A stretch of DNA of 63,741 nucleotides from Spirochaetales bacterium (GTDB taxonomy: Bacteria; Spirochaetota; Spirochaetia; JAIPGG01). The DNA is taken from contig JAIPGG010000005.1 of the NCBI GenBank assembly GCA_021736255.1, forward strand, positions 1-63,741. The letters are read 5' to 3'. The notes under the pieces were generated by a model. It had not been told where the DNA came from. It did no database searches and saw nothing but the letters and a program-made list of their open reading frames with translations. A program made the translations under genes and the position numbers. Below, one piece after another: positions 1-63,741 of the stretch (position 1 is the stretch's first letter; every line of letters begins with the position of its first letter).

Positions 1-64
1 CTTCAAGGAATTCAGAGAGGTAGTGCTCGAGGAACTGGAACGGCGGAAACAGACGAGGGAATAG
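1..64 (+). CDS. 3' end of a gene entering from the left edge (partial, ...FKEFREVVLEELERRKQTRE*)
   Basis: Open frame from nt 2 to TAG at 62-64, convergent with yjbQ; too short to assign. Confidence 0.4.
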   Translation, partial: FKEFREVVLEELERRKQTRE

Positions 65-92
65 GGAAAGGGATTATTCCCCCGGGTAGGGG

Positions 93-509
93 TTATTCCC
101 CGATGATCTTAACGAGCACCTTTTTCTTGCGTCTGCCGTCAAACTCACCATAAAAGATCTGTTCCCAGGGGCCGAAATCCAGACGGCCCTCGGTTACGGC
201 AACAACCACTTCCCGGCCCATCACCTGGCGCTTCATGTGGGCGTCGGCATTGTCTTCCATGCCGTTGTGAGCGTACTGTTCGACCGGTTCGTGAGGAGCG
301 AGTTTTTCGAGCCATTGATCGTAGTCCCGATGAAGCCCCGGTTCATCGTCGTTGATGAAGATACTTGCTGTAATGTGCATGGCATTAACCAGTACGAGCC
401 CTTCCTGCACTCCGCTTTTTTCGACCAACTCGCGTACGGTTGGGGTGATATTGATGAACTCTCGTCGTGTTTTGGTATTGAACCACAGATACTCGGTTAA
501 TGATTTCAT
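93..509 (-). CDS. yjbQ: YjbQ/UPF0047 family protein (secondary thiamine-phosphate synthase family)
   Basis: HITASI, NADAH and [15 protein letters not shown] motifs; ATG at 509 chosen (promoter-like TTGAAT-18-TATACT immediately upstream). Confidence 0.9.
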
Positions 510-515
510 ACAAAC

Positions 516-545
516 AGTATACCAAAGCCTGCCTTCACCATTCAA
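516..545 (-). promoter_or_regulatory. sigma70-type promoter of yjbQ, probably leaderless
   Basis: TTGAAT-N18-TATACT-N6-ATG on the minus strand; no SD. Confidence 0.6.
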
Positions 546-1549
546 GCAGTCCGCGCGCTGCTTCGTCCTTTGCCGGAATCGTAAATGTTTACCAGCTCGA
601 GAGGGTAGGGCTGCAACAGCGTTTGGTCGATGAGGTACTGGTTATCGAATCGCACTGCCCAGCTCTTGAGGAGGTGAAGCGGTACGCTCAGAGGAACCCG
701 TTCGTCCCGGTATTCTTCGAGGGTATTGAGAAACAACTTCTTTTCTTCTCCCGAAAGGTCGTGTTTAAAACCGCCGAAGGCGTGTTGGAGCGAGTTGATC
801 ATGGCGGAATATTTCGGAGGCCCGTTCAAAAGCTCCGGCAGAAGGTTTCGGTACTCGTCGATGATATTCTTTTCCGGCAGCCGGTTGTGATTTGCAACGA
901 TGCGCCCGAGTTCGCGAAGGACAGGATCGTTATAGGCAAGAAAAAGCATTTTGTTCTGCTGGTGAAAGGCCACCAGCCCGCTGATCAGGCAGGAATTGTC
1001 TTCTTCAGAACAAACCTGCATGCGGAACCGGGCAAGGGTGTAGATAGAGGTCAGAAAGTGTTCACGGATCGTGAAATTCTTCAGTCGCCCCTCATCCTCG
1101 ATCGGAAACCCGCCGGATTCATCTTTCAGCCGTGCTCCGAAAAACCCGGAACTCTTACCGGCCTGTCCCGGTTGTTCGAAGGCATTAAAGACCTTAACAT
1201 CTCCGGGCCCGCAGGAAGGTGAGCGTGATTTCAGGATTGCCCCGTCGAACTGCGGTATTTTTTCGAACCACCTGTCTAAAAAATCATTCATTTTTTCGGT
1301 ATAATCTTTTCCTGTAGCCGGCTGAAAAAGGTGAAACTCTCCTTCCCATTCGACGAGGCGTACCGGTTCTCTGGGGGTTTCCAGGCCCATTTCGACTTCC
1401 GGGCATACGGTGACCGCTTCGATACTTTCTTTTAACTGTTCTACAAACTCGTCTTTGACAACCGCTGCGTTGTAGCGGCAGTTGTCGAATCCCAGGCAAC
1501 GGCTGATGAGTACTCTGGGTCGAGGTTCCGGATTTCCCTTATTCAACAA
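542..1549 (-). CDS. DUF523 (TudS-like 4Fe-4S thiouracil desulfidase) + DUF1722/YbgA fusion protein (RudS-like)
   Basis: [20 protein letters not shown] and LKSRSPSCG motifs; C-terminal [12 protein letters not shown] and [10 protein letters not shown]...YL..Q..LQPYP typical of YbgA. Confidence 0.85.
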
Positions 1550-2294
1550 ATCTCACCTCACTGAATCCTGTATCTTCGAGGAACCGGCGGATAAATTGCC
1601 GGCCGTTCTTTTCTGCAGTTTCGAGGAGGCCGGTCTGTTCTACCTGCTCTCTTACCGTCAGCGAGGCAAGCTCGGCCAGATCCTTCCATACGTCCGGCGG
1701 TATCTCTATATCCGGGTAGCCATAATCGAAACTCGTGGAATCTTCCGTCCGTACCTCCAGGACTTGGGCCTTTGGAAGACGCAGATAGAGTAAACGATTA
1801 CTGTCGTTTTCTTCAATCCGTACGAACTGTTCCAAACGATCTTCGGAGATGTCCGCCGGATCCCGGAACACCGTATCGGTGAGATCATAGCCGGCCCGGA
1901 CAATGGTGGTTATCACCACGAATTTCCCCTCTTCCTTTTCCAGCTGGATGCCGGCCCGGCTTGCAAGGTTGTGTATAGCCATGAGCCGCCGTTCTCGGTC
2001 GGTCAAGCCTTTGTTTTCCAGGCTCTTGCGGCGCATCCTCTCGGTAAAAACGGACCAGGAAAAACCAGTTTCGGTATAATCGTAGGGAAAGACGCTTTTG
2101 TAGACATACTCTACCGTGTGAAGCTCGAAAATGTCATGGACTTCCTGGAGTACCGAGACGGCGACCTCTCTGGTTTCGCTGTGTTTTGGATTGAGATTCG
2201 GCAGGAAACCCTGCCGGCTGAGGTAGAAGAGCGCTGCCAAGGCAGCGGCTGCGAGGAGGATACTCCCAACGACCCTGCGCAGGAGGCGTTTCAT
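1539..2294 (-). CDS. DUF4230 family membrane-anchored protein
   Basis: N-terminal TM; [46 protein letters not shown]. Confidence 0.7.
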   Translation of the reverse strand: MKRLLRRVVGSILLAAAALAALFYLSRQGFLPNLNPKHSETREVAVSVLQEVHDIFELHTVEYVYKSVFPYDYTETGFSWSVFTERMRRKSLENKGLTDRERRLMAIHNLASRAGIQLEKEEGKFVVITTIVRAGYDLTDTVFRDPADISEDRLEQFVRIEENDSNRLLYLRLPKAQVLEVRTEDSTSFDYGYPDIEIPPDVWKDLAELASLTVREQVEQTGLLETAEKNGRQFIRRFLEDTGFSEVRFVE

Positions 2295-2914
2295 GGCTCC
2301 TCCTCTTTCTTCCGAACTCCGCTTTGAGCGCTTCGGAAGGTGATCGTCTGAAATCCGGAGTATTCGAGAAGGTTGGTCAGCAGCTGTTTCGCATTTTCCT
2401 CGGCCCGAAGCAAAATGCCTCGTTTCACTGCATCGTTTCGGATGCTTTCTTTCTGGGCATCGATGACATCATAGTATTCGAGACGGCTGACCCTTTCCCC
2501 GTATTCCCGGATGTAGTACTGGCGTATCGTCGACTCATCGGCATCTATTACGAGGATTTCCGGCGGCGGGAGAAAAATGACGAGTTCCCCCTCGCTCCCC
2601 GGCTCGATACGCAATCCGTTCGAGAAGTCGATTCCCGCCTGAACCCGTACTTCTATGGAAAACAGGATCTCCTTGTTTACCGTCGGAATGAACCAGAACC
2701 TTTCGTTTTTCCCGTAGTAAATGATATCCCGGTAGATATGTTCGAAGGTGGGCATCTGGAGGAGGTTTTTTACCCTGCTCTCGACTTCCTGGTGACTGAT
2801 CCGGTTTTCCTTCGGGGAACATCCTGGAAAAAGCATGGCTGAAAGCAGCAGGGTTGAAGCAAGCAAGAAGAAAGCCGCCGTTCTCCTCAGCGAAGATGTG
2901 CGTTTTTTTGGCAT
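2291..2914 (-). CDS. DUF4230 family protein, possible lipoprotein
   Basis: Signal with LFPGC; VQAGIDFS, LPPPEIL, AEENAKQLLTNLLEYSGFQTITF; ATGA overlap with the downstream paralog. Confidence 0.75.
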   Translation of the reverse strand: MPKKRTSSLRRTAAFFLLASTLLLSAMLFPGCSPKENRISHQEVESRVKNLLQMPTFEHIYRDIIYYGKNERFWFIPTVNKEILFSIEVRVQAGIDFSNGLRIEPGSEGELVIFLPPPEILVIDADESTIRQYYIREYGERVSRLEYYDVIDAQKESIRNDAVKRGILLRAEENAKQLLTNLLEYSGFQTITFRSAQSGVRKKEEEP

Positions 2915-2993
2915 TTCCTTTTCATTGTAGTCTCCGCCGCCCCAGGGGACAAGTCGAATTTTTCCGGAAGGCATACCGGCGAAGAACGGGGGA

Positions 2994-3596
2994 TCAGTCC
3001 AGGAAGCGGAGAAACTCCCGCATCATTTCGTCGTAGTTTTGAACTACTGGAAACTCGGGTCGTTCAAGAACGATCGATTCGGGAGGGCGGAAAAGTACTC
3101 CGTGGTCGGCCTCCTCGAGCATGCTCAGGTCGTTGTAGGAGTCGCCCGAAGCGATTACCTCGAAACCGGTGGCCTTGAGGTTCAGGACTGCTTTTCGTTT
3201 TCCGTCCTTCTGTCTAAGGGTGTACCCGCTGATGGCCCCGTCGCTGTCCACCTTCAGGGTGTTGCAGAAGAGGGTAGGCCAGTCGAGGCTGCGCATGAGG
3301 GGTTTTGCAAACTGTTCGAAGGTGTCCGAAAGGATGATTACCTGGGTGCGGGAACGCAGTTCCAGGAGAAACTCATAGGCGCCCTCCAGCGGGTGCAGGC
3401 TGTCTATCACGCTCTGAATATCCGGAAGTTTGAGTCCATGCTCCGAGAGGATACCCAGGCGGTATTGCATCAATTCGTCGTAATCGGGGACGTCCCGGGT
3501 TGTCTTTTTCAGAGCCTCGATGCCGGTTTTTTCTGCAAAGGCTATCCATATCTCCGGGACTAATACTCCCTCGAGATCCATACATACCAGCTGCAT
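2994..3596 (-). CDS. thrH: Phosphoserine phosphatase / phosphoserine:homoserine phosphotransferase (HAD family)
   Basis: MQLVCMDLEGVLVPEIWIAFAEKTGI, ILSDTF, GDSYND; SD AGGAG before ATG 3596; TTGCAG-17-TATAGT upstream. Confidence 0.92.
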   Translation of the reverse strand: MQLVCMDLEGVLVPEIWIAFAEKTGIEALKKTTRDVPDYDELMQYRLGILSEHGLKLPDIQSVIDSLHPLEGAYEFLLELRSRTQVIILSDTFEQFAKPLMRSLDWPTLFCNTLKVDSDGAISGYTLRQKDGKRKAVLNLKATGFEVIASGDSYNDLSMLEEADHGVLFRPPESIVLERPEFPVVQNYDEMMREFLRFLD

Positions 3597-3888
3597 GCTG
3601 TTCTCCTGTAGCTTCCAATCTTTATGTTCCGCACTATACCCGAGGAAGGGTCGGTCTGCAAGTCTGCGGTCTGCTGGCCCTGCAAACCCTGTTTGGGGCT
3701 GAGCTCGGGATTTTCCTATCGAGGTCGTTCCCCCTTTACATTTTTTTTGCTTTCTGTCATTGTCCTCTTTGTATCTATGGGTAGAAACGCATGGAGCCGG
3801 CGGGCCCGGCAATGTATGCGGGTTCGGCTCTGTCTGCAGGCTTTTTCCGGGTACGAGTAAAGGGATGGAGAAAACAGGAGGATCGAAG

Positions 3889-4929
3889 ATGAAGAATTAC
3901 GCGAAAGTGTTCATTATTGTGCTGGCTCTGATGGCGGCCGCTGCTATGCCGCTGATTGCCGGAGGGCAGCAGGAGGCGCCTCAGGAAGAAGAGGCTGCCG
4001 AGGAATCTGCTGAAGCGTATCAGGTCGGGATTGCGAAGTTCGTATCGCATCCGGCTCTTGATGCTATAGAACAAGGAATCATGGACGAGCTCGATGAATT
4101 GGGAGTGAATGCGGAGTTTGATCTGCAGAATGCCAATGCTGATATGACAACCGCCGCTTCCATTGCCAACAAATTCAAGGCCGACGAGGTCGATCTCGTC
4201 GTGGGTATTGCTACCCCAACCGCCCAGGCTCTGGTAAACACCTTCAAGGATACCCCGGTTATCTATTCGGCGGTAACCGATCCGGTTGATGCCGGTCTGG
4301 TCGATTCCTACGATGAAGGCGGCGCCAATGTAACAGGTGCCTCGGATATGACTCCTGTTCGACAGCAGATCGAGTTTCTTGCCGATCTTATTGATCTTGA
4401 AACCCTCGGACATGTCTATTCCAGCAGCGAGGCGAATGCAGTGAGATTGGCGGAGCTTGCCAGGGAAGCCTGCGAAGATCTCGGTATCGAGTTTGTCGAG
4501 TCGACCGTGCAGAACTCCGCCGAGGTAAAACAGGCTACACAGTCAATCGTCGGACGGGTCGACGGCATCTACGTCAGTAACGACAACACGGTTGTTTCCG
4601 CTCTCGGATCTCTCAGCAACACCGCGCGGCAGGCGGGAGTGCCGGTTATGTCGGCCGATCCCTCCTCTGCAGAGACCTACGATGTTCTGGCGGCATGGGG
4701 CTTTAACTACTACAAGATGGGACGGGCAACAGGAAAGATCATCAAGGATGTTCTGGAAGGAACGCCTACCTCGGAGATCCCGACCCGCTTTATGACTAGT
4801 CAGGAAGACATCGAGCTCCTTCTGAATCTGGATCTGGCCGAAGAGATGGGGATAGAGTTTCCCGAAAAAACCATCGAAAACGCTGCTACCCTGGTAAAAG
4901 ACGGCGAAGTAATCAAGCAGAACGAATAG
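3889..4929 (+). CDS. ABC transporter substrate-binding protein (ABC_sub_bind / TrpX-like, aromatic amino acid type)
   Basis: Signal peptide; VSHPALD, GIATPTAQA, SAVTDPV, NVTGASD, DNTVVS motifs; SD AGGAGG before ATG 3889. Confidence 0.88.
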   Translation: MKNYAKVFIIVLALMAAAAMPLIAGGQQEAPQEEEAAEESAEAYQVGIAKFVSHPALDAIEQGIMDELDELGVNAEFDLQNANADMTTAASIANKFKADEVDLVVGIATPTAQALVNTFKDTPVIYSAVTDPVDAGLVDSYDEGGANVTGASDMTPVRQQIEFLADLIDLETLGHVYSSSEANAVRLAELAREACEDLGIEFVESTVQNSAEVKQATQSIVGRVDGIYVSNDNTVVSALGSLSNTARQAGVPVMSADPSSAETYDVLAAWGFNYYKMGRATGKIIKDVLEGTPTSEIPTRFMTSQEDIELLLNLDLAEEMGIEFPEKTIENAATLVKDGEVIKQNE

Positions 4930-4943
4930 CAGTAGTATTGTAA

Positions 4944-5963
4944 ATGATTGAAGGAATATTTGTCGAAGGACTTATATATGGAATCCTGGCCCTGGGGGTG
5001 TTTATCACCTTCAGGGTCCTTGATTTCCCCGACCTCACCGTCGACGGATCGTTTCCCCTGGGAGCGGCGGTAGGTGCAATCCTGATAGCGAACGGGGTGG
5101 AACCCTGGTTTGCCGTGATTGCTGCCTTCGGTGCCGGGTTGCTGGCCGGGTTCGTCACGGCGGTTATCCATAACCGCCTCCACGTTCCGCACCTTTTGGC
5201 AGGGATCCTGACGATGACCATGCTCTATTCGATCAATATTCGGGTGCTCGGCAACCGGGCCAACCTTCCCCTGATCCGGGAGGAAACCATTCTGACCCGG
5301 GTCACCGGATTGCTGGAGGGATTCGGCACTCCCGACAGTATTGCCCTGCTGCTGTTTTTTATCGTGCTGGTGATCGGGATCATGCTTCTTCTGGATCTCT
5401 TTTTTGTGACCGATCTGGGGTTGACGATCGGAGCCCTCGGCAATAATCAGCAGATGGTCCTCTCTCAGGGGGTAAACCCGGCCCATTTGAAATTGATCGG
5501 TGTAGGGCTCTCAAACGGTCTCGTGTCGCTTGCCGGGGCTTTTGCCGCCCAGTACCAGGGTTTTGCGGATGTGAGCCTGGGGCAGGGAATCATCGTTACC
5601 GGGTTGGCATCGGTGATGATCGGAGAGTTTCTTCTGCGGTCGAACCGCATCGTTCTACTGACACTGCGGGTGGTGCTCGGAGCAATCGTCTTCAAGGGTA
5701 TCATGTTTCTCGGGCGTTACTATGGCTACCACATCAACCTCACGCCGAACGATCTCAAACTGATTACCGGTATTCTGATCATTATTTCCCTTATCATCAC
5801 CACCTTTGGACAAAGAGGAAAGAAGACAGCCAGGGAAAGTGTGATGCGGGCGCTTGAGGGAAGTCTGGGCGGTAAACCGGCCGTTCAGACGGCTTCAACA
5901 GGAGGAACCCCTGACGGCGGGGACCGGAGTTCGTCAAAGGACGGCAACAATGCTCAGACTTGA
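4944..5963 (+). CDS. ABC transporter permease
   Basis: LDFPDLTVDGSFPLG, LLAGILTM, GLSNGLVSLAGA, multiple TM helices; long polar C-terminal tail. Confidence 0.9.
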   Translation: MIEGIFVEGLIYGILALGVFITFRVLDFPDLTVDGSFPLGAAVGAILIANGVEPWFAVIAAFGAGLLAGFVTAVIHNRLHVPHLLAGILTMTMLYSINIRVLGNRANLPLIREETILTRVTGLLEGFGTPDSIALLLFFIVLVIGIMLLLDLFFVTDLGLTIGALGNNQQMVLSQGVNPAHLKLIGVGLSNGLVSLAGAFAAQYQGFADVSLGQGIIVTGLASVMIGEFLLRSNRIVLLTLRVVLGAIVFKGIMFLGRYYGYHINLTPNDLKLITGILIIISLIITTFGQRGKKTARESVMRALEGSLGGKPAVQTASTGGTPDGGDRSSSKDGNNAQT

Positions 5964-6744
5964 TTCTACTACGCAGGTCTTCCACCCCGGAACGGCAAAC
6001 GAAAACGCCGCCATCAGAGACGTCAGCCTCGATGTGCACGAGGGTGATTTCATCACCATCATCGGGAGCAACGGGGCCGGAAAAACGACTCTCTTCAATC
6101 TGATCTCGGGGACCGTTCTTCCGACGGCGGGTACGGTCACCTACCGGGACCGCGACATCAGCCGGGTGCCGGAATACAAGCGGGCATCCTTTATCGGGCG
6201 GATTTTCCAGGATCCCATGCTGGGGACGGCTTCCAATATGACCCTCGAGGACAACATGATGATCTCCTACCGGAAGGGCTTCAGGGGGCTCCGGCGGAGC
6301 CTGGACAGAAAGATGCGGGCGTATTTCCGAGAGCGTCTTTCCACCCTGGAGATGGGGCTCGAAGACCGGATGCGGGACAATGTGGGACTGCTTTCGGGAG
6401 GACAGCGGCAGGCGGTAACCCTATTAATGATGGTGCTCTCTCAGCCGGGGCTCATCCTTCTCGACGAGCACACCGCCGCTCTCGATCCTACGAATGCGGA
6501 GATCGTGCTGAACTTGACCATGCGCTTTGTCGAGGAGTATCAACTGACAACCATGATGATCACCCATAACATGGCGCAGGCAATTAAATACGGAAATCGG
6601 CTTCTGATGATGGACAACGGAGAGATTATCCTCGATGTATCAGGGAAGGAGAAACAGTCACTGACGGTGGACGAACTGGTTCGGCGTTTTCACGAGATCC
6701 GTCACCGGGAGCTCGCCACCGACGAGGTTCTGCTCAGCGAATAG
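5950..6744 (+). CDS. ABC transporter ATP-binding protein
   Basis: Walker A GSNGAGKT, signature LSGGQ, LLDEHTAALDP, ITH. Confidence 0.92.
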   Translation: MLRLDSTTQVFHPGTANENAAIRDVSLDVHEGDFITIIGSNGAGKTTLFNLISGTVLPTAGTVTYRDRDISRVPEYKRASFIGRIFQDPMLGTASNMTLEDNMMISYRKGFRGLRRSLDRKMRAYFRERLSTLEMGLEDRMRDNVGLLSGGQRQAVTLLMMVLSQPGLILLDEHTAALDPTNAEIVLNLTMRFVEEYQLTTMMITHNMAQAIKYGNRLLMMDNGEIILDVSGKEKQSLTVDELVRRFHEIRHRELATDEVLLSE

Positions 6745-6792
6745 CGGTTGCCGGAAAAGACCTCGATTCACAAGAGCCGGCGGCCCTTCGGC

Positions 6793-6897
6793 ACCTTCCG
6801 GTCCAAAGTCTATAGTCAGAACGAAGGCTGGTTTCCTGGCTTTGGGCAAGGGATTCACATCCACCACCGTACCGACGCGGATTTCACTCTCCATCAA
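6793..6897 (-). pseudogene. csaA: Remnant of a csaA-like tRNA-binding/secretion chaperone gene (about 35 codons)
   Basis: EIRVGTVVDVNPLPKARKPAFVLTIDFGPEG matches the CsaA N-terminus; similarity ends abruptly and no KKSSAQIT-type continuation follows in any frame. Confidence 0.7.
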
Positions 6898-6900
6898 GGA

Positions 6901-7596
6901 TTAACTGCTGAACCGTTCGTGATAATAGCGACGGAAATCCTCCCAGTCGATCGGATCGCCGTGACCAGGATATGCCGTCCGGATATCTTCATCGAGCAGA
7001 CGTTTCCAGCTTTCCTGCAGGGCTTCACTGTCGTCGGCGAACGGGGGGTAGTATCGTCTGCGAATCAGGTGAAACAGGGTGTCCCCGCAAAAAAGGGCCC
7101 CGTCTTCGGTGATGATCCCGAGAGAACCCGCCGTGTGACCAGGCAGAAAAACCGCCCGTCCGTTGAAACCGTAGGGGGCAAGATCAGTGTCTTCCTGGAT
7201 TACGACATCAGGCTTGACAGGAGGGAAGGAGCCCGCCTTCGGAGCAAGGCTCGCAAGTCCGATCATTATCCGCCAGAGAGGTCCTGTGCCCTTCGGCATA
7301 TCCTTGAACCCTGCCTCCAGGGAGGCTGCTTCGTGTGCATGAACCATAACCGGGGCTCCGCTCAGCCGCTTGATCTCTGCCAAGCTTCCCGTGTGATCGG
7401 AGTGTCCGTGGGTGATTACGATGAGTTTGATGTCCCCCGGCTTGGCGTTCAACCGAGAAAGGACGGAAGTTATGTCTTTGATCGATTTTTTCAGTCCGGC
7501 ATCGACAAGAAGATATCCGGAGGGACTCCCGTAGAGATACATTGATGCTTTCCCGCTGTGGATGGAAACTACCTTGTTCTGTTCCTGTTCCGCCAT
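6901..7596 (-). CDS. MBL-fold metallo-hydrolase
   Basis: LVDAG, ITHGHSDHTG (HxHxDH), PGHTAGS, GDTLF, PGHG; start MAEQEQ at 7596. Confidence 0.9.
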   Translation of the reverse strand: MAEQEQNKVVSIHSGKASMYLYGSPSGYLLVDAGLKKSIKDITSVLSRLNAKPGDIKLIVITHGHSDHTGSLAEIKRLSGAPVMVHAHEAASLEAGFKDMPKGTGPLWRIMIGLASLAPKAGSFPPVKPDVVIQEDTDLAPYGFNGRAVFLPGHTAGSLGIITEDGALFCGDTLFHLIRRRYYPPFADDSEALQESWKRLLDEDIRTAYPGHGDPIDWEDFRRYYHERFSS

Positions 7597-7643
7597 TTCC
7601 CTAACTCCATGTACGCTTTTTCTGCCGCGTTTGTCTGCGCCTC

Positions 7644-9857
7644 TCAGCCGACTCTGCAGCTTTCGACGATCTCCCGTGCCTTGGTTGACGACTCCCGCTC
7701 GGGACGTTTTTCCGCCTCCGCTTCTGTCTTTGCCAGCACCTGGTAGTAGAGCTCCCATGCCTTTTTCTGCCGGGCATATTCGCGGCCGACAAAGTTTTCC
7801 CGCTTTTTGTTGAAAAGGGGAAAGAGTTTTTCCGCGGCGAGTTCGAGTACCCGGCGGACCTCCTCTTCCCGCTGCTTCCAGCCGATTTCTGAGTGCAGCC
7901 CCTGCACCTCTTTTTCTTCAACCCCGGTATCACCTGTCAGAATCTTTCCGCAATAGATGATCAACCGGAGGAAAATCTGGCTGATCGGCCGGTTGCTTGC
8001 AAAACAGCCGGTAAAGGGGTCGATCTCTTCTTTGCAGCGTTCGGTGTCCCAGGGAAGAATGGAGAGGTAGCGGGAGTAGAGCCATGTTCGGACCAGATCT
8101 CCCACGAAACGCCCGTGTTCGGCGGACTTGATGGACTCTCCGGCGAAGGCTTCCTTGTCGTGCCTCATAATCAATCCGGGTTTGTGAACATACCGCAGGA
8201 AGGGGCCGCCGGTGCTGTCGGTGTCTTCCTTTCCGTCGTAGAGCACCGACAGAATATAGGCCTGGTCCTCCGCCCTCCCGATGAAGGAAGGAGTGAAGGG
8301 GCGGTACCGGCGCAGATGGTCTATCAGGATTCCGTTTGTCCCGCCGGTAACGTGGAAGCGCTGAATGCAGCGGGTCTTCCCGTCGAGAGAGGAATCTGTG
8401 TAGCGGGTCATCATTTCGGCTTCGGTGCTGACGGCCATAGGAAGCCGTTTACAGAAAACCGCATCCTCTCCCGGCTCCGTTGTCTTTGGAAGGTGCACGT
8501 CAGGGGTGAAAAGACCCGTGCCGATATCGCTCTCGTTTACCAGGGCCCCGGCGATCATTCCCAATTCCACCGAATCTCCCCGCTCATCGACACCCCGGGC
8601 CCCCCACAGAGGCGAGCTGAAGTGTTCGAGGGCAGATTCTCCGCTTTCTTGTTCCAGTTCCCTTTGAGGAAAAACCTGGTCCAGATCGATTTTGAAGGTG
8701 GCCCGCACGGAAGGGTCGATGAAAACCTGCCAGAATGCGGCAACGGCCTTGAGAAATGAATAGTGACGGCCGTATTCGCCGTCAACCCCGAAGACACGTC
8801 GAAGATTGTCGGCATCCTGTTCAGCCTCCTGCCGGTCCCCGGCCTCTGCCGAAGGCAGGCGGACAGCGATCACCTCGTCTATGATCCTTCGGCACTCTGT
8901 TTCCGTGAAAAGGTAGATATCCAGATGATCGAAAGGACCTCCTCGATCGAGTTCTCCTTTCATGTATTCCTTGGCAATGCTGTGCAGACCCTCGTGGGTT
9001 ACCGAGAGGCTCAAGAGCACGGTGACCTTTGCCCCTGCATCAACCCGCCCCGTCTCTTTTTCCCGGGCAATTGCCTGGTCCAGTCCCCGCATTCCGTAGA
9101 CGGCCTCGTTGCTCTCGGTGTCCACGCCGATGTGGATGGGATGGTCGTAATGATAGAGCTGGGGCTCGCCCGCTACCGATCTGAGCTGTTCCTTCAGGCT
9201 GTCCGGATAGTCGAGCCCGTCGATCGTATCGATTTCGGCGGGCAGGGTGATAAGAATATTCGATGTGAAAATGAGCTCTGCAGCGGGGTTTTCGAGGGGA
9301 TTGGGGTTGAGGGAGGTGATGGAAACCGTCCGCCGCCGTCGAAGTTCTTCGATTTTTGCTTCGGGGGCCTCCATCAGGCCGACCCCTTCGGGGAAGAAGA
9401 CCTTCCAGATGGCCTCTCTGATCTCCGGGGTCCAGGCAGTCCGGCCCCCTTCGGGGATCAAGGATGCTGCCTCTTCGACGGCATCATGAAAGCGGCTGTC
9501 ATGTTTGTAGAGCTTGTCCAGTTCCATGCGCATCAGCCGGGCGCCCTTGTGCAGGAATTTCCCGCTGACCCCTGCTGCTTTCGGGGGTGTGTCGGTACAG
9601 CCCTCGACCCCTTCGGTGGCAAGCTGTTCTGCAAAGGCCCTGAGCATAGCCGCTATGCCGGTTTCCGGGAGGCGGGAAAAGTCGGTGCCTCCGAGGGGGA
9701 CGGTGCTTGCGAGCGGGACGGTGCCTTCCGGTGTGCCGGAGGCGCGAGCCGACCCGCTGCCGGAAGCCTTTGCCTCCGCACTGCCAATTCCTCTGTCGGG
9801 GCAAAGAAGAGCGCGGAATATTCGAGCGAACGAAGCGTTTAAGTGTATGCCTGCCAT
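7644..9857 (-). CDS. Uncharacterised 737-aa protein with GT-A-like motifs
   Basis: Long protein-like ORF; KIDLDQ, TGGTNG, FIGRAEDQ, MRHDK; fold assignment is inference. Confidence 0.75.
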   Translation of the reverse strand: MAGIHLNASFARIFRALLCPDRGIGSAEAKASGSGSARASGTPEGTVPLASTVPLGGTDFSRLPETGIAAMLRAFAEQLATEGVEGCTDTPPKAAGVSGKFLHKGARLMRMELDKLYKHDSRFHDAVEEAASLIPEGGRTAWTPEIREAIWKVFFPEGVGLMEAPEAKIEELRRRRTVSITSLNPNPLENPAAELIFTSNILITLPAEIDTIDGLDYPDSLKEQLRSVAGEPQLYHYDHPIHIGVDTESNEAVYGMRGLDQAIAREKETGRVDAGAKVTVLLSLSVTHEGLHSIAKEYMKGELDRGGPFDHLDIYLFTETECRRIIDEVIAVRLPSAEAGDRQEAEQDADNLRRVFGVDGEYGRHYSFLKAVAAFWQVFIDPSVRATFKIDLDQVFPQRELEQESGESALEHFSSPLWGARGVDERGDSVELGMIAGALVNESDIGTGLFTPDVHLPKTTEPGEDAVFCKRLPMAVSTEAEMMTRYTDSSLDGKTRCIQRFHVTGGTNGILIDHLRRYRPFTPSFIGRAEDQAYILSVLYDGKEDTDSTGGPFLRYVHKPGLIMRHDKEAFAGESIKSAEHGRFVGDLVRTWLYSRYLSILPWDTERCKEEIDPFTGCFASNRPISQIFLRLIIYCGKILTGDTGVEEKEVQGLHSEIGWKQREEEVRRVLELAAEKLFPLFNKKRENFVGREYARQKKAWELYYQVLAKTEAEAEKRPERESSTKAREIVESCRVG
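9683..9724. repeat. Three degenerate 18-bp-period repeats (core CGGTGC) in the N-terminal linker of the 737-aa protein
   Basis: CGGTGC at 9683, 9701 and 9719; GGGACGGTGC exact at 9697 and 9715; encodes TVPLAS-TVPLGG. Confidence 0.6.
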
Positions 9858-9862
9858 GGTCT

Positions 9863-10459
9863 TCAGTTCTCCGGCTGCTGAGGGACCTTGTTGAGCTTGC
9901 TGATATCATAGCCCCGGGCCCGGGCCCGAGTAACCAGCATTTCATAGGTTTCCTCGTCCATCTCCGGCTGCCGGCCGAGAATCCAGAGGAAATTCGGTGA
10001 AGAACTCCCGATCAAGGCGTATTGGTAATTCTCCGTGTCGAGTTCCAGGATGAGGTAGTCCGACCAGAACCAGAGGAAAAAGCTGACCTGGAGCCAGCCC
10101 GGATTATCGGGATCGGGTACCCGTGCCCGCCCTTTGATAGCCTTTTTCTTTCCTTCGAAACTATCGGTGTATCCCTCGTTGACAACCCGGAGTTTTCCGT
10201 CGGACCGGAGGGTGTAGGTAGCCGTTACCCCAACCAGTTGCTTCTCGAAGAAGTGCGGATATCTGGCGATCTCGTACCATGTTCCTGTGAACCGCTCGAG
10301 ATCGACCTCTTCTACTGTATCGAGTTTCATGGTTTTTCCTTCGAAATTTGATCTTTCTTCCGTTGAACTGCAGGAGGTCGAAACGAGTCCTGCTGCAAGC
10401 AAGATGACGAGGACAGAAATGCTGATTAATACCGGATATTTGTTCGTTTTTCCATTCAT
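9863..10459 (-). CDS. blc: Bacterial lipocalin (Blc-like lipoprotein)
   Basis: VDLERFTGTWYEIARYPH (GxW), VTATYTL, YQYALIG, LWILGR; Cys-containing signal. Confidence 0.9.
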   Translation of the reverse strand: MNGKTNKYPVLISISVLVILLAAGLVSTSCSSTEERSNFEGKTMKLDTVEEVDLERFTGTWYEIARYPHFFEKQLVGVTATYTLRSDGKLRVVNEGYTDSFEGKKKAIKGRARVPDPDNPGWLQVSFFLWFWSDYLILELDTENYQYALIGSSSPNFLWILGRQPEMDEETYEMLVTRARARGYDISKLNKVPQQPEN

Positions 10460-10530
10460 AGTATTTTCATACTATTCTCTTTTTATCGCCCGTGCAATGT
10501 TTTAGAATAGGCTGAAAAAGGGAGGCCTGT

Positions 10531-11481
10531 TTGAAAATCGACGGGAAGAGCATTCGTCTGCCCTTCGTCTTCCTCGGAATCTTTCTGGGTTTCGGACTCT
10601 GGCGTTTTCTGGCTACCGGAGCTGCCTTCTACCTGCTCAACTTCGGATATTTGGGAACGGCAATCTCTTTGGGAATTTTCCTCGGCAACATTCTTCCCCG
10701 CCGGTTGAAGCCCTGGGGGCGGCGGGTCTCGCTTGTGATGGTCGGCTCGTACCTGCTCGGCTACGTCGGTTTTCGCCTGCATGAAAACCTGCAGATCGAG
10801 GGTTTCTGGTTCTATCTCTGGATGGGGGTGTTTGCCGGCGCCGCTCTCCATTATTTTCTTGCGAAAATCGCCGGACCCTTCTTTTTCGGACGCGGCTGGT
10901 GCGGTTGGGCCTGCTGGACGGCCATGTTCACCGACCTTTTGCCCTGGAAAAAACCCCGCTTCGGGCGGGTACGGAAACTGGGAATCCTTCGGTATCTGCA
11001 TTTTAGCGCTTCTCTCGGATTGGTTTTCTGGGTGATCTTTGGAAACGATGGCGGGATGGCGATTCCGCGGGGGCAAAGCGAGCTTTTGTGGCTTGGTGCG
11101 GGAAATGCGGCATATTATACAGCCGCCTTTGTTGCAGCAGCTGTTTTGAAGGACAATCGTGCCTTTTGCAAATATCTTTGCCCTGTTACCGTATTTCTCA
11201 AGGCGGGTACGAAACTGTCTCTGCTCAAGATTGCAATCGATAAACACAGCTGTGTCGACTGCGGGGTGTGTGAAGAGAACTGCCCTATGGATATCGCGCT
11301 GACTGCTTACAAGGATTCAGGACGAATCGGATCGACTGAGTGTATATTCTGTACGACCTGTGTAGATCTTTGCCCGGCCCGGGCGCTGAAGCCTTCTTTT
11401 GGTTTTAGCCCCCCGGCCCGGGAGTATCTGATGTACCGTGACAGGAATGGTGAAAGACGGGTGAAGCCCGGTCGGGTGTAA
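10531..11481 (+). CDS. Membrane 4Fe-4S ferredoxin-type protein (NapH/MauN-like)
   Basis: TM helices; CGWACW, FCKYLCP, CVDCGVCEENCP, CIFCTTCVDLCP; TTG start after GGAGG. Confidence 0.88.
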   Translation: MKIDGKSIRLPFVFLGIFLGFGLWRFLATGAAFYLLNFGYLGTAISLGIFLGNILPRRLKPWGRRVSLVMVGSYLLGYVGFRLHENLQIEGFWFYLWMGVFAGAALHYFLAKIAGPFFFGRGWCGWACWTAMFTDLLPWKKPRFGRVRKLGILRYLHFSASLGLVFWVIFGNDGGMAIPRGQSELLWLGAGNAAYYTAAFVAAAVLKDNRAFCKYLCPVTVFLKAGTKLSLLKIAIDKHSCVDCGVCEENCPMDIALTAYKDSGRIGSTECIFCTTCVDLCPARALKPSFGFSPPAREYLMYRDRNGERRVKPGRV

Positions 11482-11519
11482 TCGACCCCGACTTGTTTCC
11501 GGCTGAGTACGGCCTGCTG

Positions 11520-11581
11520 CGGCCCGCCCCGGCCGAGAGCGAGGAAGCTCGGTCGGTAAAACCCGGCCCGTCCCGGCCGAG
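11520..11581. repeat. Intergenic 18-bp direct repeat pair flanking a small hairpin
   Basis: CGGCCCGCCCCGGCCGAG (11520-11537) and CGGCCCGTCCCGGCCGAG (11564-11581); CCGAG...CTCGG stem 11533-11552. Confidence 0.6.
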
Positions 11582-11614
11582 CCGTATGAAAGCTATAAGC
11601 AAAAGGAGAGACGA

Positions 11615-11857
11615 ATGGAAAAGGTCCTTACATTGAACAACGAAATCGAAGCACAGCTGCTTTCCAGCCTGCTCAAGGAGGCGGGTGTGCCTCACTACAT
11701 GCACTCCTACCACGACTCGGCCTACGACGGGATCTTCCAGGTGCAATTCGGATGGGGGCATGTCGAATCCGAGCCCGAGTATGCCGAAGAGATCAAGGAT
11801 ATCTACAATTCCATGAAAAACACCGGCAGCGCAGAGGAAGGGCCTGAACCGGAGTAG
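11615..11857 (+). CDS. DUF2007 (putative signal-transducing, PII-like) small protein
   Basis: NEIEAQLLSSLLKEAGVPH...DSAYDGIFQ..GWGHV pattern; SD AGGAG. Confidence 0.75.
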   Translation: MEKVLTLNNEIEAQLLSSLLKEAGVPHYMHSYHDSAYDGIFQVQFGWGHVESEPEYAEEIKDIYNSMKNTGSAEEGPEPE

Positions 11858-11912
11858 ATGAAATGTGGTTCAAGATACGGCGTCTCCACGATCGGGGGCA
11901 GTAAAAAAGAGT

Positions 11913-11941
11913 TTGACAGCTGTCTTCGGTGGTGCTCTAAT
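11913..11941 (+). promoter_or_regulatory. sigma70 promoter of the duplicated PEGA/barrel cassette
   Basis: TTGACA-N17-TCTAAT with extended -10 TG; 20 nt before ATG 11962 with GGGGG SD-like run. Confidence 0.65.
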
Positions 11942-11961
11942 TAAGTAAAAGGGGGACGCCC

Positions 11962-13815
11962 ATGTCCTTTGCACACTGGAATCTAAGGCAACTGTTTCCT
12001 TTATGTGCTTTTCTCCTTGGGGTCTTGCTCCTATCTGCGTGCGGAAGCATGCCTGCTCCTGAAAATCCTCGCCAAAGTCTCTTTATTTTTTACTTAGAAT
12101 CCGGCATTGCAGAAAACCGGGAATCAACCGAGATCTCGGGACTCACTCTCGAAGGGGGAGACGGCTCCACGATAGAGATCGAGGGATCCCTCTCCGGCGA
12201 TGACGACGGTAAAGCAGTGTACCTCGATCTTTCAGCCGGTCCCTACACCCTCCGCGGCCTGCAAGGGCCGCCGGTAAGCTTCGATCTGCCTGCAGAGTCG
12301 GTTTTTCTTTTCCAGAAAAAGGCCGTTCCCGGCAGGGACGGGCCCGTGCTCCGGGATCTCAAGCCGGAAGACCGCAAGTGGGTTTCCGAAGACTGCGCCG
12401 ACATCATCGAGTTTACCAAGTGGTACGGGCGGAGTTTTGTGGGGTTCGGTCCGTTTACCCCGCGCTATACCCTGCAAAAGGCCCGCTACGAGTACCGAAT
12501 CGAGAGTACTCCGGCCGGGGCCGACGTAATCATCGATGATCAGAATTGGGGTTCCACCCCGCTTACCGCAGAGCTGGAGACAGGAAAGCATCTGCTGCGC
12601 CTCGAAAAGGCCGGTTTTGCTCCGGTACAGACATTTGTCGATGTAGAGGGAGCAGGAAAGCTCACCCTGGAGCTGAGCCGAATCGAAGGGCTTGAATCAG
12701 CCGAAGAGGAGACGGACCAGGCTTTTTCCCAGGACCGGTATACCCTTTTGGTAACACCCTTCGCTAATACCGGAGATGAATCCCAGGACAACCTGGAAAC
12801 GGTGTTTTCCGACGGAATCGCCTCGGGCCTCTACAAACGGGAGAATATCCGGGTGCTGCGGCTCGAAAGGGGCGAACTCAAGAACGAAGGGGAGGCATCG
12901 GCATTCGGCAAGGTTGGTCTCGATTTATCTCTCGCTTCGGCGAAGGGGGCCGAGCTCCTCGTTTCCGGGGCGTACAACGCCGATGAAGAGCTCTTTGTCC
13001 ATGCCGCCCTCTACGATGTCCGGACCGGGCAGGTCAAAACCAGCACCATGTACACCGGCGAGGCGGGACTTGCCATGTTCGACTCCATCGACGAGATGAC
13101 CGAAGAGTTCCTCGAGAATGTCGACCGGGTCCTGCCGGCGGTCGGAAGGGAGGTAATCGAGCAGGAACAGACGGTGAGTCAGGAGGTGATAAGCTACCAG
13201 AAAAAACTGACCGTCAAGCAGATTGCGGCGAACCGGAACGCACGACGCCATGCATTGAGTGTTTCAGTGAACTACAGCGGCAGTTTCGACACCGTGTATG
13301 CCCAGTCCGGCGACCCTGAGGACGAGATGAGCAGGGGCGATGTTTCGCTCGGGGCTTCTCTTTTATACGACTATCACATCTTCGATCCCATGCAATTAAC
13401 TGCTCTGTTTCTCGTGAGGTTTCAGGAGTTCAATGGTGATTCGCCGGTTGAACTCGAGGACACGGGCACGAACGACTATCTCCTGGCCGTCGGACCCCGG
13501 ATCTCGTTCCCCGGCAGGTCCGTTGATGTGTACATGGGAATGATGGCCCACGGCACATATGGAGATGCCTTCGATTTCTACGAGTGGGATATTACCTCGG
13601 TTATCAAGCGGGGTCCCTATATCTCCGCCGGTCTGACCCTCGATACGGGAATGAGGACCTATTTCCAGGAGCGTTTTTCCGATGTACCGTGGTTTATGGA
13701 TTTCGGGATGGCCTTTGATCCGATCTCGGTGCAATTCGACATCGGCGGCAACGAACCGATCGATTATATTTTTATGACCGGTAAATTCTACGCCGGATTC
13801 GGAAGGAGATTCTGA
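11962..13815 (+). CDS. Lipoprotein A1: PEGA domain + TolB-N/CsgG-like domain + C-terminal beta-barrel-like region
   Basis: Lipobox LLSAC; PEGA IESTPAGADVIID..WGSTPL...GKHLLRLEKAGF; LVTPFAN...GAELLVSGAY...AALYDVRTG; amphipathic strands ending GKFYAGFGRRF. Confidence 0.8.
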   Translation: MSFAHWNLRQLFPLCAFLLGVLLLSACGSMPAPENPRQSLFIFYLESGIAENRESTEISGLTLEGGDGSTIEIEGSLSGDDDGKAVYLDLSAGPYTLRGLQGPPVSFDLPAESVFLFQKKAVPGRDGPVLRDLKPEDRKWVSEDCADIIEFTKWYGRSFVGFGPFTPRYTLQKARYEYRIESTPAGADVIIDDQNWGSTPLTAELETGKHLLRLEKAGFAPVQTFVDVEGAGKLTLELSRIEGLESAEEETDQAFSQDRYTLLVTPFANTGDESQDNLETVFSDGIASGLYKRENIRVLRLERGELKNEGEASAFGKVGLDLSLASAKGAELLVSGAYNADEELFVHAALYDVRTGQVKTSTMYTGEAGLAMFDSIDEMTEEFLENVDRVLPAVGREVIEQEQTVSQEVISYQKKLTVKQIAANRNARRHALSVSVNYSGSFDTVYAQSGDPEDEMSRGDVSLGASLLYDYHIFDPMQLTALFLVRFQEFNGDSPVELEDTGTNDYLLAVGPRISFPGRSVDVYMGMMAHGTYGDAFDFYEWDITSVIKRGPYISAGLTLDTGMRTYFQERFSDVPWFMDFGMAFDPISVQFDIGGNEPIDYIFMTGKFYAGFGRRF

Positions 13816-14858
13816 TGAAACGGCTCACTACTGTACTGTTTTGTATCGGTTTCGCCGCCGCCTCCCTCCTCTTGCCGATTGATCTCTATGCGCAAACGGA
13901 AAATGCTGAAGGAGCATCGGGATCCGGAGCGGCAAAAATTCCCCGGCGTGTTCTGGTTCAATATACCCCTTCACCGGATGCTGCAGTGGAGGATGAGGAA
14001 TATCTTGCCTGGGTCCCCGAGTTCGTGTACACCGCCGTTTCCTCTCGCCGGCCGGTGGTTCGGGTTCAGGAACAGGAGCGAGCTCACAACCGCCTGCAGG
14101 TGAATGTCGATGGAGGCTCTGAAGTATATAGTCTCGAACTCCTGCTGGAAGAAAAGCAAGAAGAACAATGGATAGAACGGTTCCGGGACTCCACTGAATT
14201 CAGGGGGGACCGGGAAGATCTACGCCGCTTTATCGAGGACTGTGCCGATACCATGTCGCAGCACCTCCCCCTGGTGGAACCGGAAATCCGGATCAATGTT
14301 CGGGTGCAGGACGAGGGGGTGCGAAGAATGGTTGAACAGGTGGATTTTGCCGACAGGCTGGACACCCCCTTCGAGCTCACGGCTTGGGCAGTCAATTTAA
14401 CTACCGACTTTTCCTATGATGTCGGTGTATACCGTTTTAATGTTGTTCCCCTCACCCTGGATGCCGCATGGTTTCCCGGGCGGGAACACGGTCTGGTGGC
14501 CCAAATGTTCCTGGACTATGTGGACCTCTTCGGGGACGGGGCCGGGGATTTTGCTGTACTTCCCGGTTTGGGCTACCGCTTCCGCCTCCTGGACCGGATT
14601 TCGGCCGCCTTTTCCATAGGTCTCTCGGCAGGCGCCGGAATCGGTGAACAGGTGCAGTTTATGAGCCTGTTCTGGGTGTACCCCTCGGTTACCTGGAATA
14701 TCACCGAGCGGCTCGGCCTTTCCTACCGATTTGCCAGCTATGTTGACCCGGTGCTTTTGGTCGGGGAAGGAGACGGCCCTCAGACGGACTATGATGGTTT
14801 TTTCCTTCAGTACGTTTCTATAGGCTTTGTGTGGCGGCTCGGACAGCCGCGGCAATAG
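13815..14858 (+). CDS. Secreted protein B1 with C-terminal beta-barrel-like region
   Basis: Signal peptide; alternating strands (LDAAWFP, PGLGYRFRL, YVSIGFVWRL); TGATG coupling with A1. Confidence 0.75.
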   Translation: MKRLTTVLFCIGFAAASLLLPIDLYAQTENAEGASGSGAAKIPRRVLVQYTPSPDAAVEDEEYLAWVPEFVYTAVSSRRPVVRVQEQERAHNRLQVNVDGGSEVYSLELLLEEKQEEQWIERFRDSTEFRGDREDLRRFIEDCADTMSQHLPLVEPEIRINVRVQDEGVRRMVEQVDFADRLDTPFELTAWAVNLTTDFSYDVGVYRFNVVPLTLDAAWFPGREHGLVAQMFLDYVDLFGDGAGDFAVLPGLGYRFRLLDRISAAFSIGLSAGAGIGEQVQFMSLFWVYPSVTWNITERLGLSYRFASYVDPVLLVGEGDGPQTDYDGFFLQYVSIGFVWRLGQPRQ

Positions 14859-14868
14859 GGAGAGTGCC

Positions 14869-16734
14869 ATGTCTTTTCGCCTCAGAAACTGGAGCCGCCT
14901 GTTTCCCGCCGTTCTCGTGGTTTCCTGGATTCTGTTCCTTGCAGCCTGCGGAAGCATGCCCGCACCCGATACTGATCAGGATAGCCTGTTTATCCTCTTC
15001 ATTGATGCCGCCGCCGCCCGGGCTGCCGAGGCCGAAAGCGAAGGGCCCGGGACGGTTTCCGGCCTTATATTGGAAGAAGCGGGAGGGGAGAGATTCGAGC
15101 TCGATACTGCTGTACCCGCCGGTTCCGGAAAAAAGGCGCTGTATCTGAACCTTGATGCCGGCAGCTATACCCTTCGAGGCCAGGCCGGGCCGCCGGTACG
15201 CTTTGATCTGCCGCCTGGATCGGTGTTCCTTTTTCAGAAAAAGGTTGTTCCCGGAAGGAACGATCCCGGGCTGCGTGATCTTCGGCCGGAAGACAAAAAG
15301 TGGGTTTCCGCCGACTGCAGTGACTTTATCGAGTTCACCAGCTGGTACGGGCGAAACTTCGTCGGCTTTGGCCCTTTTACCCCTCGCTACACCCTGCAGG
15401 AGACACGCTACGAGTATCGGATCGAAAGCACTCCGGCCGGTGCAAACGTAATTATCGACGATCAAAGCTGGGGAACCACCCCCCTCACTGCAGAGCTGGA
15501 GACAGGAAAGCATCTGCTGCGCTTGGAAATGGCTGGATTCGCTGCGGTGCAGACCTTTATCGATGTGGAAGGAGCGGGAAAGCTCAGCCTGGAGCTTGAG
15601 AAAAAGGAGGCAGCGACCGCAACTGAACGGGAAGATGCTGCCTCCGGCATAGATCGCTATACGCTGCTGGTAACGCCCTTCGGCAACACCGGCGAAGCTG
15701 CCCGGGACAATCTGCGAACGGTTTTTTCCGACGGAATCGCCTCCGGCTTGTACAAACGGGAAAATCTCCAAGTCCTCCGGCTCGAAGCGGAAGAACGCCG
15801 GCAGCTTCCGGTACATCCGGCTGAACCCGGTTTCTCTCTTGCTTCGGCCAAAGGGGCGGAGCTCCTCGTATCCGGTTCCTACAATGCAGACGAGAAACTC
15901 TTTGTTCATGCAGCTCTCTACGACGTTCGAACCGGGCAGGTAAAAACCAGCACCATGTACACCGGTGAGGCGGGGCTTGCCATGTTTGACTCGATCGACG
16001 AGATGACAAGCGGTTTCCTGGAGAACGTGGACCGGGTGCTTCCTGCAGTAGGCAGGGAGGTGATCGAACAGGAACAGACCGTGAGTCAGGAAGTGGTAAG
16101 CTATCAGAAAAAGCTCACGATTAAACAGATCGCGGCCAACCGGAATTCGCGGCGTCATTCTCTGAGCGTCTTTGCGGAATACGGGGGCACCATGGACAAT
16201 GTCTACAACCAGGCGGGTGAAGTGGACGGCGGCCGGGCTCATTTCGGCTATGGGCCTGTGCTCAATTATGACTACCACCTTTTCGATCCCCTTCAGCTCG
16301 CTGCCGGGTTTTCAGTAATCTTTTACGAGGCCGAAATAGATTCTCCAGTAGCCATCGATGACCTGAGCACCAACGACTACACCCTCTTTCTCGGTCCCAA
16401 GGTCTCTTTTCCGGGAAAATCGATCGATGTCTATCTTTCCCTGCTTGCTCACGGCAGGTATTCCGACGCCTTCGACTTTTACGATGAAGGGCTTGCTTCG
16501 GTCATTGAGCGCGGACCCTACGTTGCTGCAGGAATGAGCCTTGATACGGGGATTCGAATCTATTTTCAGCAGCGGTTTTCCGATGTGCCCTGGTTCATGG
16601 ATTTCGGGATGACCTTCGATCCGTTTTCAGTACAGTTCGATGTTGGACCACCTGACGATGCCGGCGGCAGTGCACCGGTAGATTTTGTCAACTGGGGCGG
16701 TAAGATGCATCTGGGTTTTGGAAGGAGACTCTGA
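14869..16734 (+). CDS. Lipoprotein A2, paralog of A1
   Basis: Lipobox LFLAAC; same domain order; LFVHAALYDVRTGQVKTSTMYTGEAGLAMFDSIDEMT identical to A1. Confidence 0.8.
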   Translation: MSFRLRNWSRLFPAVLVVSWILFLAACGSMPAPDTDQDSLFILFIDAAAARAAEAESEGPGTVSGLILEEAGGERFELDTAVPAGSGKKALYLNLDAGSYTLRGQAGPPVRFDLPPGSVFLFQKKVVPGRNDPGLRDLRPEDKKWVSADCSDFIEFTSWYGRNFVGFGPFTPRYTLQETRYEYRIESTPAGANVIIDDQSWGTTPLTAELETGKHLLRLEMAGFAAVQTFIDVEGAGKLSLELEKKEAATATEREDAASGIDRYTLLVTPFGNTGEAARDNLRTVFSDGIASGLYKRENLQVLRLEAEERRQLPVHPAEPGFSLASAKGAELLVSGSYNADEKLFVHAALYDVRTGQVKTSTMYTGEAGLAMFDSIDEMTSGFLENVDRVLPAVGREVIEQEQTVSQEVVSYQKKLTIKQIAANRNSRRHSLSVFAEYGGTMDNVYNQAGEVDGGRAHFGYGPVLNYDYHLFDPLQLAAGFSVIFYEAEIDSPVAIDDLSTNDYTLFLGPKVSFPGKSIDVYLSLLAHGRYSDAFDFYDEGLASVIERGPYVAAGMSLDTGIRIYFQQRFSDVPWFMDFGMTFDPFSVQFDVGPPDDAGGSAPVDFVNWGGKMHLGFGRRL

Positions 16735-17888
16735 TGAAGCATCTTACTATGAATGTACCGGCGATCCGTTTTTTTATTGCCTTCATTTCTATCGCTTTTC
16801 TTTTTGTTTTCTTTCAAGCCGCGCCGATAGGGGCCCAGGAGAGCGCAGCCGGCGGGACCGGAACGGCCAATGGAGCCGAAAAAAGTGACACCCAAAAGAG
16901 TGCAGCCGGCGGGACCGCCGAATCGGAAAGAATCCCTCGCCGTCTTCTGCTTATCTATTCAGCCTCCGGACCGGTTGCGCCGGATGACGAGACATTTCTG
17001 TCTTCATTGGATGAATATGTGTTTACCACGCTTTCTTCCCGGCAGCCGGTAGTCAGGGTGGAAAACCCTGAACGGGCACATAACCGCTTGTCGGTTCATG
17101 TAGCAGGCGGGACCGATACATATACCGTCGAGGTGGTTCTCGAAGAAAAACAGCGGCAAAGCGGGGCTGAGGCCGGGGCTGAGATGTGGAGCGAGCGTTT
17201 TGTAGATGAAACGGAATTTCGGGGTGATCAGGAGGCCCTGCAGCGCTTCATCGAGTCGACGGCAGAGGAAATGTCCGAATACCTCGGTATGGTGAAGCCG
17301 GAGATCCGCATCAACGTCCGGGTCAAAGATGAGGGAACCCGAAGGATGGTCGAGGAGATTGATTTTGCCGACAGACTGAACACTCCCTTCGAGCTCACTG
17401 CCTGGTTATTTCATATGACCTCGGATTTTACTTTCGGGGATGGCATGGAAATTGGGTATCGGTTCAACGTGCTGCCCGTTAGTCTCGATGCCGCCTGGTT
17501 TCCTTCCCGGGAGCACGGTTTGGTCGGCACTCTGTTTTACGATTATCTCGATGCTACCGGAGACGGGCTGGAGAATTCCGTGATTGTACCGGGGCTCGGC
17601 TACCGGTTTCGCCTGCTCGACCGTATATCGGCATCATTCAGCATCGGCTATTCCGCCGGAGCGGCCCTCGGCGAGCAGATGAGGTTTATGAATTTTTTCT
17701 GGATGTTTCCGGCGGTGACCTGGAACATCACCGAGCAGCTCGGGCTTGCCTACCGGCTTGGTTTTTATGTCGATCCGGTGCTCATGCTTCCTGATATAGG
17801 AAATTATGAACCGGCGGCAGCCGATTCCATGCTCATTCAGTACGTTTCCCTGGGTTTCGTTTATCATCTGGGAGAGCCACGGAATTAA
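16734..17888 (+). CDS. Secreted protein B2, paralog of B1
   Basis: ERAHNRL, TEFRGD, PEIRINVRV, DFADRL.TPFELTAW shared with B1; TGATG coupling with A2. Confidence 0.75.
   Translation: MKHLTMNVPAIRFFIAFISIAFLFVFFQAAPIGAQESAAGGTGTANGAEKSDTQKSAAGGTAESERIPRRLLLIYSASGPVAPDDETFLSSLDEYVFTTLSSRQPVVRVENPERAHNRLSVHVAGGTDTYTVEVVLEEKQRQSGAEAGAEMWSERFVDETEFRGDQEALQRFIESTAEEMSEYLGMVKPEIRINVRVKDEGTRRMVEEIDFADRLNTPFELTAWLFHMTSDFTFGDGMEIGYRFNVLPVSLDAAWFPSREHGLVGTLFYDYLDATGDGLENSVIVPGLGYRFRLLDRISASFSIGYSAGAALGEQMRFMNFFWMFPAVTWNITEQLGLAYRLGFYVDPVLMLPDIGNYEPAAADSMLIQYVSLGFVYHLGEPRN
16840..16917. repeat. 21-bp direct repeat in the N-terminal insertion of B2
   Basis: AGAG(C/T)GCAGCCGGCGGGACCG at 16840-16860 and 16897-16917 (SAAGGT x2). 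Confidence 0.7.
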
Positions 17889-17944
17889 CTTGTGGTATCA
17901 GCCTTGTTTCTGATTATCGTCTGTTTCCAGCTTAGGCGCCGGGC

Positions 17945-18652
17945 TCAGATTCCCAGGTACGCCCTGCGCACCTCGTCGCTTTTCATCAGGTTTTCGCAGG
18001 TGTCGGCCATGGCGATGGTTCCGGTCTCCATGACGTATCCTCGGTCGGCTACCTTGAGTGCCATGTTGGCGTTCTGTTCGACCAGGAGGATGGTGGTTCC
18101 GCTCTCTTTGTTGAACTTCCCGATGATTTCGAAGATCTTCTGGACGATGATCGGTGCCAGGCCGAGGGAGGGCTCGTCCAGCAAGAGCAGCTTTGGCCGG
18201 GCCATGATTGCCCGGGAAATGGCGAGCATCTGCTGCTCGCCTCCGGAGAGGGTGCCCCCCTGCTGGTTTTTCCGTTCTGCGAGTATGGGGAACATGGAGT
18301 AAATATATTCGAAGTCTTCCCTGATACCCTCGGGGTCTTTCCGGAGAAAAGCCCCCATATCGAGGTTCTCCTGTACGGTCAGATAAGGGAAGATCCGTCT
18401 GCCCTCGGGTACCTGGATGATTCCCTTGGAAACAATCGAATCCGGTTCTATCCCCATCAGGGATTCGTCCCGGAAGATAATCTGACCCGATCTCGGGGGG
18501 ACGATGCCGCTGATGGACATGAGGGTAGTGGTTTTTCCGGCGCCGTTGGCGCCGATTACGGTGATGATCTCCCCCTCGTTTATCTCGAAGCTAATCCCTT
18601 TGAGCGCCTGGATATTCCCGTAATAGGTCTGCAGGTTGTCTACTTTAAGCAT
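17945..18652 (-). CDS. livF: Branched-chain amino acid ABC transporter ATP-binding protein
   Basis: GANGAGKT, LSGGEQQMLAISRA, LLDEPSLGLAP. Confidence 0.93.
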   Translation of the reverse strand: MLKVDNLQTYYGNIQALKGISFEINEGEIITVIGANGAGKTTTLMSISGIVPPRSGQIIFRDESLMGIEPDSIVSKGIIQVPEGRRIFPYLTVQENLDMGAFLRKDPEGIREDFEYIYSMFPILAERKNQQGGTLSGGEQQMLAISRAIMARPKLLLLDEPSLGLAPIIVQKIFEIIGKFNKESGTTILLVEQNANMALKVADRGYVMETGTIAMADTCENLMKSDEVRRAYLGI

Positions 18653-19442
18653 CTACTTCTTCCCCCAAATAGGCCTTGATCACTTCCGGGTGGTGTTTGA
18701 TCTCCTCCGGGGTTCCCTGGGCGATCAATTTACCGTAATCCATCACATAGATTCGTTCGGACAAACTCATGACCAGGTTCATGTCGTGTTCGATCAGAAG
18801 AATGGTAATCTTCTCGGTATCCCGGATCTTGACGATGAGGTTGTCCAGTTCCCGCGTCTCCTGGGGATTCATTCCTGCAGCCGGCTCGTCCAGAAGCAGC
18901 AGGAAGGGTTCTGTTGCCATAGCCCTGGCGATCTCGAGGCGCCGCTGAGCACCGTAGGGAAGGTTTTTTGCCAGTTCGTTGACGTGCTGTTCCAGGTGCA
19001 GCTTCTTGAGGTATTCGTAGCTCTCGTAGATAACCCGTTCCTCTTCTTCTTTGGTTGCCTTATTCCGCAAGACGGCTCCCAGGATTCCGGCTTTCATCCG
19101 GGTATGGCGGCCGATCATTACGTTCTCGAGAACCGTCAGATTCTGAAAGAGGCGGATGTTCTGAAATGTTCTGGCCAGACCGTAGTTTGTGACCACGTTC
19201 GGTCGTTTGCCCTGGATTTCTTTTTCCTGGCCGTCCGGCATTGTGATTACTATGGTGCCGAGGCTCGGTTTGAGCATCCCGGTGACACAGTTGAAGAAGG
19301 TTGTTTTGCCGGCCCCATTCGGACCGATGAGGGCGACGATTTCTCCCTCGCAGACCTTGAGGTTCATCGCATCAACGGCGCGCAGCCCGCCGAAGTCCAT
19401 GGTCAGGGCCCTGGTGTCGAGTATGCAGTTTGATTCACTCAT
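18645..19442 (-). CDS. livG: Branched-chain amino acid ABC transporter ATP-binding protein
   Basis: GPNGAGKT, ARTFQNIRLF, LPYGAQRRLEIARA, IEHDM, VIKAYLG. Confidence 0.93.
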   Translation of the reverse strand: MSESNCILDTRALTMDFGGLRAVDAMNLKVCEGEIVALIGPNGAGKTTFFNCVTGMLKPSLGTIVITMPDGQEKEIQGKRPNVVTNYGLARTFQNIRLFQNLTVLENVMIGRHTRMKAGILGAVLRNKATKEEEERVIYESYEYLKKLHLEQHVNELAKNLPYGAQRRLEIARAMATEPFLLLLDEPAAGMNPQETRELDNLIVKIRDTEKITILLIEHDMNLVMSLSERIYVMDYGKLIAQGTPEEIKHHPEVIKAYLGEEVDA

Positions 19443-20694
19443 TACCTGCCTCCTCTTGGGGAAAGGTGTAGACCTTGCGTTTTGCAGGAACAAGACCGCC
19501 GGGACGGAAGACCATCATGGCAACCAGCAGGAATCCGAACAGCAGCATCCGAAACTCGGAAAAGGCGCGCAGGTATTCGGGCAGAAGTATCATGATCAGG
19601 GCGGCAATGATGATTCCGATAATCGAGCCCATTCCCCCCAGAACCACGATTGAGAGCACCATGACCGATTCCCAGATCGTAAAGCTGGCCGGATTGATAA
19701 AGGTCGTCTTGCTCGCAAATACAACACCGGCCATCCCCGCCCAGACCGCCCCGAGAGAGAAGGCGGTGAGCTTGTTTTTCCTGATATCGATACCCATGGC
19801 CCGTGAGGCCACCTCGTCTTCCCGCATGGCCACCCACGCACGTCCGAGTCGGGAATTCTCCAATCGGATCATGAGAAAAATGGTAAAAACCACCAGGCCG
19901 ATCATGATGAAGTAGATGAAGGTAGTCACCTGAGGCAGGGAAAAATCTATACCGAACAGTCCCGGTCGTGGAATATTGGCAATACCGCTCGGGCCGAAGG
20001 AAAAGTCGTTCCAGTTTTCCAAAATAATTCGAACAATTTCTCCGAATCCGAGGGTAACGATAGCCAGGTAATCTCCCCGCAGGCGCAAGACCGGGATAGC
20101 AAGCAGTATCCCGAAGATAGCGCTCAGCCCGGCTCCGATGGGCAGGGCCAGCCAGAAGCTTACACCGAAGTGGTAGTTGAGCAGGGCGTAGCTGTAGGCT
20201 CCCACGGCGTAAAAGGCAATGTATCCCAGGTGCAGCATTCCCCCCAGCCCGATAACGATATTCAGGCCGAGGCCGAGGATGATGTAATTCAGTGCAGTGA
20301 TCATGATGTTGGTCTGATACATACTGCTGATGAAGGGAAAAACGATTACCATGACCGCCAGGATGATAATGGTGGGGGTCCTCACCTGTTTTCGCTCCAT
20401 GAGTATGGCGGTGAGATTGAAGCGTTTCCGTTCGGATTCGGCCTTGCGGGGCCGAGGGCCCATTTCCCGGCGGGCGAGCAGGTAGCGCCATCCCCAGGAA
20501 CCGAAAAATATAAGAAGGCCTACAAAAACCATCCGGTTCCAGTGCCATTCCACGGTGTTCTCGATGGTATTCACCTTGATTACCATGATCGGCAGGGTGA
20601 GAATCATGAACCATACGGCGGTAAACAGCGACTTCTTTAACTCTTTGAAAGAAAGAAAACTGGTTGGTTTGATTTCCGTGCTTACATTGCTCAT
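19435..20694 (-). CDS. livM: Branched-chain amino acid ABC transporter permease
   Basis: LGLNIVIGLGG, LRLRGDYLAIVTLGFGEI, SRLGRAWVAMREDE. Confidence 0.93.
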   Translation of the reverse strand: MSNVSTEIKPTSFLSFKELKKSLFTAVWFMILTLPIMVIKVNTIENTVEWHWNRMVFVGLLIFFGSWGWRYLLARREMGPRPRKAESERKRFNLTAILMERKQVRTPTIIILAVMVIVFPFISSMYQTNIMITALNYIILGLGLNIVIGLGGMLHLGYIAFYAVGAYSYALLNYHFGVSFWLALPIGAGLSAIFGILLAIPVLRLRGDYLAIVTLGFGEIVRIILENWNDFSFGPSGIANIPRPGLFGIDFSLPQVTTFIYFIMIGLVVFTIFLMIRLENSRLGRAWVAMREDEVASRAMGIDIRKNKLTAFSLGAVWAGMAGVVFASKTTFINPASFTIWESVMVLSIVVLGGMGSIIGIIIAALIMILLPEYLRAFSEFRMLLFGFLLVAMMVFRPGGLVPAKRKVYTFPQEEAGNE

Positions 20695-20698
20695 AATG

Positions 20699-21610
20699 CT
20701 ACACCTTATCTCCGGCCGAGGTCTTTCCCAGAATTCCCGACGGCTTGAAAATGAGTATTGCTATCAGAAAGATAAAGGCAAAGACGTCCTCATAGTCGGA
20801 AGAGATATATCCGGTTCCGAAGCTCTCTGTCCATCCGAGGACGAGGCTTCCGAGCACCGCTCCCGGAATGCTTCCGATTCCCCCGAGAACTGCTGCAACG
20901 AAGGCCTTGATACCGGCGATGAAGCCGATGTAGTAATTGATCTGACCGGTGTGTGAGCTGATCAAAACCCCGCCGAGGGCAGCAGTGGCTGATCCCACAA
21001 CGAAGGTAAAGGAGATAACCTTGTTGATGTTGATGCCCGAGAGCATCGCCATGGTTTTATCTTGACTGGTGGCCCGCATTGCCTTGCCGATTTTCGTGAA
21101 CTTGATCAGGAACGTCAGGATAATCATTACTCCCGCCGTTGTTACCAGAATCGTGAACTGGGAGCTGTTCATGAGACTTTCGGCTTGTTCGAGTCGGGCT
21201 ATCTTCGGCAGGAGGTTCGGAAAGGGCAGAAAATCCGGGGTCTGGGCCAGCAGCACGTAGTTTTGAAGAAACATTGACATGCCGATAGCCGAGATCAGCG
21301 CCGACAGGCGCGGGGCCCGCCTCAGAGGTTTGTAGGCCAGTTTTTCCATTGTAAAACCGTAACCGGTGGAAAAAACCATAGCTACGACAATAGCGATCAA
21401 AATAATGGCAATTCCGTTCATGCCGGTAAAGGTAAGTACACCGATCACGATAAGAGCGGTAAAAGCGCCTATCATGTATATCTCGCCGTGGGCAAAATTA
21501 ATCAGCTGGATAATGCCGTACACCATGGTATAGCCCAGGGCGAGCAGGGCATAGATGCTGCCCCTTGTCAGGCCGCCGAGTAAGAGTTCGAAAAAATAGG
21601 TGAGATCCAT
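20699..21610 (-). CDS. livH: Branched-chain amino acid ABC transporter permease
   Basis: GYTMVYGIIQLINFAHGE, KAFVAAVLGGIGSIPGA. Confidence 0.93.
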   Translation of the reverse strand: MDLTYFFELLLGGLTRGSIYALLALGYTMVYGIIQLINFAHGEIYMIGAFTALIVIGVLTFTGMNGIAIILIAIVVAMVFSTGYGFTMEKLAYKPLRRAPRLSALISAIGMSMFLQNYVLLAQTPDFLPFPNLLPKIARLEQAESLMNSSQFTILVTTAGVMIILTFLIKFTKIGKAMRATSQDKTMAMLSGININKVISFTFVVGSATAALGGVLISSHTGQINYYIGFIAGIKAFVAAVLGGIGSIPGAVLGSLVLGWTESFGTGYISSDYEDVFAFIFLIAILIFKPSGILGKTSAGDKV

Positions 21611-21641
21611 GGGGGACTTGGCTCCTTAGAGAATACCGGTG

Positions 21642-21716
21642 GGAAACCTGCCTGCCGAGGCCGTGCCCTTATCGTTTGTCTTGCGATCAGGCATAGGGCC
21701 GGGCAAACAAGTTTCC
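21642..21716. other. Long imperfect stem-loop between livK and livH
   Basis: Nested pairings GGAAAC/GTTTCC, TGCC/GGCA, GGCC/GGCC, GTGCC/GGCAT, ATCG/CGAT; no U-tract. Confidence 0.55.
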
Positions 21717-21747
21717 GCCGATACGAATCCGTTCGAAGGAACGGGGT

Positions 21748-22890
21748 TTATTTCACTTCTACGTATTTCCCGTCCTGCACCTGGAACATGGAGAATCCGA
21801 CACCGATTGCATCACCCTTTTCGTCGAAGCTGATTTCCCCGAGGGGAGTCTCGACGAAATTGTTGCGGAGTGCGGTGGTTACTGCATCGTAATCGGTGGA
21901 GCCCGCCTGTTCGATACCGTTTAGGATGGCTTGTGCTGCGGCATAAGCGTTCAGGTAGAAGGGGCCCGGGTCTTCACCGTAGGCTTCCTGGTGTTCCTGG
22001 ATTGCCTGCTGAGCCATGGGGCTCTTGGATGTGTCGATAGGGCCGGTGGCGTAGACGCCCTCGGCAAAATCGCCGGCAACCTTGATGAAGGTCTCGTCCT
22101 TTACCCCGTCGTCGGAGATGAAGGTGATGTCCATGTTTTTCTTCTTGATCTGCTGGATGAGCTTGGAAGCCTCGGGGTGGTACCCGCCGTAGATTACCGC
22201 TTCAGCATCGGAGTTGCCGAGCTTGTTGATAACCGCTGAATAGTCGACGGCTCCAGGAGTAATTCCTTCATATAGAACCACCTCTACCCCCGATTCCTCT
22301 TCGAGAAACTGCTTGGCGAATTCGGCAAGACCCTTCCCGTAGTCTCCCTTGTCGTGGAGCACGGCAATCTTTGAAAGACCGAGGTTGTCCACGGCAAAAT
22401 CAACCTGTAGTCGGGCCTGGGCATCATCGGATGCGATGGTCCGGAAGAAATTGGGATACTCGCCGCTTTGGGTGAGGGGCGGGTTGGTAGCAGAGGGAGA
22501 CATGACCGGAATGCCCGAATCTTTGTAGATTCCCAGGGCGGCCTTGGTGGCTCCGGAGCAGATGTGTCCCAGTACGAAAACGACCTCTTCACCGACAAGC
22601 TTGGCTGCGGTATTCGCTGCCACCTCGGGCTTGCACTGGTCGTCTTCGATAACCAGTTCGATCTCTCGCCCGAGGACTCCGCCCTTTTCGTTGGCATTCT
22701 CCGCTACCAGCTCTGCAGCGTTCACGGTAGGCAGCCCGTAGGATGCGAGGTCTCCCGAGTGGGCTCCGGCAACGCCGATCTTAATCGGTCCTTTGGCTTC
22801 GCCCTCCTGACTGCCTCCGGCAAAGACGAAGGCGCCTGCAATCAGAAAAATCACGGCGATCATGAGAGCGCCTCTGAGTGACTTTTTCAT
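21748..22890 (-). CDS. livK: Branched-chain amino acid ABC transporter substrate-binding protein
   Basis: Signal peptide; EDDQCKPE, GHICSGAT, SPSATNP, FRTIASDD, YGGYHPE, SDDG. Confidence 0.92.
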   Translation of the reverse strand: MKKSLRGALMIAVIFLIAGAFVFAGGSQEGEAKGPIKIGVAGAHSGDLASYGLPTVNAAELVAENANEKGGVLGREIELVIEDDQCKPEVAANTAAKLVGEEVVFVLGHICSGATKAALGIYKDSGIPVMSPSATNPPLTQSGEYPNFFRTIASDDAQARLQVDFAVDNLGLSKIAVLHDKGDYGKGLAEFAKQFLEEESGVEVVLYEGITPGAVDYSAVINKLGNSDAEAVIYGGYHPEASKLIQQIKKKNMDITFISDDGVKDETFIKVAGDFAEGVYATGPIDTSKSPMAQQAIQEHQEAYGEDPGPFYLNAYAAAQAILNGIEQAGSTDYDAVTTALRNNFVETPLGEISFDEKGDAIGVGFSMFQVQDGKYVEVK

Positions 22891-22924
22891 AGTTCCTCCT
22901 TATTATGGATAATACAAGATAGTG

Positions 22925-22953
22925 ATTATATGATACTGATACCAGTCAATCAA
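22925..22953 (-). promoter_or_regulatory. sigma70 promoter of the liv operon with a near-palindrome in the spacer
   Basis: TTGATT-N17-TATAAT on the minus strand; spacer contains ACTGGTATCAGT. Confidence 0.6.
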
Positions 22954-23077
22954 GTCATAGTTTGCCTCGATGCCGAGAAAGCGTAATAAAAGGAATTTTG
23001 CTTGAAAAAAGGTCAAAGCGGTTATAAGCTGGTTTTACTAGATCGCAATTCAGCAGATCGCAAGGTAATGGGTAGAC

Positions 23078-24796
23078 ATGGGGAATAGCGGCGATAATCT
23101 CTTTGGTAAGAAGGTGGGAAAAACCCGCGTTGTCCCGCTTGTGCTGAAGATTATCGTTATCTTCGTGATCTTTCTCCTGGTATCAAATTTTGCTACGAAT
23201 TATGTCACCCTGGTCCTTGCCCGCGGTGAACTGGTAAAGCTCATGAACAAGATCCTGGTAAAGGATCTAAAAGAGCTCTACGTTTACTGTTCCAATCAGC
23301 ATCAGATATATGAATACAATCCCGATCTGGAGGGAGCACAAGAAAGTATTTCCGAAGCCGCCGGAAGGGAGCTCCCCCGTTCATTCTCCCTGGCTTTGGG
23401 AGTGAAACCGGAGGGGGGTCTCTTTTTTCATGCCGCCAATGGGAAGTGGTTCCGGGAAGCGGGAGTGAACCGGTTTTCCGATACCGATGCCCTCGAGCAA
23501 ATGAAGGAAAGCCGGCGGGAGGGATCAACGGAAGGAACGGTGAACTTTACCCTGGCCGGTCATAAATTTTTCGGTATGTACAAGTATCAGCCGCAGTGGG
23601 AAATGTATCTGATCAGGGCTGAAGAGACCGAGGAGTTCAATGCCGAGTCATGGGCGATCTTCCGGCAAACCACCTACATCATCATCGGTATAGCCCTTTT
23701 CGGGGCGGTGGTCGGAATTTTTTTGATTCGCTATATCCTGCGTTTCCTGAAAACGATGACCAACGGGATCATGCAGATGATGGATAGTCAGCGGCTTGAT
23801 CTTCTGGACCTGGAGGGAGCTCCCAATGATGATGTTACCTATCTCGGGGCCTCGTTCAATGCTCTTTCGAGTACCATCGATAATCTGCTTTCTATTTTCA
23901 AAAAGTTCGTAGCCCAGGATGTAGCCCGGAAGGCCTACGAAGAGCGGGAGGTCCGCCTGGAGGGGCAGCAGGAAGAACTCACGATCTTCTTTTCAGATAT
24001 CAAAGGCTTTACCTACATGACCGAGACGCTCGGAACCGACATTATCAAGCTTTTAAACCTGCATTACGACAAGGCGATCTACCATATCCACAAGCACGGC
24101 GGGGTTATCGGTTCGATCATCGGAGATGCTTTGTTGGCCGTTTACGGGGTGAGCGGAGCCGCTTTGGAGGGGAATAAATCAGTTCATGCCATTGAATCGG
24201 CCTATCTTGTGCACCAGGTCGCTTCCGAACTTAGACAGGAGATGAGCATTCGCCGTGAGGAGATCATTGAAAAACGCGGCAGCCTGACCGAAGAGGAAGA
24301 ACGGATCTACCAGGCGGTACTGATTGATGTAGGTGTCGGTATTGACGGGGGGACAGTGTTTTACGGGAATATCGGTTCCGATCTGCGGATGACCAATACT
24401 GTTATCGGGGACAATGTGAATTCCGCTTCCCGCCTCGAGGGGCTGACCCGGGTCTACAAGGTCCCGGTCGTTTGTTCGGATTATATCAAGGAGGATGTTG
24501 AGAGAGATACCGACGATTTCTATTTTCTCGAGATAGACATGGTCCAGGTAAAAGGGAAGACCGAGGGTATGAAGGTTTACTGGCCGATTCCCGTCGAACG
24601 TCTCGATGATGATTTCAAAGCGGATGTCGAGCGCTTCTCCCGGGGGCTGAGGGCCTATTATGAAGGGGATTGGAAGCAGGCCTATGCGGACTTTTCCGCG
24701 GTGAATCTCGCAGTTGCCGAGATCTTTGCAGAAAGGACGCAGCCGCAAAAGGCCCCGGATGATTGGAATGGAATATGGACAATGAAGACAAAGTAA
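23078..24796 (+). CDS. Membrane-bound class III adenylate/guanylate cyclase (2 TM, periplasmic sensor, HAMP-like)
   Basis: FSDIKGFT, IIGDALL, GVGIDGG, TVIGDNVNSASRLEG, VKGK, C-terminal GLRAYYEGDW. Confidence 0.9.
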   Translation: MGNSGDNLFGKKVGKTRVVPLVLKIIVIFVIFLLVSNFATNYVTLVLARGELVKLMNKILVKDLKELYVYCSNQHQIYEYNPDLEGAQESISEAAGRELPRSFSLALGVKPEGGLFFHAANGKWFREAGVNRFSDTDALEQMKESRREGSTEGTVNFTLAGHKFFGMYKYQPQWEMYLIRAEETEEFNAESWAIFRQTTYIIIGIALFGAVVGIFLIRYILRFLKTMTNGIMQMMDSQRLDLLDLEGAPNDDVTYLGASFNALSSTIDNLLSIFKKFVAQDVARKAYEEREVRLEGQQEELTIFFSDIKGFTYMTETLGTDIIKLLNLHYDKAIYHIHKHGGVIGSIIGDALLAVYGVSGAALEGNKSVHAIESAYLVHQVASELRQEMSIRREEIIEKRGSLTEEEERIYQAVLIDVGVGIDGGTVFYGNIGSDLRMTNTVIGDNVNSASRLEGLTRVYKVPVVCSDYIKEDVERDTDDFYFLEIDMVQVKGKTEGMKVYWPIPVERLDDDFKADVERFSRGLRAYYEGDWKQAYADFSAVNLAVAEIFAERTQPQKAPDDWNGIWTMKTK

Positions 24797-26196
24797 GGGA
24801 TCTGAGCGTCCGCGGGAAAAACATCTTTCTCAAAGATGTCATTCAGGAGATGAGCCATCGCAGGCAGCTCTATAATCTCGAGGATGAGTACGAAAAGACC
24901 CGGAAAAACAAGAGTGTTCTTGTGCCGGTCATTATTGCAGCTTTCATTGCGATTGTTGCCCTCGGTGCCGTGCTGCTTACCAACCGCATTCAGGCACAAG
25001 CCGGTCAGGTCAACGTAAGTATCAGCGGGTTCGAGGAGGTGAATCTCCGCGAAATTCTCGATACAGCAAAACGCTACGAAAACGAACTGCAGCAGGCCGA
25101 GCGCGAATTAGAGGCCATTGTCAACGAACGGGACGAACGAATAGAGACCGTGAAAAGTGAAATCGAGCGCCGGATAGAGATCGTGAATAATCAGGAGCTC
25201 AGTGCCGCAGTCCGAACCTCCAGGATAAACGAAATCAAACAGGAAAGAGCGGCGAAGATAGAAGAAATCGAAGCCTCCTTTGCCGGTCGTATCGACGAGC
25301 AAGAGGAAAAAATCGAGGACATCGAGGAACGTATCGCCGAATACGACAGCAGGCAGCTCGAGCAGGCCCGCCGGCAGGAACAGGTTATTAATAATCAACA
25401 GCGCCTTTTCGATATAGAGATGGAAAAGACGGTAAACTATTACGAGAGCCGGCTTTCCGAGCTCGAGGCCAATCACCGCCGGCAAATAAACGAAATAAAA
25501 TCTCACAACGAAGAACTCGTTTCCCTGTTGAAGGAGAACCACCGACGGGAGTTGAATCGGCAATTCATGCGGTACAATCCGAATTTCAAAGACCCCCAGC
25601 TCCGCCGGATACTTCAGAGTAATGCCGGGTCCGACAGGAGCGAAACAGCTCTGCTTCGGGAATACCGGCAGGTACTCGACACAGAGGGTGTGATCAGCCG
25701 AGGTGGAATCGAAGATCTGCATGAGACCTCGCGCAATCTGTTTTTGATTGTTTCGCGGCTCCAAAAGATTCCCTACCGGAATTCGGTGGACCTGTCGATC
25801 GACCGGATAGAAGCCATGCAGGAAGAAATGCTCGGTGAGTATGAAATGCTCCGGGATGAGCTCTCCCGGCTTCTCGAAGAGAAAAACCTCCTCATTGAAA
25901 AGCAGCGTGCGGCCCTTGATCGGTTTCGCTATGCAGTGGAGGATTTGACCCTCCGAAACAGCGAGAACGGATATATTATCGACCCCAGGGATTCCGAGCG
26001 GATCGTACTCTATGTGAACTCGATTAATCCCCTCGAAGAGGGTGATACGGCCTATGTGTTCCGCAGAGACGATGAATTGCTCGGGACCGTTACTGTCTAT
26101 AAAGAAGACAACAGATGGTTCGCCCGGCTCAATTCTCTTGCCGGGGAGGAGGCCTCCATACAGCCTTTTGACAAGATCTTGTTGGATATTCAGTAG
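24775..26196 (+). CDS. Single-pass membrane coiled-coil protein, unknown function
   Basis: TM VLVPVIIAAFIAIVALGAVLLT; long E/R/Q heptad region; beta-rich C-terminal domain; overlaps the cyclase stop. Confidence 0.8.
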   Translation: MDNEDKVRDLSVRGKNIFLKDVIQEMSHRRQLYNLEDEYEKTRKNKSVLVPVIIAAFIAIVALGAVLLTNRIQAQAGQVNVSISGFEEVNLREILDTAKRYENELQQAERELEAIVNERDERIETVKSEIERRIEIVNNQELSAAVRTSRINEIKQERAAKIEEIEASFAGRIDEQEEKIEDIEERIAEYDSRQLEQARRQEQVINNQQRLFDIEMEKTVNYYESRLSELEANHRRQINEIKSHNEELVSLLKENHRRELNRQFMRYNPNFKDPQLRRILQSNAGSDRSETALLREYRQVLDTEGVISRGGIEDLHETSRNLFLIVSRLQKIPYRNSVDLSIDRIEAMQEEMLGEYEMLRDELSRLLEEKNLLIEKQRAALDRFRYAVEDLTLRNSENGYIIDPRDSERIVLYVNSINPLEEGDTAYVFRRDDELLGTVTVYKEDNRWFARLNSLAGEEASIQPFDKILLDIQ

Positions 26197-26207
26197 GAGA
26201 GATCCAT

Positions 26208-27107
26208 ATGGTACGATCGAAAATCCTGGTTGTCTTTGCATTGCTGACCATACCTGTTTTCCTGGCTGCTGGAGACCGGGGATACCGTCTTTCAGAGCCC
26301 GTCTTCGAAGACGGATATTATGTGTATGCTGTGGAGAACACAATGGGAATCGAGACAAAGGTCTCTTCTCCCGCTCGGATAGGCGCCCGCGAGCAAGCCA
26401 TTATGGAAGAGCTCTACAACGAGTTCTCTGCCTGGAACAATCTGCGGGCGCAATCGGTCCGTCTTCGCTTTGAAAATGAACGGGCCTACCTGGTCATCGT
26501 TCCTTCCAAGCTGATCTGTGAGGGAAAGGACATGGCCGGCTACCTTCCCTCGGGTATGCAGTTCTCCTATATTTCCGGTTACCTGGAATACAATTTCCGG
26601 ATGCTGGTGGACAACCTTTTTCTTCGTTTTTTCGGACGATTTGTCGACCGTGAACAGTTCTGTGCTGAAATGGCGGAAGCCGTTGCAAATCCCTTTGCTT
26701 ACATTCAGGCCAACGATCCTGCCTACGCTATGCGGAAGCTTGTAAGTGTGGAAAAGGAGCTGGACAAACTGCAGACCGAAGCAGCAGAGAATTCCGGTTC
26801 GGTCGAGGAGCTTCGCTCGAGCCTGAAAGAACTATCAGCCCGGCACCGCCGGCTCCGAGAGGAGCACGAGAAGCTCCTCTCGGACTATCGGGATCTGCTC
26901 TATTCAGTGATGGTGCTTCATAATACCGGCTGGTTCAGGGGCCCGACTCCCTTCGACAGAGAGGGGCTCAAGCGGGTCGTAGAACTGAAAGAACGAAATC
27001 CTTCCTGGAATGCTGAAGAGATTGCTCCGATAATCAAGGATGAAGGCTTTGAACTCTCGAATCAGGAGATCAAACTGATCCTGAAGGTCTACTTCCAAGA
27101 ATTCTGA
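26208..27107 (+). CDS. Secreted hypothetical protein with coiled-coil segment
   Basis: Signal peptide; SD AGGAG; beta-rich N-half, heptads, short helical C-terminal domain. Confidence 0.78.
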   Translation: MVRSKILVVFALLTIPVFLAAGDRGYRLSEPVFEDGYYVYAVENTMGIETKVSSPARIGAREQAIMEELYNEFSAWNNLRAQSVRLRFENERAYLVIVPSKLICEGKDMAGYLPSGMQFSYISGYLEYNFRMLVDNLFLRFFGRFVDREQFCAEMAEAVANPFAYIQANDPAYAMRKLVSVEKELDKLQTEAAENSGSVEELRSSLKELSARHRRLREEHEKLLSDYRDLLYSVMVLHNTGWFRGPTPFDREGLKRVVELKERNPSWNAEEIAPIIKDEGFELSNQEIKLILKVYFQEF

Positions 27108-27165
27108 CCGACAGTGCAATCTTGCGTTTTCCCTCAAATGATAGTAGGGTTTTTTTAGCAATATT

Positions 27166-30100
27166 ATGAAAAAGTTTCGTGGAAATGCCCTAATCTATTG
27201 TGCCGTCCTCGCGGCCTTTCTCCTATTAACAGGTTGTTTCGGACAACCGGAAGACCGGAGCTCCCTCGAGCTCGGTCGATATGAGATTGGATCCGGAGAA
27301 ACACAGGAAAGCCGGCGTATCCGTGCACTCTGGGAGTACTATCCCGGTGAACTGCTGTTCCCCGATCAGGCCGAAGAAGCGGAGCCGGCCGGTTACCACG
27401 CTCTCCCGGAGCCTTGGAAACATACCTTCGGGGAAGACATGGAAAATGCATTCGGGGTTGCTACCTATCGCCTCGTGTTGGAGACGGGCGAGGTGCCGGA
27501 TGATATGCGAGCCCTCTTTATCCCCCCCATAAGCACAGCCTACCGGCTTTTTGTGAACGGGGAAGAGCTTGCCTCTGCGGGAAAAGTCGGTACCAGTCGA
27601 TTGGAAAGCAGGCCTTCTTACGCCGTCCAGACAGTTGTTTTCGATCAGCAAAGCCGGGAAGTCGAACTCGTTCTCCAGATATCCAATTTTCACGATACCC
27701 TCGGGGGTTTGTGGACCGCTCCTATCAGCTATGGCCCCCGCGAAAAGGTTACACGGGCGGTCGATGGCTTGAGGATGTTCGAGATGTTCATCTTCAGCAT
27801 ACTCTTGGTCATCGGCATCTATCACTTGGCCCGCTTTCTGGCTCCCAAGACAGAACGATATCATTTGTGGTTCGGATTGGTGTCTCTTCTGCTGGCCACC
27901 CGGACCATGCTTACCGGTGGCAGGCTTCTCTACAACCTGCTCGGCATATCCTTCGATCTAGGAATGTATCTCGAGTTCCTCGGCTTATTCCTGGTGCCTC
28001 CCCTCTTTTTCCTCTACATCACCGGGCTTTTCGGACCGCTGGACATGTTCTGGTACAAGAAAATCCGTATCGGGGTTCCTCTGGTGGGTATTGCCGCCTC
28101 TGCTGCCTGTCTGTTTATACCTCCCTGGATGTATTCCCGTTTCACTCTTCCCTATAGCGGGGTGATCTTTCTCGAAGCGGTATACATCTTCTGGTATCTC
28201 GGGGCCGCCCGCGCAGAAAAACAGCGGGGAACGTTAATCGTCGGCCTTGCCACCCTGATTCTTTTTGCCGCCGGGATAAATGACGTTCTGCACGGTATGG
28301 GAGTTCTCAATACAATCCCGCTTATCCATTACGGGGCCTTGATCTTTGCTCTGTTACAGGTTTTTTACCTCATTGTACGCTCCCAGCGGAAGGTCAACCT
28401 CTTGGAGGAAGAGTCTTCCGAACTGAGTTCCCTGGACCGGGTGCGGGACGAGTTCGTCATAGAGACCGGAGAAGGGCTCATGGTTCCGATAAACGGGTCC
28501 ATCGGGCTTGCTGAATCCCTTGTCAATGAAGAGCTCGGGGCGTTGGACCCGGACCAGAAGGCCACCCTCACCCACATGATTTCCAGCACTATTCGGGCGC
28601 GGAATATGATGCAGGATTTGGTCGACTATTCCGCTCTGAAGACCGGAACGCTCGAACTGAATCTGGTGGCTATTGATCTGTATCAGATCGTGGAAGTGGT
28701 GTTTTCTCTATCAAGCCCCCTGATAAGCGGAACGGAAATCAAACTGGAGAACAGGATTACCCCCGGAAGCGCAATTGTTCTTGCCGATGAGGTTCGCCTC
28801 GAGCAGATTCTCTACAATATTCTCCGACAGCTGCTCTCAATAACCGGCAGCGGTATCCTGTACGCCGACATCGGACGGAAGGATAAGGAGCTCGTTCTTT
28901 TTCTCAGGCTCGAAGACAGGGAAGCTGTGGAAAAACAGCTCGGTTCGGAGTTTAAGCATTTGGTAGAAGAAGAGCTCGAACCCCCCGATGTATACAACGG
29001 CAGTTTCGTTTCCTTTTTGGTTACCCGCAAGCTCATAGATTACCATAACGGGGGGATTACCTTCGGAGAAGATGAAACCGGATACACGGTCAGCCTCACC
29101 CTGCCGAGAGGCGATGATCTTTCGGCGTTCCGGGATATCCAGAGCAGCCACTTGCAAATCGATCAAAAGGCACTCGAGATCGATGGAGATGTTCTGGCCG
29201 CTGCTATCGAACGCGGGCAGTTTACCGTAATGATTGTAGATGATGATGCTGCGGCCGTGCAGTTAATGAAGAACTATCTTTCAGATCAGCAGTACCATGT
29301 ATTGGCCGCCTACAACGGCCGAGATGCGCTCGAGATCATCAGCAAGAAAAAGCCGGATCTTGTACTCTTGGATTTGCTTATGCCGGGTATATCCGGTATC
29401 GATACCCTGAAGAAAATCAGAGAGCGTTATTCTACCAGTGAATTGCCGGTTATCCTGGTTACCGCCCGCAGCGAGGTCAACGATATGATGGAGGGCTTTA
29501 CTTCGGGGGCAAATGATTTTCTGACCAAACCTTTTGGGCGCGAGGCTTTTATGAGCCGTATCAAATCCCATCTGCAGCTGGCGAAAATCAACTCAATCTA
29601 CGGCCGTTTTGTTCCTACTGAGTTTCTTCAGTTTCTTGGGAAGGACAATCTCGTGCAGGTGAACCTCGGCGATCAGGTACAGAAAGAAATGACCATACTC
29701 TTTGTCGATATCCGGGCCTTTACCTGGCTGTCCGAACACATGTCTCCGGAAGAGAATTTCAAGTTCATCAATTCCTACCTCAGCAGGATTACCCCGATTA
29801 TCAGAAAGTACGGCGGCTTTATCGACAAGTTTATCGGAGATTCGATTATGGCCCTCTATCCCTCCGATCCGGCGGACGCGGTAAAAACTGCTGTAGAAAT
29901 CATGCAGCATGTCCATGTCTATAACGGACATCGTGCTAATTCAGGCTATAAACCTATCAATGTGGGCATCGGCATTCATACCGGTAAGCTCATCCTCGGG
30001 ATAATCGGGGACCGGAACCGGATGGAGAGTACCGTCATATCCGACGCGGTCAACCTTGCCTCCCGTATTCAGGATCTGACCAAACTCTACGGTGCAAATA

Positions 30101-30408
30101 TTATTATCAGCCAGGAGACTTTTGTCAGACTCGATGATCCGACGGTCTACGATTTCCGCTTTCTCGGCAGGGTCAAAGTGAAAGGAAAAGAGAATTCGGT
30201 ATCCGTTTTCGAGATCTTCAACGGTGACATCGACGAGATCCGCTTGAAAAAGAACGAGACCAAGGCTGAGTTCGAGAATGCAATCCTCCTTTTTGCCAAA
30301 CGTCAGTTCGATGAAGCCCGGGGAATTTTCAAGGATATTGTGGAAATCAACCCGAAAGACCGGGCGTCGCTGCTTTTTTTAGACAGGACGGAGAAATATC
30401 TGGCCTAA
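27166..30408 (+). CDS. 7TM-DISM receptor + degenerate histidine kinase + receiver + class III cyclase
   Basis: Extracellular sugar-binding-like domain, 7 TM, HisKA-like DEFVIETGEGLMVP, REC (VDDD, LLDLLMP, TKP), cyclase (FVDIRAFT, DKFIGD, TVISDAVNLASR). Confidence 0.9.
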   Translation: MKKFRGNALIYCAVLAAFLLLTGCFGQPEDRSSLELGRYEIGSGETQESRRIRALWEYYPGELLFPDQAEEAEPAGYHALPEPWKHTFGEDMENAFGVATYRLVLETGEVPDDMRALFIPPISTAYRLFVNGEELASAGKVGTSRLESRPSYAVQTVVFDQQSREVELVLQISNFHDTLGGLWTAPISYGPREKVTRAVDGLRMFEMFIFSILLVIGIYHLARFLAPKTERYHLWFGLVSLLLATRTMLTGGRLLYNLLGISFDLGMYLEFLGLFLVPPLFFLYITGLFGPLDMFWYKKIRIGVPLVGIAASAACLFIPPWMYSRFTLPYSGVIFLEAVYIFWYLGAARAEKQRGTLIVGLATLILFAAGINDVLHGMGVLNTIPLIHYGALIFALLQVFYLIVRSQRKVNLLEEESSELSSLDRVRDEFVIETGEGLMVPINGSIGLAESLVNEELGALDPDQKATLTHMISSTIRARNMMQDLVDYSALKTGTLELNLVAIDLYQIVEVVFSLSSPLISGTEIKLENRITPGSAIVLADEVRLEQILYNILRQLLSITGSGILYADIGRKDKELVLFLRLEDREAVEKQLGSEFKHLVEEELEPPDVYNGSFVSFLVTRKLIDYHNGGITFGEDETGYTVSLTLPRGDDLSAFRDIQSSHLQIDQKALEIDGDVLAAAIERGQFTVMIVDDDAAAVQLMKNYLSDQQYHVLAAYNGRDALEIISKKKPDLVLLDLLMPGISGIDTLKKIRERYSTSELPVILVTARSEVNDMMEGFTSGANDFLTKPFGREAFMSRIKSHLQLAKINSIYGRFVPTEFLQFLGKDNLVQVNLGDQVQKEMTILFVDIRAFTWLSEHMSPEENFKFINSYLSRITPIIRKYGGFIDKFIGDSIMALYPSDPADAVKTAVEIMQHVHVYNGHRANSGYKPINVGIGIHTGKLILGIIGDRNRMESTVISDAVNLASRIQDLTKLYGANIIISQETFVRLDDPTVYDFRFLGRVKVKGKENSVSVFEIFNGDIDEIRLKKNETKAEFENAILLFAKRQFDEARGIFKDIVEINPKDRASLLFLDRTEKYLA

Positions 30409-30568
30409 TCGGCAGGAAACCGCGTGAAACCGCTTGAAAAAAGATGAAAATCTCAGTAGGTTCAAACAAACCATTAACATATTTATTGCCAACTGTTCAC
30501 CCCGGCACATTATCAAACAGCCGAAAAGTCGAATTACGGGAATACAGGAAAAAGAAGAGAGGAAACGA

Positions 30569-32653
30569 ATGAGTTACGACATCTCGAAGATGAGAAATAT
30601 CGGTATAAGCGCACATATCGATTCGGGAAAGACCACATTAACTGAACGGATACTGTTTTACGCCCAGAAGATCCACGCAATCCACGAAGTACGGGGAAAG
30701 GACGGTGTGGGCGCAACTATGGATTCGATGGAACTCGAGCGTGAGCGGGGTATTACCATTGCTTCGGCATCCACCAATGTTACCTGGAACAACCATGAGA
30801 TAAACATCATTGATACGCCCGGTCACGTGGATTTTACCATAGAAGTAGAACGGGCACTCCGGGTTCTTGACGGAGCCGTTCTGGTCCTCTGTTCGGTAGG
30901 CGGCGTACAGTCCCAGTCCATTACCGTGGACCGGCAGCTGAAGCGGTACAATGTTCCCCGCCTGGCCTTCATCAACAAGTGTGACCGGGTCGGGGCCAAT
31001 CCCTTTAAGGTGAAAAATCAGCTCGTAGAGAAGCTTGATCTCAACGCCGTTCTTCTCCAGCTTCCAATCGGTTTGGAAGACAAGTTCGAGGGTCTTATCG
31101 ACCTGGTAACCATGAAGGCCTATTACTTCGAAGGAGCTGCAGGAGAGCAGATTCGTGAAGACGAGATCCCCGAAGATATGCGCGGCGAAGCAGAGGAGAA
31201 GCGAGAAGAACTGCTCGATGCTGCCTCCATGTTTTCGGATGAGCTGGCGGAGGCATATCTCGAAGGTGAAGCTACCGAGGAAATGATCTATGACGCAGTC
31301 CGCCGGGGGACCCTGGAGCGGCAGATGGTGCCGGTGCTTCTCGGTTCCGCCTATAAAAACAAGGGCGTCCAGACACTTCTCGATGCGGTGGTGAGGTATC
31401 TCCCCGAACCAAGGGAGGTTCATAATTATGCTCTCGATCTCGACAAGGACGAAGAGCAGGTTGAGCTCGTCTCGGATTTCCAGGAAAAGACCGTTGCCCT
31501 CGCTTTCAAACTCGAAGAGGGTCAGTACGGACAGCTCACATACCTCAGGATCTATCAGGGGACGGTGAAAAAGGGGAGCGAGCTCTACAATGTTCGATCA
31601 CGCAAGCGTTTCAAGGTGGGGCGGTTGATTCGGATGCATGCCGATACCATGGCTGACATCAATGAAGCCTATGCCGGTGATATTGTTGCTCTTTTTGGTA
31701 TAGATTGTGCCTCCGGGGACACCTTTTGTGATCCCTCTCTCAACTACAGTTTGACATCGATGTACGTTCCGAAACCGGTAATATCCCTGGCCCTCTATCC
31801 CAAGGACAAGAAAGCATCCGACAATATGTCGAAGGCCCTCGCCCGTTTTACCAAGGAAGATCCTACCTTCAGGACCTATGTTGATGAAGAATCGAACCAG
31901 ACTATCATTCAGGGAATGGGAGAGCTGCACCTGGAGGTCTACATCGAACGGATGAAGCGTGAATACCGGGCGGAGGTGGAAACCGGAATGCCGCAGGTAG
32001 CTTACCGGGAAACCATTACCAGCCGGGCCGATTTCAATTATACCCACAAGAAGCAAACCGGAGGCGCCGGGCAATTCGGACGTGTCGCCGGATATATCGA
32101 ACCTTTTCACGAAGGGGATTATGAATTCGTCGACGAGACAAAGGGGGGCGTCATTCCCCGGGAGTACATTCCTGCCTGTGATGCCGGTTTCAAAAAGGGT
32201 ATGGAGAAGGGCGCTCTGATCGGTTTTCCCATAGTCGGTGTGCGGGTCGTGGTCAACGATGGCTCGACTCATGCTGTGGACTCTTCGGAAATGGCCTTTC
32301 AGGCTGCAGCCTTCGGAGCATTCCGCGAGGTGTACAAAAAGGCCGGTCCGATTCTGCTCGAACCGATTATGAAGGTTTCCGTAGATGGGCCGAACGAGTT
32401 CCAGGGGAACATCTATGCCGGTCTGAATCAGCGACGGGGTGTGATCGTAAGCTCCAACGAAGACGGTTCTTTTTCCCAGGTCGAGGCCGAGGTGCCCCTG
32501 AGCGAAATGTTCGGTTATTCGACGGTTCTTCGTTCGATGACTCAGGGCAAGGCCGAGTTTACTATGGAGTTCCTCAAGTATGGAAAGGTTCCCCAGAGTA
32601 TTGCGGAAGAACTTATACAGGAAATTCGGAAGAAAAATGAAAAGTCCTCGTAA
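30569..32653 (+). CDS. fusA: Elongation factor G, mitochondrial-EFG1-like (spd-EFG1) subtype
   Basis: [50 protein letters not shown]; not adjacent to rpsL/rpsG/tuf. Confidence 0.95.
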
Positions 32654-32686
32654 CGCGAAGAGTAAGGTTAGGTAAGGAGAAAGGAT

Positions 32687-33388
32687 ATGGTGCGAACTGA
32701 ATTAGTCAAACGAAGTCCCCTCAGGCTTATGGAGAAATCCATGCACGGCGGCGTCGGTAAAGGTAATATCGGAATACTTGTATCGAAAAAAGGTATCGGA
32801 AAAACCGCTTGTTTAGTCCACATAGCTACGGACAAGCTGTTGCAGGATAAGCATGTTATTCATGTTTCCTATTCGTCGAGGACCGATCACATCATAAGCT
32901 GGTATGAAGATATCTTCAAAGAGATAGCCCGAAAGCGCAACCTCGAATCGGCAATGACCGTTCACGATGAAATCATCAAGAAGCGGGTTATTATGAACTT
33001 CAGCCAGGAGGGAACAAAGACCGAACAGGTTCTGACAAGTTTGCGTTCCATGATCCGCGACGGAAACTTCAAGGCCGAAGCAATCGTTATCGATGGGTTT
33101 GATTTCAAAAAGGGCGGCAACGATGATCTCGAGCAGATCAAGGCCTTTGCCGTGGAGCTCGACCTGGAAATCTGGATCAGCACCTCGATGGAGCAGGAAG
33201 AACTAAAAACGGATAAGAACGGTGTTCCGAAGGGTATGCAGCCCTATATCGACAATTTCTGCATCCTCGTGAACCTGGTTCCCGAACGCGAGTTCATCCG
33301 TCTGCAGCTGGTCAAAGACCACGGAACCATACCCAACGAGGACCTCCACATAAAGCTCGATCCGAAGACACTCTTGATCGCAGAATAG
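32687..33388 (+). CDS. RecA/KaiC-like P-loop protein of unknown function
   Basis: Walker A-like SKKGIGKT, Walker B-like AIVIDG; SD AAGGA; directly downstream of fusA. Confidence 0.75.
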   Translation: MVRTELVKRSPLRLMEKSMHGGVGKGNIGILVSKKGIGKTACLVHIATDKLLQDKHVIHVSYSSRTDHIISWYEDIFKEIARKRNLESAMTVHDEIIKKRVIMNFSQEGTKTEQVLTSLRSMIRDGNFKAEAIVIDGFDFKKGGNDDLEQIKAFAVELDLEIWISTSMEQEELKTDKNGVPKGMQPYIDNFCILVNLVPEREFIRLQLVKDHGTIPNEDLHIKLDPKTLLIAE

Positions 33389-33417
33389 CCAGGAGAATAG
33401 CCAGGAGAATAGCCAGG
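33382..33417. repeat. Perfect 3 x 12-bp tandem repeat containing the stop codon
   Basis: AGAATAGCCAGG x3; the first copy contains the TAG (33386-33388) of the P-loop gene. Confidence 0.95.
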
Positions 33418-33427
33418 TCTGTCGGAT

Positions 33428-34096
33428 TCAGCGTGAACGGGTAACCTCTCTCCGTGCACAAAAATTCGGAATGCAGCAGGTCGAACATCGGGGAGAAAGG
33501 GGTGTACAGATCCGCTTCCCGTATTCTACCAACAGGGTGTTGATCGGTATCCAGTAACGGTGGGGCAGTACTTTCATGAGGGCCTGTTCGGTTTGCTCCG
33601 GGGTAGCGGTACTGACCCAGCCGATTCTGTTTGCGATCCGGTGAACATGGGTGTCCACACAAATCGCATCCTTTCCAAAACCCAGGTTGAGAACCAGGTT
33701 CGCTGTCTTTCTGCCCACACCGGGGAACCGGAGGAGCTGCTCGAGTTCATCCGGTACCCGGCAACCGTGATCGCGGCAGATCAAGCCGGCGGTTTTTTTT
33801 AGGTTCTCCGCCTTGGTTCGGTAAAATCCGGCCGGGTAGATCAGTTCGCCGATAGTTCTTGTGTCCAATTCGGCAAGAGAGGGCGGATCCGGCGCCTTCG
33901 AAAGGAGCCTGCCGGAGGCAAGGCTTGTTACCTCGTCCTTGGTCCGCAGCGAGATCATGGTGGATATAAGGACTGCGTAGGGGTCTTGCAGCCGCTCCTC
34001 TGCAATTTTCGTGACCGAGGGGACGGAATCTTCGAGACATTCCCGGATACCGGTAAAAATCTTTTCCCAGGCAGGTGCCGCTGTCTTATCCTCCAC
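33428..34096 (-). CDS. nth: Endonuclease III
   Basis: HhH PGVGRKTAN, VDTHVHR, CTPLSPRCSTCCIPNFC 4Fe-4S motif. Confidence 0.93.
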   Translation of the reverse strand: MEDKTAAPAWEKIFTGIRECLEDSVPSVTKIAEERLQDPYAVLISTMISLRTKDEVTSLASGRLLSKAPDPPSLAELDTRTIGELIYPAGFYRTKAENLKKTAGLICRDHGCRVPDELEQLLRFPGVGRKTANLVLNLGFGKDAICVDTHVHRIANRIGWVSTATPEQTEQALMKVLPHRYWIPINTLLVEYGKRICTPLSPRCSTCCIPNFCARREVTRSR

Positions 34097-34112
34097 TCAT
34101 TTCTCCCGAAAG

Positions 34113-34643
34113 CTATAAATTCTGTCCTGCCGGGACGATAAGAACCACGGCAAAGGCCTCGATTACCGGCGGGGCGCCGGTATTTTCGGTCTGTTTTTGA
34201 GTCGGGGGGGATTCAAAGCGAAGCCCTTCCCGGCTTTTTGCCTTGACCGATACCCGATCTTTTTCCAGGGAGAGGATGCTTGAAAGGGAAGTTCGAATTG
34301 TGTGGATATACGGACCGAGACGCGGTTCTTCAAGGATGACTGTCGTGTCGAGCTGGTAGGGGCAAAAGCCTTCTGCGGCAAGGAGCTGTAAAGACTTTTC
34401 CAGCAGGTTGCTGCTGTCGATATCCTGGTAAGCGGGGTCCGACGGCGGAAAATGCGTTCCGATATCTCCGAGGCAGGCGGCTCCGAAAAAGGCGTCGATA
34501 ATCGAGTGGATCAGGGCGTCACCGTCCGAATGTCCTGCCTCACCGAGAGGAGCGGGGATAGTGCATCCCCCGATACGAAGGCGGCGGTCCGGAACAAGGC
34601 GATGCAGGTCCCAGCCATGGCCGATTCGAAGGTCAATGGACAC
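34113..34643 (-). CDS. ispF: 2-C-methyl-D-erythritol 2,4-cyclodiphosphate synthase
   Basis: RIGHGWDLH, HSDGDALIH, GDIGTHFP; divergent C-terminus. Confidence 0.9.
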   Translation of the reverse strand: MSIDLRIGHGWDLHRLVPDRRLRIGGCTIPAPLGEAGHSDGDALIHSIIDAFFGAACLGDIGTHFPPSDPAYQDIDSSNLLEKSLQLLAAEGFCPYQLDTTVILEEPRLGPYIHTIRTSLSSILSLEKDRVSVKAKSREGLRFESPPTQKQTENTGAPPVIEAFAVVLIVPAGQNL

Positions 34644-34656
34644 CGTTTCTCCTCCG

Positions 34657-35379
34657 TTACCGACTGATTTCCATATGGCGTTCGAGAAAAAGCAGATCGT
34701 GGGGAAAGGTGATTTTCCGGTTGCTCGGGCTGCCGTTTACTACGTGAACCGGGCCCACATAGCGGTGATAGAGTTCGGTGTCGTCGATGGACACAACTCC
34801 CTCCTGCTGTGCCTTGCGGTGAGCCGAAAGGATGCCCTGAAAGTCGAAGCCCTGGGGTGTTTGAATCGATACGGTATTGCTCCGGGACAGATGGGTCTCT
34901 ATGTTGCCCTCGGCGTCTATGAGTTTTGTTGCATCGATGGGGGGAATCCCCGGAGCAGCAGCCCCGTAGCGGGTCGCTGCATCGAGTACCGACCGGACAA
35001 GTTCGGAACTACACCAGGGCCTGGCACCGTCGTGGATTAAAACAAAGTCGAAGCCACCCTTTTCTTTTCCGGAGAGTTCGGTCAGCTTCTCCAGGCCGAT
35101 AAGAACCGAATTGCTGCGGCGTTCACCTCCCTCTACTACGGTAAACTCGATCCCTGCGGAGCGGTAATGCTTCCGGAGTGGGGCGAGCATAGAGCCGACT
35201 TCCGTTCTATGGCCCGATGGAACGGTGAGAAGAATATGGGAAAACCGCCCTACTTCGAGGAAACTCCTGCACACTCGAACCAGTACAGGTTCACCGTCGA
35301 GGTTCTGATATTCTTTTTTAGTCCCGCCCATTCTGCTGCTGGTGCCGGCTGCGGTAATGAGGGCGGCGTTCCGGTCCAC
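34657..35379 (-). CDS. ispD: 2-C-methyl-D-erythritol 4-phosphate cytidylyltransferase
   Basis: AAGTSSRMG..KK, GGERRSNSV, IHDGARP, QTPQGF, NRKITFPHDL. Confidence 0.92.
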   Translation of the reverse strand: MDRNAALITAAGTSSRMGGTKKEYQNLDGEPVLVRVCRSFLEVGRFSHILLTVPSGHRTEVGSMLAPLRKHYRSAGIEFTVVEGGERRSNSVLIGLEKLTELSGKEKGGFDFVLIHDGARPWCSSELVRSVLDAATRYGAAAPGIPPIDATKLIDAEGNIETHLSRSNTVSIQTPQGFDFQGILSAHRKAQQEGVVSIDDTELYHRYVGPVHVVNGSPSNRKITFPHDLLFLERHMEISR

Positions 35380-35385
35380 AGGTGG

Positions 35386-35895
35386 CTACTCGTTCTCCAG
35401 TCGGCTGAAAATGAGCTTTTCCGTGTCTTCTTTCTTTTTCTTGAGAGAATAGGAAATCTCGTCGACTAAGAGTTTCAGGGCGTTATCGAAAAGCTTGCGC
35501 TCGAGGATAGGAAGCTCTTTGACTTTACTGCGGTGGTAGAGGGTCCGCACTACCGTGGCAATATCGAAAACACTGCCCTGTTTGAGGAGGTCGAGGTTCA
35601 TCTGGTATCGAAGCTTCCAGTCTGCCGTTACCGGCTCATACTCATCGGAGATAAGCTTAAGTGCTTTGTCCGCCTCTTTTTTGGTCACAATGGCCCGAAT
35701 GCCGAGTTCTTCCGCCTTTTGGACTGGAACCATGACGGTCATATCCGTGACATCGAGGTAAATGATATAATAGAGCAGACTCTCGTCTTTGAAGCTGCGT
35801 TCCTGAATTTCCTGGATTTTTCCCACGCCCTGCATGGGGTATACTACCTGCTGATTTACCTTGAAAGTAGTAGAGGAGGCTTTCTGATTACTCAT
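35386..35895 (-). CDS. carD: CarD family transcriptional regulator
   Basis: FKVNQQVVYPMQGVGKI, VPVQKAEELGIR, WKLRYQMN, ERKLFDNA. Confidence 0.92.
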   Translation of the reverse strand: MSNQKASSTTFKVNQQVVYPMQGVGKIQEIQERSFKDESLLYYIIYLDVTDMTVMVPVQKAEELGIRAIVTKKEADKALKLISDEYEPVTADWKLRYQMNLDLLKQGSVFDIATVVRTLYHRSKVKELPILERKLFDNALKLLVDEISYSLKKKKEDTEKLIFSRLENE

Positions 35896-35902
35896 GATAT
35901 AC

Positions 35903-35931
35903 AGTATATCAAAAAAGCATGATTTGGTCAA
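35903..35931 (-). promoter_or_regulatory. sigma70 promoter of carD-ispD-ispF, leaderless geometry
   Basis: TTGACC-N17-TATACT-N7-ATG, extended -10 TG. Confidence 0.7.
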
Positions 35932-37615
35932 AGAAGCCGGGCTTGCTGCTCGAACTAGTTTTTATGCGCTTGTCGGCTGGCGGAGGGCCTGAACTCCGGG
36001 CCTGTACAGGTTCCGGAGTTTTCTCTGCAGGACCCCGAACTACTCCCGGAGGCATGGGATAGGGTTCGAAATGGATGTATTTGAAGGGGTGAATGTCGAG
36101 GAGGTTCGGAAACCAGCCGGCTACGATATCTGTGTCGATCAGGTTGAGGGAGGGGGAATGACTGACCGGCAAGACCCCTGCGGTGTCGAGGAGGAGTTGT
36201 TCCGCTTCGGCAAGCGTTTGATACCGGGAAACTCCATATTGAGTCATGGCTCGGTCGATTAGTTCGTCGTATTCGGGATTGGAATATCCTGCATCATTGA
36301 GGTTGCTTTCTGATGTCCACATCTGCAAAAAGGTGAGCGGGTCGAGGAAATCCCCGATCCAAGTCAAGCTTCCGATAGTATAGTCTGTTTTCTTCAGGGA
36401 ATCGTAGTAACGAGGAAAGGGAATCAGGTCCTTTTTTACCTCCACCTCGAGCCGGGACTCCCAGGCCTCCTTCATCAGTCCGGCAATTCTCCTGCCTTCG
36501 GTCCCGTCGGGTATTCTGATCGTGATCGAACCGATACCTTTTCCCTCCGGATATCCAGCTTCTTCGAGAGCCTTCATCCCTTCCTCGGTATCCTGCATCG
36601 CAAAGCCCTCGTTTTCAGGGTAGCTGGGAATTGCGGGGATCAAGGTTGTTGCCGGTAACGGGTAGTCGCGGCGAATTTCCTGCCAGGGCAGGAGCAGAGC
36701 GAGTCCCCTGCGAACTCCCGGATCATCGAAGGGCGGTTCGGCTGAACGGATATAGTAATAATGCGTGGCGAACATGGGATACAGAAGGAGGGCGTCCCGG
36801 TTTTCGACTTTCGGAACATGAATGCTGTCGGCGACCCAGTCTATCTTGTCCATATTGTATTGCCGGGTGATTTCCTCGGAGTCATCGGAAAAGATGATGC
36901 GTATCTGTTGGACCTCGACATTTTTTCGGTCCCAGTAGAGATCGTTCTTTTTGAGAATCATCTCGTCTTCGGATTCTTCCAGGAGGTAGTAGGGACCGTT
37001 TGCGGGAGCTGTATTGAACTCGGACCAGTCATCTTTCTGAAGAAAACTGGGGTGAACCGGAGCAAAACTATGGTGGCATAGGACGCGGAGAAAGTGAGGA
37101 GCGGGATGGGTGAGCCGAACCTCCAGTACGGAATCGGATACGGCCCGTATTCCAACAGAGTCCGGGTCTTCAGTTTTTCCGGTGCGATACTCTCGGGCCC
37201 CGGAGATGACGTCGAAAAGGGATGAATAGGCAGCTCCGGTCTCCGGATCTATCATTTTCAGCCAGGTGTCCCGAAAGTGTTGTGCGGTGACCCGGTCTCC
37301 GTTCCAGTAGACTGCGGAATCCCGCAGGTAGAAGCGGTAGAGTGTGTTGTTGTCTTCGGTTTCCCAGTAGGTGGCCACAGCAGGTTCGGGTTCTAGGCTG
37401 TAGGGGTTATAGGAGACAAGCCCTTCGTAAAGGGCTGTGTAAATTTGAGCTTCCGTTGATTTATAGCTTTGTATGGGGTTCAAATTGATTTCGGTGTTTC
37501 CAAAGCTGACAACGAATTCCGATTTTTCGACGGTTTCTTCAGTCTCGGACCATGCAAAAACCGATACAAAAAGGAATAGTGAGAGAAGAAACGCAGGTAC
37601 CCGCTGTATTTTCAT
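35909..37615 (-). CDS. Peptide ABC transporter substrate-binding protein (OppA-like, family 5), orphan
   Basis: LYEGLV, WNGDRVTAQHF, NGPY, WIGDFLDPLTFL, NPEYDELI; no permease adjacent. Confidence 0.88.
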   Translation of the reverse strand: MKIQRVPAFLLSLFLFVSVFAWSETEETVEKSEFVVSFGNTEINLNPIQSYKSTEAQIYTALYEGLVSYNPYSLEPEPAVATYWETEDNNTLYRFYLRDSAVYWNGDRVTAQHFRDTWLKMIDPETGAAYSSLFDVISGAREYRTGKTEDPDSVGIRAVSDSVLEVRLTHPAPHFLRVLCHHSFAPVHPSFLQKDDWSEFNTAPANGPYYLLEESEDEMILKKNDLYWDRKNVEVQQIRIIFSDDSEEITRQYNMDKIDWVADSIHVPKVENRDALLLYPMFATHYYYIRSAEPPFDDPGVRRGLALLLPWQEIRRDYPLPATTLIPAIPSYPENEGFAMQDTEEGMKALEEAGYPEGKGIGSITIRIPDGTEGRRIAGLMKEAWESRLEVEVKKDLIPFPRYYDSLKKTDYTIGSLTWIGDFLDPLTFLQMWTSESNLNDAGYSNPEYDELIDRAMTQYGVSRYQTLAEAEQLLLDTAGVLPVSHSPSLNLIDTDIVAGWFPNLLDIHPFKYIHFEPYPMPPGVVRGPAEKTPEPVQARSSGPPPADKRIKTSSSSKPGFFDQIMLF

Positions 37616-37621
37616 ATATTC

Positions 37622-37650
37622 AACATAGTGACGGGAGGGAGAATGGTCAA
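37622..37650 (-). promoter_or_regulatory. sigma70 promoter of the oppA-like gene, leaderless geometry
   Basis: TTGACC-N17-TATGTT-N6-ATG. Confidence 0.6.
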
Positions 37651-38009
37651 GATTGGGAGGAAAGATAGGAATCGATGATCCTCTTGTAATCCTCGCCCCG
37701 CACCGGTTTGACAAGCACCTCGTTAAAGCCTTTCCGGAGGAGGGTGTCGACCACCTGATCATCGCTCGTGATTCCGATTATTGGAACCGAATTGCCGGTT
37801 CCTCTGATCAGCTCTGCTATCTCTGAACCGCTTTGATCGGGCATGTGTTCGTCGAGAATAACCAGTACGTAGTTGTTGTTCTCGAGCAGAGCCGCCGCAT
37901 CTTTTCCGGTGACCGCCAGATCGCATTCGAAACCGGCATTCTGGAAGTGGATTTCGTGGAGTTTGAGATTGGTAAACTCATCTTCTGCACATAAGATCTT
38001 TTTGTCCAT
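37647..38009 (-). CDS. Stand-alone response regulator receiver (CheY-like)
   Basis: ILCAEDE, VILDEHMP, GITS, LVKP. Confidence 0.88.
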   Translation of the reverse strand: MDKKILCAEDEFTNLKLHEIHFQNAGFECDLAVTGKDAAALLENNNYVLVILDEHMPDQSGSEIAELIRGTGNSVPIIGITSDDQVVDTLLRKGFNEVLVKPVRGEDYKRIIDSYLSSQS

Positions 38010-38079
38010 AAAGCTTATCCAAGTTTACGGTTTTGTTGTCCCGGCCGCAATAGGCCCGGCTACGGTGAAGCTCATCTGT

Positions 38080-39372
38080 TCAGCGGCCCTTTCGCCGGCT
38101 GTGGCCGAACATGTTGTTGGTGCCCGCGGGAAGCCGGCCATGGTACTCACGGCTGATTTCGTCTATCCGCCGGATCAGTTCCGGGGGCGGGCCGCAGGTG
38201 AGGGCCTGCATGACGGCCTCGACCTGTGACCGATTTCGCGCCCCGGTTACCAGCCCGTCGAACCCCTCCGGGCGGATGCAAAAGTGGAGGGCTGCCTTTT
38301 CCAGGGAGGAGCCGAACTCTCCGGCTGTTTTATGCAGGTCCTGCACTGCCTGCCTGGTGTAATCGAGGGTCCCCTCTCGGAAAAAGACCAGCCCCTTTCT
38401 CCCGTCGTGAAAGCGTGGAGGGATGCCCGCATTTGCCGTCGCGGCGGTGCCGGGAGTCCCCGCGGCCGTCTCGGGAGCCCCAGCGCCGGCACCGCCTGCG
38501 TTGGTCGCCGCGACCCCATCGCCAGCGCCGGCACCGCCTGTGCCACCGGCCCCGGCGACCCCGGCTCCGGCAGCGTCGGCAGCCCTGGTCCCGTCTGCGT
38601 CGGCTGCCGCGGCCCCAGCAGCCCCGCCTGTGTCCGCCCCCGCGGCACCGCCTGTGCCAGCGGCCCCAGCGGCCCCGGCTCCGCCAACCCCAGTTCCGGC
38701 CGCGGTTTCGAACGCCCCGACAGCCTCATCGGTGAGTATTCCCTGAGCGAGCGGGGAATAGGCAAAACGGCGGATCTTGTGTTCCCGATAGAAAGCGGTA
38801 TCCCTCTCGGGTATGCGCCAGAGGAGATTGTATCCGTCCTGGGCAACATCGATGCGCCCGGAGGAGAGGCAGCGTTTGACCTCTTCCGGCGGAAAGTTCG
38901 AGAGCCCGATCGCCCGTATCCTTCCCTGTTTTCGTTCGCTCTCCAGGTGTTCTATGATTGGCGCGTAGTCGACCTCGAGTTTCGGCCAATGCAGGTAGAG
39001 AATGTCGATATAGTCGGTCATCAGGCGTTGAAAACTCAGTTTCAAGCGTCGCCGGAAGACAGGAAGCGGTGCGGGCATCAGTTTTGTGGCAATGCAGACC
39101 TGGTTCCGGATTTTTCTCAGCTGCTGGCCCAAGAGCTGTTCCGATCGGCCGTTTCCATAAATTGAGGCTGTGTCGAAGTGCCGCACTCCGTTCCGGAGAG
39201 CAGCATGTATGGTTCTGACCATATCCTTGTGTTCGGGCTGATTCCAGTATGTGTCGCCGAAAATCCAACCGCCCAAACCGAAGGCGGGTATGTCCATAGC
39301 CCCGTCGTCGAGCTGAACGGGGGGACTCGGATGCGCTGGCGGCGGGCATGCAGCGAGTTCATCGAGCGTCAT
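38080..39372 (-). CDS. Aldo/keto reductase with a large Gly/Ala insertion
   Basis: HFDTASIYG..SEQLLG, IATK, DYIDILYLHWP, IGLSNF, YSPLAQGILT, GARNRSQV. Confidence 0.88.
   Translation of the reverse strand: MTLDELAACPPPAHPSPPVQLDDGAMDIPAFGLGGWIFGDTYWNQPEHKDMVRTIHAALRNGVRHFDTASIYGNGRSEQLLGQQLRKIRNQVCIATKLMPAPLPVFRRRLKLSFQRLMTDYIDILYLHWPKLEVDYAPIIEHLESERKQGRIRAIGLSNFPPEEVKRCLSSGRIDVAQDGYNLLWRIPERDTAFYREHKIRRFAYSPLAQGILTDEAVGAFETAAGTGVGGAGAAGAAGTGGAAGADTGGAAGAAAADADGTRAADAAGAGVAGAGGTGGAGAGDGVAATNAGGAGAGAPETAAGTPGTAATANAGIPPRFHDGRKGLVFFREGTLDYTRQAVQDLHKTAGEFGSSLEKAALHFCIRPEGFDGLVTGARNRSQVEAVMQALTCGPPPELIRRIDEISREYHGRLPAGTNNMFGHSRRKGR
38425..38706. repeat. Degenerate GC-rich repeat region encoding a 94-aa Gly/Ala/Thr insertion
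   Basis: CAGCGCCGGCACCGCCTG at 38481 and 38523; GGCACCGCCTGTGCCA at 38529 and 38644. Confidence 0.8.
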
Positions 39373-39640
39373 GCCCCGAGTATAACAGTTCCGTGATAAA
39401 CGGTGGAATATCGGGCTCTGCAGTTGACCTGTTTCCCGTTTTTGAGTAAGTTTCCCTCCTGTCGGAACAATAGATACTATTTAACGGTGGACGGTTTGTT
39501 CCCGGTAATGAATCCGACGATTTTCGGCTGCTGCAATTTATACACAGAAGCGGCAGCTCATGCTTTTTCCGCCTTTTGCCTTTTGCATCCTTTTAAAACC
39601 TAATATTTCCCGTTGTTTCTTGAGCTGGGAGGAATACGAG

Positions 39641-40375
39641 ATGATAAATGACGTTCTCCACAATCGGGGTACGATAAAGGCCCTGAAGTTGCCACTGTTC
39701 CTGTTAATTATGGCTTTTGTTTTCGGCGGCTGTGCCCAATCTCCGAAGGTACTCGGTATGGACGGCCCGCAGGAGGTGGATACCTCCGACCAAACCTTTA
39801 AGTATATCCAGAACCCGGTTATTGCATTACCGGAGAAGGAGGATATCGGCCTTTATCTGTACCGCAATCACATTACCCGCCGTCAGGTGATTGATTTTTA
39901 TAGCGAGGTAATCGGGTCCCGGCAGATTACCATGGCGATTGTGGGCTTCGCCGAACAGAACGACGTGTCTCTTTCCCTGGCGGTTTCCCTGGCCTGGGTC
40001 GAATCCCGTTTTTCTCCGGAGGCAGTGAACCGGAATGCCTATTCCGTGGACCGGGGCCTTTTCCAGCTCAATTCAAAGTCTTTTCCTCATCTGGAGGAAG
40101 AGGAGTTTTATGACCCGGTTACCAACGCGCAGCATGCCATGCAATATCTGAGGTCCTGCCTCGATCACGGGACGAGCGAGACCGTGGCCCTGGCTATGTA
40201 CAACGCCGGGAGGGCCAGAGTCCAGGGGCGTGGGACTCCCGAGATGACCCTCCGCTACATCGACAAAATTTATAAATACCGCATCCAACTGGAACGGGAT
40301 TTCGAAGAAGCGATGAGCCGGCATGTCATTTTGAGCCGGGCAGGAGAAAACGAAAAGGAAGAACCCTCCGGTTGA
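39641..40375 (+). CDS. Lytic transglycosylase (SLT domain), probable lipoprotein
   Basis: FVFGGC; WVESRF (catalytic Glu), GLFQL, ALAMYNAG; SD GGAGG. Confidence 0.88.
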   Translation: MINDVLHNRGTIKALKLPLFLLIMAFVFGGCAQSPKVLGMDGPQEVDTSDQTFKYIQNPVIALPEKEDIGLYLYRNHITRRQVIDFYSEVIGSRQITMAIVGFAEQNDVSLSLAVSLAWVESRFSPEAVNRNAYSVDRGLFQLNSKSFPHLEEEEFYDPVTNAQHAMQYLRSCLDHGTSETVALAMYNAGRARVQGRGTPEMTLRYIDKIYKYRIQLERDFEEAMSRHVILSRAGENEKEEPSG

Positions 40376-40400
40376 CACAGCAGCACCTCCCGGCTAGGCT
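40372..40400 (+). promoter_or_regulatory. sigma70 promoter of the DAHPS-PDT gene
   Basis: TTGACA-N17-TAGGCT-N9-ATG, no SD. Confidence 0.6.
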
Positions 40401-40409
40401 CTATCTGTT

Positions 40410-42323
40410 ATGATCATAGTACTCCGGAAGGACGCGACCGAAGACCAGAAACAGTCGATAACCTCGTTTCTGACCGATAAGGGATTCAAGGTCAGAGAGA
40501 TCCAGGGTGAAGAAGATACGGTCCTCGGCGCCGTCGGTATGCTCGGTCTCGATATTCGCGAGGTGGAGATTCTTCCCGGAGTAAGCCGGGTCATTCCCAT
40601 CAGCAAACCCTATAAACTCGCTTCCCGTGAGCTGAAGCGGGAAGATACGATCGTCAGGATAGGGAATGTCCGGATCGGCGGGGACCGTTTTGCCGTTCTG
40701 GCAGGACCCTGCGCCGTTGAGTCCCGGGAGCAGATTATCGAGACGGCCAAAATCGTAAAAGAGGCCGGGGCTGTCCTTTTACGAGGCGGGGCGTTCAAAC
40801 CCCGGACCTCTCCCTATGCATTTCAGGGGCTTGGTTTCGAAGGGCTCCAGTACCTACGCGAGGCGGGCGATCTGACCGGAATGCCGATTGTGACCGAGGT
40901 CGTTGCTACCGAACACGCTTCCCGGATTGCCGAATATATCGATATGTTTCAGATCGGCGCCAGGAACATGCAGAATTTTGAGCTTTTGAAAACCGTGGGC
41001 CGGATCGGAAAGCCGGTCCTCCTCAAACGCGGACTATCGGCTACCGTGGAAGAATGGCTGATGGCCGCTGAATATCTCATGGCCCATGGAGCTGAGGATA
41101 TTGTCCTCTGCGAGCGGGGTATTCGCACCTTCGAGACATATACCAGGAATACTCTCGACCTTTCCGCTATTCCGGTTGTTAAAAAGTTGAGCCATCTTCC
41201 GGTTGTCGTTGATCCGAGCCATGCTACCGGTATCAGGGCCAAGGTGCCGCCAATGGCCCTTGCTGCCGCTGCTGCCGGAGCGGACGGCCTTATCGTCGAG
41301 GTGCATCCCCGGCCCGACCAGGCCCGCTCGGACGGGCCCCAGTCCCTGTATCCTGAGCAGTTCGAAAAGCTCATGCGGGACCTCGAAGCGCTTTCTCCGG
41401 TGCTCGACAGGGAGATTGAACGGCTGCCTGAACGGAAAAAGGCGCGGATCCTTCTTGCTCAGGAGGGGGCTTCCTCTCCTGGGACGGAAGAACACCCGGC
41501 GGACATTCCTGCTGTTGCTTTTCAGGGGGAGTCGGGAGCCTACAGTGAGACCGCACTCAAACGCTTCTATGCAGAAGAAGCCCGGCCTTTCCCGAAGAAC
41601 ACCTTCCGGGATGTTTTCGAAGCGGTTCTGACCGGCGAGGCCGATGCCGGAGTCCTGCCGGTGGAAAACTCTCTGTCCGGTTCGATTCACGAGAATTACG
41701 ATCTGCTCATTCGGTATCCCGATATCTCGATAATCGGGGAGCAAAAGATTCGCATCCAGCACAACCTGATAGGGATAGAAGGCTGTACGACTGATTCTAT
41801 TCGCAAGGTCTATTCCCACCCGCAGGGTTTCGCGCAGTGCCGGGAGTATCTGGAGGCCCATGCCGACTGGGAGCTGATCCCCTATTACGACACGGCCGGT
41901 GCGGTTGCTTATGTTGCCCGGGAGGGCAGCCGTGAACTCGCCGCTATTGCCGGCGATCAGGCGGCGCATGCATACGGTCTGGAAATCCTCAAGCGGGGAA
42001 TAGAAACCAACCCTCGAAACTACACCCGCTTTTTCGTCATCGCCAGAAGCGAACGGGCCAGACCCGACCATCCCAATACGGCCTCTTTGGTTTTTTCCAC
42101 CCTCGATAAACCGGGTTCTCTTTTCTCGTGTCTCGAGGTATTCGAGGAGCACCGGTTGAATATGAAGAAGCTCGAGTCCCGCCCCATCGCCGGCCGGCCG
42201 TGGGAATACCTGTTCTATGTGGATATCGAGTTCAAAGAAGCGCAGAAGGAATTCGATGATGCCCTGGACCAGCTCAAAGACCGGACCGATCGTCTGCGGG
42301 TTTTAGGGCGCTATTGCATCTGA
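40410..42323 (+). CDS. aroF: Fusion: type I-beta DAHP synthase (with N-terminal regulatory domain) + prephenate dehydratase-ACT
   Basis: AGPCAVES, RGGAFKPRTSPY, IGARNMQN, KRG, CERG, DPSH, SDGPQ; then VAFQGESGAYS, PVENS, SHPQ, NYTRFF, LESRP. Confidence 0.92.
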   Translation: MIIVLRKDATEDQKQSITSFLTDKGFKVREIQGEEDTVLGAVGMLGLDIREVEILPGVSRVIPISKPYKLASRELKREDTIVRIGNVRIGGDRFAVLAGPCAVESREQIIETAKIVKEAGAVLLRGGAFKPRTSPYAFQGLGFEGLQYLREAGDLTGMPIVTEVVATEHASRIAEYIDMFQIGARNMQNFELLKTVGRIGKPVLLKRGLSATVEEWLMAAEYLMAHGAEDIVLCERGIRTFETYTRNTLDLSAIPVVKKLSHLPVVVDPSHATGIRAKVPPMALAAAAAGADGLIVEVHPRPDQARSDGPQSLYPEQFEKLMRDLEALSPVLDREIERLPERKKARILLAQEGASSPGTEEHPADIPAVAFQGESGAYSETALKRFYAEEARPFPKNTFRDVFEAVLTGEADAGVLPVENSLSGSIHENYDLLIRYPDISIIGEQKIRIQHNLIGIEGCTTDSIRKVYSHPQGFAQCREYLEAHADWELIPYYDTAGAVAYVAREGSRELAAIAGDQAAHAYGLEILKRGIETNPRNYTRFFVIARSERARPDHPNTASLVFSTLDKPGSLFSCLEVFEEHRLNMKKLESRPIAGRPWEYLFYVDIEFKEAQKEFDDALDQLKDRTDRLRVLGRYCI

Positions 42324-42338
42324 AGCGGAGCTTCGAAC

Positions 42339-43748
42339 TTACTCAATATCCACACCAAGTTTTTTGAGCTGATCAACCTCTTCTTTCTTGGCAGCATATT
42401 CATGGATTTTCTGATTCGCCTTAATCATTGTGTTCTTGATAGCGGAGAGCTCGGCTTTCACTCCCCGCATTCGTTCCCGCTGGCTTCTGGGAACTTCGCT
42501 GCGGAGGTAGGTGTTCAAACCGCTCAGACGGCGATGGATGATTGAGAGTTCGGTGATATTTGACTCCAACAGGGAATAGAGCTGTTCCTCTCCGGCCGAT
42601 TCCAGTTTTTGATAGGTGGGACTGACCCGATTGCCCATGGAAGAGAGAAGTTTTGCCTTTTTCCGGGTCCGCTGGATAAAACTGTCGAAATTGATTTTCT
42701 CCGATTTTCTGGTTGCTGACACCGGATCGAGATACTCGATGTCGTAGATCCGTGTCTCTGATTCGCTCTTGAAGGTGTCCATCAGCCAACGTCGGAATTT
42801 CTCTTTGAAGGTCAGTTTTCGTTGATCGATGAGCTCCTGGTTGGTCAATAAACCGCCGATAGCCGCTTCCATCTGGGATCCTGCGTTGGATAAGATTCTG
42901 GCCGCCTCGAGGAGATAACTCTTGTAGTCGATCTTTTGTTTCTTCTGTTTCTTTTCCTTTGATTGAACCCTCAACTTTTCCAGTATGTTCTGGTGCTGGG
43001 TGCCGGCGTCCGGGCCGTAGTCTTCCTCGATGACTTCCTGGATCAGTTCCGGATAGAAGGGGCGGCCCTCCATCGCTGTGGGAAACTGCTGTTTGATTTT
43101 CCCGGCCAGTTCCTTGCGCTGGTTCGTGGGGTAACTGTAATCCGGATCTATCTGAGTCAGAATGCGACTGCGAATCTCATATTTGTATCGCTCCCTGTGG
43201 TAATGGGCCACCTCTTTCAGGATGGAAAGGCAGTTTTTCATGCTCTTTTCCATTTGGGATCGGGTATTGTTGATGACACCGGTTGCAATATTGTCGCTCG
43301 GCTGACGGACCTTGTTGATTATTTCGGCCAGGGTCTTTGTATTCAGCTGGTTGTAATTCTCTCGAAGGTTTGCCCAGTTGAAATAGGTTGTCAGGTTTAC
43401 GAGGGTTTTGATCTGCTTGAGAGAGAGGTTGTCCAGATTGAATTGAAAATAATTGATAAGAAAGTCGAGCTGGGATTCATATTTCGAGAGGCGGATACTC
43501 ATTTCTTCCTTTTTGTCCGTTTCCGAGAAGGGGCCGGTCGGTGGAATTTGAATATCCGGAAGTTTTTCCTCGTACTTGTAGGGGTCTTCGTTGATCAGTG
43601 CCTTTTGTAAAAGCAGTTTGTATAGCCCCTCGAAGCCGGCGTGCATACTTCGGTACTCTTCCTTGAGCCGGGAAAGCTGAGTATTTTCTATATACTCTCT
43701 TCGTTGTTCGAGGGCTTCTTCGAGTTCGGAAAGAAAGTTCCCATCCAT
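42339..43748 (-). CDS. Cytoplasmic alpha-helical hypothetical protein (469 aa)
   Basis: Long ORF, no signal or TM, charged helical composition; promoter TTGAAT-17-AATAAT 8 nt before ATG. Confidence 0.8.
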   Translation of the reverse strand: MDGNFLSELEEALEQRREYIENTQLSRLKEEYRSMHAGFEGLYKLLLQKALINEDPYKYEEKLPDIQIPPTGPFSETDKKEEMSIRLSKYESQLDFLINYFQFNLDNLSLKQIKTLVNLTTYFNWANLRENYNQLNTKTLAEIINKVRQPSDNIATGVINNTRSQMEKSMKNCLSILKEVAHYHRERYKYEIRSRILTQIDPDYSYPTNQRKELAGKIKQQFPTAMEGRPFYPELIQEVIEEDYGPDAGTQHQNILEKLRVQSKEKKQKKQKIDYKSYLLEAARILSNAGSQMEAAIGGLLTNQELIDQRKLTFKEKFRRWLMDTFKSESETRIYDIEYLDPVSATRKSEKINFDSFIQRTRKKAKLLSSMGNRVSPTYQKLESAGEEQLYSLLESNITELSIIHRRLSGLNTYLRSEVPRSQRERMRGVKAELSAIKNTMIKANQKIHEYAAKKEEVDQLKKLGVDIE

Positions 43749-43790
43749 ACTCTCGTATTATTGATGAATTTCAGTTATTATTCAATGTTC

Positions 43791-44330
43791 ATGGGGACTG
43801 TTCACTCTTTTCAGCCGGAAAAGCTCGCAGCCGGCCTGCTTTGGACCAATGCTGCCGACCGCAGTTGGGCTTTGTCGCTGCTCGAGCGCAGCTTTGGCGA
43901 GATAGATTATGCCGGGCCGGATATGCTGTTCTCCTTCACCTCGTATTACGACCAGGAACTCGGAACGCCGATTTACCGGAGTTTGGTCTCGTTTCGGGAA
44001 CTGGTGGATCCGGCGGACTTGGCTTCGATCAAGCTCGAGACGAACGAACTCGAGACGGTAATGACCGTGGCCGGGCGGCGCCGGGTGAATATAGATCCGG
44101 GCCTGCTCACCCTCAGCCGCTTCTCTCTTGCAACGACCAAGGAAAACTCCCACCGCATTCCCCTCCGGCATGGTATCTTTGCAGAGATCACCCTGCTCTA
44201 TCACCGAGGCGGTTATGAACCCCTTCCCTGGACCTATCCCGACTACCGCAGCAAGGAATATCACGAAATTTTGCTGGAAATTCGCTCGAGATTGAAGCAG
44301 CAGCTTATCCCCGCCGGTAATAGGGGGTGA
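43791..44330 (+). CDS. DUF4416 family protein
   Basis: FTSYYDQELG, LASIKLETNELE, RRVNIDPGLL, LATTKENSHRIPL..GIFAEITL.Y, WTYPDY. Confidence 0.85.
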   Translation: MGTVHSFQPEKLAAGLLWTNAADRSWALSLLERSFGEIDYAGPDMLFSFTSYYDQELGTPIYRSLVSFRELVDPADLASIKLETNELETVMTVAGRRRVNIDPGLLTLSRFSLATTKENSHRIPLRHGIFAEITLLYHRGGYEPLPWTYPDYRSKEYHEILLEIRSRLKQQLIPAGNRG

Positions 44331-44364
44331 TGGAGAAAAGGATCTTACCTGCTCATGCCGGCTC

Positions 44365-44440
44365 TACTGCCGGCACGGACTGTACTGCCGGCACGAGCCC
44401 GGCTGCCGACACGGGCCCGGCTGCTCCGGCAGGAGCAGCC
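44365..44440. repeat. Three degenerate 18-bp tandem units followed by a perfect 9-bp-stem hairpin
   Basis: TACTGCCGGCACGGACTG / TACTGCCGGCACGAGCCC / GGCTGCCGACACGGGCCC, then GGCTGCTCC-GGCA-GGAGCAGCC. Confidence 0.75.
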
Positions 44441-44461
44441 CGGCGGGTTTAAAGCCTGTCC

Positions 44462-45274
44462 TTGATAGTCGGCCTCGCCTTTTTTGTTTTCCTGCCGGCT
44501 TCCGGCTGCAGTTTCTTCGGGCCCGAGGCTGAGCTGGAGGTAATCGCGCCGGAGCTTCCCGGCGGCCTCTCTGCCGCCTTGGGGCGCAGCGGCCTGGAGG
44601 CCTCCGGCCGGATAATCAGCCGGGATTTGACGGGGGGAAAGCAGTCGGTGGTCTGCGCTCCCGGGGCCGCCGGGACGGTCCGTCTGCCCAAGCGGCCGGG
44701 CCGGGCGCTGCTGTATGAGTTCGGGGTGCCGGGTACCGGTCTCCGGGTGCGCCCGGCCGGGGCAGTTTTTCCCGTCGGGCTCGACGGCGGGGGCTCCCTC
44801 CGTCTGAGGTGGAGGGACGGCCCGGCGGCCGAACTCCTTCTGGCGGCAGAGGCAGGCGGGGTGGACACATCCAGACTCAACACCGGACGCTTGGTAAAAG
44901 AGATCAGTGAGCGTATCGACGGATCCACCTGGAGACTCGACCGTGCCCTGCTTTCAAAGACCCTGGAAGCAGGGGAGATGAAGGCCTACCGTATTCGGGA
45001 AAAGGAAGACTTCGAGATTTCCCTTCTATTGCCGGAGGGAATCTGGCTTCCCCTCGATCCCATGGCTGAGACCATCGAAGCGGGGCCGGAATCGGGCATT
45101 CCGGCGGATCCGGCTCCCTGGCCTGAGTTGTGGAAAGGAGCAGTATACGAGATGGAGATGGAGCTTTCCGCCGGTTACCATTCCTGGATACGTTCGGACG
45201 GCCGGTTTTTTGCTGCATGCACGATAGGTGAGAGAGAAAAGCCCCCGGTTTTTTTAAAACAGGCGGGTTCGTAG
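44462..45274 (+). CDS. Hypothetical lipoprotein
   Basis: Hydrophobic N-terminus with LPASGC; TTG start uncertain. Confidence 0.6.
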   Translation: MIVGLAFFVFLPASGCSFFGPEAELEVIAPELPGGLSAALGRSGLEASGRIISRDLTGGKQSVVCAPGAAGTVRLPKRPGRALLYEFGVPGTGLRVRPAGAVFPVGLDGGGSLRLRWRDGPAAELLLAAEAGGVDTSRLNTGRLVKEISERIDGSTWRLDRALLSKTLEAGEMKAYRIREKEDFEISLLLPEGIWLPLDPMAETIEAGPESGIPADPAPWPELWKGAVYEMEMELSAGYHSWIRSDGRFFAACTIGEREKPPVFLKQAGS

Positions 45275-45329
45275 GACCCTGCCGAGCACAGATTTTGGCT
45301 CCGGATGCAGCACGTTGTGCCGGAGATTG

Positions 45330-46508
45330 CTAGAGGTCTACGATTCGGGACTTGGTCAGTATCCGGACCCCGCTCGAGGTACAAAGGACATCGTTTTCCA
45401 GCCTCACGCCGCCTGCCTCGCTGCTGTAGAGTCCGGGCTCGATGGTAAATACTGTTCCCGGCATAAGCGGGGCTTCTGCATGGGGATGGTCGCGGAGGAA
45501 GGGCGGTTCGTGTATCTCCAGCCCGATGCCGTGACCGAGGCCGTGGGGCAGGGTAAAACCGTGCCGGGCAAAGAAGGCCGATGCCAGCTGCATGAGGGAA
45601 CGGGAACTCACTCCCGCTTCGGCAGCATCTGCGGCAAGAAGAAATGCTTCCCGCACCAGGCGGACCATCTCCTGCTGACGAGGGTCAGGCCGGTCGGAAA
45701 AGGATACCGTAACATCGGTGGCATAGCCGTCGACCTTCAGCCCGAAATCAACCAGCGACAGCCCGCCGCCCTTTGCCAGGAAGGGGGCGTTGCTCGAAGG
45801 AGGAGCGGCATGAATCGCCCAGCTCCGCTCCGGGCCGGCTGCCAGGGTGGAAAACGAGGTGCTTTCTGCTCCCATTTTTGTTCCTTCGGCGGTAATAAAG
45901 AGCGAGAGCTCTGCTTCGGTAGGTACCGGATGCTCGCCGACCCGCCGAACGACCTTCTCTATCAGGCGGTTGGTCATTTCAGCCGCCCGTTCGTAGAGTG
46001 CGAGTTCCCAGGCATCCTTGACTTTCCGCATATCCGAGACAGCCTGCCATGCTCCCTCCCGGCGGCAAAAAAAACGGGCCTGCTCAATAGTTTCTTCCAT
46101 TTCCCGGTACAAGAGGTGGGCGGTTGCAGGAGAGAGTTCGACAGATGTTGCCCCGCCCTCTCCACCGGCCGGCTTTTTAGACAGGAAAGAGATTTCCCCC
46201 TCCTGCAGAGACAGGGCCAGTGCTTCTACGGGATTCCGGTTTACCTCGGTGTATTGTCGAAGGCGGGGACACGAGGCTCTGCGGCGGGCGAGCTCCATAT
46301 CCCAGGCAAACAGAAGCGGTTCGCCGGCGGCCGGAAGCAGCAGCACGGCCTCCTCTGGAAAACCGGTGAGGTAGCGTACCAGCGGTTCACTCGCCAATTC
46401 CGAATGATGCAGCAAAAGGAGATCTATCCCGTACTCGCCGATTCGCCTGGCTGCTTCGGCCTGTCTGGCAGGGTAATCGGGACCGGAGGAGGTGTTTTGA
46501 TCGGTCAT
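45330..46508 (-). CDS. Xaa-Pro aminopeptidase family (M24)
   Basis: [35 protein letters not shown]; ATGA overlap with leuS. Confidence 0.9.
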
Positions 46509-48940
46509 TTTGCGCTCACAGCAATATTCACGAGTTTATCGGGAATGGTTATAACCTTTTTGATCGACTTGCCCTCGATCCATTCCTGTATGCGCTCGTG
46601 CTCGAGGGCGGTTTTCTCGAGTTTTTCCTTGTCCATGCCGGCGGGTAAATCGACCTTGGCCCGTACCTTTCCGTTTACCTGGATCACAATGGTAACCTCT
46701 TCTTCACGGGCCAGTTCCTCGTCCCACTCGGGCCAGTCTTGCCGGGTAACCGAAGGCTCATTGCCGAGCCGGGCCCAAAGTTCTTCGGCCAGATGCGGTG
46801 CGTAGGGCGCCAGAAGCCGCAGGAAGGGGTCCCAGAGGCGGGAGTACAGCGCTTCTTCCTTGAAGGCCTCGTTGATAAAGATCATCATCTGGGCAATGGC
46901 GGTGTTGAAAGCAAGGATGTCGGTGTCGTCGGTTACCTTCTTGATTGTCTGATGGAGCACCTTGACCAGGTGGCGGGGGGGCTGGGAATCCACAGCCTCC
47001 CGCCGGGAGAGGCGCCATACCCTGTCCAGAAAGCGGTGAACCCCGGCCAGGCCGTTGGTGGACCAGGGTTTTGAAACCTCCAGAGGACCCATGAACATCT
47101 CGTAGACCCGCATCGAATCAGCCCCGTAGTCACGGACGATGTCGTCGGGATTGATTACATTGCCGAGGGATTTCGACATCTTTACACCGCCTTCACCCAG
47201 GATCATTCCCTGGTTGACCAGCCGCTGAAACGGTTCAGAGGTCGGGACAGCGCCGATGTCGTAGAGGACCTTGTGCCAGAAGCGGGCATAGAGAAGGTGA
47301 AGTACTGCATGTTCGGCTCCTCCTACATACAGGTCGACCGGCAGCCAGTATTCGAGCTTGGCCGGGTCGGCGAGGGAGGCGTCGTTTCGCGGATCGAGAT
47401 AGCGGAGGTAATACCAGCAGGAACCTGCCCACTGGGGCATGGTGTTGGTTTCTCGCCGGGCCTTCCCCCCGCATACCGGGCACTCGGTGTTTACCCACTC
47501 GTCGATAACCGCAAGCGGCGACTCTCCCGTCCCGGTGGGAGTGAAGCTCTCGACCTCCGGCAGCGTGAGAGGAAGGTCCTTTTCCGGTACGGGCACCACG
47601 CCGCATTTCTCACAGTGGAGGAGGGGGATCGGTTCTCCCCAGTAGCGCTGACGGGAGAAGATCCAATCACGAAGTTTATAGTTGACTGCACGTTTGCCCA
47701 GGCCCTGTTCTTCGAGCCACTCGACGATATGTGTTTTGAATGTCGGGGTGTCGAGGCCGTCGAACCGGCCGGAATTGACGGCGACCCCGTTGCCGGCGTA
47801 GCAGAAATCGGGTTCTCCCTTTTCATCGCTTGTTACCCCTCCGCCGTCGACTACCTGGATGATAGGAAGATCAAAGGTCTTAGCGAATTCCCAGTCCCGC
47901 TCATCGTGGGCGGGAACGGCCATTATTGCCCCGGTCCCGTAGGAAATAAGAATGTAATCCGAGATCCATATCGGAATTCGTTTATTGTTCACGGGATTGA
48001 CGGCGTAGGCTCCGGTAAAGACCCCGGTTTTCTCTTTTGCAAGGTCGGTTCGTTCCAGATCGGATTTGGCTGCTGCTTCACGGATGTATGTTTCAACCGC
48101 TTTACGCCGGTCGTCGGTGGCCACCTGTTGGACAAGATGATGCTCAGGGGCAAGGACCATGTAGGTCGCGCCGAAGAGGGTGTCCGGCCGAGTGGTAAAT
48201 ACCTCCAGGTCTTCTTCGCTGTTTTCGATTTTGAAGACGACGTTTGCCCCAACGCTCTTGCCGATCCAGTTTCTCTGCATCGATTTGATCGATTCGGGCC
48301 AGTCGACCTTTTCCAGGTCCTCCAGCAGTCGTTCGGCGTAATCGGTGATCTTGAGCATCCATTGGCGAATGTTCTTCCGGAACACCTTCTCGCCGCAGCG
48401 TTCGCACTTGCCGTCGGTTACCTCTTCATTGGCAAGGCCGGTTTTACAGGAGGGGCACCAGTTGATGGGGACGGTATCCTCATAAGCCAGCCCTTGTTTG
48501 TAGAGTTTGAGAAAGATCCACTGGGTCCAGCGGTAGTAGTCCGGATTGTGGGTAGATATCTCTCGGCTCCAGTCGTAAGAGAAGCCGAGGGATTTGATTT
48601 GCCGGCGGAACATCTCGATATTCGTCTCGGTGGACTTTCTCGGGTGGGTTCCGGTTTTGATGGCATAGTTCTCCGCAGGCAGACCGAAGGAGTCGAAGCC
48701 TATGGGATGGAGCACATGATACCCCCGCATGCGGAGAAAACGGGAATAGATGTCGGTCGCCGTGTATCCCTCCGGATGTCCCACGTGGAGGCCGGAAGAG
48801 GAAGGGTAGGGGAACATGTCCAGAATATATTTTCGTTTCTCTTTCGGGACCGAGGGATCTTCATCTACCTGGTAGAGGTTGTTTTCTTCCCAGTACTTTT
48901 GCCAGCGGCTTTCTATCTCGGTAAAAGGGTATGTGCTCAT
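46505..48940 (-). CDS. leuS: Leucyl-tRNA synthetase
   Basis: [45 protein letters not shown]. Confidence 0.97.
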
Positions 48941-48947
48941 AGCAGGC

Positions 48948-48977
48948 ATAATAGTCGAAAAAGGCCTGTTGCTTCAA
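48948..48977 (-). promoter_or_regulatory. sigma70 promoter of leuS, leaderless geometry
   Basis: TTGAAG-N18-TATTAT-N7-ATG. Confidence 0.6.
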
Positions 48978-49016
48978 GCTTGACGAATGCCGCCTGTTTG
49001 TTTCTATACTGGATGG

Positions 49017-50210
49017 ATGAATACAAACAGGATGAACTCGATCAGTGATTTCCTTTCTTCCGAGATGAGGGCGGACCTCGAACAACCGGCTCGCACGGCC
49101 TGTCGAACGGTTCTTGGACTTCAGTCTGGGGAGCGGGTCCTCATCATTACCAATCCCGAGCCGGATGTTTTTGCCATAGCGGCCGCCTTTCACCAGGCGG
49201 CCGCGCAGGAAGGGGCGGTTCCTGTCTTCCTCGTCCAGCCGGTCAAACAGCAGCTCGAGGAAGGAGAAGAGGCGGTTTTCGGCGCAATCGGAAGCGAGCC
49301 GGATGTCGTGCTATCACTGACCCGGTTCAAGATGGGAAAGGACCGGCGGGGGATCGTCAATCCCTATCCCCGAAAACAGGAATCTTCCCCCGAAGAGAAG
49401 ACATACGACAACCTGTTTCACTATCTCCTGTTCGGTAAACGCAGTCTCCGGGGTGCCTGGTCTCCGGGAATCACCCGGGATATCTTTCGCCGGACGGTGG
49501 ACATCGATTATACCGAGCTCCGCCGAAAGGCCGCGGCCGTGCAGCAGCTGCTCGACACGGCCGTAGCCGCACGGATTACTTCCGAGGCCGGTACCGATAT
49601 CTCTCTCGGACTCAGAGGCCGCAGGGCGATTCTGGATAACGGGGATTTTACCCGTCCGGGTACGGGGGGCAACCTACCCGCCGGAGAAGCCTTTATCTCT
49701 CCCGCCTTGAAAACGGCGGAGGGAAGGATCGTTTTCGACGGGAGTATTACCACGCTCCGGGGGGATCTGATGATCGATAGTCCGGTGGCTGTGGAGGTAA
49801 GCGGCGGATACGTGAAGAAGGTCTTTTCAGCAGGGGGCATGCCCAATGAGGCGGCGGAAATCCTTCAGGAAACCCTCGACCGGTCTGCGGAAAATGCACG
49901 CCGCTGCGAGGCCGAGGGCAAATTGGCCGAAGGGCAGGGGGCTGTCTATGCCCGGAATGCCGGGTCGATCGGGGAACTGGGTATCGGGCTCAATCCTGCG
50001 GCCCGTATCACCGGAAGTATGCTGGAGGACGAAAAGGCGGCGCGCACCTGCCATCTTGCCCTGGGGAGCAATTACGATGAAGATGCTCCCGCCCTTACCC
50101 ACCTGGACGGGCTGGTTCGCGAACCGACCATTGAACTGGAAATGCCCGACCGGTCGCGAAAAGAGATACTTATTCGGGGTGATCTGCATCTTCCGGACGG
50201 TGAGGGATGA
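49017..50210 (+). CDS. Metallo-aminopeptidase, M29-like
   Basis: GNLPAGEAF, AEGRIVFDG, GELGIG, EDEK...HLALG, HLD; TATACT 6 nt before ATG 49017. Confidence 0.8.
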   Translation: MNTNRMNSISDFLSSEMRADLEQPARTACRTVLGLQSGERVLIITNPEPDVFAIAAAFHQAAAQEGAVPVFLVQPVKQQLEEGEEAVFGAIGSEPDVVLSLTRFKMGKDRRGIVNPYPRKQESSPEEKTYDNLFHYLLFGKRSLRGAWSPGITRDIFRRTVDIDYTELRRKAAAVQQLLDTAVAARITSEAGTDISLGLRGRRAILDNGDFTRPGTGGNLPAGEAFISPALKTAEGRIVFDGSITTLRGDLMIDSPVAVEVSGGYVKKVFSAGGMPNEAAEILQETLDRSAENARRCEAEGKLAEGQGAVYARNAGSIGELGIGLNPAARITGSMLEDEKAARTCHLALGSNYDEDAPALTHLDGLVREPTIELEMPDRSRKEILIRGDLHLPDGEG

Positions 50211-51432
50211 ACCGGATGCTGATGAGGCGGTTTTTGTGGACGTGTTCGATGACGGCCTCGCCGGTAGGCAGGCTTATTCGCTCTTTCGGACCGGGCAGGT
50301 GACCGAGGTTTTCCATTACGTATCCCCCGAAGGTGCTGCTGTTCCTGCCGTGTTCGAGGGGAATCCGCAGCTCCTGTTCCACCATATCAATGGGAGTTTC
50401 CGCCATTATCAGATAGGAACCGTCGCCGTTATCACTGATCCGTTCTGCCTCTTCCGTGTCATACTCATCATAGAGCTCGCCCACGATCTCTTCGATAATA
50501 TCTTCCACCGTCACTACCCCGGCAAGCCCTCCGTATTCATCCATGACGATGGCCATGTTGAGCTGCTGCCGTTTGAATTCAAGAAGCATGTCGTCGGCCC
50601 TTTTATTCTGGGGCACGAAGATGGGTTCGAGCATAATCTGCTTGAGGACCGTATCCTGCCTGCCCTCGATTATCTGCTGCATCATGTCCTTGATCAGCAC
50701 CACTCCCGTTACGTGCTCGGGATGTTCGCCGTAAACCGGGATCCGGGAGAAGCCCGAGGTATGGGCCTGATCGATGACCGTTTCGATGGAGCTGTACATT
50801 GACAGGCTGAACACCTCGGTTCGATGGGTCATGAGAACCTCCACGGGTGTTTCGCCGATCCGGATTACGTTCCGCATGATCTCGTTTTCCTCCCGGCCCA
50901 GAATGCCCGTTGCCTCGGCGGCGTTGATAATGTGGAGAATTCCCTGCAGGGTGAGGCTCCTGCTCGCGGTGTGTCCCACCATGCGGGTAATGAGTCTGCT
51001 GACCATGCTGATCAGGATAACCACCGGGCGAAAAACGATGGAGAGAAACCAGATAACGGGGGCGGTCTTGAGGCAGACCTTCTCGTTCAGGAGGATAGCC
51101 AGGCGTTTAGGCGTTACCTCGCCGAAAACGAGAATAATCAAGGTCAGGATGCCCGTGGTGATTCCTACGGCGTTGTTCGAGAACAGCCTGATCGTCAAGC
51201 TCGTTGCAAGTGCGGAAGCCCCGATGTTTACCAGATTGTTGCCTACCAGGATCGTGCCGAGAAGGATATCCGGCTGTTCCTGGAGTTTTGCCACGAGCTT
51301 GCCCCTTCTGCCCCCTTCGTTGCGGAGTGTTTGGAGCTGCACCGCCGAAAGGGAGGTGTAGGCGGTTTCCGAGCCTGAGAAAAAACCTGAAAGAATCAGA
51401 AGCACAATAAGCGCGATGAACTGGAATATCAT
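50170..51432 (-). CDS. CNNM/DUF21 + CBS + CorC_HlyC transporter-associated protein
   Basis: FSGSETAY, ILVGNNLVNI, FGEVTPK, MTHR, FSRIPVY, DEYGGLAGVVTVEDIIEEIVG. Confidence 0.92.
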   Translation of the reverse strand: MIFQFIALIVLLILSGFFSGSETAYTSLSAVQLQTLRNEGGRRGKLVAKLQEQPDILLGTILVGNNLVNIGASALATSLTIRLFSNNAVGITTGILTLIILVFGEVTPKRLAILLNEKVCLKTAPVIWFLSIVFRPVVILISMVSRLITRMVGHTASRSLTLQGILHIINAAEATGILGREENEIMRNVIRIGETPVEVLMTHRTEVFSLSMYSSIETVIDQAHTSGFSRIPVYGEHPEHVTGVVLIKDMMQQIIEGRQDTVLKQIMLEPIFVPQNKRADDMLLEFKRQQLNMAIVMDEYGGLAGVVTVEDIIEEIVGELYDEYDTEEAERISDNGDGSYLIMAETPIDMVEQELRIPLEHGRNSSTFGGYVMENLGHLPGPKERISLPTGEAVIEHVHKNRLISIRFIPHRPEDADHPE

Positions 51433-51615
51433 TGGAGGGGTAGGCCTCCCGGCGGAGGGTAAGGATCCGGATCAGGCATTTCTGTGTTCATGGCTTCATC
51501 TGCATTGTAGCGGTTCCCACCGAATTCAGGCAAGAGGGAGGGTGTCCGAAGGGCCGGCGGGCAGAAAAAAGGGACTGTCTAAGTTGACTTCTCAGACAGC
51601 CCCTGAAGGGTTTTC

Positions 51616-54603
51616 TTATCGGAGGCTTTCAGGCGGTATCACGAGCATCTCTCCATCATCGCTTCCGACGATAAAGCGCTGCTGGCTAAAGACCGGGCGG
51701 GTAGTTATCTCCGCTCGAACCGTGAGGTTCTTCCTGATCGAACCGGTGGAAGCATCGGCAGCGGTAAGGTAGCGCCCCCCTGAGCCGTAGTAGATATCTC
51801 CGTTGCGGTACAGTGGAGGAGATGTAGCTCCGTTTATCGGGGTAAACAGGTTCCTCCCGTTTTCCAGGTTGAGACCGTAAATCGTACCGTCGGCATAGAT
51901 ATATACTCCCTTCCCGCCTGCAACCAGGTCCTCGAACACGCTCGCGCTGCCTGAATCAGAGAGCGGACGCTGCCAGAGTACGCGTTCAGAATTCAGGTCG
52001 ACACAGACCACGGTCCCCTTTCTGCCGGCGAAAATCGCCTTGCCGCCTGTTATAAGCGGAGCAAGGGCGACCGGCTGAACGGCATCGGTATCCAGGCGAA
52101 AGATTGTATTCCCCGAGTCGTAATCCATCAGCATGAACTCGCCCTGCTGGTTCGCGACGGCAATATTTCCGCCGGAGACCGCCGGTGTCATCCGGGAACC
52201 GCCGGGGATGGAGATGGTTTTTATGGTATTGCCGTTTGAAAGGCTGATAACCTCGATGCTTTCGTTGGTCGGGAGAAGGGCCGTGTTGCCGTCGTAATCA
52301 ACCAGGTGCCGGCCGAACAGGTGAGAAGAGGCGCCGTCCAGATTCCGCCGGGCCTTGATCTGCCCCCCGGCTGCATCCACCAGCACCAGTTCTTTGGCTC
52401 CCGAAAAGGCTACGGTACTGCCCATGACCACCGGTTTCGAGTTCTCGTTGGAGGTGTTGCCGGTGCGGACCGACCAGTACTCCTGTCCCGTGCTTTGATA
52501 GGCCGACAGCACTCCGTTTTCCGAAACACTGATCAGACGGTCGCCGGAACCTGCTGCAAGACCGACCATCGTATTCGACGAAGCGGTCTGAAAACGGCGC
52601 TCCACCGGCAGCCGTTCCAGGCGGACTGTGGTGGTATTATTCCCGCCGCGGCGGACTCGCAGGGTCTGTGATTTTTGACGGAAGCCGTAGCTTCGTACCG
52701 TTATATTGAGCTGCTGCCCTGCTTTGAAAACATCCGAATAGCTTCCGCGCCCTACTACCCGGCCGTTGATCAGGATTTCCGCATTATTGGGAACCGTGCT
52801 TATCCGAACAGGCTCTTCGTATACCGCCTCTTCGAGGGTGATATCCCGGCTGTTGTTGCCGTCGCGAGTAACTTCGAGTTCAAACTCCTGGGGCAGGTAG
52901 TTCTCCCGGCGGGCTGTGAAAGAGAGATTCGTCCCCGCCTGGTAGGTGCCGCTGAAGCTTCCCCTGCCGACGACTTCATTGTTCAAAAGGATTTCCGCAT
53001 CAGAGGGGGTTACCGATACCTCTACATCCTCGCGGTAGACGATTTCCTCGAGGTTGACCCGGTAGGAGATCGGTGCCGCAGACTCGACGTCGATTTGCAG
53101 TTCCTCTTCCTGGTAGCCTTCCCGGCTTACCCGGACATCGAGGTTTGTGCCCACCTCGTACTCTCCGTTGTAGTTTCCCGTACCCTGGGATTCTCCGTTG
53201 ATGAAAACCTCGGCATCCCGGGGTCTGACATTGATGCTGACCTGTTTTGTTTCAGGTTCCGGTTCCGGGACTCGTTCGAGCCGGACGCGGTATCGTTTGC
53301 CGTTTGCTGCAGCCGGGACGGTAATATTGAGTTCCCTGGTTTTGTATCCCTCTTTCGAGATCGAGAAATCAAGGGTTTCCCCCTCTTCGAAAATACCGGA
53401 GAACCGGCCCCGCCCGACGGAAACGCCGTTAAAGGTAATTGCGGCATCTCGTGGATTGGTTTCGAGGCTTATCTTGCTCAGAATAGGTTGTGGCTCTTCC
53501 GGAGCCGCTGCTTCTTCTTCTGCTGCCGTCTTTTCTTCTCCCTCGGCAACCTTCGGCTTGGCAGGCGTTGCTATGGCAAGGAGGCGCATATTCTCTATAT
53601 TCTTGAGTTCTTTCGAACTTTCCGCGCTCATGTTTTTTGGGGGTGCGATAGCCGTTTGAACAGAGGTGTTGGCCTCTTCGACTGCCGAGTTCAATTCATC
53701 GAGGAGCCGGCGTCGTTCGCTTTCGGTGATTCGAGGTCTCTCCGGTTCGACCGCTTCCTCTGCGGCTTCCCCTTCTGCTGTCTTTTCCGGCTTCGGTTTT
53801 GCCGGAGCAACCTTATTGACGACTTCTTCCACCTTCTTTACCGAGGCTGCGGTATCCTGCAGACTCGTTTCCTCGACTTCGATCTCTTGGTTGGCCTTTA
53901 CGACCGGCGCGGATTTCTCGATTTTCTCGATAGATTCGAGGATTTCATTCTCTCCGGCTTCTTCAGCCCGGTCCTTCAGTTCGTCCACATCGGCGTTTCC
54001 AGGCATAATCGAAACCTCGCCTTCCTGGACGGCAAGCTTGGTCTTCTTCTGCTGATCGACGGTAACCCCGAATTCAGTTCCACGCACACCACAGACGGCG
54101 GTTTCCGTTTTGACTTTGAACTTTTCATTCCCGGCAAGCTTTTGAACCTTCGTCAGGACGGAGCCGACTTCCATCCCCATCTTCACGTCGGTTTCTCCCG
54201 GAGCGAACTGTATTTTCTCCATAGCGATCTCGGTATTCTCCTGAACGCGGCAGACCGCCGTCTCGCCGAACTGGAGTTCTACGTATGATCCTTCGTAAAC
54301 AATGAGTGTATCTTCTTGTTCGAGAAACTCCCCGATCTCTGCGTAATACGATTCTCCCTGGTGAACAATATCGGCTTCCCCTGAAATGAAGGTGATGAGG
54401 GCCTGAGTGTATTCGGGAAGCTCGACCGGATCGAGTTCTTCCTCTTCTACAGCTTCGGCGACTGCCTCTTCAACAGGCTCTGTTTCGGGCTCGGGTGCTT
54501 CTGCTTGCTTCTCGCAGGAAAGTACGGGAAGAAACAGGAACATCAGAACCAGCGGCAGGAAAAAAAATACGTTCCCCTTTTTCGATTTATTCCTCATTTT
54601 CAT
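51616..54603 (-). CDS. Lipoprotein with FecR domain, acidic helical linker, 4 PEGA-like repeats and PQQ-like beta-propeller
   Basis: VLSC lipobox; KTETAVCGVRGTEF; repeats (T/V).P.(D/N)A.(I/V).(F/I/L)NG; propeller blades (LSAYQSTGQEYW, VCVDLNSERVLW); SD AGGAGG before 54603. Confidence 0.85.
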   Translation of the reverse strand: MKMRNKSKKGNVFFFLPLVLMFLFLPVLSCEKQAEAPEPETEPVEEAVAEAVEEEELDPVELPEYTQALITFISGEADIVHQGESYYAEIGEFLEQEDTLIVYEGSYVELQFGETAVCRVQENTEIAMEKIQFAPGETDVKMGMEVGSVLTKVQKLAGNEKFKVKTETAVCGVRGTEFGVTVDQQKKTKLAVQEGEVSIMPGNADVDELKDRAEEAGENEILESIEKIEKSAPVVKANQEIEVEETSLQDTAASVKKVEEVVNKVAPAKPKPEKTAEGEAAEEAVEPERPRITESERRRLLDELNSAVEEANTSVQTAIAPPKNMSAESSKELKNIENMRLLAIATPAKPKVAEGEEKTAAEEEAAAPEEPQPILSKISLETNPRDAAITFNGVSVGRGRFSGIFEEGETLDFSISKEGYKTRELNITVPAAANGKRYRVRLERVPEPEPETKQVSINVRPRDAEVFINGESQGTGNYNGEYEVGTNLDVRVSREGYQEEELQIDVESAAPISYRVNLEEIVYREDVEVSVTPSDAEILLNNEVVGRGSFSGTYQAGTNLSFTARRENYLPQEFELEVTRDGNNSRDITLEEAVYEEPVRISTVPNNAEILINGRVVGRGSYSDVFKAGQQLNITVRSYGFRQKSQTLRVRRGGNNTTTVRLERLPVERRFQTASSNTMVGLAAGSGDRLISVSENGVLSAYQSTGQEYWSVRTGNTSNENSKPVVMGSTVAFSGAKELVLVDAAGGQIKARRNLDGASSHLFGRHLVDYDGNTALLPTNESIEVISLSNGNTIKTISIPGGSRMTPAVSGGNIAVANQQGEFMLMDYDSGNTIFRLDTDAVQPVALAPLITGGKAIFAGRKGTVVCVDLNSERVLWQRPLSDSGSASVFEDLVAGGKGVYIYADGTIYGLNLENGRNLFTPINGATSPPLYRNGDIYYGSGGRYLTAADASTGSIRKNLTVRAEITTRPVFSQQRFIVGSDDGEMLVIPPESLR

Positions 54604-54775
54604 GGTTCTCCTCCTGACCAACAACCCTTTGCTTACCATTATATACCCCTTTTTTTAACCTTTCTATGTTTTTCCGCTTTTCGCTCTCCGGATTTGCCGC
54701 TGCGGGCCGATATTTGTATATTTACCTATAAATCTACCGTATCAATCATACAATAAGCCAGGAGAGGTATTCGCC

Positions 54776-56614
54776 ATGCCCAAACATCAGTTTCAGACGG
54801 AGGTAAGTCAACTCCTCCATTTGATCGTCCATTCTCTCTATTCACACAAGGAAATATTCCTGAGAGAGTTGATTTCCAATGCATCGGATGCTTTAGATAA
54901 ACTGAAGCACCTGACCCTTACCGACGATTCATTCAAGAATATGAATTTCGAGCCCCGTATCGATATTGAGTTCGACCAGGAAAATCAGAAAACCCTTACC
55001 GTCAAAGACAACGGAATCGGAATGAACGAGGAAGATCTCGCCGAAAACCTCGGTACGATTGCGCGCTCGGGGACCAAGAATTTTCTCTCCCAGCTCACCG
55101 GAGATGCAAAGAAGGATTCCAATCTGATTGGACAGTTCGGGGTCGGATTCTATTCCTCATTCATGGTGGCCGATAAGGTCGATGTTATCTCGAGGAAGGC
55201 CGGAGAGGACCAAGCCTGGCTCTGGACCAGTGACGGACAGGGAGAATACGAGATTATTCCTGTCGAACGGGAAAGTCAGGGCACCACCGTTACCCTTCAT
55301 CTCGGTGAAGAGGGGAAGGAGTTTGCCGAAAAATGGCAGATCGAATCGGTGGTAAAGAAGTATTCGGATCACATCGCCTTTCCTATCTACCTCCATCATG
55401 AAGAAGAGAAAGAAAAGAAAGAAGAAAAGATTAATGATGCCTCCGCCCTCTGGCAGAAACCGAAATCCGAGCTCACCGAAGAAGAGTATAACCAGTTTTA
55501 CAAGACCATAAGTCACGACAACGATGACCCTCTTCTCTATGTTCATACCCAGGCTGAGGGGACTTTGGAATACACCACGCTGTTTTATGTGCCGAAAAAA
55601 GCTCCCTTCGACATGTATTACGTAGATTACAAGCCGGGGGTCAAGCTCTATGTGAAACGGGTGTTCATTACCGATGACGACAAGGAGCTCTTGCCCTCTT
55701 TTCTCCGTTTCGTCCGCGGGATAATCGACACAGAAGATCTTCCATTGAACGTAAGCAGGGAGATCCTGCAGAAGAATCAGATCATGGCCAAGATCAGGAA
55801 GACCTCGGTCAAAAAGCTTCTGGGAGAGTTCAAAAACCTTGCCGAGAAAGATCCGGAAACCTTCGAGACTTTCATAGATGAATACAATCGCCCCCTTAAA
55901 GAGGGACTCTATTCCGAATTCGAATACCGAGACGATCTGCTCGAGCTCGTACGGTTCAAATCGACGAAGGTCGACGGATGGACCAGCCTTGCCGGGTACA
56001 AGGAGCGAATGAAAGAGGATCAAAAGGCGATCTACTACATCACCGGAGAAAAGGAAGCGGTGCTCCGCAATTCTCCGCTGCTCGAAGCATACCGGAAGAA
56101 GGACCTCGAGGTCCTGATCATGGATGACGAGGTGGACGAGATCGTCATTCCCAGCATCGGGAAGTTCGACGAGATAGAGCTGAAATCGGTAAACCGTTCG
56201 GGGACCGATGATGAGCTCAAGACCGAAAAGGACGAGGAGCGGGAGAAAGAGGTGAAACCCCTGCTCGATCGCATCAAGGAGGTTCTCGGCGACAGGGTAA
56301 AGGATGTTGTTGCTTCGAGCAGACTCTCTGAATCACCCTCTTGTATTGTTGCAGACGAGAATGATCCGACCATGCAGATGCAGCAGATGCTCAAGGCCAT
56401 GGGGCAGACAGAGCTTCCCGAGATCAAACCCATACTCGAAGTAAACCCCGATCATGAGATCGTCAAACGGCTCGAATCCGGAGAGAACGATGAGCTGGTT
56501 GAGGATGTGAGTTATCTGCTTCTCGACCAGGCCCTTCTGGTGGAAGGGGCTCAGCTCAAAGACCCCTCCGACTTTGTGAAACGATTGAATCGCGTACTCG
56601 GAAAGGCCGTTTAG
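54776..56614 (+). CDS. htpG: Molecular chaperone HtpG (Hsp90)
   Basis: IFLRELISNASDA, DNGIGM, NLGTIARSGT, IGQFGVGFYS, LPLNVSRE. Confidence 0.97.
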   Translation: MPKHQFQTEVSQLLHLIVHSLYSHKEIFLRELISNASDALDKLKHLTLTDDSFKNMNFEPRIDIEFDQENQKTLTVKDNGIGMNEEDLAENLGTIARSGTKNFLSQLTGDAKKDSNLIGQFGVGFYSSFMVADKVDVISRKAGEDQAWLWTSDGQGEYEIIPVERESQGTTVTLHLGEEGKEFAEKWQIESVVKKYSDHIAFPIYLHHEEEKEKKEEKINDASALWQKPKSELTEEEYNQFYKTISHDNDDPLLYVHTQAEGTLEYTTLFYVPKKAPFDMYYVDYKPGVKLYVKRVFITDDDKELLPSFLRFVRGIIDTEDLPLNVSREILQKNQIMAKIRKTSVKKLLGEFKNLAEKDPETFETFIDEYNRPLKEGLYSEFEYRDDLLELVRFKSTKVDGWTSLAGYKERMKEDQKAIYYITGEKEAVLRNSPLLEAYRKKDLEVLIMDDEVDEIVIPSIGKFDEIELKSVNRSGTDDELKTEKDEEREKEVKPLLDRIKEVLGDRVKDVVASSRLSESPSCIVADENDPTMQMQQMLKAMGQTELPEIKPILEVNPDHEIVKRLESGENDELVEDVSYLLLDQALLVEGAQLKDPSDFVKRLNRVLGKAV

Positions 56615-56641
56615 GACGCCGCAGACTAAGACGCCGCAGCC
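56612..56641. repeat. 2 x 15-bp imperfect tandem repeat spanning both stop codons at the htpG/GH5 junction
   Basis: TAGGACGCCGCAGAC / TAAGACGCCGCAGCC. Confidence 0.8.
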
Positions 56642-58668
56642 TTGGCCGGGAGGAGTTTTACGAGTACCTCAAAGGGTGTTTGGAACCCCTCGGCCGCGGC
56701 CCTTTCTTCCTGTGCAGGCCGGATCAACACACGGCCGGGACGGGTGGAAGCATCCGCCTCGAAGGCTGCAGAGCTTTTGAGTGCGGTGATCTCTACCGTA
56801 AAACCCTTCGGATAGCAAAGCGGGGGAACGACAATCTCTGTAGGGACTTCCTGCTTCAGCATGCTCAGGTCCGCCGTGAAGCGAAGGGCAAAGACGGCGT
56901 TTTTTCGGTTATAGCGAAAGGAAATCAAATTTCCCGCTATTCTGGCCGGATAGGGCCGCACAAAGCCGGCGGTACCGCGGCCTCCTTTCTGGTCTTGGGA
57001 GAAGACCGACAGATCTTCGAGGTTCCAACGGTCTCCGTGGCGGTTGGTGTTGTCCGCCGTGTAGTTCCACAGACTCGCTCCCAGGCCGAAGCTGTCGAAA
57101 TAATTGTAGTACTCATCGAGGGCCGCTTCCTGCTTCGAGAAATTGCCGGTGCGGTACGATTTCCCGTTCTGCAGATTGAAGGGCACGCCGAACTCGCCGA
57201 TCAGGGTGGGAAGGCCCGAAGATCTGCCTGCCGCGCGCTTCCGCTCGATCTGGGACAGATGGAGCTTTTTCCTGGCCCCCCGGCCGAAGGCATACCGCCC
57301 AGCCTCTGCATCAACTGCAAAAAACCGCCGGTAGCGTTTTGTAAACAGGGTGGCATCGTCGTACCAGTGGCAGGCATTCACCGCATTGTCCGCATCGGCG
57401 CCGCTCCAGTGCGGTGGATTGTGGCCGGGAAACCCCTCGAGAAAAAGGACCGCCTGAGGGAGCTCCTTCCTGATCTCGGCGATAAAATCGTTGATGAACG
57501 GCTTGAGAAAATCCTCGGAAAAATCAACCGATCGGTTTCCCAGTTTGGAAAAATAATCCGGTTGCAAAAGCTGGGGGCCGACGTTGGACCCCTTGGCCGC
57601 TCCGATTCGTTCTTTCCATACTCCCGCTTCCTTCCACAGGCATTCGACGTCATCCCGCCACAGCCTCAGCTGATCCAGATTGATCGGAATCATTTCTTTG
57701 AGCCGGTGTTTTTTTACCGATGTTTTTGTATACGGTACATAGACCGTTCTGCCCGAGGCGGCTACCATCGACTGAAAGGGAGTGGGAGACATTCCGCTGG
57801 TATAAAAATAATCTTTCAGGGAGCTCAAATCCTGAAACCCGATATAACCGAAACCCGGCTCGTTCATGCTTCCGAAACCAATGAGGTTGGGCAACCCCTT
57901 GAGGGCCCGGGCAAGACGGCGCATAGATCCGATATAGGACCGGCGAAGCATTGTCCCGATGTTTTCCCCATCGATCGTCCGCTGAGGCGCGAAAACCTCT
58001 CCGGCGAAAAACAGGGTGAACATCGTAGCCGCCCCAAGGCGGTTGTAGTTGGTCGGCCAGGACATGGCGGGATACTCGTCCCCCTCGTAATGGTGGAGCA
58101 GGCCCGCTCCGACCGCCGGAATCTTTCCGATATCCATACCCGCCGACTCGATCGTCCAGCCGGGCGCGCCGTCACCCCCGGTAAACCGGCTCCACACGTC
58201 CTGGTGCGGATCTATCCAGATCAGAATCCGGTGATCGGCAGCCTTCTCGCAGACGGCCCGAATATAATCGATATATTCTTCGTCGTAGAGGCCGGGGCCC
58301 GCATGCTCAATCGCCTCCCAGGTCACCACCAGGCGGACATGGTTCATTCCCCATTCGGCAAGACGGCCGAAGTGTTCGTCCGCCTGTGAAAGAGGAAAGG
58401 GGCGCCCGGTAAAGGAAAGGTTTTGGTGATCGGTAAAAGAGAGGGGGTCGGCAGTGCTTGTGGGATGGTGGAAATTTTCTGCCCCCTGTTCCGATGCGGA
58501 TTTGCTCTTGTTCGCCGGCAACGGGGCGTCTGTGACCGAGAAGGGCAGCTTCGAGCTTCCGCCGAGGTTCACCCCCCGGAGAATTATCTCCCGTCCGAAA
58601 CTGTCCAGGAGTCTGCCCCCCGAAGCGCGGAGGATATCTGCAGGTGCAGTATGATCTGGATTCGTCAT
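56626..58668 (-). CDS. Glycoside hydrolase family 5, endoglycoceramidase-related (GH5_12-like)
   Basis: LRGVNLGG.SKLP, TWEAIEH.GPG.YD, DPHQDVWSR..GGDGAP, NEP acid/base, HWY, IGEFG nucleophile, WNY...WN.EDLS. Confidence 0.88.
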   Translation of the reverse strand: MTNPDHTAPADILRASGGRLLDSFGREIILRGVNLGGSSKLPFSVTDAPLPANKSKSASEQGAENFHHPTSTADPLSFTDHQNLSFTGRPFPLSQADEHFGRLAEWGMNHVRLVVTWEAIEHAGPGLYDEEYIDYIRAVCEKAADHRILIWIDPHQDVWSRFTGGDGAPGWTIESAGMDIGKIPAVGAGLLHHYEGDEYPAMSWPTNYNRLGAATMFTLFFAGEVFAPQRTIDGENIGTMLRRSYIGSMRRLARALKGLPNLIGFGSMNEPGFGYIGFQDLSSLKDYFYTSGMSPTPFQSMVAASGRTVYVPYTKTSVKKHRLKEMIPINLDQLRLWRDDVECLWKEAGVWKERIGAAKGSNVGPQLLQPDYFSKLGNRSVDFSEDFLKPFINDFIAEIRKELPQAVLFLEGFPGHNPPHWSGADADNAVNACHWYDDATLFTKRYRRFFAVDAEAGRYAFGRGARKKLHLSQIERKRAAGRSSGLPTLIGEFGVPFNLQNGKSYRTGNFSKQEAALDEYYNYFDSFGLGASLWNYTADNTNRHGDRWNLEDLSVFSQDQKGGRGTAGFVRPYPARIAGNLISFRYNRKNAVFALRFTADLSMLKQEVPTEIVVPPLCYPKGFTVEITALKSSAAFEADASTRPGRVLIRPAQEERAAAEGFQTPFEVLVKLLPAKAAAS

Positions 58669-60197
58669 AGTCGTATCTCCTTGAAAAGCCGGAAGAATTC
58701 GGGAAAGGTAACCTGTACCGCCTGCGTTCCTCTTATCGTCGTCGGGCCTTCTGCCGCCAGGGCCGCAACCGCCAGCGCCATTACCACCCGGTGATCATCG
58801 TGGCCCTCAACGGTTGTTCCGGTCATCCGGGAATCGGCCCCACGGATAACCAGGCCGTCGGCCAGTTCCTCGATTGCCGCTCCCATCCTGCCGAGTTCCT
58901 CCGCCATGACAGCGATCCGGTCGGTTTCTTTCTCCCGTGCCTGGGGAACGTTTATCAGGCGGGTCTCTCCCTGTGCATACGTCGCTGCTGCTGCCATGAC
59001 CGGCAGGGCATCGGGGGTGGCGTTCAGGTCGAAGGTTCCCCCCGAAAGCCGCTCCCCGCAGGAAAAATCGGGTCCGCTAATAACCAGCTCAGGCGATCGC
59101 AATTCGCTCCCTTCGGTCTCGTGGAACCCGGCTTCCCGGAATTCCACTCGGCAGCCCATCTCTTCGAACATGCTTACCACGGCTTTGTCGCCCTGGCTGT
59201 CGTTCATGTCCAGACCGGCAAGGGTCAGAGAAGAACCGGTAATCGCAGCAGCCGCCAGAAAGAAACTTGCCGAAGAAAAATCCGCCGGGATGCTTGCCTC
59301 GAAGGGGCGGTACCGCCTGCATCCGGGAATCTCGAATTGCCGGAATTCATCCCGGTTGTAGCGGATCTCCTGCCGGTCGAGCCAGGAGAGGGTCATTTCC
59401 ACATAGGGCACCTCGTTGAGCAGGGGGACATCGATGACTGTTTTGTTTTCGGAGTCCGGGCGGTTTCGCGAGCCGGCGGTTTCCGGGGAAATGCCTTGAT
59501 TCTGTGGCCCGGCAGCGCTTTGCCGGCCGGCCTGCCCATCGCCGCCAGGGCAAATCAATGGCGCAGCAAGGAGCAGGGCCGACAGGTACTGGCTGGTAGG
59601 GCACTCGATGCTGGTTCGCCCCCCCGAGAGAGGACCGGTGATCTCGAAGGGGGTGTGGATCTCGGCGGCCGGGGACTGCTGCTCTGAAGAGAGGAGCGGG
59701 CGGACCCGGGCGCCCAAATCACTGAGCGCCGCGAGAAGCGGTCCCACCGGTCTGCGTCTGATCTGCTCGTCCCCGTCGAAGCGGACCGGAAACGGCAGGA
59801 GGGCCGCAACCGCGGCGGCAAGGTAGAGGGTGGTGCCGGAGTTTCCCACGTCTATGTGGACAGGTTCGGCGGGGTTGTTTTCTGCCGGCGCCTGCGCATT
59901 CTTCTGTGCCCCGTGCGCGGAGGCCGTCGGGGTTGCTGTTCCTTTGGCCGCTGCCATCCCGATGCCGGTTACCACCCAGAACTCCGAACCATCGGCCTCC
60001 CGCTTCCGTTCCACCTTCCCGCCGAGGGCTTCCACGGCATGCCGGCAGGCTTGTGTGTCCGAGGAATCGAGGGGGTTGTGTATCTTGCTCTTCCCCTCCG
60101 CCGCCAGGGCAATCAGCAGTGCCCGTATTGTGTGCGACTTCGAAGCAGGCGGGGCTATCCTGCCACCGATTTTCCCGGGAACAACCACGGTATCCAT
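58665..60197 (-). CDS. aroA: 3-phosphoshikimate 1-carboxyvinyltransferase with three loop insertions
   Basis: ASKSHTIRA, VGNSGT, SQYLSALL, DFSSASFF, SQGD, TPDALP, KETDRI, DHRVVM. Confidence 0.93.
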   Translation of the reverse strand: MDTVVVPGKIGGRIAPPASKSHTIRALLIALAAEGKSKIHNPLDSSDTQACRHAVEALGGKVERKREADGSEFWVVTGIGMAAAKGTATPTASAHGAQKNAQAPAENNPAEPVHIDVGNSGTTLYLAAAVAALLPFPVRFDGDEQIRRRPVGPLLAALSDLGARVRPLLSSEQQSPAAEIHTPFEITGPLSGGRTSIECPTSQYLSALLLAAPLICPGGDGQAGRQSAAGPQNQGISPETAGSRNRPDSENKTVIDVPLLNEVPYVEMTLSWLDRQEIRYNRDEFRQFEIPGCRRYRPFEASIPADFSSASFFLAAAAITGSSLTLAGLDMNDSQGDKAVVSMFEEMGCRVEFREAGFHETEGSELRSPELVISGPDFSCGERLSGGTFDLNATPDALPVMAAAATYAQGETRLINVPQAREKETDRIAVMAEELGRMGAAIEELADGLVIRGADSRMTGTTVEGHDDHRVVMALAVAALAAEGPTTIRGTQAVQVTFPEFFRLFKEIRL

Positions 60198-60326
60198 GCA
60201 TCCTCCGGACTTTCTGGTTTATCGACAGTCCATTGTCGACAGCCCGGAGAGAACTGTCAAGGAAGCAGGTGAACTGCAAAGCTGGGGGAGCGATTTAGAA
60301 TGACCTGGAAGTGCGGTTCTCCGCTG

Positions 60327-61181
60327 TTACCGGGAAGAGATCGACAGCCCCCTGATCCTTGCTGAGTAGTTCGTCTCGCCGTTTCCGGTCTTGTATCTGA
60401 ACTCGAAACGGGTAAAGGCGCTGTGTCGCTCGTCTTCGATCGTGAGTACCTGCTCCCAGGAGTCCTGCTCCCCGGAGTTTTGCAGGTATACGCGGATATT
60501 ACCGTCACCACCGGATTCTCCAAGCGGAGAGAGCTCGAGGCGAAAGCTGATCCACTCCGCATCGGTTCCCGTTGCTGTCTGTATCCCGGACCGGGCGTTT
60601 TCCAGGTCGGCACCGTTGCCGGCTTTGAGTTCGAAGTCGGAGGTTGTATTGACCTGGTCCGAGTGGTTGGGCCGGTACATGAGTTCGTAGGCCGCCTCAT
60701 CTCCGTCGTAGAGCTGCAGATATATCTTGTTGTTTTCCTGGTAGTTCTGGTCCGAGGTCCCGGCGGCCTTTTCCGAGGGAAAGATCACCTGCCACTCAGC
60801 TGCTATGGTGGCCCCCTTGCTCCGGTCGAAGCGGATAATCTCCGGACTCATGAAGGTCGACAGATCGCTCCATCCGCCGCTGCCGGTGGTAACGATCTCT
60901 CCCTGCTCGTTGACTTCCACCGCGTTCACGCCGGTGAACCCGTAATCCGAAAGATCGTCACTCGAGCCGTCGGGGGTATAATTGTGGTCTTCGTTTACCG
61001 GCAGGGTGCGCTCTCCGTCTTCCTGCAGTGTGGAATCGCCGCCGAGGGGATTGGAGCATCCGGTAATACCAAAGGCCAGGACAAGTGCTGATGCTGCGAT
61101 AACGAGGTGAAGACGGGATCGTGTGCGGATTTCCGGTGTTGCGGGTTGAGATTGTCTGTTCTTTGTTCTTTCTTCCATCAT
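60327..61181 (-). CDS. Hypothetical lipoprotein, beta-sandwich (ConA/LamG-like, inferred)
   Basis: ITGC lipobox; beta-strand-rich mature domain. Confidence 0.7.
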   Translation of the reverse strand: MMEERTKNRQSQPATPEIRTRSRLHLVIAASALVLAFGITGCSNPLGGDSTLQEDGERTLPVNEDHNYTPDGSSDDLSDYGFTGVNAVEVNEQGEIVTTGSGGWSDLSTFMSPEIIRFDRSKGATIAAEWQVIFPSEKAAGTSDQNYQENNKIYLQLYDGDEAAYELMYRPNHSDQVNTTSDFELKAGNGADLENARSGIQTATGTDAEWISFRLELSPLGESGGDGNIRVYLQNSGEQDSWEQVLTIEDERHSAFTRFEFRYKTGNGETNYSARIRGLSISSR

Positions 61182-61539
61182 CGTCACCCCCTTTTGGGTA
61201 CGTTCTGTATAAACCTAAGCAAAAACCGTGCCATGCCTTCATGGTTTTGGGGATGGTGGTGAGTGAAATAAATATCTGTATTACAGGGAATTACGAAGGA
61301 AAAAAGATGTTGCCGGGCCGGAAAGAAAAGCGGGTGATGGTTCCGGCCTTATGCAAAATGCATGGAGGCCCCGGCCATTCCCCGGAAAAATGCAGGTAAC
61401 TTGCGATTATACGGAAAGTTATCAGGATCTGTACCGAATTCATAGGTATGCAGGATGCATGAGGGTTTTCGGTGTCGGCTGCAGGGCTGCGAAAGGAGTC
61501 CCAATCATCGGGCCGGAGAATGACATTTGCCGGTCAGGC

Positions 61540-62466
61540 TCAAATATCCCGTATCATAAGGGGCGGTTTCGCCAGCTCCACCAGAAACCACGCAGCCATT
61601 CCCGCCATCGGATGAGACCTTCCGGCGCTTCGGGAGACGGCAATCCGCGCCAGAGTGAGCTTTTCCGCCGCCATCGACCGGGTTCCGGCCCGTCCTCCCG
61701 CCTGGTACTGAAAGAAATCCCGCTGACCATCCAAAAAAAGTCTGCGCCCATAGCCGTAGTTGCGAACCTGCTGCGAGGTCCGGAGGCTTTGAAATTCCAT
61801 CCCGGTAAAGGCCTGGAAAACGCCTCCAAAGACATTCGAGTACAGCTCCGCCCAGTAGAGCACCGTAGCCGTTACCCGCTCGGCCCGCCGACGCACCGTT
61901 GCCGAAGTATACAAACGCCGGTTATACAAACCCATCAAAAAGTATTGGCGCAGTGCCACGTAGAGACATGCCCGCGGTTCACGAAGCCTCGGGAAACCCG
62001 CCTCGGCGATCAACGCAAAGGGATCCACCTGCAATGCGGCAGCTCCCGCACCCCCGGCAGCTCCCGCACCCCCGGCAGCCTCCGCACCCCCGGCAGCTCC
62101 CGCACCCCCGGCAGCTCCCGCACCCCCGGCAGCCTCCGCACCCCCGGCAGCCTCCGCACCCCCGGTCTGCGTCCGTCCGCCGGGCGGAGACTGTTCGGCC
62201 GGCCGGCTTTCCGTCTGAGAACCGGCCGGTCTGCCGCCGGGCGAAGCCTCCGCCTCTTCTCCTGCCCGCTGGGCCAGCGCCGATTGGGCAGACTCGTAAA
62301 ATTGACTCAGCCGTACAAACGCACTCCCGTCTCCTCCACTCAGGTCCGGGTGAGTCCGCTTGGACAGATAGCGATACACCTTTCGCAGGTCGTCTTCCGA
62401 GTATTCTCCGGATTCGAGGATCTTGTTCAACAGCCCTTGGAAGTCGTGCTCGGCCTCTCTCCCCAT
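61540..62466 (-). CDS. J-domain (DnaJ-like) protein with Gly/Ala repeat linker and unknown helical C-terminal domain
   Basis: [20 protein letters not shown]...AFVRLSQFY (HPD motif); SD AGGAGG; TG-TATAAT upstream. Confidence 0.75.
62038..62163. repeat. 7 x 18-bp in-frame tandem repeat (VNTR)
   Basis: Units GGCAGCTCCCGCACCCCC (1,2,4,5) and GGCAGCCTCCGCACCCCC (3,6,7); encode [12 protein letters not shown] on the minus strand. Confidence 0.97.
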
Positions 62467-62612
62467 GCAGCGGAGCCTCCTTTCGCAATTATACACCCTT
62501 CCGCCGTTTTTCGGTATGGATCCTGTGGCGGCCGTTTTCAGGAGCCTGACTGCTCTTCAAGGAATCCGGAGACATATTGATAAAACGGTACTATCCGTAG
62601 ATACTGAAAGAA

Positions 62613-63741
62613 ATGGCAGAGAAGCCGAAGGCTACTAAAAAAAAGAGCGGTTCCGGCAAGGGCTCTGGAAAACTCAAGATAAGCAACAATTGGAATGCCA
62701 TCAGCATCATTGCCCTCTCCCAGAACAATCCCCTCAAAGCACTCGCCGAGTTCGTGGAAAACAGCATCGACGCCAACGCCACCGAAATAACCCTCGTCCG
62801 GGGGAAGGATCGGGGGCAGTATTACCTCAAGATCATAGACAACGGGGACGGGATCGACGACTTTACCTATGTGGCTACCCACATTGCCGATTCGGTCAAG
62901 GCCAAGCTAAAAAAAGAGGGGGCCGAAGGCATTCAGGGGGAGTTCGGAATCGGCCTGTTGAGCTTCTGGACCGTCGGCGAGGAGCTTACCATTACCTCAA
63001 CCGGCTCGGAGGGAGTAACCCGCCGGATGCATCTGGTACGGAACAATCCCGGCTATTCGCTGCAGCAGGTGAACAAGCTCATCGGCGACCGGGGTACCAC
63101 ACTCCTCATCCGGCCGATTCTTGCCGGCGTTCGCCGGCTCACCGGAGAGAAAATACAGCACTACCTCGCATCGGAACTGCGGGAGCGGATAAACCGCCGG
63201 GGCGTGCTCATCAAGATAAACGACCGCAGATCGAGGAAAGAGCTGGTGGTCGAGCCGCACAAGTTCAGCGGCCGGCTCCTTCACCACCTGCCGAGTGTTG
63301 CCGGCCCCTTCGGAGAGGTCTACCACGAGATCTATCTCAACACCCCATCCCACGAAAACCGGGTAGGCCTCTACCGGAACGGTACCCGGGTCCTGCCCTC
63401 TCTCAGCTCAATAGACCACTTCAATCAAGAACCCTGGAACTCCGGATACTTGACCGGCATCGTGGACGTCCCCTTTCTCCAGCTCACCCCTGGAACCAGA
63501 GACGGGATCGTCTACGACGATGCCTTCGAGAGTTTCGCCGTATCGATGGACCCGCTCGGCCAGGCCCTTCAGCAGATCATCGAGGAACAAAAACGGGCGG
63601 AAGAAGAAACGGCGAGCAGAAAAATCCTCCACCGGATATCCAAGGCCATCAAGGAGGCCCTCTCGTTCCTGCCCGAGGAAGAGTACGGTTGGCTCTCGAT
63701 CGGAGTCGGTGGCGGGAGCCGCGGCTCGGACAAAGAAAATA
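62613..63741 (+). CDS. GHKL-family ATPase (HATPase_c, MORC/Hsp90-like), partial at the right edge
   Basis: Absent from the supplied ORF track, translated by hand: MAEKPKATKKK...LAEFVENSIDANA, IDNGDG, GEFGIG, GTT; frame open to the window end. Confidence 0.85.
   Translation, partial: MAEKPKATKKKSGSGKGSGKLKISNNWNAISIIALSQNNPLKALAEFVENSIDANATEITLVRGKDRGQYYLKIIDNGDGIDDFTYVATHIADSVKAKLKKEGAEGIQGEFGIGLLSFWTVGEELTITSTGSEGVTRRMHLVRNNPGYSLQQVNKLIGDRGTTLLIRPILAGVRRLTGEKIQHYLASELRERINRRGVLIKINDRRSRKELVVEPHKFSGRLLHHLPSVAGPFGEVYHEIYLNTPSHENRVGLYRNGTRVLPSLSSIDHFNQEPWNSGYLTGIVDVPFLQLTPGTRDGIVYDDAFESFAVSMDPLGQALQQIIEEQKRAEEETASRKILHRISKAIKEALSFLPEEEYGWLSIGVGGGSRGSDKEN

Follow-up and report, generated by a model that had tools for sequence, protein, structure and literature searches.

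We identified a two-gene cassette, present twice in tandem in an uncultured Spirochaetales bacterium, whose products A and B we read as two subunits of an outer-membrane complex restricted to certain lineages of environmental Spirochaetia that would act as a scaffold or tether facing the periplasm. Taken as a whole, this reading has in our estimate about an even chance of being correct; the role as scaffold or tether is its tentative part, because neither TolB_N-like nor PEGA domains have a single known activity. The genetic evidence strongly suggests that A and B work together, and both proteins are predicted to combine a TolB_N-like periplasmic domain with a small C-terminal outer-membrane barrel.

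The window analyzed is the whole stretch of 63,741 nt from contig JAIPGG010000005.1 of assembly GCA_021736255.1. In its list of open reading frames, four closely packed genes, A1-B1-A2-B2, occupy positions 11962-17888 (Table 1). As stated in the initial annotation, the A-B pair occurs twice (A1 and A2 are 65% identical, B1 and B2 56%), and an identical TGATG overlap of stop and start codons couples each pair. At both of these junctions, the ribosome-binding site of B, GGAAGGAG, sits in the codons for the conserved C-terminal GxGRR[FL] of A. The 10-nt gap between B1 and A2 contains GGGAGAG, and the N-terminus of A2 aligns with A1 from residue 1. Upstream of A1, the site originally described as a good sigma70 promoter has a perfect -35 hexamer and a 17-nt spacer and is followed by a GGGGGA ribosome-binding site. 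Its -10 element, however, has no consensus A at position 2, so a consensus scan called no promoter; we regard a promoter here as plausible. No intrinsic terminator was found downstream of B2 (fold z-score 0.27).

Table 1. Features of the duplicated cassette and of the associated gene C, in window coordinates (aa, residue numbers in the protein)
Feature	Position	Strand	Detail or basis
Promoter-like site	11913..11941	+	-35 TTGACA (11913-11918), 17 nt, (TGc)TCTAAT; ~20 nt upstream of A1 start codon; read from sequence
A1 lipoprotein (predicted), 617 aa	11962..13815	+	ORF, Pfam PEGA (E 1.6e-14), AF2 model, Foldseek
A1 signal peptide with lipobox	Cys27 at 12040-12042	+	Sequence
A1 Ig-like beta-sandwich	aa 38-132	+	
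A1 PEGA domain	aa 175-237 (12484-12672)	+	Pfam
A1 TolB_N-like alpha/beta domain	aa 260-390 (12739-13131)	+	Pfam family matches, Foldseek
A1 conserved linker and helix	aa 393-429	+	
A1 predicted 8-stranded beta-barrel	aa 430-616 (13249-13809)	+	AF2, Foldseek
A1/B1 junction, TGATG	13811..13817	+	1-nt stop/start overlap; read from sequence
B1 secreted partner (predicted), 347 aa	13815..14858	+	ORF, AF2, Foldseek, hhalign to A
B1 signal peptide	cleavage near AQ at about aa 26	+	Sequence
B1 TolB_N-like alpha/beta domain	aa 44-148	+	
B1 linker and helix	aa 149-185	+	
B1 predicted 8-stranded beta-barrel	aa 186-342 (14370-14840)	+	AF2, Foldseek
A2, A1 paralog with the same domain order, 621 aa from ATG	14869..16734	+	ORF, Pfam, alignment, tree
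A2/B2 junction, TGATG	16730-16736	+	1-nt stop/start overlap, arranged as A1/B1
B2, B1 paralog, 384 aa	16734..17888	+	ORF, alignment, tree
Gene C lipoprotein (predicted), about 995-1007 aa	51616..54639	-	ORF, Pfam, tblastn, neighbourhood clustering

Protein A is a predicted lipoprotein. Its lipobox reads LSAC in A1 and LAAC in A2, both of which fit the pattern [LVI][ASTG][GAS]C; all 14 aligned homologs keep the cysteine, and a lipobox was found in 23 of 23 extracted A proteins. The PEGA domain (PF08308) scores 54 bits in A1 and 50.6 bits in A2 (E-values of 1.6e-14 and 1.8e-13) against a Pfam gathering score of 20.8, and so both the lipobox and the PEGA domain of the first description hold. The alpha/beta domain that follows had been called TolB-N/CsgG-like. 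The TolB_N model (PF04052) stays below its gathering score of 22.4 in the window proteins (12.3 bits in A1, 16.7-20.2 bits in A2) and matches 18 of 20 A-family segments, with a best E-value of 1.4e-7. With five strands, two helices and Foldseek matches to TolB and FlgT, we read this domain as probably related to TolB_N at the level of the fold. The CsgG part of the label did not stand, as the Pfam CsgG model had no match at E <= 1 in A, B or the 20 alpha/beta segments. FlgO matched a single segment among the 20 (E 0.16), LpoB gave no match for A or B, and neither protein matched the PD40 propeller, the C-terminal domain being modeled as an eight-stranded barrel instead. This genome has no canonical TolB_N match besides A2 itself.

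Both C-termini model as outer-membrane barrels, in agreement with the earlier proposal. The AF2 model of B1 has a mean pLDDT of 89; that of A1, built on 14 sequences, has a mean pLDDT of 68 and a pTM of 0.38, and the linker that we read as an interface is a low-confidence part of it. Foldseek matched the barrels to eight-stranded outer-membrane proteins at TM 0.55-0.70 with probability 1.0; closure of the predicted barrels is judged by fold search and not by coordinates. The matches include NspA (TM 0.70) and OmpA-TM (TM 0.61) for B1, Ail, NspA and OmpA-TM, together with TolB, for A1, and also OmpX. In both models a helix lies directly N-terminal to the barrel, and A ends in a hydrophobic or aromatic residue. 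By sequence, the OMP_b-brl Pfam model was matched once among 57 B members (E 0.02), and PDB searches with profiles of A, B and the alpha/beta domain returned nothing significant. The presence of a lipid anchor and a barrel in one chain had been called unusual; it is indeed uncommon, yet there are precedents in OprM-type outer-membrane factors, the lipidated autotransporter NalP and CsgG.

All B proteins have a cleavable signal peptide, behind which B2 carries a longer low-complexity stretch than B1. No Pfam or NCBIfam model matched B, and no NCBIfam model matched A. A profile comparison with hhalign aligned A 277-609 with B 52-366 (probability 90%, E 1.7e-6), which at the profile level shows B as a distant paralog of the C-terminal half of A. 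B consists of the TolB_N-like domain, linker and barrel only, without the Ig-like sandwich and PEGA domain of A. The initial annotation had missed this paralogy.

The modeled folds also bear on whether A and B could be a transport or secretion device, in which one or both barrels would conduct a hydrophobic small molecule (as for OmpW/AlkL) or a polymer (as for CsgG/FapF) and the TolB_N-like domains would enclose a vestibule in the periplasm. TolB_N-like domains make up the periplasmic part of CsgG and of ring-forming lipoproteins, OmpW, OprG, AlkL and FapF are among the Foldseek matches, and the helix directly before each barrel would suit such a device. However, the best fold matches, NspA and OmpA-TM, are closed eight-stranded anchors, no sequence signal of CsgG or FapF was found in either protein, and no gene for a substrate, an ATPase or polymer synthesis is a conserved neighbour of the pair. 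We consider this explanation unlikely.

Across the class, wherever the contig extends far enough to judge (about 27 loci), A is followed directly by B on the same strand. Among 401 class genomes, A and B occur together in 32 of about 34 positive genomes (raw counts, kinship ignored); A is found without B in one or two genomes and B without A in one, and all of these exceptions are incomplete genomes. About 8% of the sampled Spirochaetia genomes carry the pair, and they are spread over about 20 GTDB families. Stop and start codons overlap at 25 of the 26 distinct A-B junctions, as ATGA or GTGA in 22 and as TGATG or TAATG in three, while the remaining one is a frameshift fragment. The A and B trees have their major clades in common. 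Among 1.84 billion proteins, B forms about 92 clusters at 50% identity; when 400 genomes sampled from the phylum were searched with the B profile, only this one gave a match. An apparent A-B fusion in one stop-free frame (L013/G596) has a 1-nt frameshift near the C-terminus of A, whose true end, LGYGVRL and a stop codon, lies in frame +1; judging from these frames, it is an assembly error or a pseudogene.

Together, these genetic patterns suggest that A and B interact physically. It is very unlikely that they are independent outer-membrane proteins that are merely co-transcribed and form no complex. Neither protein is predicted to need the other to fold or anchor, as that explanation would have it, but near-universal adjacency, near-perfect co-occurrence, an overlap kept across about 20 families, joint duplication and congruent trees are typical of obligate partners. 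The description of an uncharacterised, obligately linked two-component pair is thus upheld. It had named three outcomes that would count against it, namely C-termini that do not model as barrels, A and B homologs that are not linked elsewhere, and a match to a characterised family; the barrels were modeled, the genes are linked, and no characterised family was matched. We found no description of the A-B pair in the literature. A paper on TolA/TonB evolution makes no mention of spirochaetes.

The trees, in which A1 is sister to A2 and B1 to B2 with 100/100 support in each case, show that both genes of the cassette were duplicated together in this lineage. The reported nine differences in 71 aa of the PEGA region were reproduced for windows 165-235 to 168-238. 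The reported identical block of 37 aa corresponds to A1 344-380 and has 12 synonymous codon differences; a further 27 aa (383-409), likewise identical, have 13. Because synonymous sites between the copies are saturated, these blocks reflect purifying selection. Recent gene conversion and assembly artefact are both ruled out as their source by the same synonymous differences and saturated dS. The broader claim that the periplasmic parts are almost invariant applies to the PEGA domain of A (90%) and to the second half of its TolB_N-like domain with the linker (92-100%), but not to its Ig-like domain (52%, and 32% over residues 31-87) or to the alpha/beta domain of B (56%). The claim that the barrel loops diverge and carry indels is likewise correct in part: indels between the copies are confined to L1 and L4, two of the loops predicted to lie outside, but the strands of A are as diverged as its loops (56% versus 60%). 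Almost no change is found in the periplasmic turns, and the combination of conserved turns with variable loops fits the predicted topology of an eight-stranded outer-membrane barrel.

The initial annotation had taken this divergence to mean that an outer-membrane complex was expanded for diversified surface specificity, in which case the pair would be a surface-exposed receptor or adhesin complex. In addition to the placement of the indels, the structural neighbours Ail, NspA, OpcA and OmpX are adhesins or invasins, and the cassette was duplicated again and again in the family (in tandem in G557/L007, and in several copies in G439, G513, G697, G722 and G732). However, the loops predicted to face outward have just 3-18 residues, divergence in A is not focused on them, the strongest divergence is periplasmic (the Ig-like domain and the linkers), and it is also in the periplasm that the family has its most conserved features. 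In a sliding-window analysis no window had a dN/dS clearly above 1, although saturated synonymous sites make the test weak; the one window that came close to 1, A 296-325, corresponds to a periplasmic loop of the TolB_N-like domain that is modeled with low confidence. The pair is without sign of being a variable surface receptor, and we consider the receptor or adhesin explanation quite unlikely.

A third lipoprotein gene, C, is linked to the pair, an association that is new here and had been missed by the initial annotation. C contains a FecR domain related to Leptospira LipL45, about five PEGA-like repeats and a BamB-like PQQ_2 beta-propeller (Pfam E-values of 1e-12 for FecR, 6e-16 for PEGA and 4e-21 for PQQ_2, the last with 76 bits against a cut-off of 27.6). 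The NCBIfam models for LipL45 and BamB were matched below cut-off. In at least 10 of 31 loci a C homolog is the same-strand neighbour of A-B, in the order C-A-B or A-B-C, and in one lineage it overlaps A by 4 nt; the neighbour in L073 is 34% identical to C over 1009 aa by tblastn. Strong C matches occur in 32 of 33 A-positive genomes versus about 110 of 401 overall (raw counts, kinship ignored). No other neighbours are conserved, the remaining clusters being generic, for example ABC ATPases. Since C occurs far more widely than A-B and in this genome lies 34 kb away on the opposite strand, its link to the pair may be loose.

The propeller of C raises the prospect that the pair and C assist outer-membrane protein or lipoprotein biogenesis as a module specific to the lineage and associated with BAM or Lol. 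The genetic linkage of a BamB-type propeller to the pair favors such a function, as does an Omp85 gene 6 kb from one A-B locus. On the other hand, C scores far under the BamB equivalog cut-offs (58.9 bits against 285 for TIGR03300, 48.5 against 423 for PRK11138) and is not placed in BamB by them, PQQ-like propellers are generic interaction modules, and the Omp85 neighbour was found at that one locus only. The absence of the pair from most Spirochaetia argues against a core biogenesis role, and we rate this explanation as improbable. We give equally little credence to A, B and C as a spirochaete-specific, split form of a Tol-Pal-like envelope-stabilising machine. In such a machine the barrels of A and B would hold TolB_N-like domains at the outer membrane, the beta-propeller would reside on the separate lipoprotein C, and the lipid anchor of A, perhaps in the inner membrane, would create a trans-periplasmic tether that sets membrane spacing.

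In the preferred reading of an outer-membrane scaffold or tether, A and B share an ancestral subunit module made up of the TolB_N-like domain, a conserved, extended linker that includes a short helix, and a predicted eight-stranded OmpA/NspA-type barrel at the C-terminus; the barrel would be a membrane anchor and not a pore. In front of this module A has a predicted N-terminal lipid anchor, the Ig-like sandwich and PEGA. Translational coupling implies near 1:1 synthesis, and the two proteins may pair via their paralogous periplasmic modules into a pseudo-symmetric heteromer, either AB or a ring of AB units, just beneath the outer membrane. C would probably work with A-B in many lineages, and the old tandem duplication in this genome would have given two co-diverged complexes, A1B1 and A2B2. 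An extra tether is not obviously needed here, as the genome encodes five OmpA-family peptidoglycan-binding proteins.

Spirochaete outer-membrane proteins are few, poorly known and hard to find, and the pair represents a well-defined two-gene family for which databases offer no model for B and nothing beyond a PEGA label for A. Its design is unusual, with two paralogous subunits that each join a small barrel anchor to a TolB_N-like domain, one of them also lipidated. If the scaffold or tether role is true, the pair is relevant to the way in which spirochaetes retain their fragile outer membrane and would provide a model for the origin of a hetero-oligomeric outer-membrane protein through duplication and domain accretion. 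The link to C gives a possible partner to a large unexplained family of FecR-PEGA-propeller lipoproteins.

Among known systems, the predicted barrels of A and B resemble OmpA-TM, NspA, Ail, OmpX and OmpW in their eight strands and short, conserved periplasmic turns, but by sequence they belong to no outer-membrane protein family in Pfam. In contrast to OmpA, the barrel is C-terminal to the periplasmic domain, which is the reverse order, and that domain is TolB_N-like and not the peptidoglycan-binding OmpA_C. The alpha/beta domain of A is similar to that of TolB in its strands, helices and matches, yet A and B are not TolB because they have no PD40 beta-propeller. The wider TolB_N-like fold group includes LpoB, the periplasmic domain of CsgG, and FlgO/FlgT. 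Unlike in CsgG, each chain of A and B models its own closed barrel instead of contributing to an oligomeric one. The FlgO-FlgP (FlgP-FlgQ) system of Vibrio and Campylobacter is a two-gene operon for a lipoprotein and an outer-membrane partner, whose assemblies face the periplasm under the outer membrane and have TolB_N-like folds. A and B differ from it in having no significant sequence match to it and no flagellar genes among their recurring neighbours, and spirochaetal flagella are periplasmic.

The Treponema pallidum TP0923-type 'PEGA domain-containing protein' is a predicted beta-barrel outer-membrane protein (PMC13749626). Like A, it is spirochaetal and joins PEGA and a predicted C-terminal barrel in one protein; unlike A, its homolog in L050 (751-1773, 340 aa) has neither a TolB_N-like domain nor a B-like neighbour. 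Membership of TP0923 in the A family was ruled out, with only PEGA common to both and an hhalign probability of 0.8%. Pfam listings at E <= 1 for A and B, and the families listed for the 57 B members, include no match to MOSP_N, MOSP_C or SLH. In Treponema Tpr/MOSP proteins and the OmpM tethers of Terrabacteria, an N-terminal periplasmic domain precedes a C-terminal outer-membrane barrel. A and B appear to follow the same order, but with smaller barrels and as a hetero-paralogous pair in which one subunit is lipidated.

The ORF list of the window places four genes on one strand in the order A1-B1-A2-B2, making up two copies of a cassette (11962-17888) in which A is a PEGA/TolB_N-like/barrel lipoprotein and B a secreted partner with a TolB_N-like domain and a barrel. 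Compared over full length, A1 and A2 are 65% identical, and B1 and B2 share 56% identity. As the initial annotation had claimed, the duplicated pairs have identical TGATG overlaps: the ORFs, the identities and both junctions confirm this, with stop and start sharing one base. The GGAAGGAG ribosome-binding site sits within the codons of A's conserved C-terminal GxGRR[FL], and GGGAGAG lies inside the 10-nt gap between B1 and A2. Upstream of A1 are a 104-nt spacer and a small DUF2007 protein, which, like the 4Fe-4S dicluster protein before it, is not kept beside A-B at other loci. A convergent gene lies 56 nt downstream of B2, with no convincing terminator in between. The elements of the proposed promoter are present (TTGACA at 11913-11918, a 17-nt spacer and TGc-TCTAAT), but position 2 of the -10 is not the consensus A, and a consensus scan of 11400-18100 reported zero promoters. 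A 198-aa ORF at 9863-10459 on the minus strand has a lipobox-like N-terminus (LVSTSC) and, judged by eye, resembles a bacterial lipocalin.

Coordinates and AF2-modeled architecture of the A-B cassette and associated genes, with identity between the two copies
Feature	Position	Strand	Description	Identity between copies
Membrane protein with 4Fe-4S dicluster	10531-11481	+	316 aa, upstream of cassette	
DUF2007 'signal transducing' protein	11615-11857	+	80 aa, directly upstream of cassette	
A1	11962-13815	+	617 aa	
B1	13815-14858	+	347 aa	
A2	14869-16734	+	621 aa counted from ATG at 14869	
B2	16734-17888	+	384 aa	
C homolog	51616-54639	-	full length; 34% identity across 1009 aa to neighbour of A-B at locus L073	
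A1 signal peptide	N-terminus		with lipobox	41%
A1 Ig-like sandwich	aa 38-132			52% overall; 32% across aa 31-87
A1 helical part	between Ig-like sandwich and PEGA		two short helices	79%
A1 PEGA	aa 175-237			90%
A1 linker	aa 241-258			33%
A1 TolB_N-like domain	aa 260-390		alpha/beta	78%
A1 linker and helix	aa 393-429		low-confidence stretch 393-416, short helix 418-425	92%
A1 barrel	aa 430-616		eight long strands; block-mean pLDDT mostly 80-92, loops dip to 57-70	57%
B1 signal peptide	N-terminus			
B1 alpha/beta domain	aa 44-148		five strands and two helices	56%
B1 linker and helix	linker after alpha/beta domain; helix aa 167-181			73%
B1 barrel	aa 186-342		eight strands	60%

For A, the sole Pfam matches are PEGA (E about 1e-14) and, below threshold, TolB_N; B has no credible Pfam match, and NCBIfam matches neither protein. 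Structures were modeled with AF2 from 14 sequences for A1 (mean pLDDT 68) and 57 for B1 (mean pLDDT 89, pTM 0.63). In Foldseek searches against the PDB, the C-terminal domain of A1 resembles Ail, NspA, OmpA-TM, OmpX and OmpW (TM 0.55-0.65), while that of B1 is closest to NspA (TM 0.70, rmsd 3.7 A) and OmpA-TM (0.61); the predicted folds put both domains with small outer-membrane barrels. The alpha/beta domain matches TolB and FlgT, and TolB_N was matched in 18 of 20 A-family alpha/beta segments scanned alone (best E 1.4e-7), with no other recurring family. A lipobox is present in every A homolog extracted, its Cys being invariant in the 14-sequence alignment, and all B proteins begin with a conventional signal peptide whose end falls close to AQ[ED]. 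The structural reading in the initial annotation was largely right.

Profile-profile comparison with hhalign aligned A 277-609 with B 52-366 (90% probability, E 1.7e-6), spanning the alpha/beta domain, the linker and the entire barrel, which indicates that B is a distant paralog of A's C-terminal half. An LPxVxPE-like motif is common to A 393-429 and B 149-185 in this alignment. Seen from the other side, A is a module like B that has gained a lipid anchor, an Ig-like domain and PEGA at its N-terminal end. The evidence shows A and B to be bipartite paralogs, each anchored by a modeled barrel, with A predicted to be lipidated as well.

A word-indexed search found about 18 A homologs and one or two B homologs beyond the window; an exhaustive profile search among 1.84 billion representatives brought the B family to 92 clusters at 50% identity, nearly all of 330-400 aa. 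The window's genome, a 2.66-Mb MAG in 133 contigs (82% complete), is the sole member of its order in the GTDB set searched, and both of its A-B cassettes are in the window. In a 401-genome class sample, full-length A occurs in about 33 genomes, strong B in 33 and both in 32; the genomes with only A (G727, 74% complete) or only B (G586, 68% complete) are both incomplete, and G447 has an adjacent but divergent pair. No pair was found in a separate 400-genome phylum sample, in which the listed genomes are mostly 99% complete. The relatives come from uncultured Spirochaetia, Spirochaetales or Spirochaetaceae MAGs, with sample or isolate names pointing to fen, SPRUCE and microbial mat. B follows A on the same strand at every locus where the contig extends beyond A. 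Among 26 distinct junction contexts, 22 are ATGA or GTGA overlaps and three are TGATG or TAATG, showing that translational coupling is a conserved family trait. The remaining context is a frameshifted fragment. An apparent A-B fusion of 1099 aa at 5518-8814 of CAWAHW010000001.1 was rejected, as it results from a 1-nt frameshift near A's end, an assembly error or pseudogene. Weak adjacent matches were also seen at G545:C186:3376-5938 and G532:C23:2589-5064, where open frames of 444 and 436 aa match A in its TolB_N-like domain and linker only and the second frames (413 and 404 aa) weakly match B's N-terminal half; such loci may hold a shortened and more remote form of A-B.

In maximum-likelihood trees, which have major clades in common, A1/A2 and B1/B2 are each sisters with 100/100 support, so the two genes of the cassette were duplicated together in this lineage. 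A tandem A-B-A-B is present in a second Spirochaetales MAG too (CAZXMO010000030.1, 3027-8717); in the A tree its copies do not clearly group as sisters, and it may represent a separate or older duplication. Two to four cassette copies occur in G439 (two pairs, on different contigs), G513, G697, G722 and G732. A and B are always co-encoded, translationally coupled, co-duplicated and co-diverging. We reproduced the reported nine differences in 71 aa across PEGA and the 37-aa identical block (A1 344-380, 12 synonymous codon changes), and found a second stretch of 27 identical residues (383-409), whose codons carry 13 synonymous changes. In most of the segments compared, synonymous differences separating the window's two copies have reached saturation. 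The duplication is therefore old, and purifying selection rather than gene conversion holds the blocks invariant. In the barrels, periplasmic turns are nearly invariant (DP, PGRS/PGKS, FQERFSDVP, LDR, ITER) and indels occur only in predicted outer loops L1 and L4, a pattern that fits outer-membrane protein topology. Diversified surface specificity, as initially proposed, is not supported: strands of the A barrel (56% identity) are no better conserved than loops (60%), and the sole dN/dS value near 1, a ratio unreliable at this divergence, falls in a periplasmic loop.

Clustering of neighbours at 31 loci revealed one recurrent family besides A and B, which we call C: lipoproteins of 750-1050 aa with a FecR domain (sub-threshold matches to Leptospira LipL45, Lsa33 and Lsa19 models), between one and five PEGA-like repeats and, at the C-terminus, a PQQ_2 beta-propeller, whose model Pfam describes as BamB. 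At 10 or more loci in other genomes, drawn from several clades, C lies beside A-B and on its strand, in the orders C-A-B and A-B-C, and at locus L004 its stop overlaps the A start by 4 nt. In the window's C (1007 aa) the FecR domain is LipL45-like, the PEGA-like repeats number about five and the PQQ_2 propeller is BamB-like; the genome has a second copy at contig C65:1259-3460. Strong C matches occur in 32 of 33 A-positive genomes versus about 110 of 401 overall (raw class-sample counts, kinship ignored), which makes C the broader family, with A-B confined to genomes that have it.

Eight-stranded barrels such as OmpA-TM, OmpX and NspA are anchors rather than channels, and TolB_N-like domains typically mediate interactions or build rings in the periplasm beneath the outer membrane (TolB, LpoB, CsgG, FlgO, FlgT). 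We propose that A and B form a hetero-oligomer on the periplasmic side of the outer membrane, pairing through their TolB_N-like domains and conserved linkers (A 393-429, B 149-185). PEGA and the Ig-like domain would face the periplasm and serve as a scaffold or tether, with C the probable partner, and A's lipid may either remain in the inner membrane or be carried to the outer one. The window's genome encodes five OmpA-type peptidoglycan-binding proteins and has 10 PEGA matches in about seven proteins, one of them an open frame of 510 aa whose two PEGA domains lie at C1:22150-22503; its only TolB_N match is A2.

A-B is a real, well-supported new protein pair. No solved structure is related to A or B by sequence, and no description of the pair was found in the literature searched. 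TolB (no propeller in the pair), CsgG, FlgO/FlgP and MOSP/Tpr proteins were each ruled out as its identity. A Treponema pallidum TP0923-type 'PEGA domain-containing protein' has been listed as a predicted barrel outer-membrane protein (PMC13749626); it has only PEGA in common with A. An apparently TP0923-type protein of 340 aa, with an N-terminal PEGA, a C-terminus rich in beta structure and nothing B-like beside it, is encoded at 751-1773 on the minus strand of locus L050, in a one-contig genome of 1.1 Mb that belongs to the window's class. A-B belongs to the broad kind of outer-membrane barrels with a periplasmic domain, within which its composition and hetero-paralogous two-gene form are new.
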